Part shown: positions 1-64,000 of the stretch, piece after piece
Numbering within the stretch: the stretch's first letter is position 1
Layout: each line of letters opens with the position of its first letter
Source of the DNA: an uncultured Gemmataceae bacterium
Lineage (GTDB): Bacteria > Planctomycetota > Planctomycetia > Gemmatales > Gemmataceae
Assembly (NCBI GenBank): GCA_963750165.1
Contig: CAVVPN010000011.1
Coordinates: 96,001-160,000 of the forward strand
Direction of reading: 5' to 3'
DNA length: 64,000 nucleotides
The notes under the pieces: generated by a model
The model's input: the letters and a program-made list of their open reading frames with translations, nothing else
Databases searched by the model: none
Told to the model about the DNA's origin: nothing
Program-made: the position numbers and the translations under genes

Positions 1-49
1 AGAGCATTTTGCTAAAGTTTGGCGCCGCGCCGACCGACAGGGTGGGAAC

Positions 50-105
50 TGCAGATGGCAAATTGAAAGACAATGGGCTTTCTGTCCTTCAATTTGCCAT
101 CTGCA
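50..105. repeat. Imperfect inverted-repeat hairpin just after the stop of the 109..546 gene
   Basis: TGCAGATGGCAAATTGAAAGACA (50-72) pairs with TGTCCTTCAATTTGCCATCTGCA (83-105), one mismatch. Confidence 0.7.
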
Positions 106-108
106 ATT

Positions 109-546
109 TCAAGAAGAGGGTTCGTTCTGCGACCCGGCCTCGGCGAGCGGCGCGACGAGGTTGAGGATATTGCCGATCTGGCCCAGGCGCATGCCGTAGC
201 GGTCCAGGAAGTCCTGCAAGATGTAATCGCTCTCGAAAGCGTCGGGGCCGTTCTGGCGCAGTTCCTCGACCAGGGCGGCGATGACGGCGCCATAGGCCCG
301 CTCCAGGATGGGCAGCGCTTGACGGCAAGCGTCGGGCAGTTCGGGGAAGTCCTGCTTCCAGCGCGCCACCAGGGCACGCCAGCGCGCCGAGGTGTCGTGG
401 GCGGCGGCGGTGGCCTGGAGCTGGGCCAGCTGTTCGCGCTGCACGTCCAGTAACTGGCGCACCAGGTCAGTCAATTCCGCGGGCGAGGGGGCCGGCGGCG
501 GTGACGGCGGCGTACTGGAACCGACGTCAAACTGCGATGATTGCAT
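109..546 (-). CDS. Hypothetical helical protein
   Basis: ORF 109..564; ATG at 546 (MQSSQF); protein-like composition (LQDFLDRYGMRLGQ). Confidence 0.75.
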   Translation of the reverse strand: MQSSQFDVGSSTPPSPPPAPSPAELTDLVRQLLDVQREQLAQLQATAAAHDTSARWRALVARWKQDFPELPDACRQALPILERAYGAVIAALVEELRQNGPDAFESDYILQDFLDRYGMRLGQIGNILNLVAPLAEAGSQNEPSS

Positions 547-654
547 GACGGCCTCAATCGGCACGGGGGCTGCTTCGCGGTGAAGGCACTCTGTCCTCCG
601 TTATAGCAGGACACTGCCCCGGGCGAAAGATGCCGGCTCCAGAGGTCGGTTCGT

Positions 655-1017
655 TTACACCAACCCGCGCAGGTCGTCATCGCTGAGCGGTTCGGCGAAC
701 TCGCAGCCGATCATCCAGGTGCCGTCGGCGCGGTCGGTGACGTGGGCGACCCGCACCAGGAACGTGCGCACCTCCGGGCCGTCCTCCAGGGCCACGGCCA
801 GAAAAGTGCCAAGCTGGAACGGGAAGCACAGCAGCAGACCGACGCCGCCGCGTGACACGTCCACGACGGTCGCCCCCCAGCTGATGACGCTGGCCGGGTC
901 CAGCGGCCGCGACAGGGCCTCGCGCTCACAGGCGTATCGGACGTTGGCGCGGCGGTCAGTGGTGGGGGCCGGGGTGGGGCGGCTCGTCGCCGCGACGGGG
1001 GCAGAGGTGGGATTCAT
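655..1017 (-). CDS. PilZ domain protein (c-di-GMP receptor)
   Basis: RRxxxR (DRRANVRY) and DxSxxG (DVSRGG) motifs; IGCEF end; start codon uncertain (1017 or 1059). Confidence 0.85.
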   Translation of the reverse strand: MNPTSAPVAATSRPTPAPTTDRRANVRYACEREALSRPLDPASVISWGATVVDVSRGGVGLLLCFPFQLGTFLAVALEDGPEVRTFLVRVAHVTDRADGTWMIGCEFAEPLSDDDLRGLV

Positions 1018-1204
1018 GGATGCCTCTTCTGGGACGATGTTTGGGACGCCACGGGCCACCTAAAATTAGGTCACGACCCGAAAACTGTCAAATCGGTCAG
1101 CGGCGGCCGAGGACGCGCAGCAGGGCATCGCGCTGAGTGCCGGTGCAGGTGGGGGGCCTTCAGCAAATCGACCAGAGCGGTTCGCGAATGACAGGCGCAC
1201 ACGA

Positions 1205-1264
1205 CGTGGCACGGCTCTCCAGAGCCGTGCGGTTTCCACCACGGCTCTGGAGAGCCGTGCCACG
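1205..1264. repeat. REP-like inverted doublet
   Basis: CGTGGCACGGCTCTCCAGAGCCGTG followed by its exact reverse complement CACGGCTCTGGAGAGCCGTGCCACG. Confidence 0.85.
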
Positions 1265-1297
1265 ATTTGTGGTGCACGCGCTTGCGAACCGCTCGAG

Positions 1298-1342
1298 AGC
1301 GCGTTGCGTTCGGGTGTGGCGGGTTCTTCGCCCCTTCGGGGC
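1298..1342 (-). repeat. 45-bp dispersed repeat: GCCCC-NNN-GGGGC hairpin plus flank; second copy at 38584-38628
   Basis: Reverse complement matches 38584-38628 at 38/45 nt by manual alignment. Confidence 0.75.
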
Positions 1343-1476
1343 GAAAGACACGACCGCTACAGTCGTCTGCCAACCGCTCCAGTGATTGCGTCGGCAAGGG
1401 TTCGGCCAGTGCCGCCACGGTCGGGCCAGCCGAAGGACAAGGTGGAACTGCGAACAAAGACGGCGCTACCCGCTTC

Positions 1477-2737
1477 TCAGCGCTGGGCGTCCGGCAATGG
1501 GGTGCTGAGGCGGCGGACATACCAGCGGAAGAACGCTTCCAGGTTATACTCGCGCTCGCGCGACAGCGGGCCGGGTCGGTACGCGCTCGAATCGACGCCG
1601 CGCTGCGTCATCTCGCACAGCTGCCAGTCCTGCTCGGAGGTCAGTTGCCAGAACGGCAGCAACTCTTCCAGGGTGTAATCCTTCCCTTCGCGGGCGTCGC
1701 GGTCCACGAGCCAGTAAACCGTTGCCAGGGTCCGGCGCGGGCCGGCCGGCAGCAGCCGCGTCGTGACGCCGTGGTCGCAACTGGTGTGGTTCCAGAAGTT
1801 CGGCAGCGCCCGCAGTCGCAGCACACCCACGTCCGCCTCACCGGGGCCACCCAGCAGCGGGCCAATGCGGCGGCCGTCGAGCGATTCTGTCTGGTAACCG
1901 TCCGCCAGCACCGTGCGCGTGGCCGAGAACCAGGTGTCGCCCTCGGGGAACGCGGCCAGACCGCCGCCGGCGTGGGTGGCCGACCAGACGCTGTCCTGCC
2001 ACCGCGCCGCGTGCCGCGCCTGCGCCGCTTCCGCCCGCCGCCGCGGCCCCGCGCCTATGTCGGGCCCCTCGATCACGTCGAAATTCGAGCGAACATACTG
2101 CGGGTGGTTGACGTCACAATGGTAGCACTCGCGGTTGTTCTCCCACACGAGCTTCCAGTCGGCGTGAATCTCGTAGTCGATGGCGTGCGCCACCCGGGCG
2201 CGTTCGAGGTCCTGCGGCCCGGCCAGGCGGCCGAACAGCGCTGCCGCCGGCGCGAACGGCGGCGGCGACTCCGCCAGGGACACGAAGATCAGGCCAGCTG
2301 CTGTCCCGACCGCCAGCGGCCGCAGCGCCAGCGGGCCGCGGTCCAGGTCGGCGTGCATGCCGCGGCAGGCGAGTAAGGTGCCGTTGAGCGCAAAGGCCCA
2401 CTGATGGTACGGACAGACGATGGCGGCACCGACCGAGCCGGCCGGCTGCTGACACAGCACCATGCCGCGATGCGTGCAGACGTTATGGAAGGCGCGGATG
2501 ACGCCGGCGCTGTCGCGCAGCACGACCACCGGGTCGGTGTCCACGGTCAGGGTGAAGTAATCGCCGGGGCGGGCGAGCTGGCAAGTGTGGCCGGCGAACA
2601 GCCAGCCGGTGCGCCAGATGGCGGCCATTTCGGCGGCGTACACCTCGGGGGCGTGGTAAAAGCCGCGGGGCAGTCCAGAACCCTCCTGCCGGGCAGCGAG
2701 CAGTCTGTGCCAGGATACCGTCGGTCGATACGTTCAT
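1477..2737 (-). CDS. Rieske non-heme iron oxygenase alpha subunit, glycine betaine/stachydrine demethylase (GbcA)-like; apparent frameshift near 2705
   Basis: Rieske motifs CTHRG and CPYHQW; Fe site ENNRECYHCDVNH; QDWQLCE; N-terminal GLPRGFYH lies in frame upstream of 2643, while ATG 2737 is one base out of frame. Confidence 0.85.
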
Positions 2738-3062
2738 GAGCCCTACAATCGCGGTGCGGCCGGCAACGTCGGCCTCGGTTCGATGGGTGGCGGAACCCGG
2801 AGAACCCTCGTCCTCGGACCGCCGAACGTAAGTTCTTATTTAAGCACAGGCTGGGGCCGCCGGGTCAAGGACGATTTGCGTAATTCACCCGACCGTTTCC
2901 GCAAACGCTGGCCGCAGGACCGGAAATCTCCGTGCCCGGCGGATCGTGAAGGAGCGGTGGTTATGCGATGAGGGCTGCGTAAAGATCCGGAGAGAGAATC
3001 AGACAGCGATTCCCCCTACCACCCGACCCAGCATATAAAAATGGAAACGAGGGAGTCCGCTC

Positions 3063-4265
3063 ATGGCCGGGCAGCGGAAAACAGTGGCGGTGCTGATCGA
3101 CACGTCCAGCTCCTGGGGTTCGTGTCTCATTCAGGGCGTGGCGCGGTACGGGGAGCAGCACGGCGCCTGGACGCTGCATCTGGGCCAGCACGGCAAACAC
3201 GAGCTGCAATCGCTGCCGCAAGATGAGCGTCTCGACGGCTGCATTGCCCGTGTCACCAACGCCGCCCTGGCCGAGACGATTCGCGCGGCGCAACTGCCGA
3301 CGGTCAATGTGTCGTGGTCGCGGCACGGCGAGGGCCACATCCCGACCTGCACGGCGGACGGCCGCGCCGCTGGCGAACTGGCCGCCCGCTACTTCCTGGA
3401 GCGCGGCCACACGCAGTTCGGCTACTACGGTCTGCCGCCCTCGGCCACCTACCGCAACGACTTCCGCGACTCGTTCCTGGAGACCGTCGCCGGCGTCGGC
3501 CACCCCGCCACGGTGCTGGAGGCGCCGCACCTGACCTGCTGCGAGGAGGCGGTGCGGTCCCGGCAGTTGCGCGACTGGATCACGGCCCTGGAGAAGCCGG
3601 CCGCGGTGGTCGCCTTCGACTCCCGGTTCGGCCGCGAGGTGACCGAGGCGTGTGCGCACTCGGCGGTAAGGGTGCCCGAGGACGTGTCGGTGCTGGCCGG
3701 CGAGTTCGACGAGCTGTTCAGCAGCGTTTCGGTGCCGCGGCTCTCGGCCATCGACCTGGGACCGCGGCGCATCGGCTTCGAGGCGGCGGGACTGCTCGCC
3801 CGGTTGATGGACGGCGCCGCGGCTCCGGACGGCCCGGTGTTCATTGCGCCGACCGGCATCCTGGCGTACCAGTCCACGGACACGCTGGCCATTGCCGACC
3901 CGGTGCTGCGTGAGGCCCTGCACTACATCCGCGCCCACGCCGCCGACCCGATCCAGGTTACCGACGTGGTCAAGCACGTCGCCATGTCGCGGCGGCTGCT
4001 GGAGCAGCGCTTCCGCGTCGCGCTGAAGCGCTCGCCGGCCGCGGAAATCCGCCGCGTGCGTCTGGAACGTTCGCGACTGTTGCTGGAGGATCCCGGCCTG
4101 AGCATCCGCTCAGTGGCCACGCGCAGCGGCTTCGAGCACCCGGAGGTCTTCGCGCGCGTGTTCCGGCGGGAGTTCGGCGTCACGCCGTCGGACTATCGGC
4201 TGCGGGGGGCGCCGGACCTGCTCCGCTGTCTACCGGGCGAGCGGCCGGCGCCGGGGACGCTTTAA
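3063..4265 (+). CDS. XylR-type transcriptional regulator (LacI-like sensor domain plus AraC HTH)
   Basis: VAVLIDTSSSWG; VRVPEDVSV; C-terminal SRRLLEQRF...VATRSGF...FRREFGVTPSDYR. Confidence 0.9.
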   Translation: MAGQRKTVAVLIDTSSSWGSCLIQGVARYGEQHGAWTLHLGQHGKHELQSLPQDERLDGCIARVTNAALAETIRAAQLPTVNVSWSRHGEGHIPTCTADGRAAGELAARYFLERGHTQFGYYGLPPSATYRNDFRDSFLETVAGVGHPATVLEAPHLTCCEEAVRSRQLRDWITALEKPAAVVAFDSRFGREVTEACAHSAVRVPEDVSVLAGEFDELFSSVSVPRLSAIDLGPRRIGFEAAGLLARLMDGAAAPDGPVFIAPTGILAYQSTDTLAIADPVLREALHYIRAHAADPIQVTDVVKHVAMSRRLLEQRFRVALKRSPAAEIRRVRLERSRLLLEDPGLSIRSVATRSGFEHPEVFARVFRREFGVTPSDYRLRGAPDLLRCLPGERPAPGTL

Positions 4266-4292
4266 GCGTTGACGGACAAAACGCGCACGTCC

Positions 4293-4360
4293 GGCGAGCG
4301 GCGCGGCGTCAGCCCGCCGGTAACTCGAAGTACCGGCGGGCTGATGCCGCGCCGCTCGCC
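4293..4360. repeat. REP-like doublet, family A
   Basis: GGCGAGCGGCGCGGCGTCAGCCCGCCGGT...ACCGGCGGGCTGATGCCGCGCCGCTCGCC; other copies at 23130, 26795 and 51871/52035. Confidence 0.9.
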
Positions 4361-4423
4361 ACATGCCAGAGGCACACCTACCCCGTCCTGCCGCTCCGGG
4401 TCGCGCCGTGCCACCCACCGTGG

Positions 4424-4494
4424 GCCAGGCGATGACATCTCGACGTGTAAAAAAGTTGGCCCCCTTGGCCTCCTTGGCCCCCTTGCTCTGACAA
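4424..4494 (-). repeat. Non-palindromic ~70-bp dispersed repeat with (GCCAAGGNN)x3; second copy at 13090-13160
   Basis: Reverse complement aligns ungapped to 13090-13160 at about 61/71 nt. Confidence 0.8.
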
Positions 4495-4544
4495 CCGACG
4501 CCCCACACTGACAGCCCGTGCCAGCTTTGGGAACGGCCCGCCCC

Positions 4545-5585
4545 TCACCGCGCCGCCGCTGCCCGTCGCATCAGCACGCCCAGCGCGTCCACCAGCGCCT
4601 CCAGCACCAGCACCAGTTGCACGTAGCGTTCGATCTGCGTCTCCGCTTCCAGGCAGCGCTCGATCATGTCGAGCAGTTGGTCTGCGTCCACACGCTCCGT
4701 CAGCGCCTGGAGGCGGCGCAGGTCGTCCGGTTCCGCCAGGCGCGGCGCCGTGCCCAGCGCCACCGCGACGGCGTCGCGCAGGAATTCGATGAGCAACCGC
4801 ACCACCAGGGCCGCGCGCCGCCGCTGCGCCGCCGACTCCTTGCCCGCCTCCTCGACGAACTCCATGAAGGCCCGGCTCAGCGCGACCACATCGGCGTCGG
4901 GCCGCACCAGTTGCTCCAGGAATGTTTCACGGAACGCCCACAATTCCGGATCCGCCAGCGCCAGCGCCTGACCGGGGCTGCCGTCCGCCAGTCGCGCCAG
5001 CCGCGGCACCAGCGCCGGGTCGAGGTCGGCGTGCTGCCGCAGCAGTTCCAGCACCAGCGGCCCCGGCAGCGGCGCGAAGCGCACCACCTGGCAGCGCGAC
5101 ACGATGGTCGAGAGTTGTCGTTCCAGGCTGGTGCCGATCAGGATGAACAGCGACCGCGGCGGCGGTTCTTCGAGTGTCTTGAGGAAGCAGTTGGCCGAGG
5201 CGTCGTTGAGGTCGTCGGCGTCGTCGAGGACAGCGATTTTGCCGTGACCGCGGGCAGTCCTGAGCGTGAAGCCGCGGCACAGTTCGCGCATCACTTCGAT
5301 GGGCACGTCATTGCTATCCGGCGGCCGGCCGACCAGGAAAAAGTCGGGGTGCGTGCCGCCGTCCATGAAGTGGCAACTGGGACAGGCGTCGCAGGCGGCT
5401 AGCGGCGCGTCGGGATCGGGGCGGCCCTCGCACAGCAGCGCCCGGGCCAGTTCCTCGGCGAACCGGCGCTTGCCGACGCCGGGCGGCCCGGTGAACAGGT
5501 AGGCGTGCGCCAGCCGGCCGCGCCGCCAGATTTGGTCAAACGCTTCCACCTGGGCCGGATGGCCGCGCACGCGCTGCCAGGACAC
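4545..5585 (-). CDS. holB: DNA polymerase III subunit delta-prime
   Basis: HAYLFTGPPGVGK, CxxCxxC zinc site, HPDF, ANCFLKTLEEPP, TIVSRCQ; directly downstream of tmk. Confidence 0.95.
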   Translation of the reverse strand: MSWQRVRGHPAQVEAFDQIWRRGRLAHAYLFTGPPGVGKRRFAEELARALLCEGRPDPDAPLAACDACPSCHFMDGGTHPDFFLVGRPPDSNDVPIEVMRELCRGFTLRTARGHGKIAVLDDADDLNDASANCFLKTLEEPPPRSLFILIGTSLERQLSTIVSRCQVVRFAPLPGPLVLELLRQHADLDPALVPRLARLADGSPGQALALADPELWAFRETFLEQLVRPDADVVALSRAFMEFVEEAGKESAAQRRRAALVVRLLIEFLRDAVAVALGTAPRLAEPDDLRRLQALTERVDADQLLDMIERCLEAETQIERYVQLVLVLEALVDALGVLMRRAAAAR

Positions 5586-6185
5586 GCTCCACCTCCTGTC
5601 GAATCAGTTGCTGGACCTCCTCCACCGAGCCGGCGGCGTTGAGCAGGCGCACGCGGTCGGGCCGTCGCCGGGCCTCCAGGATGAACCCCTGCCGCACCTT
5701 GAGGTGATAGGTTTCGTCGCGGCTCTCCACGCGATCCGCCGGCCGGTCGCGCCGCGCCAGCGCCAGCTCGACGGGCAGGTCGAGCACCAGCGTCACATCT
5801 GGCTCCAGGCCGCCGGTCGCCAGGTAGCCGACGTGCCACAATTCGTCCACATCAAGGCCGCCGGCGTAACCCTGGTAGACGACGTTGGCGAGCAGGTAGC
5901 GGTCGGAGACGACGACGTGCCCGGCGTCCAGGGCGGGGCGGATGACCTCGGTGGTCAACTGGCGCGGCTGGCCATGAACAGGAACATCTCCGCGGCCGGC
6001 GTCAGGGGCTCGCGACTGTCGAGGATGATGGCGCGGAGGCGGTCGCCGAGGGCGGTACCGCCGGGTTCGCGGCAGGCGACGACCGTTTCACCGCGGGCGC
6101 GCAGCCAGTCCACCAGCAACCGGCACTGGGTGGACTTGCCGGTGCCGTCGAGGCCGTCCAGGCACAGGAAGAGGCCACGGGACAT
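5536..6185 (-). CDS. tmk: Thymidylate kinase; apparent single-base frameshift near 5961
   Basis: DGLDGTGKSTQ P-loop, REPGGT and LFMASRA in one frame; VVSDRY...YQG and PDVTLVLD in the next. Confidence 0.92.
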
Positions 6186-6304
6186 GCGGTAGTTCCAGGG
6201 CGATTCGTTCCTTCGCTCGCGCCGCCGTACAAACAACTCAGCCCGGCGGGCCGGGCGGAGGTTGTGTTTGATAGAGTGCTCCCTGAGCTATTCTATTCTG
6301 AGAT

Positions 6305-7746
6305 TCACATCAGTCCGCTGATTGGTTCGCCGTGGTAGATGAAGTGCGGCCGGTTGGCCGGGTCGTGCCAGGCGGCAGTGCGCGGGATGCCCAGCGCCTC
6401 GTAAATCGTCGCGCCGAGGTTCTCCGGCGTATGCGGGCAGGTCGCGGGATAGGCGCCAATGCGATCCGACGAGCCGACCACCGTGCCGCCGCGCACGCCG
6501 CCGCCCGCGAAGAACACCGTCTGCACCGCCCCCCAGTGGTCGCGCCCGGCAGCCGCACGCCCGCCAGTGTGAAGACCCGCGGCGTCCGTCCGAACTCGCC
6601 CGCCATCACGATCAGCGTCTCGTCCAGCAGGCCCGCCGCTTGCAGGTCGTCCAGCAGCGCCGACACCGCCCGGTCGGTTGGCGGCAACAGCTTGTCGCGC
6701 AGGTTCGGGAACGCCGCCTGGTGCGTGTCCCACGTCTCATTATTGCCCAGGTGGACCTGCACCAGATTGACACCCGCCTCCACCAGCCGCCGGGCCATCA
6801 GCAGCGAGTAGCCGAACAGGTTGCGGCCGTAGCGCTCCAGCACCGGCGCCGGACTATTCAGCACATCGAAGGCCCGCCGTGTCCGCGGGTCCGCCAGCAG
6901 GCTGAGTGCGTTCTGGCGATGGCGGTCTAGCGCCTGCGTGCTCGCCTGCCGCTCCAGGTCGCGGCGCTGGGCGTCGATGTGGTTCAGCAGGCCGAGGCGA
7001 TCCGTCAGCCGGCGGGCGCTGAGGTTATCCGGCAGCGTCAGATTCGGGGCCTGGAAGGTCAGGTGCGGCGGGTGCGTGTGCGGCACCTGGTCGTGGCGGA
7101 AGCAGTTGGGACAGGGGCCGTAGACGGCCTCGCCACAATCGTGGGCGGCGCGGACCACCCACGGATCCCAGCGTGGCCCCAGCTGGCCGGCGAACTGGCC
7201 GGGGATGACGCGGCCGGTGCGATGCACCAGCGTGAACGGCAGCACCACCGCCGGCGGCAGGTTGTGGCGCGGCTGCGTGGCGTAGCCGGCCACCGCCGCG
7301 ATGGACGGCCAATCGCCTGGCAGCGGCGTGTTCTGATTGAAGCCCGGCGGCAGCGGTGTGCGGCCGGTCATCATCATGTGATGCCCCATCGAGTGGTTGT
7401 TGCTCGGGTGCGTCAGCGACCTGCACAGCGCCCACAGGTGGCTGCGCTGCGCCAGCAACGGCAAGTGCTCGCAGATGTGGACGCCCGGCGTGCGCGTGGC
7501 GGTGGGCCGGAATTCGCCGCGGATCGTGTCGGGGGCATTGGGCTTCAGATCGAAGCTGTCGTGCTGGGCCAGGCCGCCGGACAGGAAAATATAGATGATG
7601 CGGCGAGCGGCCGGCGTCCGGGCAGGCGGCTGGTCGGCGTGCAGGGCGGCCAGGTCGCCGGAGCCCAGGCCGAGCAGACCGACGGTGCCGGCCTGGAGCA
7701 ACGTGCGTCGGGAAAACTGCGGGTGTTGCGGCTGGTTGGCGGACAC
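6305..7746 (-). CDS. DUF1501 domain protein with Tat-like signal; frameshift near 6545
   Basis: SRRTLLQAG, IFLSGGLAQHDSFDLKP, ARRLVEAGV, WDTH, GEFGRTP; GRDHW continues in the adjacent frame. Confidence 0.9.
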
Positions 7747-8164
7747 CGAGGCACCTCGTCGGTGGGAAGGTTCAGGGGCTACGGCGGGCTTCTCCTTGCA
7801 GCGTAATGCACGCGGCGGCGGTCGTGCAACGGAATAATGCCCGCGAAACAAAAACGGGCTCGGCAGCCTGGCGCCTGACCAGCGCCTGTCTCCCGCCTGA
7901 GGGCGATTTGCTCGTGGCGTCGTACACGGAGAATCCGTACGTCGGACTTGTGGCGGGTCAGTCCACGGACTGGTAGGATTATCATCAAATGTCGGTGATT
8001 TATCGCAAACAGGGTCGTCCGGTGCCGCAGTGTTGGCAGGGGAAGGTACCGGCTTGCACGGAGGCGACGGCGACTCACGCCCAGGGACGAAACCGCAAGA
8101 AGCAGTGCCGGCCCGGCGGTGGCGGTGGTACAATGGCATGCACGATTTTCTGGAGGGCATCGTC

Positions 8165-8451
8165 ATGACCACCGTGCTGGCCGTTTACGAAGGGGGCGTG
8201 CTGCGCCCGCGCAGCCGCTGCCGATTGCCGATGGGGAAACCGTTGAAGTCACCGTCGCCCAATCGAAGTTGCCGGCGGGTGAGTGGGAGCGGCAAATCCG
8301 CGCTGCCAAAACGATTCAGGAATGGGTCGCGCTGGCGAACGCTTGCCCGGACACGGCATCCGACTTCGACATCGTTCAGGCGCTGAACGATTCCCGCCGG
8401 CTGACCGGGTTCCGGTTACCCGATCCCGAACCGAATCAGGGATGGGTCGTG
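8165..8451 (+). CDS. Putative antitoxin (AF2212/DUF104-like); frameshift near 8209, 3' end approximate
   Basis: MTTVLAVYEGGVLRP then QPLPIADGETVEVTV in the next frame, matching the AVYENGVLKP family pattern. Confidence 0.7.
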
Positions 8452-8529
8452 AAACCGGTTGTGGTGCTTGATACTGGCCCCCTCGGATTCCTGACCAACC
8501 CGGATCCGAACGGAAGAAATGAGGAATGA
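8448..8529 (+). pseudogene. Truncated PIN-domain (VapC-like) toxin N-terminus
   Basis: GTG-KPVVVLDTGPLGFLTNP resembles a PIN N-terminus; ends after about 26 codons inside a repeat hairpin. Confidence 0.55.
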
Positions 8530-8584
8530 GGAATCAAAACCAATCCTTTGTCTTTGATTCCTCATTCTTCATTCCTCATTTCTT
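8514..8584. repeat. Heptamer-repeat (GAGGAAT) hairpin
   Basis: AAGAAATGAGGAATGAGGAATCAAA...TTTGATTCCTCATTCTTCATTCCTCATTTCTT. Confidence 0.8.
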
Positions 8585-9682
8585 TTTTGACACCTCGCAG
8601 TAGCTCAGCGCCAGCAGCGCAAACGACGTGGCGATGTTCGGGTCCGCCTCGCCGAAGGTCTTGTCCGTCTTGTTGCTCCAGCCGCCGTTCTTCTCCTGGC
8701 GCTTTTGCAGCGTCTGGAACAACTCCGTCCGCCAGGCGTGCTTCTTGCCGTCGGCGTCGGTGAACGGATCCTCGCCCAGCGCGTCCATCGCCTTGGCGAA
8801 GGTGTGGTAGTAGTAATACACGCCGCTCTGTCCCAGGCCGGGGTTCTCGCTCAGCGTGTAGTGCTTGCGGACCCACTGCACCGCCGCCTTGACGCGCACG
8901 TCTTCCTTGCTGACGCCGGCGTAGAGGAAGCTCTTCAGGCCGCCGTAGGTCATGCCGCCCGAGGAACGCAGGCCGCCGGCCGGCGTCGCGTGTTGCTTGT
9001 CGTCCGGGTCCGGCGCGTAGACGAAGCCGCCCAGATCGTCCTTGGACGCCTTGCGTGCCCAGCCCTGCTTGTTGTGCTCGCCCGGCAGATTCTGGCAGTT
9101 GCTGATGAACTTCAGCGCGTTCAGGATCGCCGGGTCCTTCTTGTCGATGCCCGCCGCAAGCATGGCCTCGACGCTGAAGTTGGTGTTCGACAGGTCCGGC
9201 CGCGACTTCTTGTCGTAGCCGAAGCCGCCGAAGAGGTTGGGCTTGTCCTCGCCGTGCTGGATGCCCTTGATGAAGTCGCCCGCGTTCTTGATGACATCGT
9301 CGTACTGGCCGCTCTTGTTCGCCTCCTTGAACGCCACGATGGCGATGCTCGTGGTGTAGTTGGCCAGGATCTTGTCATAGACGCCGCCGTCCTTCTGGAC
9401 CTTGCTCTTGAGGTAGCCTAGCGCCTTGACGACGACCGGCTCCTTCCGGCTGACGCCGTTCTTGAGCAGCGCCGCGACCACCAGCGCCGTCACGCCCGGC
9501 CCGGTGCGCTTGGCGGAGAAACTGCCGTCCGCGTCCTGCCGCGTCCGCAGGAACGCCAGCCCCTTGTCAAGCACCTGTTGGCGGTCCTTGGCATCGACTT
9601 TTTGCGGCGCGGCGCCCGCGCTCAGGACGCCACCGCTGAAGGCCAGTCCACTGAGCAATCCCGCAAGCCAGACGTGTCTCAT
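8576..9682 (-). CDS. Secreted prenyltransferase/squalene-cyclase-repeat protein
   Basis: Signal peptide; QW-like repeats RQDADGSF, VQKDGGVY, RQEKNGGW; PDLSNT; SSGGMTYGGLKS. Confidence 0.85.
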   Translation of the reverse strand: MRHVWLAGLLSGLAFSGGVLSAGAAPQKVDAKDRQQVLDKGLAFLRTRQDADGSFSAKRTGPGVTALVVAALLKNGVSRKEPVVVKALGYLKSKVQKDGGVYDKILANYTTSIAIVAFKEANKSGQYDDVIKNAGDFIKGIQHGEDKPNLFGGFGYDKKSRPDLSNTNFSVEAMLAAGIDKKDPAILNALKFISNCQNLPGEHNKQGWARKASKDDLGGFVYAPDPDDKQHATPAGGLRSSGGMTYGGLKSFLYAGVSKEDVRVKAAVQWVRKHYTLSENPGLGQSGVYYYYHTFAKAMDALGEDPFTDADGKKHAWRTELFQTLQKRQEKNGGWSNKTDKTFGEADPNIATSFALLALSYCEVSKKK

Positions 9683-9747
9683 CGCCTTCTCCTCGGGGTT
9701 CACGGTCGTTTCGGATAGCACCCATGCAAGCCGCGTGCCGGGGTCGA

Positions 9748-9787
9748 AGCCCGAGCGCCAGCGAGGGGCAGCGCTGGCGCTCGGGCT
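9748..9787. repeat. REP-like palindrome, family B
   Basis: AGCCCGAGCGCCAGCG...CGCTGGCGCTCGGGCT; relatives at 60074 and 62025. Confidence 0.8.
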
Positions 9788-9898
9788 CCGACCGCGCACG
9801 CCCTCGCCAGTCCTGCCGAATCTTTCGCCAGCCTTGCCCAGCTTCGTGCTGGCGGTGCGCTTGTAGCGATCCGGCGAATTGTCTATACTCTACCAAAG

Positions 9899-11643
9899 AT
9901 GCCAGCTGACACCACCGGGGCGGAGAAAACGTTGTCTCCTCGACGGCGCATTTTGGTGTTCGAGAGTGCCGGCCAGCCCTCGAACACTCCCCTGGACCCT
10001 GGCCGCGAAAACCTGGACCTGGTGCGCGTCAGCAACGTGGCCGAGGGGTTGGCGTTGCTGCGCCAGCAGACCTTCGATGGCGTTTACCTCAGCCCGCACG
10101 ACACGACGGTCTGGGAGCGGGCCGGCTCGCTGTTGCAGGCCGACTACATCCTCGAAGTGATCAGTGATGGCGTCGCCCTGGTCAACCCGGACCTGCGTGT
10201 CAGCTGGGCCAACCTGACCTTCGAGCGCTGGGCGGGCGGCTACGCCCGGGGCCGCAGTTTCTACGAGGCCCTCGGCTCTCCAGAGATTTTAGGTCCGGAC
10301 TACTGTCCCTTCCACACGGCCCTGGCCGGCAGGGCCGCCACCACCCGCCTGCACCGCCGTGACAACCACTACATCGAACTGCACGCCACCCCCGTCTTCG
10401 ACAACTCCGGCAAGGTCGGCCAGATCATCACCCTGGCCCGCGACGTGACGCCGTTGATGCAGCAGCAGCAGAAGCTCGACGCCCTGCACAAGGCTGGCCG
10501 TGAACTGGCCGCCCTGTCCGCCGCCCAGCTCGCCGAGATGAGCGTCGAGGAACGCATCGAGCTGCTCAAGCAGAACATCCGCCACTACACCCACGACCTG
10601 CTGCACTACGACGTGATCGAAATCCGCCTGCTCGACCGCCAGAGCGGCCGCCTGGAACCACTGCTGGAAGAGGGCATGACGCCCGAGGCGGCCGGCCGCA
10701 TGCTGTTCGCGAAGGCGGAGGGCAACGGCGTCACCGGCTTCGTCGCCGCCACCGGCAAGAGCTATCTCTGCCCCGACACCACCGTCGATCCGCTCTACCT
10801 CGAAGGCGCCCAGGGGCGCGGTCATCGCTGACGGTGGCGCTGACGGTCGGCGATCAGGTGATTGGCACCTTCAACGTCGAGAGCCCGAACGCCGGCGGCT
10901 TCGGCGAACAGGACCTGCAGTTCGCGGAAATCTTCAGCCGAGAGATCGCCCAGGCGCTGCACACGCTGGAACTGCTGTCGGCGGAGAAGCACCATGCCAC
11001 GTCGCAGTCCATCGAGGCGATCAACCGCGAGGTGGCGCTGCCGGTGGACGAGATTTTGAACACGACCAGCGACGTGCTCGACCGCTACATCGGCCACGAG
11101 CCGGAGCTGACCGAGAAGCTGCGGCTGATCCTGGCCAGCGCCCGGGCGATCAAGCAGTGCATCAACAAGGTCGGTGAGGACATGGCGCCGGCGGGCAGTC
11201 TGTTCGGGCCGGAGCCGGAGATGCACCCGCGGCTGAAGGGGCTGCGTGTGCTGGTGGTGGACAACGACGAGCGCGTGCGCCGCTCGGCGCACAGCCTGCT
11301 GGGCCGCTTCGGCTGCGTGGTCGAGACGGCCCGCGACGGCCAGCAGGCAATGACCATGGCGCGGCTCGGCGCCTACGATGCCATGCTGGCCGACATCCGG
11401 CTGCCGGACATGAGCGGCTACGAGGTGTTCCACCGGCTGCGCGAGGCGCAGCCGCAGGCGCGCGTTATCCTGATGACGGCGTTCGGCTACGACCCGTCGC
11501 ACTCGATCGTCAAGGCCCGGCAGGAGGGGCTGCGGTGCGTGCTGTACAAGCCGTTCCGCGTCGATCAGATGCTGGCGGCGCTGGAGGGCCCCGAGCCGGA
11601 CTCGAGCCGGGACGGGGCTGGCAACCAGGTCGTCAAGGCGTGA
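9899..11643 (+). CDS. PAS-GAF-receiver signalling protein; frameshift near 10815
   Basis: PAS (ISDGVALVN...WANLTFERW); GAF (NGVTGFVAATGKSYLCPD...VIGTFNVES) split across a G run; C-terminal REC (VLVVDND, ADIRLPDMSGYE, MTAFG, KPF). Confidence 0.85.
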
Positions 11644-11651
11644 GTCCCGGC

Positions 11652-12890
11652 ATGACGATGACCCTGCTGGCGGCCGAGCCGTTGTTCGAGTTCCTGCCGG
11701 GCAGTCCGGCCGGTTCGGCCCTGCTCTGGCTGCTGTTCCTGGCCGCCTGCCTCGGCCACGCCATTTTCGCGGTGGTCAGCCTGAACTGCATCTACGGCTG
11801 CAATCTGCCACACCAGCTCCTGAGTCACCTGCGCAAGCTCGATGGTCTGGTGGTGCTGGCCGGGCCGGTGCTGTTCTGGTTCGCCTTCGGCCAGGCGTGG
11901 GCGCTCGGCACCGACGAGGCGGACTTCGCCCACCGACTGCTGCCCGCTTATGTCGTGCTGTGCTGGCTGACGACGTTCGTCGCCTTCCCGCTGACGACGG
12001 TGCGCCGGCTGCTGCGCCGCACCCCGGCGGTGCTGCGCGGCAACCACAGTCAGGTGATCGACGTGGCGCGCGAACTTGGCTACAAGCCGGTCGGCCACGG
12101 CAAGCACCGGCGGGCGGCGCGGCTGCCGTTCAACCAGGTGTTCCAGGTCGAGTTCGCCGAGCGCGAGTTTTGTCTGCCGCGGCTGCCGGCCGCGTGGGAC
12201 GGACTGACGATCCTGCACCTGAGCGATCTACACTTTTGCGGCACACCGGACCGCGACTTTTACCGCGTGGTGCTGGACCGCTGCCGGGCGTGGCAGGCGG
12301 ACATCGTGGCCGTCACCGGCGACGTGGTGGACAGCAGCTGGCACCACCGCTGGGTGATTCCGCTGCTGGGCCGGCTGCACTGGAACGTGGCGGCGTTCGC
12401 GATCCTGGGCAATCACGACAGCTGGCGCGACGTGCCGCGCATCCGCAAGCGGCTGGCGCGGGTGGGGCTGGACAACCTCGGCAACGGCTGGCGGGTTCTG
12501 GACGTGCGCGGCGAGCCACTGGTGGTGGTGGGCCACGAGGGACCGTGGATCGGGCCGCCACCGGACCTGAGCGGTTGTCCGGAGGGGCCGTTTCGGCTGT
12601 GCCTGAGCCATACGCCGGACAACATCCGCTGGGCGCGGCGACACAAGATGGACCTGATGCTGGCGGGGCACGTCCACGGTGGCCAGATTCGGCTGCCGGT
12701 GGTGGGCTCGATCTTCGTGCCGAGCCGGTACAGCCGGAAGTACGACTGCGGCACCTTCGACGAGGAGCCGACGCTGCTGCACGTCAGCCGCGGTTTGGCG
12801 GGACAGCACCCGCTGCGCTTCAACTGCCGGCCGGAGGTGACGCTGCTACGGCTGCGCAGCGCGGACAAGGAAAAAGACTCGCCTTCATGA
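11652..12890 (+). CDS. Membrane-anchored metallophosphoesterase (YkuE-like)
   Basis: N-terminal TM helices; LSDLH, TGDVVD, GNHD, LSHTPD, AGHVHGGQ. Confidence 0.92.
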   Translation: MTMTLLAAEPLFEFLPGSPAGSALLWLLFLAACLGHAIFAVVSLNCIYGCNLPHQLLSHLRKLDGLVVLAGPVLFWFAFGQAWALGTDEADFAHRLLPAYVVLCWLTTFVAFPLTTVRRLLRRTPAVLRGNHSQVIDVARELGYKPVGHGKHRRAARLPFNQVFQVEFAEREFCLPRLPAAWDGLTILHLSDLHFCGTPDRDFYRVVLDRCRAWQADIVAVTGDVVDSSWHHRWVIPLLGRLHWNVAAFAILGNHDSWRDVPRIRKRLARVGLDNLGNGWRVLDVRGEPLVVVGHEGPWIGPPPDLSGCPEGPFRLCLSHTPDNIRWARRHKMDLMLAGHVHGGQIRLPVVGSIFVPSRYSRKYDCGTFDEEPTLLHVSRGLAGQHPLRFNCRPEVTLLRLRSADKEKDSPS

Positions 12891-13089
12891 TCGGCCTCAT
12901 GGCCGTGTCGCCCGGCCCGTCAACGTACACGATCCCGGTCCACGAACTGACACGCTCATCGCGAACGCCTTCTTCGCTGGGGGATTCCAAGGGATCACTG
13001 GAGGCGCTCACGGCAAGGGCGCCAGGGCTCACGCCACCTGCGCCCGGCCGCTGTCCCCGTTGGCAACGGCAGGCGTCGCGCGGCGGGGT

Positions 13090-13160
13090 TTGTCAAATCA
13101 AGGACGCCAAGGATGCCAAGGACGCCAACTTTTTCATACGTCGAGATGTCATCCCCTGGC
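13090..13160 (+). repeat. Second copy of the ~70-bp dispersed repeat
   Basis: TTGTCAAATCAAGGACGCCAAGGATGCCAAGGACGCCAACTTTTTCATACGTCGAGATGTCATCCCCTGGC. Confidence 0.8.
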
Positions 13161-13165
13161 ACCGT

Positions 13166-14053
13166 TCACTTCTTTGCCTGCTTCAGCGCCGCCAGCAACG
13201 CCGGTTGCTGGTGCAGGCGGCTCACCTCCGCGGCCGTCAACGGCCGGTCGAACAGCGCGAACTCGTCCAGCAGCCCAATGAAGTTCACGGCGACGTAAAC
13301 GCCTGTTTTGTTCAGGTCCCACTTCAGCGCCAGTTCGCGGTCCTTGACCGTGCCGCGGTGCTTGCCGTCAATGTACAGGTCCGCCTGGCCGTCCTTCTTG
13401 CCGGTGTCCAGGTGGTCCCACGTCAGCACGACATGATGCCAGTCGCCGGCCTTGAAGCCGACGCCGCGCACCCACACCATCGGCGCATCGGGGTCCGACT
13501 CGGCGACACCCCTGGCACCGGCTGGCACCGCCGGGAAGACGCCCATGCGCAGGTCGCGCGGTTTGGCGTCGTTGAAGTCGAACCAGATGCCGCCGTCGTT
13601 GGCGCCCTTCTGCGTGATCTGCACCGGATCGCAGAATTTCGTCTTGAACAGTTTGTCCGGGTCCGTGTTGATCCACACCGACACGGAGCCGCCCCAGCCG
13701 TTCGGCCTGAACGCGAGGTTGCCCTTCGCTGGAAAGAAGATGCGGCCGTTGTTCGGCAGCACGTCCACCACTTCCAGACAGCCGCCGCTAACGCCCTTGC
13801 CCGGCGCGACGCGAAATACCTTGTCGTTGTAGCCCTTCTCGAAGACGAACTTGCCTTTCTCCGTCGCGTGGTTGAAGCGCGTCGAGAGTGTCAGGTCACC
13901 GCCGCCGAAGTCGGCTTTCGCATTCTCGTCGAAGGAGGCGTAGAACGTCACGGCCTTGCGAATGGCGTCGTCCGGTTTCTGCTCGCTGTCCGTCACGGCA
14001 ACCTCCGTCGTCAGCAACATGGCGACCACCACCCAAACGCCCCCACGTTTCAT
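13166..14053 (-). CDS. Secreted LamG/concanavalin A-like domain protein
   Basis: Signal peptide; SVSVWIN, WHHVVLTW, LYIDG, LDEFALFDRPLTAAEV. Confidence 0.85.
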   Translation of the reverse strand: MKRGGVWVVVAMLLTTEVAVTDSEQKPDDAIRKAVTFYASFDENAKADFGGGDLTLSTRFNHATEKGKFVFEKGYNDKVFRVAPGKGVSGGCLEVVDVLPNNGRIFFPAKGNLAFRPNGWGGSVSVWINTDPDKLFKTKFCDPVQITQKGANDGGIWFDFNDAKPRDLRMGVFPAVPAGARGVAESDPDAPMVWVRGVGFKAGDWHHVVLTWDHLDTGKKDGQADLYIDGKHRGTVKDRELALKWDLNKTGVYVAVNFIGLLDEFALFDRPLTAAEVSRLHQQPALLAALKQAKK

Positions 14054-14099
14054 CGTCCGCCCCTTTCCACGAGGAGCACCACGCCCCGTTACTCGCCGC

Positions 14100-14868
14100 C
14101 TAAAACCCCACGCCGACCTCCAACGCGATCGGCACCGCAATCCGCTCCACGGTGTCAAAATACGTGGCCCGCACCGTGCAGCGCTCGAGGTTCCCGTCCG
14201 TGAAAAAAGTCACCTGGAAACCGCTGTTGGCCTTGGATCCGAAGCCCCCGGAGCGGATGACCTGTCGAAAGACCACCTCCTTGCCGGCGGCGTCCAGCAG
14301 GACCAGCGCCTTGAGGGGGCGGGTCCCCGTGTATGTGTACATGCCCTTGATCGTGCCCCCACCCTTGCCCTTGCCGAGCCGCCTGGGTTCCAGCGTGCCG
14401 ACGCGCAGATCGACACCCTTGCTCAGGTCGGCATCCTTGACCTCGACGGTCTTCTCGACCTTGCCCACGTCCACGGCCAGGGTGCCGGCAAGCTTCAATT
14501 TACGGGAGCCCTGGGCCGGCAGCCCCGGCGCCGTGAAACTGACCCGCAGCGATTGGCAGTCCGCCGCCAGGACCTCAAGGCCCAGCTTGAAGGGGGATTG
14601 CTTCAGCCCGCGGAGCAAATCGGTCTGCCGGTCGTCCGTGAAGGCCGTCAATTCGCTGCGCCAGATCGAGCCGGGTGATGAACTTCCCGGGGAGGTGCAG
14701 CCGCGCCGTGACCGTGGTCCCGCGGTCGATGAGCAGGTCCGTACGGATCCCCGGTGGCGCTTCTTTCTGAACGCTCATTCCCAGCACGACCCATTTTGGC
14801 GCCTGACCGGGGGCCGGGGAGGCGAATGCGGCCAGGACGAGGCCGGCCGCGGCGAGCGAACGAAGCAT
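14100..14868 (-). CDS. Secreted hypothetical protein, paralogue of 14897..15679; frameshift near 14660
   Basis: Signal MLRSLAAAGLVLAAFASPA; LHLPGK and TDDRQTDLL match the neighbour; C-terminus VPIALEVGVGF. Confidence 0.7.
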
Positions 14869-14896
14869 GCGCGTGCTCCTGATACGGGAGACCAAT

Positions 14897-15679
14897 TCAC
14901 AATCCGACGCCGATTTCCAGGTCGATGGGCACGGTGACCTTCTCGACCGCCTCGAAGTAGGTAACGCGGACGTTTGCACGGGACAGGCCGGACGGCAGGG
15001 GGAAATGCCCCCGGAAATGTTGTTCACTCTTGCCCTTGCCGCCGAGCGGCACCCCTTTGAGGTGCGCGGTCTGCGGCAACGTGATTTCCTTGCCGGCCTC
15101 GTTGAACAGTGTGAGATCCTTCACGGGTTGCTTGCCGGTGTAGGTCAGGGTGCCGCTGAATGAGCCGGTCCCGGTGAATTTCAGTGTGCCGGCCGGCAAC
15201 TCCAGCCCGAGCCGCAACGCCACGTTGTCGCGCTCGAAGCGCTTCTCGCCCTTGCCGACGAGGACCACCAGCGTTCCCTTGACTCGGACCCGGGTTGCCC
15301 CCGCGGCGGGCGTTTTCGCGGTGCTGAAGGCGACGCCGCACAGCCGGCCGCCCATCGAAATCTGCGCGTCTTTCGCGATCAGGGGAGTAGCGCCGTTGCG
15401 GTCGGCCGCCAACAGGTCTGTCCCCTGGTCGTCCGCGATGGAGGTGATCGTGCTCTCACCGACGTCGATGCCAACCATCGATTTCCCGGGCAGGTGCAGG
15501 ACGGCCCGAATCTGGGTCGTTGACCTGTCGCGGAAGGGCCGGCGGTCGTCGGGGTCCGCCTTCTCGACCTTCAGCGCCAGCACGCTCCAGTGTGGGCCGC
15601 CCTGTTGCTGTCCGTGAACCGGCACCATTCCGAGGGCCAGCGCCAGCGGCACCACCGCCCAGATGCGCGTCATGTTCAT
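14897..15679 (-). CDS. Secreted hypothetical protein
   Basis: Signal peptide; LHLPGK, ADDQGTDLL; C-terminus VPIDLEIGVGL. Confidence 0.75.
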   Translation of the reverse strand: MNMTRIWAVVPLALALGMVPVHGQQQGGPHWSVLALKVEKADPDDRRPFRDRSTTQIRAVLHLPGKSMVGIDVGESTITSIADDQGTDLLAADRNGATPLIAKDAQISMGGRLCGVAFSTAKTPAAGATRVRVKGTLVVLVGKGEKRFERDNVALRLGLELPAGTLKFTGTGSFSGTLTYTGKQPVKDLTLFNEAGKEITLPQTAHLKGVPLGGKGKSEQHFRGHFPLPSGLSRANVRVTYFEAVEKVTVPIDLEIGVGL

Positions 15680-15696
15680 CCCCCCTGAACCCGCGG

Positions 15697-17865
15697 TCAA
15701 TCCAGGTACACAAATTCATTCGCATTCAACAGCGCCTGGCAGAACTGCACCAGGCTGGCCGGCGACTCCGCCGCACTCTCGAAAAAGCGCCGCACCGCCG
15801 CGCGATCGTGCCCATCCGGCGGCCGGCCCAGCGCCAGCACAAACGCCGCCTCCACCTGCTTCTCGCGGTCGTCGCCGGCCAGCGCCGTAATCCGTTTCGC
15901 CAGCCCCTGCGCCCGCTTCATGCTGAAGTCGTTGTTGAGCAGGTACAGCGCCTGCAGCGCCGCCGTCGAGATGTGCCGCCGGCCGCAGCTCTCCAGCACG
16001 GCGTTGGGGCCGTCGAACAACCCCTGCAGCGCCGGCGGCGCATGCCGTTTCTGGAACAGGTACAGGCCGCGGCGCCGGCTCTGCTCGTCGGTGATGCTCG
16101 GGCCGCCGAGGCGGCGGTCGAGGTCACCGCTGACCGCCAGCAGGCTATCGCGGATGACCTCCGCCTCCAACCGCCGCGGCCGCCAGCGCCACAGATACAC
16201 GTTGTCCGGGTCGATGGCCGCGTTGGCCGGTACTCGCTGGGCATCCTGGCGATAGGTGGCGCTCGTCACGATCAGGCGATGGATGGCGCGCGTGCTGCCG
16301 CCCTGACGCCAGAACTCCGCGGCCAGCCAGTCGAGCAGGGCCGGGTGACTCGGCGGAGCGCCGCGCGTGCCGAAGTCGCCGGGCGTCGCCACGATGCCGC
16401 GGCCCAGGTGGTGGTGCCAGAGCCGATTGACGTACACACGGCCGGTCAGTGGATGGTCCGGGCTCGCCAGCCAGTTCGCCAGCGCCAGGCGCGGTTTTTT
16501 GGCGACGACCTCCGGCGGCGTTGGGCCGAACAGCGCTGGCCAGCCCGCGGCCAGGGCCTCGCGCGGCTGATGCACGTCGCCGCTGTTCAGCAAGCGCGAC
16601 CGCGTGTGGGCCAGCTCCTCCGGCATCAGCGGCGGCGGATAAAAGCCCTTCATCGGCAGCAGCTCGAAGCGGTGCGGGCTGGTCACCGGCGAGAAGAAGG
16701 CGAGCGTCTGCGGCCGCTCCGGCGCCAGCTTTTCCCACAGGGCGATGCGGGCCTTCAGTTCGTCGTACAGCCGGCGGTCTTCCGGCGCGATGGCCTTGCT
16801 GATGGGGCCCTGGCCGATCAGGTGGTTGAACTCGGAGCCGCGCACGAGTTTTTCCTGAGCGGGAGTGCGCTGATCCGGCGGCACCGCCAGCGCGGCCAGC
16901 ACCGCGGGCGGCAACTGGCGGCGCACCGCTGCCACGCAGCGCCGCCGTGTGCGTTCCAGGATTTGCTCGCGCAGCATCACGGCCCGGTCGTATTCGATGG
17001 GTCGGCGGCCCTCGTGGGTGTCGCGCAGGACGACGTTGCCAAGGTGGCCCTGCGCGAAGAAACCCTGGAAGCGGTAGTAGTCGCGGGCGCTGATCGGGTC
17101 GAACTTGTGGTTGTGGCACTGAGCGCAGTTGAACGTCAGACCAAGGAACGCCGCGCCGGTGGCGTTGGTGATGTCCACCAGCAGGTCGTTGCGCTGGCGA
17201 ACGCTGTCCTCCTCGTTGCTGCTCAGGCGGCCCGCCGCCAAAAAGCCGGTGGCGATCAGGTGCTCGTCGGCGTAGGGCGACAGCTCGTCGCCGGCCAGCT
17301 GCTCGCGCACGAAGTCGGCGAACGGTTTGTCCTGGTTGACGCTGCGCACCACCCAGTCGCGGTAGCGCCAGGCGTGCGGCCGCAGATGATTGCTCTCGTA
17401 GCCCTCCGACTCCGCCCAGCGGGCCACGTCGAGCCAGTGGCGGCCCCAGCGCTCGCCGTGGTGGGGCGACGCCAGCAGCCGTTCGACCACTTTCTCATAA
17501 GCGTTCGGTGATTGGTCCTGTAAAAAAGCGTCGATCTCCGCGGGCGTCGGCGGCAGCCCAATCAGGTCGAGCGTGACGCGGCGCAGCAGAGTGCGGCGGT
17601 CGGCCGCCGGGGCGGGCGTCAGGCCGCGGGCCTCGTGCTCGGCGGCGACGAAGGCGTCAATGGGGTTGCGCACCCAGGCGGCGTTCTTGACCTTCGGCAC
17701 CGCCACGGGCCGCACCGGCTGGAACGCCCAGTGCTTGGCCGGCGCCTTGCCGCTCGTTTGCGCCGCGGCAGCCGGCGACCGGTCGTCAACGGGCACGACC
17801 GCGGCCAGGGCGAACGCGGCCGACACGGCGAGAACACGACGCAGGAGGAACGGGTAGCGGATCAT
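15697..17865 (-). CDS. DUF1549/DUF1553 (PSCyt2/PSD1) planctomycete cytochrome-like protein
   Basis: HWAFQP, NPIDAF, LLRRVTLDLIGLPPT, GERWGRHWLDVAR, CAQCHNHKFDP, RRLEAEVIRD. Confidence 0.93.
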   Translation of the reverse strand: MIRYPFLLRRVLAVSAAFALAAVVPVDDRSPAAAAQTSGKAPAKHWAFQPVRPVAVPKVKNAAWVRNPIDAFVAAEHEARGLTPAPAADRRTLLRRVTLDLIGLPPTPAEIDAFLQDQSPNAYEKVVERLLASPHHGERWGRHWLDVARWAESEGYESNHLRPHAWRYRDWVVRSVNQDKPFADFVREQLAGDELSPYADEHLIATGFLAAGRLSSNEEDSVRQRNDLLVDITNATGAAFLGLTFNCAQCHNHKFDPISARDYYRFQGFFAQGHLGNVVLRDTHEGRRPIEYDRAVMLREQILERTRRRCVAAVRRQLPPAVLAALAVPPDQRTPAQEKLVRGSEFNHLIGQGPISKAIAPEDRRLYDELKARIALWEKLAPERPQTLAFFSPVTSPHRFELLPMKGFYPPPLMPEELAHTRSRLLNSGDVHQPREALAAGWPALFGPTPPEVVAKKPRLALANWLASPDHPLTGRVYVNRLWHHHLGRGIVATPGDFGTRGAPPSHPALLDWLAAEFWRQGGSTRAIHRLIVTSATYRQDAQRVPANAAIDPDNVYLWRWRPRRLEAEVIRDSLLAVSGDLDRRLGGPSITDEQSRRRGLYLFQKRHAPPALQGLFDGPNAVLESCGRRHISTAALQALYLLNNDFSMKRAQGLAKRITALAGDDREKQVEAAFVLALGRPPDGHDRAAVRRFFESAAESPASLVQFCQALLNANEFVYLD

Positions 17866-17974
17866 GGGGCAGGCAGCGCTCCTTCGGTCGGGCGCACGGA
17901 GTTACCATCACGGATACCCCCTATCCTACCGGCGGCGTCCGGGAAGGGAAACAAACTCTCCGGGAAAAACGATC

Positions 17975-18979
17975 TCAGCGCGGCTCCAGGGGCAGCGTGC
18001 GTGCCAGGCCGATGGTGGCCCAGGCGCTGCCCCAGTAGACGGCGATGGGGTTATCCGGGGCGTTCGGCTTGCGCGTCGGCGAGAACCAGGAGCCGTCCGG
18101 CCGCTGCCGCTCCGCCAGGAAGGCCCACGCCCGCCGCACCGTCGCGTCCTGACCGCTCAGCCCAACGCGGCCCAGCGCGTACAGGCTCTGGCCCGTGGCG
18201 AACGCCTCGCTCGGCCGGCCGTTTGTCCAGCTCCAGCCGCCGTCGGCGTTCTGCTGTGCCTTCAACTCCTTCGTCAGTTCGATGGCCCGCAGCACGTCGC
18301 CGAACTCCAGTTCCACCAGCAGCCGCACCACCAGGGCTTCGTTGCTAGCGCCGGCCGGCGCCTTCGCCAACCAGGCCAGCGCCTGCTCACGGCTCGTTGC
18401 ATAAGCGGGGTCGCTCTTCTCGACCGTGGTCAGCGCCAGCACGGCCCAGAGCGTGGTCGCCTCGTTGTTCTCCGCGTCGGAGCGCTTCAGCCCCTGGCCC
18501 TCGTATTTCCAGAAGCCCTGCTGTTTCTGACCATTGACCAGCACGTCCGCGATGGTTTTCACTGCCAGGCCCGCTTTCGACTCCGCCGCGGGCGCGGCGA
18601 CCTGGCCCAGCACGAGGTGCATGCCCTCGACGTTGCCGGTCTTCTTGGTCTGATACTCCTTCAGGTTGCTCTGGTAGAAATTCAGCGCCTGGGTCGTCCA
18701 CGCTGCCAGTTTCTGCTCGTCCACCGGGATGCCGCGGGCGCGGGCCTCGTTGTGACTCCAGAGCAGGAAGGCGCCGTGATGGCAAGCATTGCACTTGCGC
18801 TTGGCCCACCAGGCCAGCCCCTCCTTCTCCAGAAACGCCAGGCCGCGCGTGACGGATTGACGCAGTTCCTGCGGCTGAGGGGGCTTCTTGCCGGGGGTGC
18901 CGGCCTGTTGCTGCGCAGGCGCCGTCGCGGCGGTGCCCAGGATGAGCAGGAGTCCGAGGGAGAGGGGGCGGAGTGTCAC
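17975..18979 (-). CDS. Secreted prenyltransferase/squalene-cyclase-repeat protein with CxxCH motif
   Basis: Signal peptide from GTG 18979; CNACHH; QQNADGGW, RQRPDGSW. Confidence 0.8.
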   Translation of the reverse strand: MTLRPLSLGLLLILGTAATAPAQQQAGTPGKKPPQPQELRQSVTRGLAFLEKEGLAWWAKRKCNACHHGAFLLWSHNEARARGIPVDEQKLAAWTTQALNFYQSNLKEYQTKKTGNVEGMHLVLGQVAAPAAESKAGLAVKTIADVLVNGQKQQGFWKYEGQGLKRSDAENNEATTLWAVLALTTVEKSDPAYATSREQALAWLAKAPAGASNEALVVRLLVELEFGDVLRAIELTKELKAQQNADGGWSWTNGRPSEAFATGQSLYALGRVGLSGQDATVRRAWAFLAERQRPDGSWFSPTRKPNAPDNPIAVYWGSAWATIGLARTLPLEPR

Positions 18980-19131
18980 GGTTCTTCCTCCAAGCGGGTG
19001 GGCGTGGGAGGCGGGGTTTTTCTGAACACCGTATTCTCGCCCATGGCCGGGGCAAAAACAAGGGCTGCGCTTGCAAATGCGCGCCCCCTGTTGGTACGCT
19101 TTCAAATACCGATTTACCAACGAGGTGTCCC

Positions 19132-19455
19132 ATGTCGGGTGGAACTTATCAGCAAGCGCAGGACAACGATTTGGATCCCCGATCCGCAACCTTTCCGCGC
19201 GGTCTCCTGCAACCGCCCGCTCGGGTGATCGAGTTGGTGGCTCGAGAAGCGGCGCGCCTGCCCATGACATCAGAGGCTCGCAAGCGAATTACCGAAGACT
19301 TGACGTTGCAATTTTTTTTCGAGGGCGTGGATGTGGCTTACCGCCGCACGCCGCAGGGCGTCGAGGTGCTGGCCGTGGGCGCGGACGAAATCGGCGCTCT
19401 TGTCAAACGGTTGACGCAGGAAGAACTGCTCGCCATGTACATTGGACAGCCGTAA
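19132..19455 (+). CDS. Hypothetical protein
   Basis: GAGG RBS before ATG 19132; stop abuts the antitoxin start. Confidence 0.6.
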   Translation: MSGGTYQQAQDNDLDPRSATFPRGLLQPPARVIELVAREAARLPMTSEARKRITEDLTLQFFFEGVDVAYRRTPQGVEVLAVGADEIGALVKRLTQEELLAMYIGQP

Positions 19456-19710
19456 ATGCTGAGGACTCAACCGATGACCAACCTGACAATGAGCAGCGGC
19501 GGCCAAATCACCTTGCCGCCTGAATTACGGGATCACTACGGACTGACTCCAGAAAAGCCGCTGCGCGTGATTCAGACGAAGAGCGGCATCCTCTTGATAC
19601 CACTCACGGACGCTCCGATGGAACCGGCACTTCAGCAAGAGTTGCAGGAATGGCAGGCGCTCGGCGCCGCCTCCTGGGACCTGTTTCCTTACGAGGAGCC
19701 GGAGTCGTGA
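19456..19710 (+). CDS. AbrB/MazE/SpoVT-family antitoxin
   Basis: MSSGGQITLPPELRDHYGL...ILLIP; GTGA overlap with the toxin gene. Confidence 0.85.
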   Translation: MLRTQPMTNLTMSSGGQITLPPELRDHYGLTPEKPLRVIQTKSGILLIPLTDAPMEPALQQELQEWQALGAASWDLFPYEEPES

Positions 19711-20066
19711 ATATTGGCGACATCTACTGGGTGGATTTTCCGGCTGGGGCCGGCCGTGCCCAGACGGGGAGAAGACCTGCTATTGTAGTCCAAACTTCGG
19801 CCACCTCGGATCAACTGCCCACGGTGTTGCTCATCCCACTCACCACTCAGCAGGATGCTTTACGGTTCCCCGGAACGTTGCTGATTGAGGGGGACGCCGA
19901 CAACGGTTTGAAGCGCGCCTCCGTGGCGTTAGCGTTTCAACTTACGGTACTGGATCGTCGCTACCTGGGTTCGTTCCTGGGGAAATTGTCGTCCGCGAAG
20001 CTGCATGACCTCTGGGCCGCATTCGACGAAATCACCGGCCGGGCGGCCCCGCCGAACCCGTCTTGA
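19707..20066 (+). CDS. PemK/MazF-family toxin
   Basis: GDIYWVDFP...QTGRRPAIVVQ...LIPLTT...GLKRASVALAFQL. Confidence 0.9.
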   Translation: MNIGDIYWVDFPAGAGRAQTGRRPAIVVQTSATSDQLPTVLLIPLTTQQDALRFPGTLLIEGDADNGLKRASVALAFQLTVLDRRYLGSFLGKLSSAKLHDLWAAFDEITGRAAPPNPS

Positions 20067-20155
20067 TCGCCGCGCCCCAACTTCCTACACTTCCAACCTA
20101 TACCGCCCTTCCCCGTCCCGACGCCGTTCGCGGCTCGCACCGGAGGACCACTGCC

Positions 20156-21259
20156 ATGACGGCGCCCACGACCGCCGAACCGCTGGCCCGCACGCCCCTG
20201 TACGACTGGCACGTCGCACACGGCGGTCGCATGGTTCCGTTCGCCGGCTGGGAAATGCCCGTGCAGTACAGCACCATCACCGACGAGCACCAGACCGTCC
20301 GCACCGCCGTGGGCCTCTTCGACATCAGTCACATGGGCCGGCTGTCCTTCGACGGTCCCGACGCGCTCGCTCTCATCCAGCACGTCTACACCAACAACGC
20401 CGCCACGATGAAGCACGGCCAGGTCCGCTACGGCCTCGTCTGCAATGAGCAGGGCGGCATCCGCGACGACGTGCTCGTCTACCGCTGGCCCTACGGCTAC
20501 GCCATGGTGGTCAACGCCTCCAACCGGCCCAAGATCGTCGCCTGGCTGGAGCAGCACAAGGGTAGCCGTAACGTCCAGATCACGGACCAGACGATGCAAA
20601 CGGCCATGATCGCCGTGCAGGGGCCGAAGGCGCTGGAGCTGGTTCGCGGCCTGACCGAGGCGGACGCCGAGCAGCTGACGTATTACCACGCTGCGCCGAC
20701 GCGCTGCCTGGGCCAGCAGTGCGTCCTCAGCCGCACCGGCTACACCGGCGAGGACGGCGTGGAGTTGATGATCGGCGCTACCCACGCGCTGCCGCTCTGG
20801 GAGGAGTTGGTCCGGCGCGGCGCCAAACCGTGCGGCCTTGGGGCACGCGACACGCTGCGCCTGGAAGCGGCCATGCCGCTCTACGGCCACGAGCTGTCCG
20901 AGGAGATCGACCCGTTCCAGGCGGCCCTTGGCTGGGCGGTTAAAATGGACAGGGGCGACTTCCTCGGCCGTGCCGCCCTGGAGCGGCGCCGGGCGGACAA
21001 ATCGTTACCGGTGCGTGTCGGCCTGGAGCTGGCGGGCAAGCGGCTGGCGCGGGAAGGCGCAGCACTACTGGCCGGCGAGCGGTCGGTGGGCCGGGTGTGC
21101 AGCGGTACGTTTGCGCCGACGTTGCAGAAGGCGATTGCGATGGCCTATGTGGAGCCGGCGTCGGCCGCGGTCGGCACCCAGTTGCAGGTGGACGTGCGCG
21201 GCAAGGCGGAGGCGGCCCGGGTGGTGTCGCTGCCGTTCTACAAGAGACCGAAACCTTAA
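20156..21259 (+). CDS. gcvT: Glycine cleavage system aminomethyltransferase T
   Basis: FAGWEMPVQY, LFDISHMG, SRTGYTGEDG, GLGARDTLRLEA. Confidence 0.97.
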   Translation: MTAPTTAEPLARTPLYDWHVAHGGRMVPFAGWEMPVQYSTITDEHQTVRTAVGLFDISHMGRLSFDGPDALALIQHVYTNNAATMKHGQVRYGLVCNEQGGIRDDVLVYRWPYGYAMVVNASNRPKIVAWLEQHKGSRNVQITDQTMQTAMIAVQGPKALELVRGLTEADAEQLTYYHAAPTRCLGQQCVLSRTGYTGEDGVELMIGATHALPLWEELVRRGAKPCGLGARDTLRLEAAMPLYGHELSEEIDPFQAALGWAVKMDRGDFLGRAALERRRADKSLPVRVGLELAGKRLAREGAALLAGERSVGRVCSGTFAPTLQKAIAMAYVEPASAAVGTQLQVDVRGKAEAARVVSLPFYKRPKP

Positions 21260-21297
21260 GTCGTGGGGCAGACATTCCCACGACGGGAGCGACCCTT

Positions 21298-21684
21298 ATG
21301 GACCCAAAGACCCTGCGCTACGCCGCCTCGCACGAGTGGGCCAGCCTGGATGGTGATGTCTGCACGGTGGGCATCACCAAGTTCGCGGTCGAGCAATTGA
21401 CCGATGTGGTATACATTGAGTTGCCGGACGTGGGCGATCACGTCTTCACCGGCGAGGGCTTTGGCGAGATCGAGTCGGTCAAGGCGGTCAGCGATCTGTA
21501 CTCGCCGGTCAACGGTGAGGTCATCGCCATCAACGACAAGCTCGAAACCGATCCGTCGCCGGTCGCCAAGGACCCCTACGGCACCGGCTGGATGGTCAAG
21601 ATTCGCGTCGAGAAGGGCACCACCCTCGATCATCTGATGACACTGGAAAAGTACGAGGAGCAGATTGCTTCAGGAGGTCATTAG
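21298..21684 (+). CDS. gcvH: Glycine cleavage system H protein
   Basis: SHEW, GEIESVKAVSDLYSP (lipoyl-Lys), DPYGTGW. Confidence 0.97.
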   Translation: MDPKTLRYAASHEWASLDGDVCTVGITKFAVEQLTDVVYIELPDVGDHVFTGEGFGEIESVKAVSDLYSPVNGEVIAINDKLETDPSPVAKDPYGTGWMVKIRVEKGTTLDHLMTLEKYEEQIASGGH

Positions 21685-21751
21685 TCATTGGTCATTATTC
21701 GTCATTCGTCATCAGGGTTCAGACTGCTGACGAATGACGAATGACGAATGA
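21679..21751. repeat. Heptamer-repeat (GTCATTC/GAATGAC) hairpin between gcvH and gcvPA
   Basis: GTCATTGGTCATTATTCGTCATTCGTCA...TGACGAATGACGAATGACGAATGAC. Confidence 0.75.
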
Positions 21752-21775
21752 CTCCTCCGAAGGAGGAGGTAGATT

Positions 21776-23112
21776 TTGTCGTACGTCCTGAACACGCCCG
21801 CGGACCAGCAGGCAATGCTCGCGGCCGCTGGTATCGGTTCTATCGAAGAGTTGTTCCAGGCCATCCCCGAGGAAGTGCGGCTGCGCCGGTTGCTGAACGT
21901 GGCGCCGGCCCTGAGCGAGATTGAGCTGCAGCAGCACCTCACCGAGCTGGGGCGCCGCAACCGCTCCGCCGACGACGCGGTGTGCTTCCTCGGCGGCGGC
22001 AGCTACGACCACTTCATCCCGGCCGTCGTCGATGCGGTCTCCGGTCGCAGCGAATACTACACCGCCTACACGCCCTACCAGGCCGAGGCCAGCCAGGGCA
22101 GCCTGCAGGCGTTCTTCGAGTACCAGACGCTCATCTGTCAGCTGACCGGCCTCGACATGGCCAACGCCAGCCTCTACGACGGCGGCAGCGCCGTCGCCGA
22201 GGCCGTGCTCATGGCCCTGACCATTGCGCCGAAGCGCCATCAGGTGCTCGTCGCCGAGAGCGTCCATCCCGAATACCGCCGCACCCTGGAGACGTACCTG
22301 GCCAACCTCGACGCCCGCGTGACGACGCTGCCGACACCACACGGCTTCCTCGACCCGGACGACCTGAAAAAAGCCGTGGACGAGCAGACGCTGTGCGTGA
22401 TCGCGCAGCACCCGAATTTCTTCGGCTGTCTCGAAGAGGTGGAGGCGCTGTCCGCGGCGGCGCACGCGAAGGGAGCGCTGTTCATCGTCAGCTTCGACCC
22501 GATCAGCCTGGGGCTGCTGAAGCGGCCGGGGAGCTACGACGCGGACATCGCCGTCGCGGAGGGCCAGTGTTTGGGCAATCCGATCGCCTACGGCGGCCCG
22601 TACCTCGGCATCCTGGCGTGTCGCGGCGAATACGTGCGCAAGCTGCCGGGCCGGATCGTCGGCCAGACGACCGACCGCCACGGTCAGCGCTGCTGGGTGC
22701 TGACGCTGCAAACGCGCGAGCAGCACATCCGCCGCGAGAAGGCGACCAGTAACATCTGTACCAACCAGGGCCTGTTCGCGCTGCGGGCGGCGGTCTACCT
22801 GGCGGCGCTGGGGCCGCAGGGCCTCAAGGAGACGGCGGAACTTTGTCTGCGCAAGGCGCACTACGCGGCGGAGCGGTTGACGCAGATGGCCGGTGTGCGG
22901 TTGCAGTTTTCGCGGCCGTTTTTCAAGGAATTCACGCTGCAAGTGCCGGGCTCGGCGCCGGACCTGCTGGACAGGTTGTTGCGGGCGAACTATCTGGGGG
23001 GCTGCACCTGGGCCGCTGGTATCCAGCGCTGAACGATTGCGTCAGCGTCGCGGTCACGGAGAAGCGCACGAAACAGGAGATCGATGGCCTGGCAGCGGCG
23101 TTCGGGTTGTGA
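21776..23112 (+). CDS. gcvPA: Glycine dehydrogenase subunit 1; frameshift in G run near 22996-23001
   Basis: YTAYTPYQAEASQG, NASLYDG, TREQHIRREKATSNICTNQ; C-terminus VAVTEKRTKQEID in the shifted frame. Confidence 0.95.
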
Positions 23113-23129
23113 GACTTGATACGCACACT

Positions 23130-23197
23130 GGCGAGCGGCGCGGAGTTAGCCCGCCGGTGACTTGCTGAACCGGCGGGCTGCCGCCGCGCCGCTCACC
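23130..23197. repeat. REP-like doublet, family A, between gcvPA and gcvPB
   Basis: GGCGAGCGGCGCGGAGTTAGCCCGCCGGT...ACCGGCGGGCTGCCGCCGCGCCGCTCACC. Confidence 0.85.
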
Positions 23198-23216
23198 TTA
23201 ATGTTCGTGAGTTACG

Positions 23217-24671
23217 ATGGATAAATCCCAATCAACCGAGTTGCTGTTCGAGATAAGCCACGCCGGCCGGCGCTGCCACCGCCTGCCCGAGTGCGACGTG
23301 CCCACCGCGGCCGCCGCGCAACTGCTGCCGCCGGCCGCCCTCACCGCGGAGCCGCCGCCGCTGCCGGAGGTCGGCGAGATCGACCTGATCCGCCATTTCG
23401 TCAACCTCTCGACGCGCAACATGTCCATCGACACCAATTTCTATCCGCTGGGATCGTGTACCATGAAGTACAACCCCAAGCGGCACGAGCGCCTGGCAGC
23501 GCTGCCGGGCATCGCCAACCTGCACCCGCTCACCGTCGATGCCGCGCACCAGGGCATGCTCGAATTGCTCTTTCACATGCAGAAAATCCTCGGCGAAATC
23601 GCCGGCCTTGATGCCGTGTCGCTGCAACCGGCTGCCGGGGCGCAGGGCGAACTGACGGCGCTGCTGGTGGCCGCGGCGTACTTCCGCGACCGCGCTGAGA
23701 AGCAGCGGACGCGCGTGCTCATCCCGGACAGCGCTCACGGCACCAACCCCGCCAGCGCCGTCATCGCCGGCTTCGATGCCGTCACCATCAAGAGCAACGA
23801 CCGCGGCCTCGTGGACATGAACGACTTGCGCGCCAAACTGGACGATCGCGCCGCCGTGTTCATGATTACCAACCCGAACACCCTCGGCCTGTTCGACGAG
23901 CAGATTGTCGCCATCCGCGAACTGGTTCACAAGGACGGGGCGCTGATGTACCTGGACGGCGCCAACATGAACGCCATCCTTGGCATCACGCGGCCCGGCG
24001 ACTTCGGCGTGGACATGATGCACTACAACGTCCACAAGACGTTCACCGGCCCGCATGGCGCCGGCGGCCCCGGCTCCGGCCCCATCGCCGTCAAGGCTCA
24101 CCTCGCCCCGTTCCTGCCGGCGCCGCTTGTCGCCCGGGACGGCCAGAACTTCAAGCTCGATTACGACCGGCCGAGGTCCATCGGCCGCGTCCGCAGCTTC
24201 TTCGGCAACGTCGGCATTCTGGTGCGCGGCTACTGCTACATCCGCACGCTGGGGCCGCGCGGCCTGCGCGAGGTTAGCGAGAACGCCGTGCTCAACGCCA
24301 ATTATCTGCTGGCGCTGGTCAAGGCCGCCTATGAGGTGCCGCACGGCGACCGTTGCATGCACGAGTTCGTCGCCAGCGCCCGCAAGCTGAAACGCGAGCG
24401 GCGCATCACCGCGATGGACGTGGCCAAGCGGTTGCTGGACTACGGCTATCACGCGCCGACGGTGTACTTCCCGCTGGTGGTGCCCGAGGCGCTGATGATC
24501 GAGCCGACCGAGACCGAAAGCAAGGAGACGCTCGACGCCTTCGCCGCGACGCTGCTGAAGATCTGTCAGGAAGACCCGGACCTGTTGCACGACGCGCCGC
24601 ACACGCTGCCCATCAGCCGCCCCGACGAGGTCAAGGCGGCCAAGGAGCCGATCCTGCGATGGGCCCCCTGA
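23217..24671 (+). CDS. gcvPB: Glycine dehydrogenase subunit 2
   Basis: YPLGSCTMKYNP, SAHGTNPASA, NVHKTFTGPHGAGGPG, IEPTETESKE. Confidence 0.97.
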   Translation: MDKSQSTELLFEISHAGRRCHRLPECDVPTAAAAQLLPPAALTAEPPPLPEVGEIDLIRHFVNLSTRNMSIDTNFYPLGSCTMKYNPKRHERLAALPGIANLHPLTVDAAHQGMLELLFHMQKILGEIAGLDAVSLQPAAGAQGELTALLVAAAYFRDRAEKQRTRVLIPDSAHGTNPASAVIAGFDAVTIKSNDRGLVDMNDLRAKLDDRAAVFMITNPNTLGLFDEQIVAIRELVHKDGALMYLDGANMNAILGITRPGDFGVDMMHYNVHKTFTGPHGAGGPGSGPIAVKAHLAPFLPAPLVARDGQNFKLDYDRPRSIGRVRSFFGNVGILVRGYCYIRTLGPRGLREVSENAVLNANYLLALVKAAYEVPHGDRCMHEFVASARKLKRERRITAMDVAKRLLDYGYHAPTVYFPLVVPEALMIEPTETESKETLDAFAATLLKICQEDPDLLHDAPHTLPISRPDEVKAAKEPILRWAP

Positions 24672-25405
24672 CCTGCCGCCTGCTGCCGTTCGCCGCCGCC
24701 GACGGCCCGCACAACATGGCCGCCGACGAGGCCCTGCTGCGCTCCGCCGCGGATGGCGTCGCATCCTTGCGCTTCTACACCTGGGACCGGCCGACCGCCA
24801 GCCTCGGCTATTTTCAACCGGCGGCAGTGCTGCGAGACGACGCGCAGGTGGCGCCGCTGCCGTGGCTGCGCCGGCCGTCCGGCGGCCTAACGCTGGTGCA
24901 TCACCACGAGCTGACGTATGCGCTGGCGCTGCCGGCGGAGCGGCGCTGGCAGGACGGGCAGTCGTGGCTTTGCCGGATGCACAAGATGATTGCAAAAGCG
25001 CTTGCCGCGCCGGAATTCGGAGTTGAGACGCGATTGGTGGCGGCGGGGGCCGAACAACACAAGCCCAGTTCGTTGTGCTTTCACCATCTCACGGCCGGTG
25101 ATCTCATCATCGGCGACGCCAAGGTTGTCGGCAGTGCCCAGCGCAAGCACCGCGGCGCCTTGCTTCAACACGGGGCGATCCTGCTCGCGCAAAGCGAACA
25201 CACCCCAACGTTGCCTGGTATCGCGGAACAGACGGGGCGCAAACTGTCGGTGGAAGATGTGATCGTGCGGTTGTGGTGGGAGTTTGCCGCGGAGACGGGT
25301 TGCAGCATCATTCTTCACAGCGAGTGGACTGCGGTGGAGCGACAGGCGACGGAGGAGCTGGTGCGCGAGCGCTTCAGCCACGCAGTGTGGAACCACAAAC
25401 GCTAA
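24659..25405 (+). CDS. Lipoate-protein ligase A / octanoyltransferase (LipM-like)
   Basis: NMAADEALL, LRFYTW, SLGYFQ, RRPSGG, KVVGSAQ, LQHGAI; follows the gcv genes. Confidence 0.9.
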   Translation: MGPLTCRLLPFAAADGPHNMAADEALLRSAADGVASLRFYTWDRPTASLGYFQPAAVLRDDAQVAPLPWLRRPSGGLTLVHHHELTYALALPAERRWQDGQSWLCRMHKMIAKALAAPEFGVETRLVAAGAEQHKPSSLCFHHLTAGDLIIGDAKVVGSAQRKHRGALLQHGAILLAQSEHTPTLPGIAEQTGRKLSVEDVIVRLWWEFAAETGCSIILHSEWTAVERQATEELVRERFSHAVWNHKR

Positions 25406-25580
25406 ATCGGTATCGGAACTACCCCCCGGCCGGGCACGGCGGAGCATAGTTCCGATACCAAGGGGCCTGGCACCCGTCTCCCGCGGCCCGGCGAGAACGA
25501 CCTGGCGAAGCCAGGGGGCGAAACGGCGGGCGACCGGAGACGGCGGCGGGCGAGGCGGCCCGCCGTTCCGTTGTCGCAAC

Positions 25581-26441
25581 TCAGAACGGGCGTTCCTGCT
25601 TATTCAGGGAGCCAGGCACGGGCGGGGTGATGGCCGGGGCGGGTTGCAGCGTCGGGACGGCCGGCGGGGCGATCTGCGTGGGAGCGAGCGGGGCCGGCTC
25701 AATCGCGGCGCCCTGGGGAGGCGGCTCAATGGACTTGGCCTTCTCCTTGCCGCTGGGCATCTTGTTCGGCATGTCCTTGGGCGGCGGCAGCGGCTCCGCG
25801 GTCTTGCCGGGCACGCCGTACTGGATCGTGCCGCCGTACATGCCGCCGTAAGCACCACCGTAAGCACCACCGTAAGCACCGCCGCCACAGCCGTCGCAGC
25901 AACCATCGCTGCCACCGCCGTGATGGCCGCCGCCGAACATCCCCTTCAGCCGGCCGAACAGGCGGCCGCCGAAGCCCTGGTTGCCGCCGCCGCAGCAATC
26001 GCCGCAGGTCGAACTCATCGTGCCACAGCAACCGCTGGTCGTGCCACAGCAGCCGCTGCTGGCCGCCTGGTAGGACCCGCCGCCGCAGCAATCACAGCTG
26101 TTGTTGTTGCGCTGGAACAGACCGCCCAGCCGCTGGCACAGGCGGTGGCCCCAACTCTGCTGGGGGCAGCACGCATCCAGGCCACAGCTGTTACAGCCGC
26201 TCGCGCCGCAACCGCTGTTGCAGCCGGTACAGCCGCTGCCGGTGCTCATGACCGGCCCCAGGGGCGCCTGGCCGGTGCTCATGACCGACCCCAGGGGCGC
26301 CTGGCCGGTGCTCATGACCGGCCCCGCGGGTGCCTGGGTGGTGGCCGCCGGCCCGGTGGGGGCCGGCGCGCCCTGATAAACCGGGACGACATCCGCACTG
26401 GAGAACCAGGCCGTCGTCACCAACAAATAAGCTACTTTCAC
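25581..26441 (-). CDS. Secreted Cys/Gly/Pro-rich low-complexity protein
   Basis: GGAGG RBS and GTG; hydrophobic N-terminus; many CC/CxxC; 33-bp and 12-bp tandem repeats. Confidence 0.7.
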   Translation of the reverse strand: MKVAYLLVTTAWFSSADVVPVYQGAPAPTGPAATTQAPAGPVMSTGQAPLGSVMSTGQAPLGPVMSTGSGCTGCNSGCGASGCNSCGLDACCPQQSWGHRLCQRLGGLFQRNNNSCDCCGGGSYQAASSGCCGTTSGCCGTMSSTCGDCCGGGNQGFGGRLFGRLKGMFGGGHHGGGSDGCCDGCGGGAYGGAYGGAYGGMYGGTIQYGVPGKTAEPLPPPKDMPNKMPSGKEKAKSIEPPPQGAAIEPAPLAPTQIAPPAVPTLQPAPAITPPVPGSLNKQERPF

Positions 26442-26794
26442 GAGGTATCCTCCGTCGGAATGGACAGGGGCGCCGGGACGCGACCGCCGCGGCGGGGAGA
26501 GGGCCCGTCGCGTCGCTCGCCACTCGGGCCGTGTAGTTTCCTCCGTGACCCAAACCAGGTCGCCGAGCCCATTGCTCAGAGCACTTGGTTTACCTTCCTC
26601 TGCCAACTTCTTTCGGCAGCGTGATTCGCCATTCTTTAAATCCTTTCCCCAAATTCATCATGTTGCGCGTTTCGGATGAGACCGGGAGAATCCGTAGCGG
26701 TCGGCGAAGAGAGGTAGGATCGCGAAGGGATTGCGATCAAGAAAATGGGAGGGGGCGGTCTTGCCGTGGGCGCGCCGGAACCGGCGAGGGCCTC

Positions 26795-26862
26795 GGCGAG
26801 CGGCGCGGCGTCAGCCCGCCGGTACTTCAAAGCACCGGCGGGCTGACGCCGCGCCGCTCGCC
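26795..26862. repeat. REP-like doublet, family A
   Basis: 29-bp perfect inverted arms GGCGAGCGGCGCGGCGTCAGCCCGCCGGT. Confidence 0.9.
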
Positions 26863-26891
26863 CAGAGAATGACCTTGCCGGATGGGACTTA

Positions 26892-27506
26892 TTATTTCCC
26901 AAACACGCCCGCGTTCTTCAACACCAGGATCAGAAAACCAATGATACCGGCGATCAGCACGGCGGGGATGGTGACGAAAATAATCGCCGGGATCAGGTTG
27001 GAGCGACCGCTGCGGCCGTTGTAAGCGTAGCCGCAGTCCCGGCAGCGCACGTGGTTGAACATGGCGGGACCGTAGAAGCTGCCCCAGAAGGTCCAGACGA
27101 TTTTGGTGGCGTCGGTGCAGCCGCAGCGCGGGCACGGCTTGTAGGCCAGCCGCTTGCCGCCGCGGCGGTCGTCGCGCTCGTCGCGGTCGCGGCGGTCGCG
27201 GCGGTCGTCGCGCTCGTCCTCGTCTTCCTCGTCGCGGCGGCGGCCCCGGCGGACGGGGCGGGGCTCGTCCTCCTCAATGGCCTCATCGCGCGCCCGGCGG
27301 GGCGGGGCGGCGCGCACCGCGCGGATTTCCTTGCGGGGCGGTGGTGGTGGTGGCGGCGCTGGGGCCGGGGCCTCCTCGGGTTCGGGCTGGCTCGGCGGGA
27401 TGGACATCACGTGGGCGCAGCGCGGGCACTTCAGCTTTTTTCCCGCGTACTCATCCTTGATGCGCAGCGCAGACTGGCAATTCGGACACTTGATGATGAA
27501 GGCCAT
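26892..27506 (-). CDS. Zinc-ribbon (MJ0042-like) membrane protein
   Basis: CPNC...CPRC; Pro- and RD-rich linker; second CPRC...CRDC; C-terminal TM helix. Confidence 0.8.
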   Translation of the reverse strand: MAFIIKCPNCQSALRIKDEYAGKKLKCPRCAHVMSIPPSQPEPEEAPAPAPPPPPPPRKEIRAVRAAPPRRARDEAIEEDEPRPVRRGRRRDEEDEDERDDRRDRRDRDERDDRRGGKRLAYKPCPRCGCTDATKIVWTFWGSFYGPAMFNHVRCRDCGYAYNGRSGRSNLIPAIIFVTIPAVLIAGIIGFLILVLKNAGVFGK

Positions 27507-27663
27507 GTTGGCTGCCTGTTCTGGAAAGGAGTGCCTGCCGCCTGGGCCGGCGCCGGCACGCGAAAAGCGCCTGCCTCATGGTAAAACAGACGCGCGGGGT
27601 CACGCAAGCGCATTCAGCCGGATCGCCCGAACGGGCCGCGTCGCAGCCTCATTCGCTTTTTAC

Positions 27664-27692
27664 TTGACATTACTCCAGGCGCTCTTTACAGT
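27664..27692 (+). promoter_or_regulatory. Sigma70-like promoter of the HU/IHF gene
   Basis: TTGACA-N17-TACAGT. Confidence 0.65.
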
Positions 27693-27748
27693 TAAACTCA
27701 TCCAACGGGGCCTTCCTCTTGGCAAAAATCGGCACGGAGACCCAACCG

Positions 27749-28144
27749 GTGACCAAAAAAGAGATCGTCAAACAGATTTCCGAGGAACTGGGCTTAACCC
27801 AGTTGAAGACCAAGGAGATCGTCCAGAAGACCTTCAACGCCATCGTCGAGACGCTCCTCAAGGATCGGCGCATCGAGTTGCGCAACTTCGGGGTCTTTGA
27901 GGTCAAGCGCCGCAAGGCCCGCAAGGCCCGCAACCCCCGTACTGGCGAGAAGGTGGATGTCGAGCCCAAGAACGTCGTCACCTTCAAGCCCGGCAAGGAG
28001 ATGGAAGAGCGCGTCCGCCTGATGGACAACGTCCCGGAGATGACCGGCGACGAGGACCACGAGACGGACGGCAACGGCATGGCCCACGCTGGCGGCGACA
28101 CCAAGGCCCGGGCCAGCCGGCCGTCCCGCAAGACGCCCACCTGA
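27749..28144 (+). CDS. HU/IHF-family DNA-binding protein with C-terminal tail
   Basis: [11 protein letters not shown]...[26 protein letters not shown]...[13 protein letters not shown] upstream of GTG 27749. Confidence 0.95.
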
Positions 28145-28163
28145 GCCCCGTACGCCGCCCCAC

Positions 28164-28196
28164 CCCCGAGCAGCCCTCGGGGGTTTTTCTTTTTTC
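28164..28196 (+). terminator. Intrinsic terminator
   Basis: CCCCGAG-loop-CTCGGGG followed by a T-rich tract. Confidence 0.8.
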
Positions 28197-28330
28197 GGCG
28201 GCCGTCGCGCCAAATTGCCTTCAAGTGTACCGCCGGCACAACCGATACAGGTGATAGAATTCGCAAGCTCAGCGGCTGCCGGTGCGGGGCGTTACGTTGG
28301 GCGGCGTTCCAATGCGGAAGGGAAAAGGCC

Positions 28331-28552
28331 ATGCGACGGGTGCTTTTACTGGCGGCGTTCGCGGTCCTCGGCCTCGCCAACGCCGGCTGCTTCGTTAATC
28401 AATACTCGCCCGACCCCAACGTACGCATGGAACAGCTGCTCTTCCAGTCGGAGGATCTGCGGCAAATCCATGACGAATGGCGGCGCTTCTGGATGAACGA
28501 CCAGCCCTCGCACATGACCTATCAGCGCGTCCACGGTGGTATGGGGCCGTGA
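28331..28552 (+). CDS. Small lipoprotein-like protein
   Basis: Signal with lipobox-like LANAG-C; compact mature part (QSEDLRQIHDEWRRFW...RVHGG). Confidence 0.8.
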   Translation: MRRVLLLAAFAVLGLANAGCFVNQYSPDPNVRMEQLLFQSEDLRQIHDEWRRFWMNDQPSHMTYQRVHGGMGP

Positions 28553-28660
28553 GCAAAGCGTGCTCGAACGTATAGTAGCATCGATCAGTGCCGCGCGGGC
28601 GCCGACTCCAGCCGCACGCGCGGCCCAGGCTCGTTAGAGCCGGTGGCGGAAAGAACCGTT

Positions 28661-28700
28661 TTCGTTCGTAGTACCGCCTAAAGGCGGTACTACGAACGAA
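28661..28700. repeat. Perfect GTAG-type palindrome with 19-bp arms
   Basis: TTCGTTCGTAGTACCGCCT-AA-AGGCGGTACTACGAACGAA. Confidence 0.85.
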
Positions 28701-28849
28701 GAACCCAGAGGATGCCCGCTTTTCGCCACAACTTTTTAGCTCGGTTGCCGGAAACGTGACCGCTCCCTGCCCCGAAGCTGGTGGCCCACATTTTTTACAC
28801 CTCCCGCCATTTTTAGATGGATTCTCCCTGCTCCCCAGATGTTATTATC

Positions 28850-28886
28850 TTGCTAAGTTATCACGCTGTTTTACAATAGCGTGATA
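28850..28886 (+). promoter_or_regulatory. Promoter overlapped by a palindromic operator candidate
   Basis: TTGCTA-N16-TACAAT; TATCACGCT-N10-AGCGTGATA. Confidence 0.55.
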
Positions 28887-28918
28887 GTTGAGACCATCCA
28901 ACCCGGGGAGATCCATCC

Positions 28919-29334
28919 ATGGCAAAGAAGGCGGGCGCAAGCCGAATACTATCAGCAGCTATTTCCGCAAGATTTTCACGAACCACCCTGAGTGGCTCCA
29001 TCAAAAAAGCAACAACGACGTGCTCGCCCGCTACCGCAGTGACCACGGCCTGGCCGCCGGCAAGGACGTGGAGCCGCGCATCCGCAACGCCCTGGCCAAC
29101 CTGAAAAGTCAGATGCGCAAGGAGCAGCGCGACGGCGGCACCTTGGTCGTGGTGGCCGCACGGGTCGGGCCGCGCAGCGCCGCTGGCATGAGCCACCGCA
29201 TGGAGCAACTGGAGGAACAGATTGACGAGTGTCTGAGCACTGCTAAGTTGCTCGACCCCGAGGGCCTGAAAAATGTGATCCGGTGTCTGCGCTCGGCGCG
29301 CAATGAGATCGTCTGGAAGCTCGGACAACCGTGA
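28919..29334 (+). CDS. Small basic hypothetical protein; probable frameshift near 28935
   Basis: GGGGAG RBS and ATG (MAKKAG) lie one base out of frame with RKPNTISSYFRKIF...VWKLGQP. Confidence 0.65.
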
Positions 29335-29358
29335 GGTCCGGTGCTGCACGCGCGCCCT

Positions 29359-29400
29359 GTTTACGTTTCGCGCGGGGTGAAGTCCGCGCGAAACGTAAAC
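29359..29400. repeat. Palindrome family C; relative at 54480-54520
   Basis: GTTTACGTTTCGCGCGG-N8-CCGCGCGAAACGTAAAC. Confidence 0.8.
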
Positions 29401-29454
29401 GGGCGCTGGTGTGGTCTGGCAGCGAACCCATGACCCCAGTTGATCTCATGCGCC

Positions 29455-30150
29455 ATGCAATTAGATTTGAATTGTGACCTGGGCGAAGGCTGCGCGTTGG
29501 ACGCCGAGTTAATGCCGCTCATCACGTCGGCCAACGTCGCCTGCGGCGGCCACGCCGGTGACGCCGCCACCGCCTTCGCCACGCTGAGCGCCGCCGCCCG
29601 GCACGGCGTCAGCGTCGGTGCGCACCCCAGCTTCTACGACCGCGAACACTTCGGCCGCCGTGAACTCGACCCCGGAGAACAACAAATCTTTGAGGAGTGC
29701 GTCTTCCAGGTCGGCGCCCTCGCCGGCGTGGCCCGCGCCGTCGGCGTGCCGCTGCGGCACTTCAAGGCCCACGGCGCCCTGTACAACCTCGCCTGCCGCG
29801 CTGACCGCTACGCCCGGCCCGTCGTCGCCGCCGCCAGGCTGTTCGACCTGCCCGTCCTCGGCCTGCCTGGCTCGCTGCTGGAGGCGCTGTGCGCCGGCCG
29901 CGTCCCGTTCGTCGCCGAGGGCTTCGCCGACCGCCGCTACCGCCCCGATGGCTCCCTGGTGCCGCGCGACCAGCCCGACGCCTTCGTCAAGGATCCGGCG
30001 GAGGCGGTGCGCCAGGTGGAGTGGCTGGTGCGCGAGCGCGGCGTGCGCACCGTCTGTGTCCACGGTGACAACCCGCAGGCGCTGGCGTTCGTGCGCGAAC
30101 TGCGGGCCGCGCTGACGAAACAGGGCGTCGCCTTGAAGCCGTTCGCATGA
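29455..30150 (+). CDS. pxpA: 5-oxoprolinase subunit A (LamB/YcsF)
   Basis: DLNCDLGEG, SANVACGGHAGD, GAHPS, KAHGALYN, EGFADRRY, TVCVHGD. Confidence 0.93.
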   Translation: MQLDLNCDLGEGCALDAELMPLITSANVACGGHAGDAATAFATLSAAARHGVSVGAHPSFYDREHFGRRELDPGEQQIFEECVFQVGALAGVARAVGVPLRHFKAHGALYNLACRADRYARPVVAAARLFDLPVLGLPGSLLEALCAGRVPFVAEGFADRRYRPDGSLVPRDQPDAFVKDPAEAVRQVEWLVRERGVRTVCVHGDNPQALAFVRELRAALTKQGVALKPFA

Positions 30151-31096
30151 GCTTGCACGTGCTCCGCCCCGGAACGCAATCGCTGCTGGTCGATTTCGGC
30201 CGGCCGCGCAGCCGCAGTCTCGGCGTGCCGGTTGGCGGCGCCGCCGACCGCGCCGCGCTGGCGCTGGGTAACGCCCTGGTCGGCAACCCGCCAGATGCCG
30301 CCGCGCTGGAAATTTGCCTCACCGGCCCGATTCTACGCGCCGATCAGCCCACGGCGTGTGTTGTGTTCGGCGCCCCGTTCGCGGTGAGTACCGACCAGCG
30401 CCGACTGACCGCCAACTACACCTTTACACTCCGCCCCGATGAAGAATTGCACATTGATGGAACGCGGCGCGGCATGCGCGCTTACCTTTGCGTTGTGGGC
30501 GGCTTCGAGGTGCCGCTGATGCTCGGCAGCCGATCCGCGCTTCGCCATTCGCGGCGCGGCGATTCGTTAGCCTGTCAACCCAGTATCCTTCCAGGGCGCT
30601 GGCTCGCAGTCAACTTCGCGGTAGCCGGTGCGGACCACCTGGATTCTCTCTGGTATCAGAGGCCGCAGCCGTTGCGAATAGTTCCAGGGCCGCAGGCAGA
30701 TTGGTTTGGCGACCGTGGCCGGTTCCTGGGGACCGTGGTTGAACCGTGCTTGGCCACGGTTAGTCCCGACAGCGACCGGATGGGGCTACGCCTGCAAGGG
30801 GAACCGTTTTCGGTCCCACCGCGCAACTCGTCTCCGAAGCCGTTTGTCCCGGCACCGTGCAGGTAACGCGCGACGGCCAGTGCATCATCCTTGGTGTGGA
30901 TGCCCAAACGATTGGCGGTTACCCCAAGGTCGCCCAAATCATCAGCGCTGACCTCGACCGGCTTGGCCAGTTACGGCCCGGGGAAGAGATTTTTTTCCAG
31001 CGCCGTGATCTGCGGGAAGCAGAAGAGTTGTATCGCGATCAGCAACGACGGCTGCGGGCCTTCTGCGTGCGCCTGCGGGCCGCCGCTGGCCTTTGA
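30147..31096 (+). CDS. pxpC: 5-oxoprolinase subunit C (carboxyltransferase-like); frameshift near 30824
   Basis: DFGRP, GGAADRAA...GNALVGN, RAYLCVVGG, SDRMGLRL; GTVQV...DAQTIGGYPK in the next frame. Confidence 0.88.
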
Positions 31097-31158
31097 TGAA
31101 CCGATGTGTAAATTGCCATTATCGCATGGTTCGTTCTTCATCAAGGAAACGCGTTGAC

Positions 31159-32139
31159 ATGGCCAAGGTTTTCATTGCTCCTGCCCCCCTCCTCGGCGTG
31201 GAGGCTTCGTATCTGAAAGTGCTCCGCGACGCCGGCCTTGAGGTGGTCTTCCAGAAGTACCACCGCCAACTGCTGGAGGACGAAATCCTCCGCGACCTGC
31301 AGGGCTGCGCCGCCTGCATCGCCGGCTCGGAGCCGTACACGCCTCGCGTCTTCGATGCCAATCCGCAGCTGCGCTGCGTCGCCCGCGCCGGCGTCGGCTA
31401 TGACGCCGTGGACCTCGAGGCCGCCACCGACCACGGCGTCGCCGTCGCCTTCGCGCCGGGCACCAACCAGGACGCCGTGGCCGAGCACACCTTCGCGCTG
31501 ATCCTGGCGCTGGCCAAGAACCTGGTGAAACAGCACCTCGGCACGGTCGCCTTGAAGTGGCCGCGGCAGGCGAACCTGCCGTTGCGCGGCCGCACCCTGG
31601 GCATCGCCGGCCTGGGCCGCATCGGCAAGGCGGTGGCGCTCCGCGGCGCCGCCTTCGGCATGAAACTGCTGGCCTACGAGCCCTACCCCGACCAGCGCTT
31701 CGCCGCTCAACACGGCGTCGCGCTGGTGCCGCTGGAGCGGCTGTTCACGGAGTCCGATTTTCTGTCGCTGCATCTGCCGCTGACATCGGAGTCGAAGCAA
31801 CTCATCAACCGCAAGACGCTGGCGCTGATGAAGCCGGACGCTTACCTGGTCAACACGGCCCGCGGCGGCCTGGTGTGCGAGGCCGACCTGATCGACGCCC
31901 TGCGCCGCAAGACCATCGCCGGTGCCGCCCTCGACGTGTTCGAGGACGAGCCGCCCGGCAAGAGCCCGCTGTTCGAGATGGACAACGTCACCGTGACGCC
32001 GCACGCCGCCGGTGTTGATCTGCGCTCGCGCGACGATATGGCGGAGGCGGCAGCCACCGCCATCGCGGCCCTGAGCCGTGGCGAGTGGCCGGCCGAGCAG
32101 ATTGTCAACCCGCAGGTGCGCGGCCGCTTTCAGTGGTGA
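31159..32139 (+). CDS. D-2-hydroxyacid dehydrogenase (phosphoglycerate dehydrogenase family, no ACT domain)
   Basis: RAGVGYD, GLGRIG, VNTARGGLV, ALDVFEDEP, TPHAAG. Confidence 0.9.
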   Translation: MAKVFIAPAPLLGVEASYLKVLRDAGLEVVFQKYHRQLLEDEILRDLQGCAACIAGSEPYTPRVFDANPQLRCVARAGVGYDAVDLEAATDHGVAVAFAPGTNQDAVAEHTFALILALAKNLVKQHLGTVALKWPRQANLPLRGRTLGIAGLGRIGKAVALRGAAFGMKLLAYEPYPDQRFAAQHGVALVPLERLFTESDFLSLHLPLTSESKQLINRKTLALMKPDAYLVNTARGGLVCEADLIDALRRKTIAGAALDVFEDEPPGKSPLFEMDNVTVTPHAAGVDLRSRDDMAEAAATAIAALSRGEWPAEQIVNPQVRGRFQW

Positions 32140-32206
32140 ACTATGCTTGCGCACCAGCGCGTCTGAAGTCTCACGACTTCGGCTACACCAATCCGGAGGA
32201 ACTACC

Positions 32207-32878
32207 ATGACCAGGACTCTGACTTGTAGCGGCAGGGACGCCCGGCACTGGCTGGGGACGTTCGCTGCAGTGGCGGTCCTCTTCCTGGCCGGAACTGCCG
32301 CCGCCCAGCAGAACAAGGTGAAGGCCGCCCAACCGCCCGGGCCGCCGCAGTTGAAACGGCCGTTCTCGCCCGTCGTCGAGGAAATCTGGCGGGCACTGAA
32401 CACCGACGACATTCGCCAGGAATTGCAGAAAGAGGGCATGGACCTCGGCGACCTCAACCGGCTCCGCCAGGAGTTCGATCGCGTCAACGACAGTATGAAG
32501 AAGTCCTGGGACGGCTACCGCCGCGTCGTCGGCTTCTACCCGAACTACGCCCGGGTCGCGCAACCGCCGACACCCGCCGCGGGACGCCTGGGGGCCACCG
32601 TGGCGGCGCCGACGCCGGCGCTGGTCGATCAGCTCGGGCTGCCGAAGGGCCAGGGGCTGGTTGTGCGTGATGTCGATGCCAACTCCGCCGCTGCGAAGGC
32701 GGGCCTGAAGACCAACGACATCCTGATGAAGCTGGACGGCAAGGCAGTGCCGGCGGACCCCACTGCGTTTCGCCAGCAGGTGGCAGGCCTCCGCGGCAAT
32801 CAACCGCTTGAAGTGCAGGTGCTGCGCAAGGGCAAGACCGAAACGCTGCGCGGCCTGACGCTGCCGGCGGTGAAGTAA
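32207..32878 (+). CDS. Secreted PDZ domain protein
   Basis: Signal peptide; RLGATV...GLVVRDVDANSAAAKAGLKTNDILMKLDGK. Confidence 0.8.
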   Translation: MTRTLTCSGRDARHWLGTFAAVAVLFLAGTAAAQQNKVKAAQPPGPPQLKRPFSPVVEEIWRALNTDDIRQELQKEGMDLGDLNRLRQEFDRVNDSMKKSWDGYRRVVGFYPNYARVAQPPTPAAGRLGATVAAPTPALVDQLGLPKGQGLVVRDVDANSAAAKAGLKTNDILMKLDGKAVPADPTAFRQQVAGLRGNQPLEVQVLRKGKTETLRGLTLPAVK

Positions 32879-32889
32879 GGCGCTCTTGT

Positions 32890-32965
32890 CTGCCGCTTAC
32901 GGCTGAGCGCACTACGACCCATCTGGCTTCAGATGGGTCGCAGTGCGCCAAGCCGCAAGCGGCAG
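32890..32965. repeat. Long imperfect hairpin (GCCGCAAGCGGCAG family) between convergent genes
   Basis: CTGCCGCTTACGGCTGAGCGCACTACGACCCATCTG pairs with CAGATGGGTCGCAGTGCGCCAAGCCGCAAGCGGCAG; relative at 41156-41195. Confidence 0.8.
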
Positions 32966-32981
32966 AAAGACTAACGGCCGC

Positions 32982-33698
32982 TCAGTTCTTTTTCTTCTTC
33001 CTCGCCTCGTACTCCTTGATGATCTTCTCCGGGTTCTCGTTGAAGGCGTCGCGGCAGCCGCTGCAACAGACGTAGTAGGTCACGCCCTTGTACGACACGG
33101 TGGACGTGCCCAGGCCGCCGGTGACGACGCACTCCGGCTTCTTGTTGGCGTTGCCGCCCGCGAAGTTCTCGCCCTCCTTGGTCAGGCCGAACTGGTAAGC
33201 GCGGACGAACTGCGTCCGGTTGGCCGGCTTGACGCTGAACGTCCAGATGAAGCGCACGCCCTCCCCCGCCGTGTGCAGCACCACCTGCTGCACGTCCTTC
33301 TTGTCCGGGATGAGCCGCTCCAGCGTCAGCCGATTCTTTTTCAACACGCCCTCAAACACCTGCCGCTGCCCCGCCTTGTCCGTCAGCGTCATCTGGTAGT
33401 GCCGCTTCTCGGGCAGGTAGCGGACCTCGCCGCTCTTGTAGAACTTGCTGTCCTTGAACTCGATGTTCAGCCAGGCGTCCTGGCCCTTGAAGCGCCAGCT
33501 CCAGCTGAGGTTTTCCTTCCAGATTTCGGTCTTGTTCTTCTCGGAGGTGCCGCTGCCCTTCCAGCCGCCGATGAAGTCGTTGAGTTCCTGCAGCGCCTCC
33601 TTGGGCGTTGTGGACCCCTGGCCCGAGTGGCCCGGCGCCGCCAGCAACAGCAGGGCCGCCACGCCGCACAACCCGCCGCCCAGCAACTTTTGCTTCAT
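32982..33698 (-). CDS. Secreted protein with C-terminal YHS domain
   Basis: Signal peptide; ECVVTGG...YKGVTYYVCCSGCRDAFNENPEK. Confidence 0.85.
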   Translation of the reverse strand: MKQKLLGGGLCGVAALLLLAAPGHSGQGSTTPKEALQELNDFIGGWKGSGTSEKNKTEIWKENLSWSWRFKGQDAWLNIEFKDSKFYKSGEVRYLPEKRHYQMTLTDKAGQRQVFEGVLKKNRLTLERLIPDKKDVQQVVLHTAGEGVRFIWTFSVKPANRTQFVRAYQFGLTKEGENFAGGNANKKPECVVTGGLGTSTVSYKGVTYYVCCSGCRDAFNENPEKIIKEYEARKKKKN

Positions 33699-33736
33699 GG
33701 AATGTCCTCGTCTGTTCGTCTTTCGTTCACGTTTCG

Positions 33737-33816
33737 CGCCTCTTCACGTGGGGCAGGCTTTCCAGCCTGCCGTAGCGCCTCGGCAAGTTGGAAAGCCTGC
33801 CCCACGTGAAGAGGCG
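33737..33816. repeat. REP-like doublet (GTGGGGCAGGCTTTCCAGCCTGCC)
   Basis: 36-bp near-perfect inverted arms; truncated relative at 21261-21283. Confidence 0.85.
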
Positions 33817-33874
33817 TAGCAAGAAAGGTTCTGTCTCTTGGACGCTGCCGCGGGCCGCTGGGTTCCCGTCGGCG

Positions 33875-36800
33875 TCACGGCAACTCTAGCATGTACACCG
33901 TGGTGTTGCTGTTGGCGGTCAGCAGGTGCCGGCCGTCCGGCGTGAACGCCATCTGGCCGACGAATGAAAAGTGCTCGTCGTGGGGCTCGCGCATGTCCCA
34001 GGCACGCAGTTCCTTGCCCGTGGCCGTGTCCCACAGCTTGACAACGTTGTCCATGCCGGTGGTGGCGAACACCTTGCCGTCGCCGCGCACCACCGCGTAC
34101 TGCACCTGCCGGGCGTGGCCCTTGAGCGCGTGCAACTGCTTTCGCTGGGCCACATCGAACACCTTGACCTCGCCCCGGGCCGTGCCGACGATTAGCGTCT
34201 TGCCGTCCGGCGTGAACGCCAGCGCCTCCACGGCGGCCTTGTCCGCCACGTGCCAGTCGGTTTTCTTGCCCTGCGCGTCGGCCACCTGCTGTTTGCGGTC
34301 CAGGTCAATCAACCGCACGGTGCCGTCCTCGGCGCCGAGCGCGGCGAACTTGCCGTCCCGGGTGAACGCGACGGCCTTGACATTGCGGCCGGTGGCGTCG
34401 TACCTGACCAGCTGATCGCCGCTCTTCAGGTCGAAGACGCCGACGATCGTATAGTTGTCGCTCTTCGCCGGCATCCACATCAGTACGCGCTTGCCATCTG
34501 GCGTCGTCGAGAGCATCGGCACCGGCTCGAACAAATCCTTGAAGTTCAGGTTATGGCCCTCCTGCCAGGGCAGTTCCTTGCCGGCCAGCACGTCCCAGCG
34601 GCGCACGGCCCGGTCACCGCCGGCGCTGAGCAGCGTCTTGCCGTCGGGCGTGAACGCCAGCGTGACGATCGGCACACCAGGGCCAGCCAGGGACGCCACC
34701 TCGACGCCGCTGGCCGGATCCCACACCTTGATGGTGCCGTCGGTGCCGGCCGAGGCCATGCGCTTGCCGTCCGGGCTGACCGCGACCGCGTCCACCGAGC
34801 CGGTGTGCTCCGCCAGCAGCGGAATCTCGCGGCTGGTGATTTCCCAGACGCGGAAGGTGCGGTCGCAGGCCGCGGACACAACGTAGTTGCCGTCACGGCT
34901 GAACGCCACCGAACTGACCCAGTCCTTGTGGCCGCGGAAGTTCTGCGCTTCCTTGACGCTGTTGCCTTCGATCTTCCACAGCTTGATGCCCTGGTCGCTG
35001 CCGGCCGAGACGAGGAATTTGCCGTCGTGACGGAACGCCACGCTGCTCAGCGGCCCGGTGTGGCCCCGCAACTCGATCGGTGTGCTGCCCGGCCGGGCGG
35101 TCTTCCACAACTTGACGAGGCCGTCGCCGCCGCAGGTGGCCAGCGTCTGACCGTCCGGGCTGAATGCCAGACCGCCGACGCCGCCGTTATGGGCGATCCA
35201 GCGCACCTCCGGCTTGCCGCCGGCCGCGTCCCAGAAGCGCACCTGTTGATCGACGCCGCCGGCCGCGATGGTCTTGTCGTCGGGACTGAACGCCACCGCC
35301 GTCACGATCGTTTTCGGCGCGAAACTCCGCAGCTCCTTGCCGGTGACCGCGTCCCAGACCTTGACGGTGCGATCAACGCTGCCCGTGACCAGGCGCGTGC
35401 CCTTGCCGTCCCAGGCCAGGGCGGTGACGGTGCCGGTGTGGCCCTCCAGGGTACGGATCAAATCGCCGGTGTCGGCGTTCCAGACCTTGACCAGCTTTTC
35501 GCCGCCCACGGTCGCGATCTGGCGGCCGTCCGGGCTGAACTCCGCCCAGGTGACGCCAGCCTTGTGCTGCAGCGTCCGTAGCACTTTGCCGCTGCGCACG
35601 TCCCAGAGTTTGGCGGTGCCGTCGCCGCTGGCGGTCAGCAGGCGCTGCCCCTCCGGGCTGAACGCCGCCGTCCAGACACTGTCACCGTGGCCGGCGTACT
35701 CGCGCGACTGCGAAACGATCTCGAAACTCCACAACCGGACAGTGAAGTCGCTACTGGCCGAGGCGAGCTTGTCGCCGGAGCGCGTGAAGGCGAGGGCCTG
35801 CACCTTGTCGTTGTGGCCCTTGAAGGTGCCGACCGCCGCGCCCGAGTCGAGGTCCCAGAGGCGGACCAGGCCATCGGTGCCGCCGGTGAACAGGGTGGTG
35901 CCGCCACGGCTGAAGGCGGCGCAGGTGAACCACTCGGTCCTGGCCTTGTTGCCGCCGCGCGGCGGCACCTCCGGGTGCGTCAGCGTCCCCAGGCGGTGCG
36001 GCACGACGTTGACCGTCTCGCCGCCCGCCGGGCCGCCGACCGTGGCGTTGTACAGCTTGATGGCGTCGGTGCCACAGCGGACGAAGGCGCGGCCGTCCGG
36101 GGCGAAGGCGACGAAGTGGCTGGCGCCCACGTTGTCCTGCGCCGACCAGTCCACGACCTGTTTCTCGTCTTTCAGGAGGCGCGGGAACAGGTATAGTCGC
36201 AGCTGGCCATCGCCGCAGCCGGCCAGCAGCAGCTGGCCGTCCGGGCTGAAGGCGACCGACTGGACCTCCTGGCGGAAGTCGGTGACGGCACGCTTCTCCT
36301 TGCCGGTGGCGACCTCGAAGACGCGCAGGGAGTTGTCGTCACCGCCCGCGGCCAGGTATCTACCATCGGGGCTGAATGCCAGCGTGATGACGTAGCGGCC
36401 CTGGCCCGGGCAGAGGCGCACGTCCTTGCCGGTCAGCGGATCCCACAGCCGCACATCGCGGCCGCCGGCCGAGGCGACGTACTTGCCGTCGGGACTGAAC
36501 GCCACGGCGCGAACCGTCTCATGATGGCCGTCGTAGGTGCGAAGCTGGTAGCCGTTGGCCATGTCCCAGACGCGGATGAGGCGGTCGTTGCCGCCGGTGG
36601 CGAGCAGGCTGCCGTCGGGGCTGAAAGCCGCACAGCGGACCTCCTGCGTATGCCGCAGCCGCAGGTTGCCGAACACGCGGCTGACGTGGCTGGGGAAGTC
36701 GGTTGGGTAGCAGGGCAGCTGCCAGCGGGCCTGGCGATAGGCGACGGCGGCTTGCAGCAGACGACCGCCTTTCAGGGCATCGTCGCCGCCCCTGGCGATG

Positions 36801-37000
36801 ACCTCGGCTCGCTTGACCAGATCGGGCAAAAACATCTTCGCAGCGCCGGTGGTGGTGAGGCGGTCGCGTTCGGCGCGATACTTCGCCTGGAGCTGGCTGA
36901 CCTCGGCGGGCGTGGGCTGGGTGTCGCCGGCGCTGAGCAGGGCGGTGCTGAGGAACAGCCCGGTCAGGCCGGCGCTGAGGATCTTCACTGTTCGCGGCAT
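33875..37000 (-). CDS. Large secreted WD40-repeat protein
   Basis: Signal peptide; many GH...V.aVAFSPDG...WD repeats. Confidence 0.93.
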   Translation of the reverse strand: MPRTVKILSAGLTGLFLSTALLSAGDTQPTPAEVSQLQAKYRAERDRLTTTGAAKMFLPDLVKRAEVIARGGDDALKGGRLLQAAVAYRQARWQLPCYPTDFPSHVSRVFGNLRLRHTQEVRCAAFSPDGSLLATGGNDRLIRVWDMANGYQLRTYDGHHETVRAVAFSPDGKYVASAGGRDVRLWDPLTGKDVRLCPGQGRYVITLAFSPDGRYLAAGGDDNSLRVFEVATGKEKRAVTDFRQEVQSVAFSPDGQLLLAGCGDGQLRLYLFPRLLKDEKQVVDWSAQDNVGASHFVAFAPDGRAFVRCGTDAIKLYNATVGGPAGGETVNVVPHRLGTLTHPEVPPRGGNKARTEWFTCAAFSRGGTTLFTGGTDGLVRLWDLDSGAAVGTFKGHNDKVQALAFTRSGDKLASASSDFTVRLWSFEIVSQSREYAGHGDSVWTAAFSPEGQRLLTASGDGTAKLWDVRSGKVLRTLQHKAGVTWAEFSPDGRQIATVGGEKLVKVWNADTGDLIRTLEGHTGTVTALAWDGKGTRLVTGSVDRTVKVWDAVTGKELRSFAPKTIVTAVAFSPDDKTIAAGGVDQQVRFWDAAGGKPEVRWIAHNGGVGGLAFSPDGQTLATCGGDGLVKLWKTARPGSTPIELRGHTGPLSSVAFRHDGKFLVSAGSDQGIKLWKIEGNSVKEAQNFRGHKDWVSSVAFSRDGNYVVSAACDRTFRVWEITSREIPLLAEHTGSVDAVAVSPDGKRMASAGTDGTIKVWDPASGVEVASLAGPGVPIVTLAFTPDGKTLLSAGGDRAVRRWDVLAGKELPWQEGHNLNFKDLFEPVPMLSTTPDGKRVLMWMPAKSDNYTIVGVFDLKSGDQLVRYDATGRNVKAVAFTRDGKFAALGAEDGTVRLIDLDRKQQVADAQGKKTDWHVADKAAVEALAFTPDGKTLIVGTARGEVKVFDVAQRKQLHALKGHARQVQYAVVRGDGKVFATTGMDNVVKLWDTATGKELRAWDMREPHDEHFSFVGQMAFTPDGRHLLTANSNTTVYMLELP

Positions 37001-37098
37001 GAATGCATCTCCCGTGGCGGATCGCGTCGCAACTGGCGACCTCGTGAAGTATAAAGAGCGGAGCGACAGACAGGCAAGCAGTTTCGGGGGGCGCGTTC

Positions 37099-37721
37099 GT
37101 GGGCGCTACGGATTTTCGTGGGCGCACCGGTATTCAGCCCGGCGCGACCCGGTGTTACGCAAACTGATTACGCAGCTGGGGCCGTGTACGCTGCAAATCA
37201 ACCCGGACCATTTCAGCGTGCTGGCGGGGTCGATCGTCTCGCAGCAGATTTCGACGAAGGCGGCCCACTCCATTCGGGCGCGACTGCTGCAAACGCTGGC
37301 CCCGGCGACGCTGCGGCCGGCGGCTATCCTGGCGACGGGCGAAGCCGCGCTGCGCAGCGCCGGCCTGTCCAGTAACAAGGTGCGGTCGATGCGCGACCTG
37401 GCGGAGAAGGTGCATCACGGCACGGTGCCGCTGGACGAACTGCACGCGCTGTCCGACGAGGAGGTGATCGAGAAGTTGCTGCCGGTGCGCGGCATCGGCC
37501 GCTGGACGGCAGAGATGTTTTTGATTTTTTCGCTGGGGCGGCCGGACGTGCTGCCGGTGGGCGACCTGGGGCTGCGCGTGGGGGTGCAGCGGCAGTGGGG
37601 GCTGGCGGAGGTGCCGGACAGGGCGACGTTGGTGGCGCTGGCGGAGGCGTGGCGGCCGTGGCGCAGTGTAGCGACGTGGTACATGTGGCGGAGTTTCGGA
37701 GCGGTGCCGCAGTCAAAGTAG
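37099..37721 (+). CDS. DNA-3-methyladenine glycosylase II family (AlkA/HhH-GPD); start uncertain, possible 5' frameshift
   Basis: SIVSQQIST, LRSAGLS, VRGIGRWTAEMFLIF, DVLPVGDLG, WRPWRSVATWYMW. Confidence 0.88.
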
Positions 37722-37726
37722 CACGA

Positions 37727-37782
37727 GGATGGAAAAGGGATGGAAAAGGTGTCAGGATGGAAAAGGTGTCAGGACCCTTTTT
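37727..37782. repeat. RAYT-flanking repeat with tandemly amplified 17-bp unit
   Basis: GGATGGAAAAG + (GGATGGAAAAGGTGTCA)x2 + GGACCCTTTTT. Confidence 0.85.
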
Positions 37783-38473
37783 CAGCAGACGGCCCCTCCC
37801 CGATCGGCTTCCGCGGACGGCCCCGGGCGCGGAGGGTACTCTCCAACCCCAGCTGCGCCGCCACGGCTCTAGCCCACGGCTCGGCCCCGAAGGGCTGCCC
37901 TCGCCGCACACTCCGCCGTAGCGCCTCCAGTTCGGCTTCCGTTTGCGGGCGGTTGACCTCCTCGACCCAGTTCCTGCTCACGACCACCGGCCAGTCGTGC
38001 AAGCACGGCGATACGGTCTCCGGATGTTGCCGCCGCCACAGGCTCGACCAGCGCCACCGCTCTGCCTGGCGCACCAGTTGGGCCCGCAGGGCATTGCGCT
38101 CGACATAGCGGCAGACCTGCAGAAAGTGCTCATCCTGAGCCACCGGGAAGGATTTGAACCGCCCCTGGTAGAGGTGCCCGGCGCCCACGTCATGGTAGTG
38201 GGCGCGCCAGCGCTGGGTGTGGGTGAGCGTCAGCCAGTGCCCGAAGTCGGACAATTCGCCGTCGCGCGGCGGCCACAGGATCAGGTGCCAGTGGTTGGGC
38301 ATCAGGCAGTACGCCAGCAGGCGCATGCCGGGGACGTGTTCCAGGGCCTCCGCGAGGACGCGCTCGAAAGCGGCGTAGTCGCCGTCCTTCTGGAAGAGCG
38401 GTAGCCGGCCGTTGGCGCGGTTGAGCACGTGATACGCATAACCGCCCAGTGCGACGCGATGTGGCCTCCCCAT
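37769..38473 (-). mobile_element. REP-associated tyrosine transposase (RAYT, IS200/Y1 HUH family)
   Basis: YHVLNRAN, AYCLMPNHWHL (HUH), GHLYQGRFKS, RYVERNALRA (catalytic Tyr), WRWSS; flanked by 22-bp inverted repeats. Confidence 0.92.
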
Positions 38474-38510
38474 ATCCCGCACACTACCCGAGATCGACTC
38501 CCTTGTCAAG

Positions 38511-38532
38511 AAAAAGGGTCCTGACACCTTTT
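38511..38532. repeat. Upstream RAYT-flanking repeat
   Basis: AAAAAGGGTCCTGACACCTTTT is the exact reverse complement of 37761-37782. Confidence 0.85.
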
Positions 38533-38553
38533 TCTTGCCCCGCGTCGGCGTCC

Positions 38554-38628
38554 TCAGGGCGTTGCCCTGGGCTAAGTTGTCCCGCCCCTTCGGGGCGAAG
38601 AAACCGCTACACCCGACCGTAACGCGCT
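38554..38628 (+). repeat. CAGGGCGTTGCCCTG and GCCCCTTCGGGGC hairpins plus the flank shared with 1298-1342
   Basis: Direct inspection and manual alignment. Confidence 0.7.
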
Positions 38629-39313
38629 TTAAGTTTCGCGCGGACCCGCGCGCGCTGCACGAACACGGCGTGGGCATGCTCATCGGGTCGGACGGGCTGC
38701 GCTTCCGGGAGGTTCAGTTGCCGCAGCCGCCGCAGTTCGCGGGCGTTGCGGATGCTGATGACGAACGCCCCCAGCGCCAGCAGCAAGGCGATGCCGGCGA
38801 CCAGGGCCGGCACGTCCAGGCCAGTGCCGCGCTCGCGCCGGGCTCCCGCTTCGCCGTCCGTGGGCGCCGGTCGAGGCAGCCGGACTTGCGGTTCGCGGTC
38901 GCGCTCTTGCTTGCGGTCCCCGGCTAGTTGATCGAGTTGCATCTTCTGCACGTCCAGCACGGGCGGCAATTTCGCCTCCAGTTCCCGGGCGGGGATGCGC
39001 AGTTCCTTGGTGTGGCCCTGGCCCGCGGAAATGACGACCTTCAAATCCTCGGCCCTGGCGACGGCGAACACCAGCACGCCCTGTTTCATGACCAGCGTCT
39101 TGCCGAACAGCGGTTCGCCGCCGGGCGCAGCACCGTCACGTTCGCCAGCGGCGGCGCGTCGCCGGTCTCGAACCAGCATTCGAGCTTGACCCTGCCGTCC
39201 GGCTGCACCCAGTAATCGCCGTCAAGCCGGTGCGCCCGGGCCGTTCCGGTCAGCGTCAGCAGCAGCAGGTGCGCCAGCAGGGCAGGGCAGCACAGGGGAG
39301 CGCGGCGCAACAT
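38607..39313 (-). CDS. CbiL/NikL-like membrane-anchored accessory protein; frameshift near 39122
   Basis: Signal ending ARA-HRL; LECWFETG...ANVTVLRP / GGEPL...GVLVF...AGQGH; C-terminal TM; downstream of cbiM. Confidence 0.65.
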
Positions 39314-40187
39314 GTTCCGAAACCTCCGATGCAGGCGCTCGCCAGGGGGAACCACCGTCGGGCAGCCGCAGCAGTGCCGGCTTGACCCGGGCCAGGAAGC
39401 CGACCGTGAAGCCCACGACCACGCCTTCCACGACCGCCAGCGGCAGGTGCGTCAGCGCCACGACCAGCGCTGGCACAAAAAAGTTTGTCTCGCCGCCCCA
39501 GACCAGCACCAGGAAATTCAACGCCACCGTCGCCAGCACCGTCAACTCGCCGAGCAGCAGGCCCAGCGGAAACTCCGGCCGATTTTCCAGGCGCCGCTCC
39601 AGCCACACCGACCCGGCCGCCAGCAGCAGCGCCACCGCCAGCGTCAGCGGGTGCAGCGTCACCGCCGTGGCCGCAGTGGTGTCCACGTTTTCCAGGGTGC
39701 CGAGGTTGCTCACCAGCAGCGCCACGCTGAAAACGCAACTCAGCGTCCACGCCAGGCTGCTCACGGCCACCAGCAGCGTCCGGCACCAGGCCGTGCGCCA
39801 GCCGCGCCAGCGCCGCAGCCCGGCGAATGCCGCCCCCGCCGCCAGGGCCGGGGCAGTCATCACCACGCTGTTAACGCCGAGCGTGTACAGGCCGCCGTGT
39901 TGCAGCAACAGATACTGTAGCAGCAACGCCACCGGAATCGCCAGGCACGCACGCCAGCCGAGCATGACGCCGAGCAGGCCGTTCAGCAGCAAGTGGACGC
40001 TGCCGGGGCCGACGCGGACGTGGATCGAACTGGCGACGAAGAAGGCGGCCGTCAGCAGGGCGATCTGCGGGATTTCCTCATCGCGGATGCGCCAGCTGCC
40101 GACCAGCGCCAGCAGCGCTGCGATTGCGAAGCCGCCCAGCAGCCAGGGCCAGTTCAGCACGTTGTCGGAGATGTGGACCGCCAGCAT
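39222..40187 (-). CDS. cbiM: ECF-type Co/Ni substrate-binding membrane component CbiM/NikM
   Basis: (V/M)HISDNVL N-terminus, AAFFVASSIH, SVHLLLNGLLG, HGGLYTLGVN, HLPLAVVEG. Confidence 0.88.
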   Translation of the reverse strand: MLAVHISDNVLNWPWLLGGFAIAALLALVGSWRIRDEEIPQIALLTAAFFVASSIHVRVGPGSVHLLLNGLLGVMLGWRACLAIPVALLLQYLLLQHGGLYTLGVNSVVMTAPALAAGAAFAGLRRWRGWRTAWCRTLLVAVSSLAWTLSCVFSVALLVSNLGTLENVDTTAATAVTLHPLTLAVALLLAAGSVWLERRLENRPEFPLGLLLGELTVLATVALNFLVLVWGGETNFFVPALVVALTHLPLAVVEGVVVGFTVGFLARVKPALLRLPDGGSPWRAPASEVSEHVAPRSPVLPCPAGAPAAADADRNGPGAPA

Positions 40188-40199
40188 GGCGACTCCCGC

Positions 40200-41048
40200 T
40201 CAGTTGCCGGCGATCTTTTCGTCCACGTGGACCCAGAACGTGGTGCGATAGCGCACGGGGTAGTCCTTGCCGTTGTGCTTGCTAACGCCGCCGTCGATCT
40301 GGCCAGTGATGGCCCACCAACCCGGACTCTGGAGCGTACAGGTGGCGACGCCGTTGGGATCGGTCTTGAGCGTACGGGTAATGTGCTCGTCGGCCGGTAA
40401 TTGTTTGGGCGGGGCGGGATTGAAGCGTTCGACCTCGACGAGGGCGCCGGCAAGCGGCGTGGGGCCTTTGCTTTTCTCGCCGGTGTCGAAGCCGCTCACC
40501 GTCGAACTCAGCAGTTGCGTCTGGAATACCGTGCCAGGTTGTAAGCCGTAGGGTCGCGTCAGCGGCCGCATCCAGAGCCCCATCCAGAGTTTGCCGATGC
40601 CTCCCTGAACGGCGTCAGCGTCCCAGTTCTTCTGGGCCTGGACGTGCAAAACCGCTTTCGCCACATCCATGACAATCACATTGTCTTCTTTCAGGAAAAC
40701 GGGGGCTGCCACCAGGCAAAACGTGTAATCGCCGCGCTGGTTCGGGGTGAACTTGAGCCGATAAGCGACCACTTCCTTATTATCGGGCGTGGCCTGCTTT
40801 ATCTTTTCCAGCTGCTTGGTCAGATTCGCCACCTTGCCATCCGGCGCGATTACGAGCAAGCTTTGCGGCGGCGGCGCGGCGAACAACTGGTGCTCGAACG
40901 GATGACCCCAGCGATAGAGCAGCGTGACTGATTCGTCTTTCTTAACGCTGTGTTTGTCCGGCAGCAGGATGTGGTAGTGCGCCGGGGCGAGCGTCGCGCT
41001 CAGGGTCAGCGTCAGCAGGGCCAGGATGAGGCGGAGCAGGTTGCGCAT
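40200..41048 (-). CDS. DUF4198 periplasmic protein (Ni/Co uptake-associated)
   Basis: Signal ending APA-HYHILLP; WGHPFE; PLTRPYGL; VEVERFN; KTDPNG; GWW. Confidence 0.85.
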   Translation of the reverse strand: MRNLLRLILALLTLTLSATLAPAHYHILLPDKHSVKKDESVTLLYRWGHPFEHQLFAAPPPQSLLVIAPDGKVANLTKQLEKIKQATPDNKEVVAYRLKFTPNQRGDYTFCLVAAPVFLKEDNVIVMDVAKAVLHVQAQKNWDADAVQGGIGKLWMGLWMRPLTRPYGLQPGTVFQTQLLSSTVSGFDTGEKSKGPTPLAGALVEVERFNPAPPKQLPADEHITRTLKTDPNGVATCTLQSPGWWAITGQIDGGVSKHNGKDYPVRYRTTFWVHVDEKIAGN

Positions 41049-41097
41049 GGCGTTGTCACCGGGGCAGTGGAGGAGGGCCAGAACACCACCGGGGTCC

Positions 41098-41124
41098 ATC
41101 ATACGGATTTGAAAATCGTATTAC
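41098..41124 (-). promoter_or_regulatory. Putative NikR-like operator overlapping a -10 box
   Basis: Minus strand GTAATACG-ATTTTCAAATC-CGTATGAT, an imperfect palindrome ending in TATGAT, 50 bp before the DUF4198 start. Confidence 0.55.
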
Positions 41125-41155
41125 CAGGGAACCGAGTGATGGCTCCCCGCCGCTG

Positions 41156-41195
41156 GCCCGCCTGAGTCTGCCGCAAGCGGCAGACCCAGGCGGGC
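41156..41195. repeat. GCCGCAAGCGGCAG-family hairpin
   Basis: GCCCGCCTGAGTCTGCCGC-AA-GCGGCAGACCCAGGCGGGC. Confidence 0.75.
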
Positions 41196-41296
41196 GAGCA
41201 GCGCTCGCGAAAGCGCTTGCCCGGCTGCACGGCCGGCGGTACTGTGAAGACGGCCGCAACCTTGCACCAATCCCCTGTTCCCGGCGGGAGGACCGC

Positions 41297-43173
41297 ATGA
41301 GCCCAGCAGCACCGAACCGCTTACGAGTTGGCCCTGCTCTGGCCCTGCTGGCGACACTGTTGATCGTGGCTGCCGGTCGTGGGCTCGGTCAGGAGGGCGA
41401 AGCGAAACAACCCATCCCCAGCGCGGCGGAGCAGGGCAAGGCGGAGAAGAACCTGCACCGGTTGTTCCAGAAAGACTTTGCGGCAGCCGCGAAGGATCCG
41501 AAGACAGGCCTGCCGCTGGCGCAAACCCTCCTCACCGAAGCGAAGGCCACCCGGGACGAAGCCGCGGTCATGTTCGTTGGTCTGCGCGAGGCCGGTGTGC
41601 TGGCCCTGGGCGCCGGCCAGAAACAGCCCTGGCTGGACGCCGCGGACGCCCTGGCCCAGGAGTTCCCCCTGAGCGTGCTGGCGGCCCGGTCGGAGGTGCT
41701 GGCCCAGGCAGTGCCGCGGCGCTGTCCAGCGATCAGCAGCAATTCCTGACCCAGTGTGGTCTGTCGCTCCTGGACGACGCCGCCCTGCGCGACGACCCGC
41801 ACACCTGGGGCCAACTGCAAGCCACCCTCCGCAAGACCGCCGACGGCTCGGCGTCGCCCCGATGGGTCGGCCTTGTGAAACGGCGGTTGGAGCAACTGGC
41901 TCCGGTCACGGCCGAGCTGGAGCAGCTGCGGGTCGCCCGGCAGGCGCTGCAAAAGAACCCCCGGGACGCCACCGCTCACACCAGCGCCGGCCGGTTCTAC
42001 GCTCTGCGCGGCGCCTGGGGCCGGGCGCTGCCGCTGCTGGCTCAGGGCCGCGACGGCGGCCTGCGCCGCCTGGCCCTGGCGGACCTTGCCTGTCAGAAAA
42101 ACGCGAAAAAGCCGCTGCTGGTCGCGGATGGCTGGTGGGAGCTGGCCGCGGACTTCGAGGGGCCGCTCCGCAAGGAACTGCAGCGGCGCGCGGTCTTCTG
42201 GTATCGGCAACTGCTTGGCGGACTGGATCGGGAGGAGGAAGCCCGCACGGAGCTGCGCGTCGCCAGCATCGGTCTGAGTCCGCACACGCCGCTCGGCCAC
42301 CTCCGCACCTTCACCGGCCACACCGGCGCCGTGCAGTGCGCGGCGCTGTCGCCGGACGGCCGGTTCGTCATCTCGGGCGGCGCGGACAGGGAACTGCGTC
42401 TCTGGAATGCCATCACGGGCGAGAAACTGCAACTATTCAAGGGCCACACCGCCCAGGTCTGGAGCGCGGCGTTCGCGCCGGACGGCAAGCACCTCCTGTC
42501 CTGCGGGGAGGACGGCACCGTCCGGCTGTGGGACGCTGCCACCGGCAAGGCGGTGCGGCAATTCACGGGACACGGCGGCTTCGTCAACGGCGTCACCTTC
42601 GCGGCGGACGGCAAGCGGGCCGCCAGCGTGGGCGACGACCGCTCCGTGCGTGTCTGGGAGGTGGCGACTGGCAAGGAACTGCGACTGCTGGAGGGACATC
42701 GGGCGCCGACGTGGGGCGTGGCTCTGTTCGCGGACGGCGAACGGCTACTCTCCGGCGGCCATGATCGGCGGGTGATCCTGTGGGATGTGGCGACCGGTAA
42801 GATGCTCCGCGAGTTCGGCGGCCACAAGGACGCGGTGCTGGGCGTGGCCGTGACGCCGCAGGGCACGTTCGCCGCCTCGGCCAGCGCCGACCGCACCGTC
42901 GGCCTGTGGGATCTGAAAACCGGCAAGGGCGTCCGGCTAACCGGTCACACGGACGAGGTGTACGGCGTGGCGTTCGCGCCGGACGGCCAGCGGCTGCTGT
43001 CGTGCGGCAAGGATCGGACGATCCGCCTGTGGGACGTGCCCAGCGGCGTGGAACTGCGGCGCTTCGAGGGACACACGGACGAGGTGGGGAGCGTGGCGTT
43101 CTCGGTGGACGGCGTATACGCGCTGAGCGCCAGCCGGGATGGGACGGTGCGATTGTGGGGGTTGCCCAGGTGA
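41297..43173 (+). CDS. Secreted helical-domain plus WD40 protein; frameshift near 41715
   Basis: N-terminal ORF joins the WD40 ORF after a one-base shift with no stop; paralogue of the next gene (GAWGRALPLLAQG vs GRWGEGLRHLEKG). Confidence 0.85.
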
Positions 43174-43213
43174 TCGGGGCCGGGCTTGACCCGGACGTGA
43201 GGGGGGTTTCGCG

Positions 43214-45115
43214 ATGCAGCAAGAACGACACTGGCGCCGGGGGGCGGTCCTCGCCGGCCTGTTGCTCGGCCTGATCGGGGTGCTGGCCAGCGCTGAACCG
43301 GGCGGCCAGAAAAAGAAGCCCGCGCCGAGTGCGGTCGCCCAGGACAAGGCCGAGGCGGTCATCCGCAATATTTTCAAGGCGAAGTACGCGGGCGCCGCGG
43401 AGAACGCCGGCGCCCGCCGCGAGCTGGCCAAGATTCTTTTTGACGAGGGCAAGAAGACCACGGACGACGACGACCTGCGCTTCGTGGCGATCCGCGAAGC
43501 CCGCGACCTGGCCGCCCGCGGCGGCGACTTGACGCTGGCCTTCCAGGCGGCGGACGAGCTGGCGGCCGGCTACGTGGTGGACCTGCCGCACATGAAGCTT
43601 GAGTTGCTGAAGCTGGCGGCCAAACTGGACGCCGGCCCGGACGAGCAGCGCGCCCTGGTGCGGCGCATGCTGCTTGTGGTAGCCGAGGCCGTCGAGCTGG
43701 ACCAGTACGAGGTGGCGAAGACCGCCGGCCAGCTGGCCGAGAGCCTGGCCCGCAAGGCGGAAGCCCATGATCTGATCGCGGAGGCCCACAAGCGCGTCAA
43801 GGCCCTGGCTCAGCAGCAGGCGGCCTTCGAGCAGGTGCGGCCCGCCCTGAAGCACCTGCAAGACAAGCCGGCTGACCCGGCAGCCAACCTGACGGTGGGC
43901 AAGTACCTGTGTTTCATCAAGGGCCGCTGGGGCGAGGGACTGCGGCACCTGGAAAAAGGTAGCGACGCGGACCTGCGCGTCCTGGCCGCCAGGGACGCGA
44001 AGGTGGCCGACGCCAGTACCCCGGAGGACGACGAGGCCCGCGCCGTGGCCGACGCCTGGTGGGACCGCGCCCGCACCGAGGGCCCGGGGGCGGCCGGCCA
44101 GATTCGCCTGCGAGCCTACCGCTATTACAAGCTGGTGCTGCCGCGGCTGGCCGGGTTGACCAAGGCACGCATCCAGGAGCGCGTGCAGGAGGTGCTGGAG
44201 GAGTTTCCGTACCTGGCCTCGGGCCTGCTGCTGACGCTGGAGGGCCACACCCGTGAGGTGCTGTCCGTGGCCGTCACACCAGACGGCCGCCATGCCCTGT
44301 CCGCGAGCTGGGACAAGACCGTGCGCATCTGGGATCTGAGGAAGGGCAAAGAAGTCGGCCGGCTGCTGGGACACAAGGATGAGGTGAACGCGGTGGCGGT
44401 GTCGCCGGACGGCAAGCTGGCCGCGTCCGCCGGAAGCGAGAACACCATCCTGGTCTGGGACATGCAGACGCGGGCGCAGCTGCACGCGCTGACGGGCCAC
44501 ACCAATTCGGTGCGGACGCTGGCGTTCGCGCCGGACTCGACGACGCTGCTCTCCGGCGGCAACGACAACTCGCTGCGATTGTGGGATGCGGTGAACGGCC
44601 AGGCGGTCCACACCATCAGCAACGCCCACAAGGGTTCGACCGAGAGCGCCGTGTTTTCCGCGGACGGCCGCTACATCCTGTCGGGCGGCTGGGACAGCAT
44701 CGTGACGTTATGGGACGCGAAGACCTACAAGCCGCTGCGGACCATGAAGGGACACGAAGGCGGCGTCTACCGCGTGGTCCTGACGCCGGACGGCCGCCGG
44801 GCCATTTCAGGGAGCAGAGACCGGACCATCCGCGTCTGGGACGTGAGCAACGGCGAGGAGGTCCACAAGCTGACCGGGCACGCGGACGACGTGATCGGCC
44901 TGGCAGTGTCGCCGGACAGCCGCCGGCTGCTGAGCGGTGGCGGCGTCAACGACAAGGCCATGCGGTTATGGAACCTGGAGAGCGGCCGCGAGTTGACGAA
45001 ATTCCTGGGTCACACGCACGGCGTCTGGAGCATCGCGTATGCGCCGAACGGCTGGCGAGCCGTGACCGGCAGCGCCGACCACACAGTGCGCGTGTGGGCG
45101 ATCCCGAAGGAGTGA
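43214..45115 (+). CDS. Secreted helical-domain plus WD40 protein
   Basis: Signal peptide; seven GH...WD repeats at the C-terminus. Confidence 0.92.
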   Translation: MQQERHWRRGAVLAGLLLGLIGVLASAEPGGQKKKPAPSAVAQDKAEAVIRNIFKAKYAGAAENAGARRELAKILFDEGKKTTDDDDLRFVAIREARDLAARGGDLTLAFQAADELAAGYVVDLPHMKLELLKLAAKLDAGPDEQRALVRRMLLVVAEAVELDQYEVAKTAGQLAESLARKAEAHDLIAEAHKRVKALAQQQAAFEQVRPALKHLQDKPADPAANLTVGKYLCFIKGRWGEGLRHLEKGSDADLRVLAARDAKVADASTPEDDEARAVADAWWDRARTEGPGAAGQIRLRAYRYYKLVLPRLAGLTKARIQERVQEVLEEFPYLASGLLLTLEGHTREVLSVAVTPDGRHALSASWDKTVRIWDLRKGKEVGRLLGHKDEVNAVAVSPDGKLAASAGSENTILVWDMQTRAQLHALTGHTNSVRTLAFAPDSTTLLSGGNDNSLRLWDAVNGQAVHTISNAHKGSTESAVFSADGRYILSGGWDSIVTLWDAKTYKPLRTMKGHEGGVYRVVLTPDGRRAISGSRDRTIRVWDVSNGEEVHKLTGHADDVIGLAVSPDSRRLLSGGGVNDKAMRLWNLESGRELTKFLGHTHGVWSIAYAPNGWRAVTGSADHTVRVWAIPKE

Positions 45116-45198
45116 TCGGCTTGAGCGGTTCCCCTTGGCCCCGTTGCTGCGAAACGCCAGACTGTTCGGGGATGCGTGTTGCCAGCCGTCCCGGCGCG

Positions 45199-46338
45199 TC
45201 AAGCCGTGATCTCCGCCAGGGCCCGTGCCAGCCGGTCGATGTCGTCCGCGGTATTGAACGGCCCCGGACTGACGCGGACGGTGCCGTCGGGGAAGGTGCC
45301 GAGGGCGCGGTGGGCATACGGAGCGCAGTGCAGTCCCGGGCGGATGGCGATGTCAAACGCCGAGTCGAGAATGCCGCCCAGGGTGGTCGCGTCCAGCGCC
45401 GCGTGGCGGCAGCTGAGCGTGCCGACGCGCCGGCTGGGGTCGCGGTGACCGAACACCTCAAAGCCGCCGATCTCGTCCAGACGCCCCCACAGCCGCTCGA
45501 TCAACTCAACCTCGTGGCGGTGAATCTGTTCGAGCCCCTGCTCCGCGACATAGCGCACGCCCGCGGCCAGGCCGGCGACGCCGAGCACATTGGGCGTACC
45601 GCCTTCGAGAAAGTATGGCAGCTCACGCGGCTGCGTCTCGCTGGCGGAGTCGCCGCCGGTGCCCCCCTCGCGCCAGGGCCGCAGTTCGACGCGCGGCCCG
45701 ACGTACAGCGCCCCCGTACCGGTCGGCCCCAGCAGCGACTTGTGGCCGGGGAACGCCAGCAAATCGATGGGTAATTGCGTCAAATCGATGGGCAGCACGC
45801 CCGCGGTCTGAGCCGCGTCCACCAGGAACAGGGCGCCGTGCTCGTGCGCCAGGCGGCCAGCCTCGACGATGGGCTGCACGGTGCCGAGGACATTGCTGGC
45901 GTGCGTCAGCGCCACCAGGCGCGTGGGATGGCGCAGGGCCTGGCGCAGCGCGTCGAGGTCGAGGGTGCCGCCGGCGTCGCAGGGCAGGCGCGTGAGGGTG
46001 ATGCGGCCGGCGAGTTCCAGGGCACGCAGCGGCCGGCTGACGCTGTTGTGCTCCAGCACGGTGGTGACGACGTGATCGCCGTCGTTGAGGACGCCCTTGA
46101 AGGCCATGTTGAGCGCGTCGGTGCAGTTGAGCGTGAAGGCGAAGCGCTCCGGGCCGGCGCCGTGGAAGAACTGGTTGAGGGCGTGGCGGGCGTCCTCCAG
46201 GGTGCGCTCGGCGGCGACGGCCATTTTGTGACCGGCGCGGCCGGGGTTGGCGAGGCTGGTGCGGGCGCAGCGGTCGAGGGCCTGGTAGACGGCCTCGGGC
46301 TTGGGGAAGCTGGTGGCGGCGTTGTCGAGGTAGATCAT
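45199..46338 (-). CDS. Cysteine desulfurase family (aminotransferase class V)
   Basis: MIYLDNAATS, EHNSV, VDAAQTAG, FPGHKSLLGPTG (PLP Lys), EGGTPN, RPGLHCAP (persulfide Cys). Confidence 0.92.
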   Translation of the reverse strand: MIYLDNAATSFPKPEAVYQALDRCARTSLANPGRAGHKMAVAAERTLEDARHALNQFFHGAGPERFAFTLNCTDALNMAFKGVLNDGDHVVTTVLEHNSVSRPLRALELAGRITLTRLPCDAGGTLDLDALRQALRHPTRLVALTHASNVLGTVQPIVEAGRLAHEHGALFLVDAAQTAGVLPIDLTQLPIDLLAFPGHKSLLGPTGTGALYVGPRVELRPWREGGTGGDSASETQPRELPYFLEGGTPNVLGVAGLAAGVRYVAEQGLEQIHRHEVELIERLWGRLDEIGGFEVFGHRDPSRRVGTLSCRHAALDATTLGGILDSAFDIAIRPGLHCAPYAHRALGTFPDGTVRVSPGPFNTADDIDRLARALAEITA

Positions 46339-46363
46339 GGGGTGGCCCGGGTGGTGGCGAGGG

Positions 46364-46984
46364 TCAGGCGGTGGCGCGCGGCAACAGGTCGGCGACCTGG
46401 AACGTGGCGATTTGCTTGCCGGCGATGACGAGAGGCAGCCGGTCGTCGGGGCCGTAGTCCTGCCGCTGGCGGTAGGCGGGTGCCTTGCCGGCCTTAGGCT
46501 GCGTGTAGGCTTCAACGACGCGGTCCACCAGATTCACGATCCAGTAAACCGGCAGCCGGGCGCGGGCGTACAGACGGCCCTTGTCCGCACGATCGCTTCC
46601 CAGCGTGGTGTCGGCGACTTCCACAACGAGAGCGATGTCTGCGGGTACGGGATGGCGCTCCTCGTAGCGGCGTGCGGGGCCGACCACCACGGCCAGGTCT
46701 GGTTCCGGTTCACTGTCTGAGAGCGTGATCGGTAGCTGAACACGTACGCGCCACTCCTTCGGGAGTGAGTCTCGCACAAGGTCGTCCAGCAATTGCACGG
46801 TGACGGCGTGCGGCGGGTTGGGCGTCATTTTTCGCACCAGGAGCCCTTCGAGCAATTCAATGCGTTCGTCCCCCGGAATGATGCCGGAGTTATTCAACTG
46901 ATGGAATTGTGCGACCGTCAGGCGGTACAGGTTCAGCGCGGTCTCTGTGGCGGGCGCACGGGCTGACTGTTTCACCATCAACAT
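46364..46984 (-). CDS. Uma2 family endonuclease-like protein
   Basis: RIELLEG, SEPEPDLAVV, LVVEVADTTL, DKGRLYARA, YWIVNL; own CAGGAG RBS. Confidence 0.9.
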   Translation of the reverse strand: MLMVKQSARAPATETALNLYRLTVAQFHQLNNSGIIPGDERIELLEGLLVRKMTPNPPHAVTVQLLDDLVRDSLPKEWRVRVQLPITLSDSEPEPDLAVVVGPARRYEERHPVPADIALVVEVADTTLGSDRADKGRLYARARLPVYWIVNLVDRVVEAYTQPKAGKAPAYRQRQDYGPDDRLPLVIAGKQIATFQVADLLPRATA

Positions 46985-47010
46985 GGCAATCTCCTGCCAA
47001 CGACCCCGAA

Positions 47011-48046
47011 TCAATTCCCGATGTACCGCGCGTACAGCGTCCGCGCCCGGTCCACATCGCTGGTGCCCTTGATGATCGCCCGGCCGTCCGGGAACACCGT
47101 GAACTCGTAGCCGTCCACGCTGAACTTCAGCAAAAATCGATTGTAACTCACCTCGCCGAGCGTCCCCAGTTGCCGGGCCATCTCCTCGAAGTTCAGCCGC
47201 GCAGGCGCTGCGCTGCGCCACCTGCACGGCGTTGCGGCCGCACAGGCTGGTGGTGTGCGAACCGTGCTCGCCCTCCAGCCATTCGAAGCGGCGCCGGCCG
47301 CAACACGGGCAGTCCACCTTGCCCAGCAGCGGCGCTACCTTGATGCGGCGGAACTGGTTCTCCCACACGTCCACATAGATCAGGTCACGGTTGATCTGCG
47401 CCCGCTGGCCGGTCAGCAGTTTCAGTGCCTCGGTCGCCTGGAAACTGGCGATGATGTTGACCACCGGCGACAGCACGCCCGCGGTCTCGCACGTGGCCGC
47501 CTCGCCCGGCGCCGGCGCCGCCTCGAAGACGCAGCGCAGACACGGCGTCTCACCGGGCAGGATCGTCATCGTCTGGCCGTGGCTGCCGATGGAGCCGCCG
47601 TAGACCCACGGCTTGCCGAGCTTCACCGCGGCGTCGTTGATGAGATAACGAATCTCGAAATTGTCGGTGCCGTCCAGGATCACGTCGGCGTCATGCACCA
47701 GGTCGAGGATGTTGGTGCGGTCGATGTCCGCGACCACCGGTTCGACGTGGACGCCGGAATTGATCGCGCCGAGCTTGCGCGCCGCGGCTTCGGCCTTGGG
47801 CAGGTTCTCCGCCACGTCGTGCTCGTCGAACAGCACCTGTCGTTGCAGGTTGTGCGTCTCGATGAAGTCGCGATCCACCAGCCGCAGATGGCCGACGCCC
47901 GCCCGCACCAGCAAGTTCGCCAGCACCGTCCCCAGCGCCCCGCAGCCGCACAGCGTCACGTGGCTGGCCAGCAGCGCCCGCTGCCCCGCCTCGCCGATGC
48001 CGCCGAAACGCATCTGCCGGCTGTATCGCTCCAGCGTTGGCTCCAT
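47011..48046 (-). CDS. ThiF/MoeB adenylyltransferase without rhodanese domain; frameshift near 47205
   Basis: RYSRQ, GCGALG, DRD, NLQRQ, DGTDNF, PCLRC, CPCC, LCGRNAVQ; C-terminus VFPDGRAIIKGT...LYARYIGN-stop in the shifted frame. Confidence 0.9.
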
Positions 48047-48047
48047 G

Positions 48048-48425
48048 TCACTCCTGGGTCTCACCGATCACCGTGTCGCCGAAGTCCGTAAAAAAATCCT
48101 TGGTGACGTGTTGCAGCACGTTCATCTCCCCCTCCCCCCAGCCGTCTTGGCGGGCGAATTCGAGCAGGCAAGCCATGTCCTCGCGCACCTGGTCTCGTTG
48201 CGGACCCTTGAGGCGGTGCAAATAGGACAGCATGATTTCCAACGTCAGGGTGGCGGCGTCGGGGTTCACCACGTTCTCCTCGGAAGCGATCAGAAAGACC
48301 AGGGGCTGCAGCGTTGCCAGCAGCAACGGATGCACCGGCACTTCGGGCGGGACGTCCGGCAGGATCGCCGCCCCCTCCGGCACCTCCACCTCCTCGCCGT
48401 GCTCGTCGTGGTCGTGGTCCGTCAT
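48048..48425 (-). CDS. Acidic hypothetical protein with His-rich N-terminus (125 aa)
   Basis: MTDHDHDEHGEE...; ATG 2 nt after the carrier-gene stop; stop 1 nt before the ThiF start. Confidence 0.75.
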   Translation of the reverse strand: MTDHDHDEHGEEVEVPEGAAILPDVPPEVPVHPLLLATLQPLVFLIASEENVVNPDAATLTLEIMLSYLHRLKGPQRDQVREDMACLLEFARQDGWGEGEMNVLQHVTKDFFTDFGDTVIGETQE

Positions 48426-48427
48426 GG

Positions 48428-48700
48428 TCAGCCCCCCGCCACGGCAGGAATGATGCTCAGCTCGTCGCCGTCCTTGACCGCGCTGTTGAGGTTGTCCAGG
48501 TAGCGGATGTCCTCGTCGTTGAGGTACAGGTTGACGAAGCGACGCAACTGGCCGTTGTCGAACAGCCGCGGCGTGAGCGCCGGGTATTTGGTGCCGAGGT
48601 TCTCGACGACCTCCTTCACCGTGCCGCCGGCCACCTCGACGACCGCCTGGCCCTCGGTGTGCTGCCGCATCGGCGTGGGGATGTGAACGCGGATTGACAT
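48428..48700 (-). CDS. MoaD/ThiS/CysO-family ubiquitin-like sulfur carrier
   Basis: IPTPMRQHT...LRRFVNLYLNDEDIR...LSIIPAVAGG, ending in Gly-Gly. Confidence 0.93.
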   Translation of the reverse strand: MSIRVHIPTPMRQHTEGQAVVEVAGGTVKEVVENLGTKYPALTPRLFDNGQLRRFVNLYLNDEDIRYLDNLNSAVKDGDELSIIPAVAGG

Positions 48701-48719
48701 AATGGCTCCGTGGTGAGTA

Positions 48720-48801
48720 AAGACAAATCACGAAAGCACGAAAGGACGAAAACACGAAAAAGACCAATTCATTTTTATTTCGTGTTTTCGCGATTTGTCT
48801 T
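48720..48801. repeat. Tandem-repeat (CACGAAA) hairpin between the thrC-like and carrier genes
   Basis: AAGACAAATCACGAAAGCACGAAAGGACGAAAACACGAAA...TTTCGTGTTTTCGCGATTTGTCTT. Confidence 0.75.
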
Positions 48802-48814
48802 TGGGTTTTGATGA

Positions 48815-50082
48815 TTATACAAGCGCCGGCACCGGCTCCGGCGTCGGGCGCCCTCGACAATGCGCACCACTTCCTTCAGCGACGGCTGGATGACGGCCGG
48901 GCGCTCCAGGCAGCCAGCAACCGCGTCCTGCGTTTTCAGGCCGTTGCCGGTGATGCAGATCACGATTTCCTCGTCGCGCGGCAGGCGGCCCTGCTCAAGC
49001 AGCTTGCGCGTCACCGCCAGCGTCACGCCGCCGGCCGTCTCCGCGAAGATGCCTTCCGTCCGGCCCAGCAGCGCCATCGCCTCGGCGATCTCCGTGTCGC
49101 TCACGTCCTCGCCCCAGCCGCCGCTGTCACGCATCACCTTGATGGCGAAGTAGCCGTCCGCAGGGTCGCCGATGGCCAGCGACTTGGCGATGGTGTTCGG
49201 CTTCTGCACCGGCTCGTGCGTCTCCAGGCCCTTCTTGAACGCGCCCGTGATCGGGTTGCAGCCCGTCGCCTGGGCGCCGTAAATCTTGCACCGGCCGCTC
49301 GGGATGAGCCCGATCTTCTCCAGTTCGTGGAACGCCTTGTGCAGTTTGCCGATCAGGCTGCCGCCGGCCATCGGCGCCACGATGTGCTGCGGCACGCGCC
49401 AGCCCAGTTGCTCCGCGATCTCGTAGCCCATCGTCTTGGAGCCCTCGGCGTAGTACGCCCGCAGGTTGATGTTGACGAAGCCCCAGCCGAACTTGAACGC
49501 CACCTGCGTACACAGCCGGTTTACCTGGTCGTAGGTGCCGTGGACGCCGATCACCTTCGCCCCGTAGATCGACGTGCCGAGCACCTTCGCCGGCTCCAGA
49601 TCGGAGGGCACGAAGATGTAACTCCGCATACCGGCGGCGGCGGCATTGGCGGCGACGCTGTTCGCCAGGTTGCCGGTCGAGGCGCAGCCCACCGTCTCCA
49701 GGCCGAACTCGCGGGCCTTGCTCAGCGCCACCGACACCACACGGTCCTTGAACGACAGCGTCGGAAAGTTGACCGCGTCGTTCTTGACCCACAGCGTCTT
49801 GACGCCCAGCGCTTTGGCCAGTCGATCCGCCCGCACCAGCGGCGTGCCACCGACCAGCGTGCCGACCGTAGGCTCGCCGTCGAGCGGCAGCAGTTCGCGA
49901 TAGCGCCACATGTTGAAGGACCGCAGGCCGATCTGTTCGCGGCTGATCGCCTCGGCAATGGACCCGTAGTCGTAATCGACTTCCAGGGGACCGAAGTCGT
50001 CCTCGCAGAAGTTGCTCGGGCCCTGGGGGTAGGATTTGCCGCACAGGCGACACTTCAAGCCGCGCACAAACGAGTCAGCCAC
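48815..50082 (-). CDS. thrC: Threonine synthase-like fold-type II PLP enzyme (possibly O-phosphohomoserine sulfhydrylase); C-terminal frameshift near 48847
   Basis: CRLC zinc ribbon, GGTPLV, PTLSFKDR (PLP Lys), CASTGN, EGSKT, EGIFAETAGG, ITGNGLK; symbol reflects family only. Confidence 0.85.
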
Positions 50083-50099
50083 GACGGTCCCTCCATTGT

Positions 50100-50140
50100 T
50101 TCCTTCCCCCCTCGCTCCCTGAAGGGGGAGAGGGGAGGAA
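50100..50140. repeat. CCCCTCTCCC-type hairpin in the operon leader
   Basis: TTCCTTCCCCCTCGCTCCCT-GA-AGGGGGAGAGGGGAGGAA. Confidence 0.6.
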
Positions 50141-50196
50141 TGCAAAAGGCGTTTCGGTTTGTCGGCGGGTATTTAGCCAGAGGCGGGAAGGGACGT

Positions 50197-50237
50197 AAAA
50201 AAACGCCCCTTCCCGGTGTTTAGAGAAGAAGAGGCGT
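50197..50237 (-). terminator. Riboswitch expression-platform terminator
   Basis: Minus strand ACGCCTCTTC...GAAGGGGCG followed by a T7 tract. Confidence 0.75.
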
Positions 50238-50250
50238 GCGTCGCACACGA

Positions 50251-50360
50251 TCTTATCTCTCCCGGCCGGACCGGGAGGGAGTTAGCACCAGCATCAGCCT
50301 GGCGGCCGACCGGTTGCTGTGGCTTCAACGGGCCCTGTCCCTCAGCCACTCTGGATAAGA
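50251..50360 (-). promoter_or_regulatory. SAM-I (S-box) riboswitch aptamer
   Basis: Minus strand CTTATCCAGAGTGGCTGAGGGACAGGGCCCGTTGAAGCCACAGCAACC...GGTGCTAACTCC...GAGATAAG matches the S-box consensus. Confidence 0.95.
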
Positions 50361-50473
50361 TACCAGCCAAATTGTCGTTCAGGTCGCGGCCGGTTTTGCG
50401 GCCGACCGCATTAAACAGATATTATGCGCCGCCCCGGTGGCAAGCAACTGTTTTTCGATGGATTTTCGAAAAA

Positions 50474-51763
50474 TCACGACCGCAGCAACAGCACCAGTCC
50501 CACCAGCAACAGCAGCACCAGCCAGAAGGCGCCCAGGCCGAGCGCCACCCATTTGAAGTAACCCAATCCCTGTCTCGCCTCCGGCAGTGGCAGGTCCGCG
50601 CTGGCCAGGTCGGCCCCTTCGCCGCGGCTCAACGCCTGCACCGCCTGGTAAAACCCCGTGTCCTCCGGCCGGTCCAGCGGCAGCCCCGGCGCCGCTTCAG
50701 CCCAGGTCAGCAGTTCGCTCCGCAACTCCGTCGCCGTGGCCACGCGGCGGGCCGGGTCCTTGGCCATCAGGCGCCGCACCAGCGCGGCGAAGGCCGGCGG
50801 CACCGTGCGGTTCAGCTGCTCCAGCGGCGCCGGTTCCTCGCGGCGGTGGCGCTGAATCTTCTCCAGCGCCGTGCCGCCCGGGAACGGCGGCTTGCCGGCC
50901 AGCGCGAAGTACAGCGTACAGCCCAGGCCATAAATGTCCGAGCGCTGGTCCACCGCGGTGGCGTCCTGCGTCTGCTCCGGCGCGATGTAGTCCATTGAGC
51001 CGACGACATAGCCCTGTCCGCCAACCACTTCGCGCTCGGCGCCGGTCTCGCCCGCTATCAGCGCCAGACCCAGGTCGAGAATCTTGGCGTGGTCGTTGGG
51101 CGTAATCATGATGTTGGACGGTTTGAGGTCGCGGTGGATCAGGCCGCGGGCGTGGGCGTGCTCCAGGGCGGCGGCCACCTCCGCGAACAGCCGCGCCGCC
51201 CGCGGCACCTTCAGCGGCCCGTCCTCCGTGACGACGCGGTACAGGCTCTGGCCCCAGATGAACTCCATGGCGATGTAGTAGACGCTGTGGACCACTCCCA
51301 CGTCGAGGATGCGGACGATGTGCGGGTGCGCGACACGCCGCGATAGCTCCATCTCGCGGCGGAAGCGGGCGAGCATCCGCTCTTCCTCGCGGGCGCGCTT
51401 GGGCGGCAGCACCTTGAGCGCCAGCAGTGTCTGGTCGCGCTTGTCGCGCACCAGGTAGACGGTGCTCATGCCGCCACGGCCGATGGGTGCCAGCACCTGG
51501 TACGGCCCGAGCACCAGACCGCGGGCCGCCCCCTTCAGCAGTTTTTGCGCCTGGAAGCGCGACAGCTTGCCGGTCTTGATGAGGTGTTCGGCGAGCAGGG
51601 CGGGGTCGGCGCGCTGTTCGCGGCTGACGCCCTGGACGGCGACCTGGAGCTGGGGCCGGTCGAGCAGGCCGCTGCGCAGGATGGACTTGAGGAACTCGGA
51701 CACCGCGGTGGAGTCGGCGCCCGGGGCGGGGTCGGGGCCTGGCGGTATCGCGGCGTTGGGCAT
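50474..51763 (-). CDS. Ser/Thr protein kinase with C-terminal TM helix
   Basis: IGRGGMSTVY, ALKVL, IHRDLKPSN, DLGLA, GSMDYIAPEQ, SDIYGLG. Confidence 0.95.
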   Translation of the reverse strand: MPNAAIPPGPDPAPGADSTAVSEFLKSILRSGLLDRPQLQVAVQGVSREQRADPALLAEHLIKTGKLSRFQAQKLLKGAARGLVLGPYQVLAPIGRGGMSTVYLVRDKRDQTLLALKVLPPKRAREEERMLARFRREMELSRRVAHPHIVRILDVGVVHSVYYIAMEFIWGQSLYRVVTEDGPLKVPRAARLFAEVAAALEHAHARGLIHRDLKPSNIMITPNDHAKILDLGLALIAGETGAEREVVGGQGYVVGSMDYIAPEQTQDATAVDQRSDIYGLGCTLYFALAGKPPFPGGTALEKIQRHRREEPAPLEQLNRTVPPAFAALVRRLMAKDPARRVATATELRSELLTWAEAAPGLPLDRPEDTGFYQAVQALSRGEGADLASADLPLPEARQGLGYFKWVALGLGAFWLVLLLLVGLVLLLRS

Positions 51764-51870
51764 GGGACACGTCGGCAAGGGGATCCGAGGCGATTGATCC
51801 GGGATGATTGGGGTTGATCGTAAAGGATGACCGCGGCGGTGTCAAGAATGGGGGTGCGCCACTCGATGTT

Positions 51871-52082
51871 GGCGAGCGGCGCGACGTTAGCGCGACTGGC
51901 GGGCGGCGGTAACGCCCAGCCCTGTTCTCCAGTGCCCCGCAGAGGTGTGGGGGAGTAACATGGCCACATGGCCACACGGCGCGCCCCCCACCGGCCCCGC
52001 CGTGGCAACCGGCGGCACCACCGGACACGCTACCCCCGCCGGTACGACGAAACACCGGCGGGCTGACGTCGCGCCGCTCGCC
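51871..52082. repeat. Family A REP doublet whose left arm is interrupted by ~144 bp
   Basis: GGCGAGCGGCGCGACGTTAG (51871-51890), insert, then CCCGCCGGTA...ACCGGCGGGCTGACGTCGCGCCGCTCGCC (52035-52082). Confidence 0.7.
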
Positions 52083-52092
52083 AGGCGTTGCG

Positions 52093-53469
52093 CTAATCGA
52101 TCTTGTCCGGCCGGCGGCCGACGTGCAGCGTCACCTGGCGGCGCTGGTCGCCGCGCAGTACCTCCAGCGTCACCTGCTGGCCCGGCGACTTTTCCAGCAG
52201 CCACTGGGTCAGCTGCTGCGACGGGTTGTCCGCGTCGAGCAATTCATTGTCGAAACCGACGATGATGTCGCCCGGTTTGATGCCGGCCTGCTGCGCCGGC
52301 TGGTCGGGCTGCACCTCCATGATTTCAACGCCGCCGACGTTGCGTTTGAGCAGCCCCAGTTGCCTGGCGCGCTCGCGTGGCAGGTTCTTCAGCGCCACGC
52401 CGATGTAGCCGCGCGGCAGTTCGCCGAGCGTGGCCAACTTGTCGAAGATGGCGCGGGCGGTGTTGCTCGGGATGGCGAAACCGATGCCCTCGTTGCGGCC
52501 GCTCTCGCTGGCGATGGCCACGTTGACGCCGACCAACTTGCCGTACTGGTTGAACAGCGCCCCGCCGCTGCTGCCCGGGTTGATGGCCGCGTCGGTTTGC
52601 AGCAGTTCCGCCCGCGTGATCCTGTCCAGCAACCGGCCCTTGGCGCTGATGATGCCGTGCGTCACCGTCTGCTTCAGGCCGAGCGGACTGCCGATGGCCA
52701 GCACCAGGTCGCCGCGGTCCACGTCGCGGTCGCTGTCGGCGAACTCGGTGGTGATGTCGTAGTCGGGCCGCAGGCAGGCAGGCGGCTCCGGCAGGCACAG
52801 CACCGCGAGGTCCATCGGCCGGTCGGAGAAGGCGTGGCCGGCCACGTCGAAGGCGATGCCCTGGCCGCTGGCGAACGTCACGCGCAGCCGCGTCGCGCCG
52901 CGGATGACGTGGAAGTTGGTCAGCACGTAGCCCGGCTTGACGATCACACCCGAACCGACGCCCACCGACCAGTAATCGCGGCGTGTCTCGCGGTCGAAGT
53001 AATTCGGCGGCATTTTCTCGTGCCGGGCGGGCGGCTGGTCGCTGAAGCTGGTGACATTGACGACATGCGGCGTCACCTTCTGCACGACGGCGCGGAAGCC
53101 GAGCGAGACGAGGTTAACGCGGCGGTCGAGCACATCAAGGAGGCGTTCGGCCTCGTCGGCCTCGGCACGCAGCTCGGCGCGGCGCTGGGCGTAGAGGACT
53201 TCCGCCCTGGCCTGGCCGTCGAGGACGAGCCAGCGGGCATGCAGCAGCGGGATGGTGAAGACGAGCGTAAGCGTGACCACCAGGAAGACAGCGACGAACA
53301 GCAGGGCGCCGCGCCAGGCACCGCGGCGCGGCGGGGTTGTTAGCGGAGCGCGCGGCTCCGGGACGGCGACGGTGGTGTGCGGGACGGGCGGCACGGCCAC
53401 GGGGGTGAATGCCCCGGTGGGCGCGGGGTCAGGCGTTGGCAGTATGGGACCGGCGTCCAGGTTGTCCAT
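52093..53469 (-). CDS. HtrA/DegP-family serine protease with one PDZ domain
   Basis: GSGVIV, LTNFHV, DLAVL, IGSPLGL, QTDAAINPGSSGG, GIGFAIP; N-terminal TM. Confidence 0.93.
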   Translation of the reverse strand: MDNLDAGPILPTPDPAPTGAFTPVAVPPVPHTTVAVPEPRAPLTTPPRRGAWRGALLFVAVFLVVTLTLVFTIPLLHARWLVLDGQARAEVLYAQRRAELRAEADEAERLLDVLDRRVNLVSLGFRAVVQKVTPHVVNVTSFSDQPPARHEKMPPNYFDRETRRDYWSVGVGSGVIVKPGYVLTNFHVIRGATRLRVTFASGQGIAFDVAGHAFSDRPMDLAVLCLPEPPACLRPDYDITTEFADSDRDVDRGDLVLAIGSPLGLKQTVTHGIISAKGRLLDRITRAELLQTDAAINPGSSGGALFNQYGKLVGVNVAIASESGRNEGIGFAIPSNTARAIFDKLATLGELPRGYIGVALKNLPRERARQLGLLKRNVGGVEIMEVQPDQPAQQAGIKPGDIIVGFDNELLDADNPSQQLTQWLLEKSPGQQVTLEVLRGDQRRQVTLHVGRRPDKID

Positions 53470-53610
53470 GTGCAGGAACCTCAGCGGGGAGAGTCGCGAC
53501 GGCGGGCGGTCCACCGGGGGCAGCGCGGCGCCAGTTCATGGTAGCGGAAGGGCGGGCGACGGGGAAGCGAAATGAGCGGTTGCAATGTGGCCGACCGGTA
53601 CAGACACCGC

Positions 53611-53640
53611 TTGACAGAAGCTAGACGACAACTGTACACT
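53611..53640 (+). promoter_or_regulatory. Sigma70-like promoter
   Basis: TTGACA-N18-TACACT, 50 bp before the VOC gene. Confidence 0.55.
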
Positions 53641-53690
53641 CCCTCGTGTAATTCGTCCCCCATTACTTTGAATGGAAGGAGACCCATTTC

Positions 53691-54188
53691 ATGCCCATCC
53701 AAAAAATTACGCCCTTCCTGTGGTTCGATCATCAGGCGGAAGAGGCGGCCGGCTTTTACACGTCGATTTTTCCGAACTCAAAGATCGTCAAGGTGGTCCG
53801 CTACGGCGATGCCGGTCCCGGCCCGGCGGGCTCGGCGATGACCGTGGAGTTTCAGCTTGAGGGCCAGTCGTTTGTCGCCCTGAATGGGGGGCCACACTTC
53901 AAGTTTACGGAGGCCATCTCCTTTGTGGTGAATTGCCAGACGCAGCATGAAGTGGATTCCTACTGGGAAAAGCTGTCCGTGGGTGGCGTCGAGGTCCAGT
54001 GCGGTTGGCTCAAGGATCAGTTCGGGTTGTCTTGGCAAATCGTGCCGACTGTGCTGCCTGAATTGTTGAGCGATCCCGACCCGGAAAAATCCGCGCGCGT
54101 CATGAAGGCGATGTTGACGATGAAGAAGCTCGACATCCGCGCGCTCAGGCAGGCTCACGACAAAGCGGTTCTCCCCCATTCTTGCTGA
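53691..54188 (+). CDS. VOC/PhnB-family protein (3-demethylubiquinone-9 3-methyltransferase-like)
   Basis: [44 protein letters not shown]. Confidence 0.92.
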
Positions 54189-54479
54189 TTTATAGGCACG
54201 GTTGTCCAGGTGTCCCTCGTGATTCCCAGCAACCGACGCCAACCGCACCCCCGACTATCAGCAGCAATGGCGGAGAACCGCTTTTCCGGAAGTTCACGCC
54301 GCCCTGAACGGCCAGCGCGAAAAGCTCTGCACGGATTCCAGTTGATCCTGTGGGCGTCAGGGAGCGGCGGCCGGGGGGAGGGCTTTGGCGACCTCTGCAT
54401 GCGGTTGGGGGCGGAGCGGTTGTAGGCGCTGCTGCCAGGGAACGTGGCGACCCGCGACCGGTTGCACAATGCTAACCCC

Positions 54480-54520
54480 GTTTCCGTTTTGCGCGGGCAG
54501 CATCCGCGCGAAACGGAAAC
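54480..54520. repeat. Palindrome family C, second copy
   Basis: GTTTCCGTTTTGCGCGG-N7-CCGCGCGAAACGGAAAC. Confidence 0.75.
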
Positions 54521-54581
54521 GGCGTTCATGTTGCACGGCCTCCCGGATCGGCTATGCTGGGGAACACTTCAGGAGGCCGCC

Positions 54582-57050
54582 ATGACCCGCTCAGCCCTTG
54601 TGCTCGCGTTCTACCTCTGCCTGTTGCCCGCCGCGGTCACCGCCCAGCCGCCGCCAGTGCGCCTCGACCACCACGGCGATCCGCTGCCGCCCCACGCCAT
54701 CGGCCGCATCGGTCCGGTGCGCTTCAATCACGGGGACAGCATCAACGCGCTCGCCTTCTCCCCGGACGGCAAGACCATCGCGTCCATCGGCGAACACGGG
54801 GTCCTGTTCTGGAAGACGGCCACCGGCCAGTTGCTCGGCGAATACCGTCTCGACGAAGCCGCCTACTGTCCGCACCTTGCCTTCGCGCCCGACGGCAAGC
54901 ATGTGGCCATCGTGTGCGCGGCATCCGCCGTGGCCCTGTACGAGGTCGCCACGGGCAAGGTCGCCCGCAAACTCACCTGCGACAATTTCGTCAGGATGGT
55001 CCGGTTCGCGCACAACGGCCGCCTGCTGGCGATCGAGGCCCGCGGCCTCATTCAGTTGTGGGACACGGCCACGGGCAAATGCCTCCGCACCGTTCGGTAC
55101 GGAGACGAATCGGCGCTCGACCTGGCGTTCAGCGCCGACGACCGCACGCTGCTGGCGATCCGCGACGGCGCCCTGCGGCGCTGGGACGTGGGCACGGGTA
55201 AACTGCTCGGCGCGTCGCAACTGCCGGGGTCTCTGGTGACGGCCGCCCGGTTTTCTCCCGACGGCTCCGTCCTGGCGGCCTGTCAGTTGAATCGCCGCTG
55301 GGGCCTGTGCCTCGACCGCGTCTGTCTCTGGGACGCCGCCACCGGCGAGCAACTCCGCTACCTGCCGCCCTGGGTCCAGGGGAATTTTTTTTCCAACGAC
55401 GAGCTGGCCTTCTCGGCGGACGGCAAGACCCTGGCCTGTGTGATCGACGACGGCGTGCGGCTCTTCGAGGTGGCCACCGGCCGGGAACTCCGGCACCTGG
55501 AGCAGTGGCAATGGGTGCGTCAACTCACCTTCTCCCCCGACGGCACCGCCCTCGCCTGCACGGACGGCTACCGCGTGCGCGTCTGGGACCTGGCGGCGAA
55601 CCGGGAGCGCGTGCCGCCGGGCAGTCATTCGACGCTGTGGCTTGACCTCGCCCTGTCACCGGACGGCAAACGGCTGGCCGCCTTCGACACCGAACGCGAG
55701 CAGGTCGGCCTCTGGGACACCGTCACGGGAAAGCAACGGTTGAGCCTACGCTGGCAGCCAGGCAGCGGTGACTGTATCGCGGTCGGGCCGGGCGGCGATC
55801 TTTTGGCGGTCGCCGCCCGCTCCGAGCACGTGTTCCTGCACGAACTCCCTTCCGGCAAGCACCGCTTCACGCTCGGCGGCCACAAAGAAGGCGTGACCGC
55901 GTTGGCCTTCTCCCCGGATCGCCAAACCCTGGCGGTGGCCAGCTACGACACCTGGATTCGCCTCTGGCACGTCGGCACCGGCAAGTTGCTGCGCACGCTC
56001 GAGGGCAAGGGCTCGCCAGACTGGTCCTGGCAGATCGCCTTTTCCCCGGACGGCGCACTGCTGGCGAGTGTGACAGACAATGTAACGCCGGGCGTGCGGC
56101 TATGGGACGTGGCGACGGGTGCGTCGAAAACCGTTGGCCCCGACGACCGGGAAGCGGCCTTCGGCGGCCACTGTGTGGCCTTCTCGCCGGACGGCCGGCT
56201 CCTGGCCGTGGGGCAGGACATAGGCAGTGTGGTGCGGGTGCTGGAACTCGTTTCCGGGAAAGTGATTTGGGAAAAGCAGCACCAATCGCGACAGGGGCAG
56301 TTGAGGGACATGGCGGTGGTCTTCTCGGCGTGCGGCCGCGGCCTGGTGAGCGGGCACCCGTCCGAGGTGCGGGTGTGGGATGCCTGGACCGGCGCGACCC
56401 GAGCGCGCCTGGACGGCCACCGCAACCGGGTGTGGCGGCTGGCCGTGTCGCGGGACGGCGGCGTGCTCGCCTCCAGCAGTTCGGACGGCACGGCCCTGCT
56501 CTGGGACATTCGCCCGCTGGTCCGCCCGCAGCCGCAGCCAGCGAAGCATACGCAAGCAGCGCTGCGGGCGGCCTGGGACGACCTGGCCGGGGCGGACACG
56601 GCGAAAGCGTACGTGGCCCTGGCCGCCCTCGTGGATGCGGGCGACCCGGCCGTGGCGCTGGTGAACACTGGGTTGCGGCCGGTTGCGCCGCTGGACGAAC
56701 AGCGGGTGAAAAAACTCCTCACGGATTTGGGCGACCCACGTTTCGCCGTGCGCGACCAGGCTACTGCTGGGCTGCGGAAGTACGGCGAATTGCTGGTGCC
56801 CACGCTGCGGCAACGGCTCAAAACCCCGACCTCCCTGGAGCAGCGGCGGCGCCTGGAGAGCTTGCTGGCGCTGTGGGAAGGGGATTCGCCGTCCGCGGAG
56901 GTGTTGCGGACGTGCCGCGCCGTGGCGGTGCTGGAGCACATCGGCACCCCCGCGGCCAGCGAGGTGCTACGGACGCTGGCCAACGGCGCCCCTGGGGCAC
57001 GGCTGACCCGCGAAGCTGCGGCCGCCCTCAAGCGGCTCACCCGTTCCTGA
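54582..57050 (+). CDS. Secreted WD40-repeat protein with C-terminal HEAT-like helical domain
   Basis: DHHGDPLPPHAIGRIG start; AFSPDG repeats; RAVAVLEHIGTPAA...REAAAALKRL. Confidence 0.92.
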   Translation: MTRSALVLAFYLCLLPAAVTAQPPPVRLDHHGDPLPPHAIGRIGPVRFNHGDSINALAFSPDGKTIASIGEHGVLFWKTATGQLLGEYRLDEAAYCPHLAFAPDGKHVAIVCAASAVALYEVATGKVARKLTCDNFVRMVRFAHNGRLLAIEARGLIQLWDTATGKCLRTVRYGDESALDLAFSADDRTLLAIRDGALRRWDVGTGKLLGASQLPGSLVTAARFSPDGSVLAACQLNRRWGLCLDRVCLWDAATGEQLRYLPPWVQGNFFSNDELAFSADGKTLACVIDDGVRLFEVATGRELRHLEQWQWVRQLTFSPDGTALACTDGYRVRVWDLAANRERVPPGSHSTLWLDLALSPDGKRLAAFDTEREQVGLWDTVTGKQRLSLRWQPGSGDCIAVGPGGDLLAVAARSEHVFLHELPSGKHRFTLGGHKEGVTALAFSPDRQTLAVASYDTWIRLWHVGTGKLLRTLEGKGSPDWSWQIAFSPDGALLASVTDNVTPGVRLWDVATGASKTVGPDDREAAFGGHCVAFSPDGRLLAVGQDIGSVVRVLELVSGKVIWEKQHQSRQGQLRDMAVVFSACGRGLVSGHPSEVRVWDAWTGATRARLDGHRNRVWRLAVSRDGGVLASSSSDGTALLWDIRPLVRPQPQPAKHTQAALRAAWDDLAGADTAKAYVALAALVDAGDPAVALVNTGLRPVAPLDEQRVKKLLTDLGDPRFAVRDQATAGLRKYGELLVPTLRQRLKTPTSLEQRRRLESLLALWEGDSPSAEVLRTCRAVAVLEHIGTPAASEVLRTLANGAPGARLTREAAAALKRLTRS

Positions 57051-57118
57051 CCGGCCCGCCAGGTCGCTCAGCGACACCCTCATGGGCAACAGCGACCATC
57101 GCTCCTGGCGAAAAGAAA

Positions 57119-57150
57119 AGCCTTGCGATTTCTCGCAAGGCTTCATTTTT
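57119..57150. terminator. Probable bidirectional terminator between the WD40 gene and the tRNA
   Basis: AGCCTTGCGA-TTTC-TCGCAAGGCT with A/T tracts on both sides. Confidence 0.7.
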
Positions 57151-57223
57151 ATCCCCGACAGGATTCGAACCTGTAACCTCTACCTCCGGAGGGTAGCGCT
57201 CTATCCAGTTGAGCTACGGGGAC
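57150..57223 (-). tRNA. tRNA-Arg (anticodon CCG), CCA not encoded
   Basis: GTCCCCGTAGCTCAACTGGATAGAGCGCTACCCT-CCG-GAGGTAGAGGTTACAGGTTCGAATCCTGTCGGGGATA folds as a cloverleaf. Confidence 0.96.
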
Positions 57224-57238
57224 GTTTGTGCTGTTCTT

Positions 57239-57267
57239 TTCTTACCACTACGCCCACCGGAGGTCAA
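57239..57267 (-). promoter_or_regulatory. Promoter of the tRNA
   Basis: TTGACC-N17-TAAGAA with a TG extended -10. Confidence 0.5.
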
Positions 57268-57813
57268 CGGCCTTCTCGTTTTTGTACCGGGTGGTTCGGT
57301 GTTGGCTCCTCTGCCCCGGTAGAGGATTGTATTCGCTCCGGGCGCGATAGGGGGTAGGGAATGAGCGCGGCCCCATGAGCTTTCAGGGGGGTGTGTGAGA
57401 TGATACGAGATGAAAGCCCTCCCTGGCACTTCCTCTATCATACCAGGCGGGTCGCACCTGGGGAACGGCCCGCGCTGCGGACGGTTCGGAATGAACTCCC
57501 TCCCTCCAGGGTGCCGGGAGGTAGCAGCGGTCAGCGGCGATTTGCGAGAATCAGAACCGCAGCCGCTACCATCCGCACGATTTCGCCCCCTTTCCCCCCT
57601 GGCCGGCAGCTTTCCTGATGACACAGGCAACGCGATTGCTACAATCATCTCCAGTGATGGCGACTCACACACCTCTTTGCCGAGCAACCCAGGCGTTCGC
57701 CCGTAAGGGTGTAAGTGGCAACCGTCCCGGCTGACGGCCGTTGCGGGGCTTGACGCGCGCCGCCTGTCGGTTACAACAACGGTTTACCCCAACCATTCAC
57801 GAGTACGGCACGC

Positions 57814-59211
57814 ATGCTGGCGTCTTCGATTTTTCTGGATTTCAACCTGCCCAACGCCACAACGTGGTTTTACTTCTCGTTGTTGCTGGCGGTGGCGCTG
57901 TTCTTCAAGTTTTCGCGCTTGCTCAGCTTCCGCAACTGGGACCTGCTGACCATTTACCTGCTCGTACCGGGCCTGTTGCTCGTGCAGGAGGCCCGGCCCG
58001 GCGTCACCACGCCGGAACGCCATCCCGCCACCGCCGTCACCTCGGTCGTCGGCGCCGTCGGCGGCCAGGCCGTGGCGCTGCCCGCCACCGGCGTCACCAG
58101 CGTGTCAGCGCTGGCCCGCACCAACGAACTGACGCCGCCCCGCACGCGCTGGCTCGGCTACCTCTGGTTGCTGGCCGGCTCCGCGTATCTGCTGCTCCGC
58201 TGCCTGATCGACCTGGCCCTGCAGCGCCGGCCGGCGCTGGCGCCCAACCTCAGCTTCGGCGGCATGGCCTGGTTGGCCGGGGCGCTGTTCGTCTGCCTGA
58301 TCGCCGTCGCTTTCCGCAGCACCGACCACCCCCCACCGCCGTCGCCCACCGCGCAAACCAAAACCACCGGTCAGGAGGAGCCGGCCAAGGTCGGCAAGGA
58401 GAGCGTTGCTCTCGACCTGGCGCAACGGCCCTTCGAGAACTGGGTGATGCGCGCCGTCGCGGTCGCCTGCCACCTGGCGGTGGTCCTTGGCCTGATCGTG
58501 CTGGCCTGGCGGCACTTCCAGGACGCCGCCACCGGCATGGCCGCGGCCACCTTCTACCTGATGCTGCCCTACACCGGCTACCACGTCGGCCAGGTCCATC
58601 ACGTCTGGCCGATGGCACTGGTCGTCTGGGCGCTGGTGCTGTATCGCACGCCCACCTTTTCCGGCATGCTCCTCGGTTTGGCCGCCGGCACCATTTACTT
58701 CCCCGCGCTGCTGCTGCCGTTGTGGCTGAGCTTCTACCGCGGCCGCGGCACCTGGCGCTTCCTGGCGATGTTCCTGCTGACGGCGGGGTTGGCCCTGGCG
58801 GTTGTCGGCGTCGTGCTGTGGTGCAGCGACGATCTGGCCCGCCGCGTCAGTGAGGCCATCGCTTTATCGGACTGGCAGCCGTGGAAGGTGCCCAACGCGG
58901 TCGGCGTCTGGACGGGGGTCCACTGGGCGTATCGCATCCCGGTGTTCATCGCTTACCTGGCGTTCGTGCTGACGACGGCGTTCTGGCCGAGTCCGAAGAA
59001 CCTGGGCCATCTGATCGCGCTGTCCGCGGCGGTGCTGATCGGCATTCAGTTCTGGTACGCGGACCAGGGCGGTGTGTATGTGCTGTGGTATCTGCCGTTG
59101 TTCCTGCTGATGATGTTCCGGCCGAACCTGTCGGATCGGCTGCCGCCGCCGATCGCGCGAGACGGACTGGCTGTTCCGCTGCGGCCGGGCGCTGGGCCGC
59201 GCGGCGCTGTG
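57814..59211 (+). CDS. Polytopic membrane protein (possibly GT-C/GT87 glycosyltransferase-like); frameshift near 59157
   Basis: Many TM segments; QFWYADQGGVYVLWYLP; plausible C-terminus ETDWLFRCG...PVARVR-stop in the shifted frame. Confidence 0.7.
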
Positions 59212-59259
59212 GCTGCTGAAACTCCCCGAGCCCGTGGCCCGCGTGCGCTGAATCGAAGA

Positions 59260-59373
59260 GGAGTTCACCACAAAGACACAAAGGAACACAAAGAAGACCA
59301 AGAGGAAAAGAAACCGTTTGTCATCCTGTATTTGTCTTTCCTTTGTGTTCCTTTGTGTCTTTGTGGTGAACTC
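59260..59373. repeat. Tandem-repeat (ACACAAAG) hairpin
   Basis: GAGTTCACCACAAAGACACAAAGGAACACAAAG...CTTTGTGTTCCTTTGTGTCTTTGTGGTGAACTC. Confidence 0.85.
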
Positions 59374-59476
59374 TCTTCCTCCCGCAACCTGCCCTTTTCT
59401 TTCGCCCGCGATCCTTTACAATTCCGCGTCGTTGGTCCTTCGTTCCCACCATCGTTCGGAGCAGGGAGGCTCGCGC

Positions 59477-60064
59477 ATGCCACGCTTTCTCCGCTATCTG
59501 TTCAGCGCCGTCATCGTCGCACTACTGGTCGGCGGCCCGCTCATCTACGCACGACAGAAGCACACGCACCTGCGCAACCTCCAGGTCGTGCAGGAGGGCG
59601 TCCTCTACCGCAGCGGCCAGTTGACGCTGGACGGCCTGAAGCGCGTCGTCCACGACCACGGCATCCGAACCGTGGTGACGCTGCGCGACGGGGCGATCCC
59701 CGGCCAGACGCCGCCGGACGCCGATGAGGAAGCGTTCTGCCACAAGGAGGACATCCTGCACGTGCGCATTGCGCCGCGGCCCTGGTGGGCGGCCGACGGC
59801 TCCGTGCCCGCGGAGGTCGGCGTCAAGCGCTTCCTGGAGGTCATGAGCGACCCGAGCAACTATCCGGTGCTGGTCCACTGCTTTGCCGGCACGCACCGCA
59901 CCGGCGCTTACGTCGCCGTCTACCGCATGGAGTTCGACGGCCTGAGCAACCGCCAGGCCATCGCGGAACTGACCGTCAACGGCTACGCCAACCTCGGCGA
60001 GGAAATGGACCTGCTCGAATACCTGGAGCGCTACCAGCCGAGCGGCCGGCATCTGAAGAAGTGA
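59477..60064 (+). CDS. Tyrosine/dual-specificity phosphatase family protein with N-terminal anchor
   Basis: LYRSGQL, IRTVVTLR, PVLVHCFAGTHRTG (CX5R). Confidence 0.9.
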   Translation: MPRFLRYLFSAVIVALLVGGPLIYARQKHTHLRNLQVVQEGVLYRSGQLTLDGLKRVVHDHGIRTVVTLRDGAIPGQTPPDADEEAFCHKEDILHVRIAPRPWWAADGSVPAEVGVKRFLEVMSDPSNYPVLVHCFAGTHRTGAYVAVYRMEFDGLSNRQAIAELTVNGYANLGEEMDLLEYLERYQPSGRHLKK

Positions 60065-60073
60065 TAACTTTTC

Positions 60074-60116
60074 TGAGCCCGACGCGCCAGCGTCTCGCGC
60101 TGGCGCGTCGGGCTCA
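60074..60116. repeat. Family B palindrome between convergent genes
   Basis: TGAGCCCGACGCGCCAGCG-N5-CGCTGGCGCGTCGGGCTCA. Confidence 0.8.
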
Positions 60117-60122
60117 ACAGCA

Positions 60123-61007
60123 TTACTTCGCGATCGGCACCCGCACCTGCTCGGAATTAGCCCGCAGGCTGATGACCAGCGTCAGGTCCATCCCATTGGT
60201 GTTGATGCTGGCGTTGATGTTGGCGTTGAGTTCCACGTTGATGTGCGACTCGCCCAGGGTGCCGTCAATCGGCCCGTCCACCGTGAGTTTGAGGCTGAAC
60301 TTGCTGTCCTTGGTCGGCCCCTTGTCGCCGGAGTCGGTCGTGAACTGCGTGACGGGGAAGGTCATCGTCACCTCGTAGACACCGCACTGCTTGCCGTTTT
60401 TCTGATACGCCTTGAGCAGTTTGCCGGTGCCGGTGCTCTTGGCCGCATCGATCTCGACCTTGCCGTCCTTGCCGAATTCCTTGGCGAGAAAGGCCGTGTC
60501 CACCTTCCAGGTGTCGTCCACCTTGACCGCCTTGCGCGGCAGGAGCAGTGGGATGAGCTTGTGGAAGCCGCCCTTGTTGAACTCCTCGTTCAACTCCTCC
60601 GCCTCCTTGCCCACGATTTCCTCGTCGTTCTCGATCTGGAACTGGAATTTCCCGCCTTTTTTCTCGATGAGCAGCGTCTTGCCCTGGTAGGGCAGCGTCC
60701 GCCGTTCGCCCTTGACGATGCGGTCGGCGTGCTCGTACTGGCGCTTGACCTTCACCAGTTCGTCGCCGGCGCGCTCCAGGCCAACCTCGCGGAAGACGAA
60801 CTTGGTGATCTTCGTCTCCTTCGCCTCAAACTTGACGTTGTTGTCGCTGTCGAGGGCTTTGAATTCACCTTCATGGGTGCCATTGATCTTGACCTGGAAC
60901 TTGTCGCCCAGGCCGGGCCGCCCGATCTTGATAGCGTACTCCTGCGCCGGCGCCGCCAGCGGGCTGAGCGCCAGCGCCAGCGCCGCGATGCACCACGTCT
61001 TGCCCAT
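60123..61007 (-). CDS. Secreted hypothetical protein, paralogue of 61107..62000
   Basis: GAGGAG RBS; signal ending APA-QEY; LPYQGKT, ELNEEFNK, AKSTGTGKLLKAYQKNGKQ. Confidence 0.8.
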   Translation of the reverse strand: MGKTWCIAALALALSPLAAPAQEYAIKIGRPGLGDKFQVKINGTHEGEFKALDSDNNVKFEAKETKITKFVFREVGLERAGDELVKVKRQYEHADRIVKGERRTLPYQGKTLLIEKKGGKFQFQIENDEEIVGKEAEELNEEFNKGGFHKLIPLLLPRKAVKVDDTWKVDTAFLAKEFGKDGKVEIDAAKSTGTGKLLKAYQKNGKQCGVYEVTMTFPVTQFTTDSGDKGPTKDSKFSLKLTVDGPIDGTLGESHINVELNANINASINTNGMDLTLVISLRANSEQVRVPIAK

Positions 61008-61036
61008 CGTTGGTCTCCTCGGTGGCCACTCCCCTC

Positions 61037-61071
61037 GTGTTGTGGCCTGGTCTCCTGACCAGGCCACAACG
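61037..61071. repeat. GTGG-type palindrome
   Basis: GTTGTGGCCTGGTC-TCCT-GACCAGGCCACAAC. Confidence 0.75.
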
Positions 61072-61106
61072 CAAAGAGGCCGGCCGGTTTGGAATGTGGA
61101 GTGGGA

Positions 61107-62000
61107 TTACTCCGCCTCGGTTCGCGACTCCTCCACGGTGCCGCGCAGCACCACGGTCAGGGTGAGCTTCTGGCCATTGTTGTCGAACTCGGCGCGCACA
61201 TCGCTCGTCCAGGTGGACTGCGTGGCCGATTGCTCGCGCGTGCCGTCGGTGCAAGCGTTCGTGACCGTTTTCAGGCGCAAGTTGCTGTCCCGACACGGCG
61301 TCTTGATGCCGTTCTGCGGGTCCACCAGATGCGTGATGGGGAAGTCCATGACGGTCTCGATGACGCCGTACTGCCGGCCGTCCTTGCGGTACGCCCTGAG
61401 CAGCCGGGAGGTGCCGGTGCTTTTGGCGTCGTCCAGGGCGAAGTTGCAGCTTTTGGCGATCGCGCGCGCGACGGGATCTACATCCAACGTCCAGGGGTCG
61501 CCGACCTTTACCGGGTTCTTCGGTAAAAAGAAGTCGCGATTTAGGCTTTTCAGATTACTCTTGTTAAATTCATCATGCAACTCGTCCGCGTCCTTGCCGT
61601 CCAGCAGTTCGCCGCCGACGATGCGAAAGCTGTACTTCCCCTCCTTTTTGTCCAGGATGACCGTCTTGCCCTGGTAAGGCAGCGTCTCCTTGACGCCATC
61701 GACGGCGCGCTCGGCTTTCTTGTATTCGCGCTTGAGGCTGGTGAACTGCACGGCGCCGTCCGCTTTGGCGAGGCCGGTTTCGCGGTAGGTGAACGTCAGT
61801 GCGCGGGCTGCCTTTTTGCTCTGCACGGCGTTGCTGCCGCCGTCGCTCAGCTTGAACTCCAGCTTGAACTGATCGTGCCGCTTGACCGCGACAGCAGCGT
61901 CCGTGGCCGCCTGCTTGAGTTTGAGCGTGTACTCCTGAGCCGGCGCCGTCGCGGTCAGCACCAGCACCAGTGCCATCGACAGCCCATGGGTTCGCGGCAT
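61107..62000 (-). CDS. Secreted hypothetical protein
   Basis: Signal ending APA-QEY; LPYQGKT, ELHDEFNK, AKSTGTSRLLRAYRKDGRQ. Confidence 0.8.
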   Translation of the reverse strand: MPRTHGLSMALVLVLTATAPAQEYTLKLKQAATDAAVAVKRHDQFKLEFKLSDGGSNAVQSKKAARALTFTYRETGLAKADGAVQFTSLKREYKKAERAVDGVKETLPYQGKTVILDKKEGKYSFRIVGGELLDGKDADELHDEFNKSNLKSLNRDFFLPKNPVKVGDPWTLDVDPVARAIAKSCNFALDDAKSTGTSRLLRAYRKDGRQYGVIETVMDFPITHLVDPQNGIKTPCRDSNLRLKTVTNACTDGTREQSATQSTWTSDVRAEFDNNGQKLTLTVVLRGTVEESRTEAE

Positions 62001-62024
62001 GGGGGCCTCTTTTCAAACAAGACG

Positions 62025-62077
62025 GAGCCCGAGCGCCAGTGCGGGGCCAGGCAGGCCTCGCGCTGGCGCTCGGGCTC
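62025..62077. repeat. Family B palindrome
   Basis: GAGCCCGAGCGCCAGTGCGGGGCC...GGCCTCGCGCTGGCGCTCGGGCTC. Confidence 0.8.
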
Positions 62078-62102
62078 GGACCATCCACGTACATGGAATC
62101 GG

Positions 62103-64000
62103 TCACGTCCCGCGGCCGGCCAACCGCTTCAGCGCCGCCTGGGCCTCCTCGCGCAGGAAGTCCTCCGGCCCGCGCTGGCCGATGCTCTCCAGCAGCGACC
62201 GCGCCTCGGCCGTGTTCACCTGCTCCAGCACTTCAATGAAGCGGTACAGCCGCATCCGCTCCTGCAGCAGCGACAGGCCGCCCTTGTCGCGGATCTTTTC
62301 CAGCAGCTGCACCACGCGCCGCCGCACCTCGTCCGACGGCGGCTTCTCCAGTGCCTTGTCCAGCACGCCCTCGACCCAGCGGCCCTTGGCGGCGAGCCAC
62401 TTTTGCGCCTTCTCGCGCGTGACGAACTTGTTGCTGTTCAGGTCGTTCAGGTTCTTCAGCACCTCCTGCGGGTCCACCAGGTAGATGTTGCGACCCAGAT
62501 GATCCGGCGACTGCTTGCGGGCGGCCACCAGCGTCCACAGCGCCTTCTCCGCCTTCGGGTTGTCCTCCGAGGCCAGCTCCTTCCACAACGCATCCAGTTC
62601 CGCGTCCGGCAGTTTCACGTCGTCCAGCACCTTGCCGCCGGTGCGGTCCCAGAGCAGCAGCGTCGTGTCGGCGCTGCCCGAGAGCACCGTGCGGCCCGCC
62701 AGCGCCGCCGACACCGCCGTCACCGGCCCCAGGTGTCCCTTCCATTCGTAGATCGGCCGGGCGTTCAGCACCTCCCAGACGCGCACCGTTTTGTCATGGC
62801 TGCCCGAGATCAGCGTGCGGTTGTTGGCGGCGAACGCCACGGCGAACACGGCACTGGTGTGGCCCTCGAAAATCTGCGGCTCCGTGGCGGCGGAGACATA
62901 CTCGCCCTTCTCGTCCTTGCCAACATTCCAGACATGGACGGTCGCGTCGTAGTTGCCGACCGCCAGCTGCCGGTCGTTACCGGCGAACGCCAGCGCTGCC
63001 ACGCGCTGCGGCTTGCCCAGCGCTTTTTCCACCTTGCCGGAGGCCACGTCCCACAGCACCACCTTGTCCCAGCCAGCCCCCGCCAGGCGCTTGCCGCTGG
63101 GCGAGAACGCCAGCGCCTCGACGCCGCCCTTGTACTCCAGGTCCACCGTCTTGTTGCCGTCCAGCGCGAACAGCCGCACCAGGTTCTGCCGGAAACCCAG
63201 CGCCAGCAACTTGCCGTTCGGCGCCAGCGCCAGCGACTTCAACAGCACCGGCTCCTTGAGCGCGATGCTCTTGATCTCCTTGCCGGCCGGCACCTGCCAC
63301 AGACGGATGGGCTGGCCAATGCTCGCCGACACCAGCGTTTTGCCGTCCGCCGCGAACGCCAGCAGCACCTCGCCGTGATGGCCGCCGGCCAGCTTTTTCA
63401 ACTCACGGCCAGTGTTCGCGTCCCACAGCCAGAGCTCGCCGGTCAGACTCGCCGACGCGATTAACTTGCCGTCCGGCGAGTACGCCGCGGCAGTGACGCC
63501 GGCGCTGTGGCTGTCCGCCGCGGTCAGTTCCTTGCCGTCCGGCAGGCTCCAGCGGCGAATGACGTTGTTCGTGCCCGCCGACGCCACCGTCTTGCCATCC
63601 GGGCTCACCGCCTGCGCCTCGCTGTCGCCGCGGTCGCGCACGATCTTCTTCGTCTCCGCCTTCTTGGCCACGTCCCAAAGGCGGATGGTCCCGTCGAGCG
63701 CCCCAGACACCAACGTCTTGCCGTCGTCGATGAAGGCGAGCGAGACAACGGTGTCGGTGTGGCCCTTGAGCTGGCCGGTCTGCTTCAGCGTGGCGTAGTC
63801 CCACAGCCGGATGGTGTTGTCGTCGCCGGCGGAGGCCAGCGTCTTTTGGTTGGGCGTCAGCGCGAGGGCGTAGACGGCGCAGCCGGCCTTGACCGGTTCG
63901 GGCGGCCTGTCCTCCCACTGCCGCAGCGTGTAGTCGCAGCCGCCGGTGGTCACCGTCCGCGCCTTGGGGCCGAACACCGCGGCGTTCACCTCGTCCTGGT
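62103..64000 (-). CDS. WD40-repeat protein with C-terminal HEAT-like domain (5' end outside the window)
   Basis: GH...WD repeats; EVLEQVNTAEARSLL...EAQAALKRL; frame open to the window edge. Confidence 0.9.
   Translation of the reverse strand, partial: QDEVNAAVFGPKARTVTTGGCDYTLRQWEDRPPEPVKAGCAVYALALTPNQKTLASAGDDNTIRLWDYATLKQTGQLKGHTDTVVSLAFIDDGKTLVSGALDGTIRLWDVAKKAETKKIVRDRGDSEAQAVSPDGKTVASAGTNNVIRRWSLPDGKELTAADSHSAGVTAAAYSPDGKLIASASLTGELWLWDANTGRELKKLAGGHHGEVLLAFAADGKTLVSASIGQPIRLWQVPAGKEIKSIALKEPVLLKSLALAPNGKLLALGFRQNLVRLFALDGNKTVDLEYKGGVEALAFSPSGKRLAGAGWDKVVLWDVASGKVEKALGKPQRVAALAFAGNDRQLAVGNYDATVHVWNVGKDEKGEYVSAATEPQIFEGHTSAVFAVAFAANNRTLISGSHDKTVRVWEVLNARPIYEWKGHLGPVTAVSAALAGRTVLSGSADTTLLLWDRTGGKVLDDVKLPDAELDALWKELASEDNPKAEKALWTLVAARKQSPDHLGRNIYLVDPQEVLKNLNDLNSNKFVTREKAQKWLAAKGRWVEGVLDKALEKPPSDEVRRRVVQLLEKIRDKGGLSLLQERMRLYRFIEVLEQVNTAEARSLLESIGQRGPEDFLREEAQAALKRLAGRGT

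Follow-up and report, generated by a model that had tools for sequence, protein, structure and literature searches.

A SAM-I riboswitch operon of a Gemmataceae bacterium with a predicted MetM/MetO-type homocysteine route and its own ThiF and cysteine desulfurase

Carrier thiocarboxylates feed PLP enzymes in CysM/CysO/Mec of mycobacteria, which makes cysteine, and in HcyS/HcyF/HcyD of Wolinella succinogenes, which makes homocysteine. The enzymes of these routes belong to the CysM or MetY families and act on phosphoserine or O-acetylhomoserine, and a JAMM peptidase adjoins the carrier. In the IscS-ThiF-ThiS and IscS-MoeB-MoaD relays of E. coli, a cysteine desulfurase feeds an E1 enzyme lacking a rhodanese domain. 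The product is thiamine or molybdopterin.

The closest described system is the MetM/MetO homocysteine route of Streptomyces albulus, which operates with MoeZ and Mec (Hasebe et al. 2024; content taken here as relayed in PMC13759103, PMC12172450 and bioRxiv 10.64898/2026.09.15.751699). Its use of MoeZ is as given in PMC13759103, and a SAM riboswitch lies upstream of S. albulus metM (PMC12172450). A Microcystis homolog, 51.6% identical to MetM and adjoined by a carrier, showed weak threonine-forming activity in vitro and brought no increase of methionine in vivo (PMC12172450). The first-pass annotation of the DNA studied here had pointed to a MetM/MetO pair from Streptomyces, correctly, as the accounts of the 2024 work indicate. 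As the core chemistry was described at that time, the pathway proposed below is not a new one, and the survey of homologs by Hasebe et al. may already include planctomycetes. Our literature searches found no paper joining a SAM riboswitch with thrC and moaD. They also found nothing on planctomycete methionine biosynthesis and SAM riboswitches, or on methionine, homocysteine or threonine synthase in Gemmata.

The locus lies in a window of 64,000 nucleotides (the whole stretch of DNA analysed) from an uncultured Gemmataceae bacterium. Its features, in order of transcription, are as follows.

50250-50361, minus strand: SAM-I (S-box) riboswitch aptamer, RF00162, a full-length covariance-model match (model 1-108)
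50197-50237, minus strand: predicted intrinsic terminator, hairpin at 50203-50237 with a 12-bp stem and a U7 tail
48775-50082, minus strand: ThrC-like (PALP) fold-type II PLP enzyme, placed in the MetM clade by tree and signature
48428-48700, minus strand: MetO/CysO-like sulfur carrier (ThiS family, by profiles), 90 aa, ending VAGG
48048-48425, minus strand: acidic protein, 125 aa, four helices in the predicted structure, without a family match
47011-48046, minus strand: ThiF/MoeB adenylyltransferase of the PRK12475 type without a rhodanese domain (PF00899, 254 bits)
46364-46984, minus strand: Uma2 (DUF820-type) gene, by profile match
45199-46338, minus strand: cysteine desulfurase family protein TIGR01977, with PLP Lys200 and catalytic-motif Cys338 in RPGLHC

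Like S. albulus MetM/MetO, this locus combines a SAM riboswitch, a ThrC-like enzyme and an adjoining small carrier. The enzyme shares clade and signature with Streptomyces genes in that arrangement, which stand in for S. albulus MetM and MetO (A0A059WBP2, A0A059W7F4) in these comparisons. The putative activator differs, being an in-operon ThiF without a rhodanese domain and not MoeZ. The planctomycete operon also adds the TIGR01977 desulfurase and an orphan gene, lacks Mec, and resides in a genome that additionally has MetX/MetY. Its carrier stops at Gly-Gly, whereas several Streptomyces carriers end in GGC. We infer that ThiF and the desulfurase substitute for MoeZ in this variant. The ubiquitin-like carrier is shared with CysM/CysO and HcyS/HcyF, and it matches CysO structures, but the enzyme is ThrC-like, unlike those of CysM/CysO/Mec and HcyS/HcyF/HcyD. 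As in the E. coli relays, a rhodanese-less ThiF with a conserved cysteine accompanies a cysteine desulfurase, which here is of the TIGR01977 (SufS-like) family and not IscS.

Six co-oriented coding regions (GC3 0.77-0.92) are separated by gaps of 74, 2, 1, 26 and 25 nt in gene order, in keeping with the tight spacing that the first-pass annotation had described. One surplus base near 47205, which that annotation overlooked, causes a +1 frameshift in the assembly, so that the ThiF frame misses its last ~60 residues and reads on through Uma2, the two forming one ORF of 560 aa. The ThiF frame is intact in 26 of 26 relatives, and the frameshift is likely an assembly error. Frame changes occur at 7 of 65 test loci in the assembly, ThiF included, a rate that is only rough because some shadow and duplicate rows are counted among the 65. 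A genuine ThiF-Uma2 fusion was judged unlikely, given the intact relatives and the frame changes at other loci. A second apparent frameshift, again overlooked earlier, affects the final ~20 residues of the ThrC-like ORF. An alternative frame gives the EP-ALV ending of the relatives and a stop at 48815, which is probably the true one. The Uma2 gene, present as the first-pass annotation had it, is a probable passenger: Uma2 has eight matches genome-wide, and of the 35 loci with an ortholog, 4 carry it, its position differing between them.

The aptamer named in the first-pass annotation scores 81.6 bits against RF00162 (gathering score 44.4, E 1e-17) and is the only match in the genome. It lies 167 nt upstream of the ThrC-like gene, and the leader folds with a z of -5.5, with equal stability in 0 of 200 shuffles. 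The terminator, likewise claimed earlier, is borne out as a predicted hairpin with its U7 tail. A predicted antiterminator would form by base-pairing of the hairpin's 5' arm (about 50220-50231) with the 3' side of P1 (about 50251-50260). The predicted fold with P1 and terminator has -73.0 kcal/mol, and when the P1 5' strand is blocked, the P1 3' strand is predicted to pair with the terminator arm at -68.6 kcal/mol. The mutually exclusive terminator and antiterminator form a predicted SAM-I expression platform. The two closest relatives (L049, L050) share the hairpin. Among 33 relatives, just 9 had a clear terminator of hairpin and U run, two of these being weak, and terminator-like sites overall are at chance level (6 vs 3.9 +/- 2.0). 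A search for a sigma-70-type promoter found none.

The ThrC-like enzyme shares fold-type II, the PLP lysine (Lys112) and the STGN motif with threonine synthases of T. thermophilus (1uim), B. subtilis (6cgq) and Aquifex (2zsj), and O-phosphohomoserine is its presumed substrate too. It passes two models named threonine synthase, TIGR00260 (276 vs cut-off 167) and PRK08197 (304 vs 303), and its five PDB matches are all threonine synthases. GapMind points out that MetM proteins are frequently annotated, wrongly, as threonine synthases, and both of these models are said to capture MetM as well. Unlike ThrC, the enzyme is under SAM-I control with a carrier partner. It is about 35% identical to operon-verified ThrC, sits in a separate clade and has an N-terminal CxxC ribbon. 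The VNSxNPxRxEGQK motif of ThrC is absent, and the region reads VNINLRAYYAEGSK. One signature replacing that motif, NINLRAYYAEGSK in this enzyme, fits 44 of the 45 clade rows. The position of T. thermophilus ThrC Arg160 is taken by a tyrosine (Tyr211), and Ser155 is not retained. The Arg160 equivalent presumably has a role in phosphate binding; a literature search on this T. thermophilus residue found nothing.

In a quick tree search without bootstrap, the enzyme falls inside a 45-row clade (SH-aLRT 99) with SAM-I- and carrier-linked "thrC" genes of Streptomyces, to whose products it is about 51% identical (50-52%). The single operon-verified ThrC in that tree, from the hom-thrC-thrB operon of Brevibacillus and on a long branch, falls outside the clade and groups (98) with a host paralog at C12:878k. 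This paralog is the second thrC for which a genome search had been proposed. It has the ThrC signature and is frameshifted as assembled. This tree position, together with the signature, the riboswitch, the carrier linkage and the scarcity of MetA/MetX/MetY in relatives, fits the earlier proposal of a homocysteine synthase, here of the MetM/MetO type.

The proteins downstream also answer to their first descriptions. The carrier was claimed to be MoaD/CysO-like with a Gly-Gly terminus; it matches the ThiS family, is 43-51% identical to Streptomyces carriers and has CysO entry 3dwg among its best PDB matches (E 2e-21). Its Gly-Gly sits at the stop, so trimming would be unnecessary. Among 38 carriers, 31 terminate at GG and seven have short extensions. 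ThiF has the adenylation domain and zinc cysteines, and its alignment with the E. coli protein shows Cys186 to be conserved, in line with the earlier ThiF/MoeB call. The last gene, called a cysteine desulfurase, scores 421 bits against TIGR01977 (cut-off 377), with the PLP lysine and RxGxHC cysteine present, and falls below the cut-off for the SclA selenocysteine lyase (341 vs 525). The catalytic cysteine motif is retained in 34 of 34 ThiF and 37 of 37 desulfurase copies. The acidic protein, listed earlier as unknown, had no match in Pfam or NCBIfam. Its 84 homologs are restricted to family-level relatives, the named ones all Gemmataceae, and its Atlas matches are solely to unnamed clusters. 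The model (pLDDT 83) has four helices; Foldseek gave no match at E 0.001, and the best VIA match (Z 6.9) was to generic helical repeats. A persulfide-relay role for this protein was considered and set aside because it has no invariant cysteine.

We then compared the locus across genomes, where counts among relatives reflect kin and not independent samples. An ortholog of the enzyme, 66-80% identical, occurs in 35 of 40 relatives. SAM-I lies within 1 kb upstream in 33 of these 35, the remaining two genes being cut by a contig end; no SAM-I over the cut-off was found in any of the five relatives without an ortholog. The carrier follows the enzyme in 32 of 35 loci and ThiF is found in 28. The desulfurase is linked in 16, or 18 if two contig-end joins are counted, and is unlinked in about 11 relatives. 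Synteny across Planctomycetota, a check suggested at the outset, extends further: the order enzyme-carrier-ThiF-desulfurase is seen again at 5 of the 18 distant loci, and 7 of the 18 distant homologs are without an adjacent carrier. In Streptomyces and Kitasatospora, SAM-I was present at 20 of 20 loci scanned, and a carrier is shown at 57 of 80 actinobacterial loci.

The search for canonical methionine genes gave a mixed answer. No MetA turned up in any of 41 genomes, while the host encodes a canonical metY-metX. A MetY over the cut-off with a strong MetX occurs in just two of the 35 ortholog genomes (G025, G028). Of the five genomes without an ortholog, two have MetX and MetY and a third has fragments. 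Other Cys/Met PLP enzymes, untyped, occur in every relative except one. The first-pass annotation had held that a sole thrC beside a full canonical methionine pathway would count against its reading; metY-metX is present, yet the second ThrC-signature gene exists. Since the host has metY-metX, it would not need the MetM/MetO route. This route would run parallel to metY-metX in the host and be the sole recognisable one in most relatives. The operon had also been described as self-contained, which does not hold. Hom and HomK (TIGR02535, over cut-off) are encoded outside it, as is a JAMM/Mec-like peptidase (C3:183.8k; JAMM in 40 of 41 genomes). A genome search for ThrB found just an IspE-like gene. 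CysK, a CysE-like gene, MetH, a MoeZ with a rhodanese domain and three further ThiS-family proteins are also present.

From these sequence comparisons, the core function of the operon is very probably MetM/MetO-type homocysteine synthesis from O-phosphohomoserine. That the carrier is charged through the operon's own ThiF and desulfurase, completing the chain, is a reading we favor with more reserve. With SAM bound, P1 is predicted to stay paired and leave the terminator hairpin free to form, which would shut the operon down (step 1). Hom and HomK would supply O-phosphohomoserine from unlinked genes (step 2). ThiF would adenylate the C-terminal Gly-Gly of the carrier, the known activity of its family (step 3). 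Cysteine would donate its sulfur to Cys338 of the desulfurase, and the persulfide sulfur would then reach the carrier, perhaps through Cys186 of ThiF, and give its thiocarboxylate (step 4, the weakest of the chain). By homology to MetM, the PLP enzyme would expel phosphate and then add the thiocarboxylate at the gamma carbon, not water at the beta carbon (step 5). Homocysteine would be set free by hydrolysis, for which the unlinked JAMM/Mec-like peptidase is the probable enzyme, and MetH would then methylate it (step 6).

The same MetM/MetO synthesis could draw its sulfur through MoeZ/rhodanese or from sulfide, as in Streptomyces, with thiF and the desulfurase a general relay that serves ThiS and MoaD and is often located in the operon. 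The partial linkage of the desulfurase (16-18 of 35 loci) favors this, as do three genomes with a desulfurase and no enzyme ortholog (G001, G013, G019) and two where the thiF-desulfurase pair travels apart from the enzyme (G001, G006). G001 retains acidic-thiF-Uma2-desulfurase, and searches there for enzyme, carrier and SAM-I found none. MoeZ and the three other ThiS-family proteins in the genome point the same way, a selenocysteine lyase role has been suggested for TIGR01977 in Enterococcus (PMC2276186), and the S. albulus route employs MoeZ, as PMC13759103 relays it. Against it stand the four-gene order repeated in distant Planctomycetota and the 28 of 35 loci in which ThiF comes after the carrier. 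In addition, a ThiF without a rhodanese domain requires an outside persulfide donor, as is known for the family. We regard a MoeZ or sulfide supply as unlikely.

Much less probable is that the PLP enzyme is wholly or mainly a threonine synthase, with carrier, ThiF and desulfurase serving cofactor synthesis under SAM control. The TIGR00260, PRK08197 and PDB matches would agree, the Microcystis homolog makes threonine weakly (PMC12172450), the host's ThrC-signature gene is frameshifted as assembled, and one distant clade member (L110) follows hom and a GHMP kinase without a carrier or SAM-I. But SAM-I lies upstream in 33 of 35 relatives, the clade is separate with an altered phosphate-site motif, a paralog with the ThrC signature is in the genome, and GapMind warns of this very misannotation. 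A threonine synthase would also leave 33 of 35 relatives without a recognisable homocysteine route. There is similarly only a slim chance that the enzyme applies the carrier thiocarboxylate to another substrate, such as phosphoserine to give cysteine as in CysM/CysO, or that it produces cysteate or another sulfur metabolite. The CysO match of the carrier and a distant locus (L105) that adds MoeZ, Mec and a cysteine-synthase-like ORF speak for this. However, the enzyme shares 51% identity with MetM-type proteins of Streptomyces against about 30%, over short stretches only, with CysK/CBS, and scores 60 bits against the cysteate synthase model TIGR03844 (cut-off 325). CysK and a CysE-like gene already exist, a route that builds cysteine with sulfur taken from cysteine would gain nothing, and another distant locus (L111) places SAM-I, hom and a GHMP kinase ahead of a MetM-clade gene.

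MetM/MetO-type synthesis of homocysteine remains our preferred reading, and it is likely the main methionine route of the order. A bolder version, which we hold to be doubtful, is an order-wide relay from cysteine through TIGR01977, ThiF and MetO to MetM. It would replace MoeZ and MetA/MetX/MetY and give TIGR01977 a role outside selenium metabolism, and the orphan four-helix protein would be an adaptor or regulator peculiar to the family, in the place that a NIL domain takes in other lineages. The MetM/MetO route would fill a methionine gap in the group, where 33 of 35 ortholog relatives lack a full MetX and MetY and MetA is found in 0 of 41 genomes. The operon also points to a candidate sulfur source for the MetO carrier, cysteine via a rhodanese-less ThiF and a desulfurase of TIGR01977, a family tied so far to selenium. 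Finally, a short signature splits MetM-clade genes from the threonine synthases as which they are annotated.

The operon opens with a SAM-I aptamer that Rfam matches over its full length (50250-50361, minus strand; 81.6 bits, gathering score 44.4), the only such match in the 9.6-Mb, 93%-complete genome (G000). In folding, the stability of the leader is well above that of shuffled sequences (z -5.5). Folded to the U-tract, the transcript is predicted to form the aptamer and a 12-bp terminator, in keeping with the canonical S-box and terminator of the first-pass annotation. When the 5' strand of P1 is blocked, its 3' strand is predicted to pair with the 5' arm of the terminator. These mutually exclusive pairings, which are prediction only, would match the usual SAM-off layout. 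Immediately upstream of the riboswitch is a Ser/Thr kinase gene (50474-51778, minus strand), likewise present in one relative (locus L051).

Six coding regions follow in the same orientation, as tightly spaced as first annotated (gaps of 74, 2, 1, 26 and 25 nt). Family profile searches identified them as follows.

Gene 1, minus strand, ThrC-like PLP enzyme
Gene 2, minus strand, ThiS-family carrier, 90 aa, C-terminus VAGG
Gene 3, minus strand, 125-aa acidic protein, no family
Gene 4, minus strand, ThiF
Gene 5, minus strand, Uma2
Gene 6, minus strand, TIGR01977 desulfurase

As assembled, ThiF and Uma2 form a single 560-aa ORF, with the final ~60 residues of ThiF in another frame. DNA alignment locates one surplus base near 47205 and finds the ThiF frame unbroken in all 26 relatives having both pieces. 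The final ~20 residues of the enzyme are unlike those of relatives, whose ending is found in a different frame that stops at 48815. A rough test detected frame changes in 7 of 65 loci of the G000 assembly, and a cystathionine gamma-lyase-like gene and a second thrC are also split. The breaks are likely assembly indels.

The enzyme is scored as a threonine synthase by NCBIfam, and all five of its PDB matches are threonine synthases. At the position of the ThrC motif VNSVNPxRxEGQK it carries VNINLRAYYAEGSK, so that Arg160 of Thermus thermophilus ThrC aligns with Tyr211. We take Arg160 to be a phosphate-binding residue; our literature search found no paper on this role. A quick tree of 53 rows, with several long branches and one operon-verified ThrC, groups the enzyme, its orthologs in relatives and actinobacterial proteins in a 45-row clade (SH-aLRT 99), in which Streptomyces loci stand in for S. 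albulus MetM/MetO. The altered signature occurs in 44 of these 45 rows. The verified ThrC, from a Brevibacillus hom-thrC-thrB operon, falls outside and pairs (98) with a second G000 gene, C12:878k; these are the only two rows with the ThrC signature. A third G000 paralog, C11:2225k (PRK08197), falls in yet another group. Both the tree and the second thrC fit the first-pass inference of an enzyme that makes homocysteine, not threonine. A GTDB motif scan gave 120 loci, and the 80 listed among them, all actinobacterial by title, were analysed. Each of the 80 holds a 45-59% homolog of the enzyme, 57 show a carrier within the ~1.6 kb fetched per locus, and all 20 scanned Streptomyces/Kitasatospora loci among them have SAM-I.

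Forty relatives were compared as kin, not as independent tests. The ortholog is present in 35 (66-80% identity), with SAM-I at most 1 kb upstream in 33; the remaining two genes are truncated at a contig end. SAM-I over cut-off is found in none of the five relatives lacking the ortholog. Among the 35 fetched ortholog loci, where several misses are contig ends, the carrier follows the enzyme in 32, ThiF is found in 28 and the desulfurase in 16, or 18 if two contig-end joins are counted. For the acidic gene the figure is 15 (16 with joins), all in genomes of the window's own taxonomic family; Uma2, a probable passenger, occurs in 4. The catalytic cysteine is kept in 34/34 ThiF and 37/37 desulfurase proteins. 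Homologs of the acidic protein have names pointing to Gemmataceae. It has a predicted four-helix fold, no informative match in structure or sequence comparisons and no invariant cysteine among homologs, and is treated as a putative accessory. Second-family relatives (L055, L058, L059, L076) have a ~110-aa hydrophobic ORF between enzyme and carrier, and no acidic gene.

Other homocysteine routes were sought by profile search in all 41 genomes. MetY is over cut-off in G000, G013, G025 and G028 and split in G019; MetX matches above 360 bits occur in these five genomes, and weaker MetX-like matches in six others were not counted. MetA was found in 0/41. G000 itself has adjacent metY and metX. No full acylhomoserine route was found in 33 of the 35 ortholog-bearing relatives, whereas two of the five relatives without the ortholog have that route in full and a third (G004) has fragments. 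The G000 pair (C11:544652-547506, minus strand) has no SAM-I match in front, and occurs in only 5/41 genomes. In G001, 96% complete, we looked for the ortholog, SAM-I, MetX, MetY and MetA and found none; this genome may be an auxotroph, have an assembly gap or use another route. It carries an acidic-thiF-Uma2-desulfurase cluster (L240, G001:C30:275500-285000).

Beyond the operon, G000 has Hom, HomK (TIGR02535 over cut-off), CysK, a CysE-like gene below cut-off, CBS, a gamma-lyase-like gene, MetH, MoeZ and a JAMM peptidase, the last in 40/41 genomes; a profile search found no ThrB. Since Hom, HomK, the peptidase, MetH and metY-metX are all encoded elsewhere, the operon is neither self-contained, as initially proposed, nor the sole route here. 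Also in G000, a ThiS domain with internal Gly-Gly is fused in frame to a longer protein (C11:1677604-1678650, minus strand); its partner is probably ThiG-like, and maturation would need a JAMM-type cut.

Across Planctomycetota, a close homolog of the enzyme was found in 27 of 200 genomes. Among 18 distant loci fetched, 11 have a carrier and 7 no adjacent carrier, and SAM-I is present in 8 of 14 scanned. The enzyme-carrier-ThiF-desulfurase order recurs in 5 of the 18. L111 reads SAM-I, hom, GHMP kinase, MetM-clade gene, a set consistent with O-phosphohomoserine as substrate. L110 has the same three genes without SAM-I or carrier, and its MetM-clade gene could act as ThrC. In L098 (4537-5100) and L105 (4353-4856), a NIL domain is fused to the carrier beyond the Gly-Gly region; MoeZ and Mec adjoin the L105 fusion.

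Several neighbouring features were recorded in the window.

57150-57223, minus strand, Arg tRNA gene, anticodon CCG (Rfam alignment)
38553-38597, plus strand, marginal Acido-Lenti-1 RNA match (Rfam, 37.6 bits; cut-off 37)
41297-45115 and 54444-57050, plus strand, several WD40-repeat-like ORFs, by eye; one of them ends at 45115, convergent with the desulfurase gene
39222-41102, minus strand, membrane-protein ORF preceded by a secreted ORF; we take the former to resemble CbiM/NikM, the pair perhaps being a cobalt or nickel uptake unit

From the directly observed riboswitch, gene set, clade, conserved catalytic motifs and linkage, we infer a route to homocysteine. ThiF would adenylate the carrier and the desulfurase would supply persulfide sulfur. 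The PLP enzyme would then carry out gamma-replacement on O-phosphohomoserine, and a JAMM peptidase or simple hydrolysis would free homocysteine. SAM would shut the operon. The desulfurase is the weakest step: about 11 relatives carry its gene unlinked, three genomes have it but lack the enzyme, and in G001 and G006 it is paired with thiF away from the enzyme, a distribution consistent with a general sulfur relay. In another relative, L251 (G011:C10:79600-89200) holds a second, more distant TIGR01977 gene and then an ORF that we take by motif to be SelD-like, presumably the selenium context described for TIGR01977.

PMC2276186 describes an Enterococcus TIGR01977 protein as a probable selenocysteine lyase. 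GapMind 2026 lists S. albulus MetO, Mec, MoeZ and MetM and states that MetM is frequently misannotated as threonine synthase; 'planctomyc' is absent from its main text (PMC13759103). PMC12172450 places a SAM riboswitch upstream of S. albulus metM, and reports that a Microcystis homolog (51.6% identity to MetM) had weak threonine synthesis in vitro and did not raise cellular methionine. A 2026 preprint cites the same MetM/MetO route (bioRxiv 10.64898/2026.09.15.751699). We found no published description of a rhodanese-less ThiF packaged with a TIGR01977 desulfurase and the orphan acidic gene; the homolog survey and supplement of Hasebe et al. 2024, outside the literature searched, may already cover planctomycetes. 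The proposed operon chemistry is that of MetM/MetO, known since 2024 from S. albulus, to which this operon adds the rhodanese-less ThiF, the TIGR01977 desulfurase and the orphan gene.
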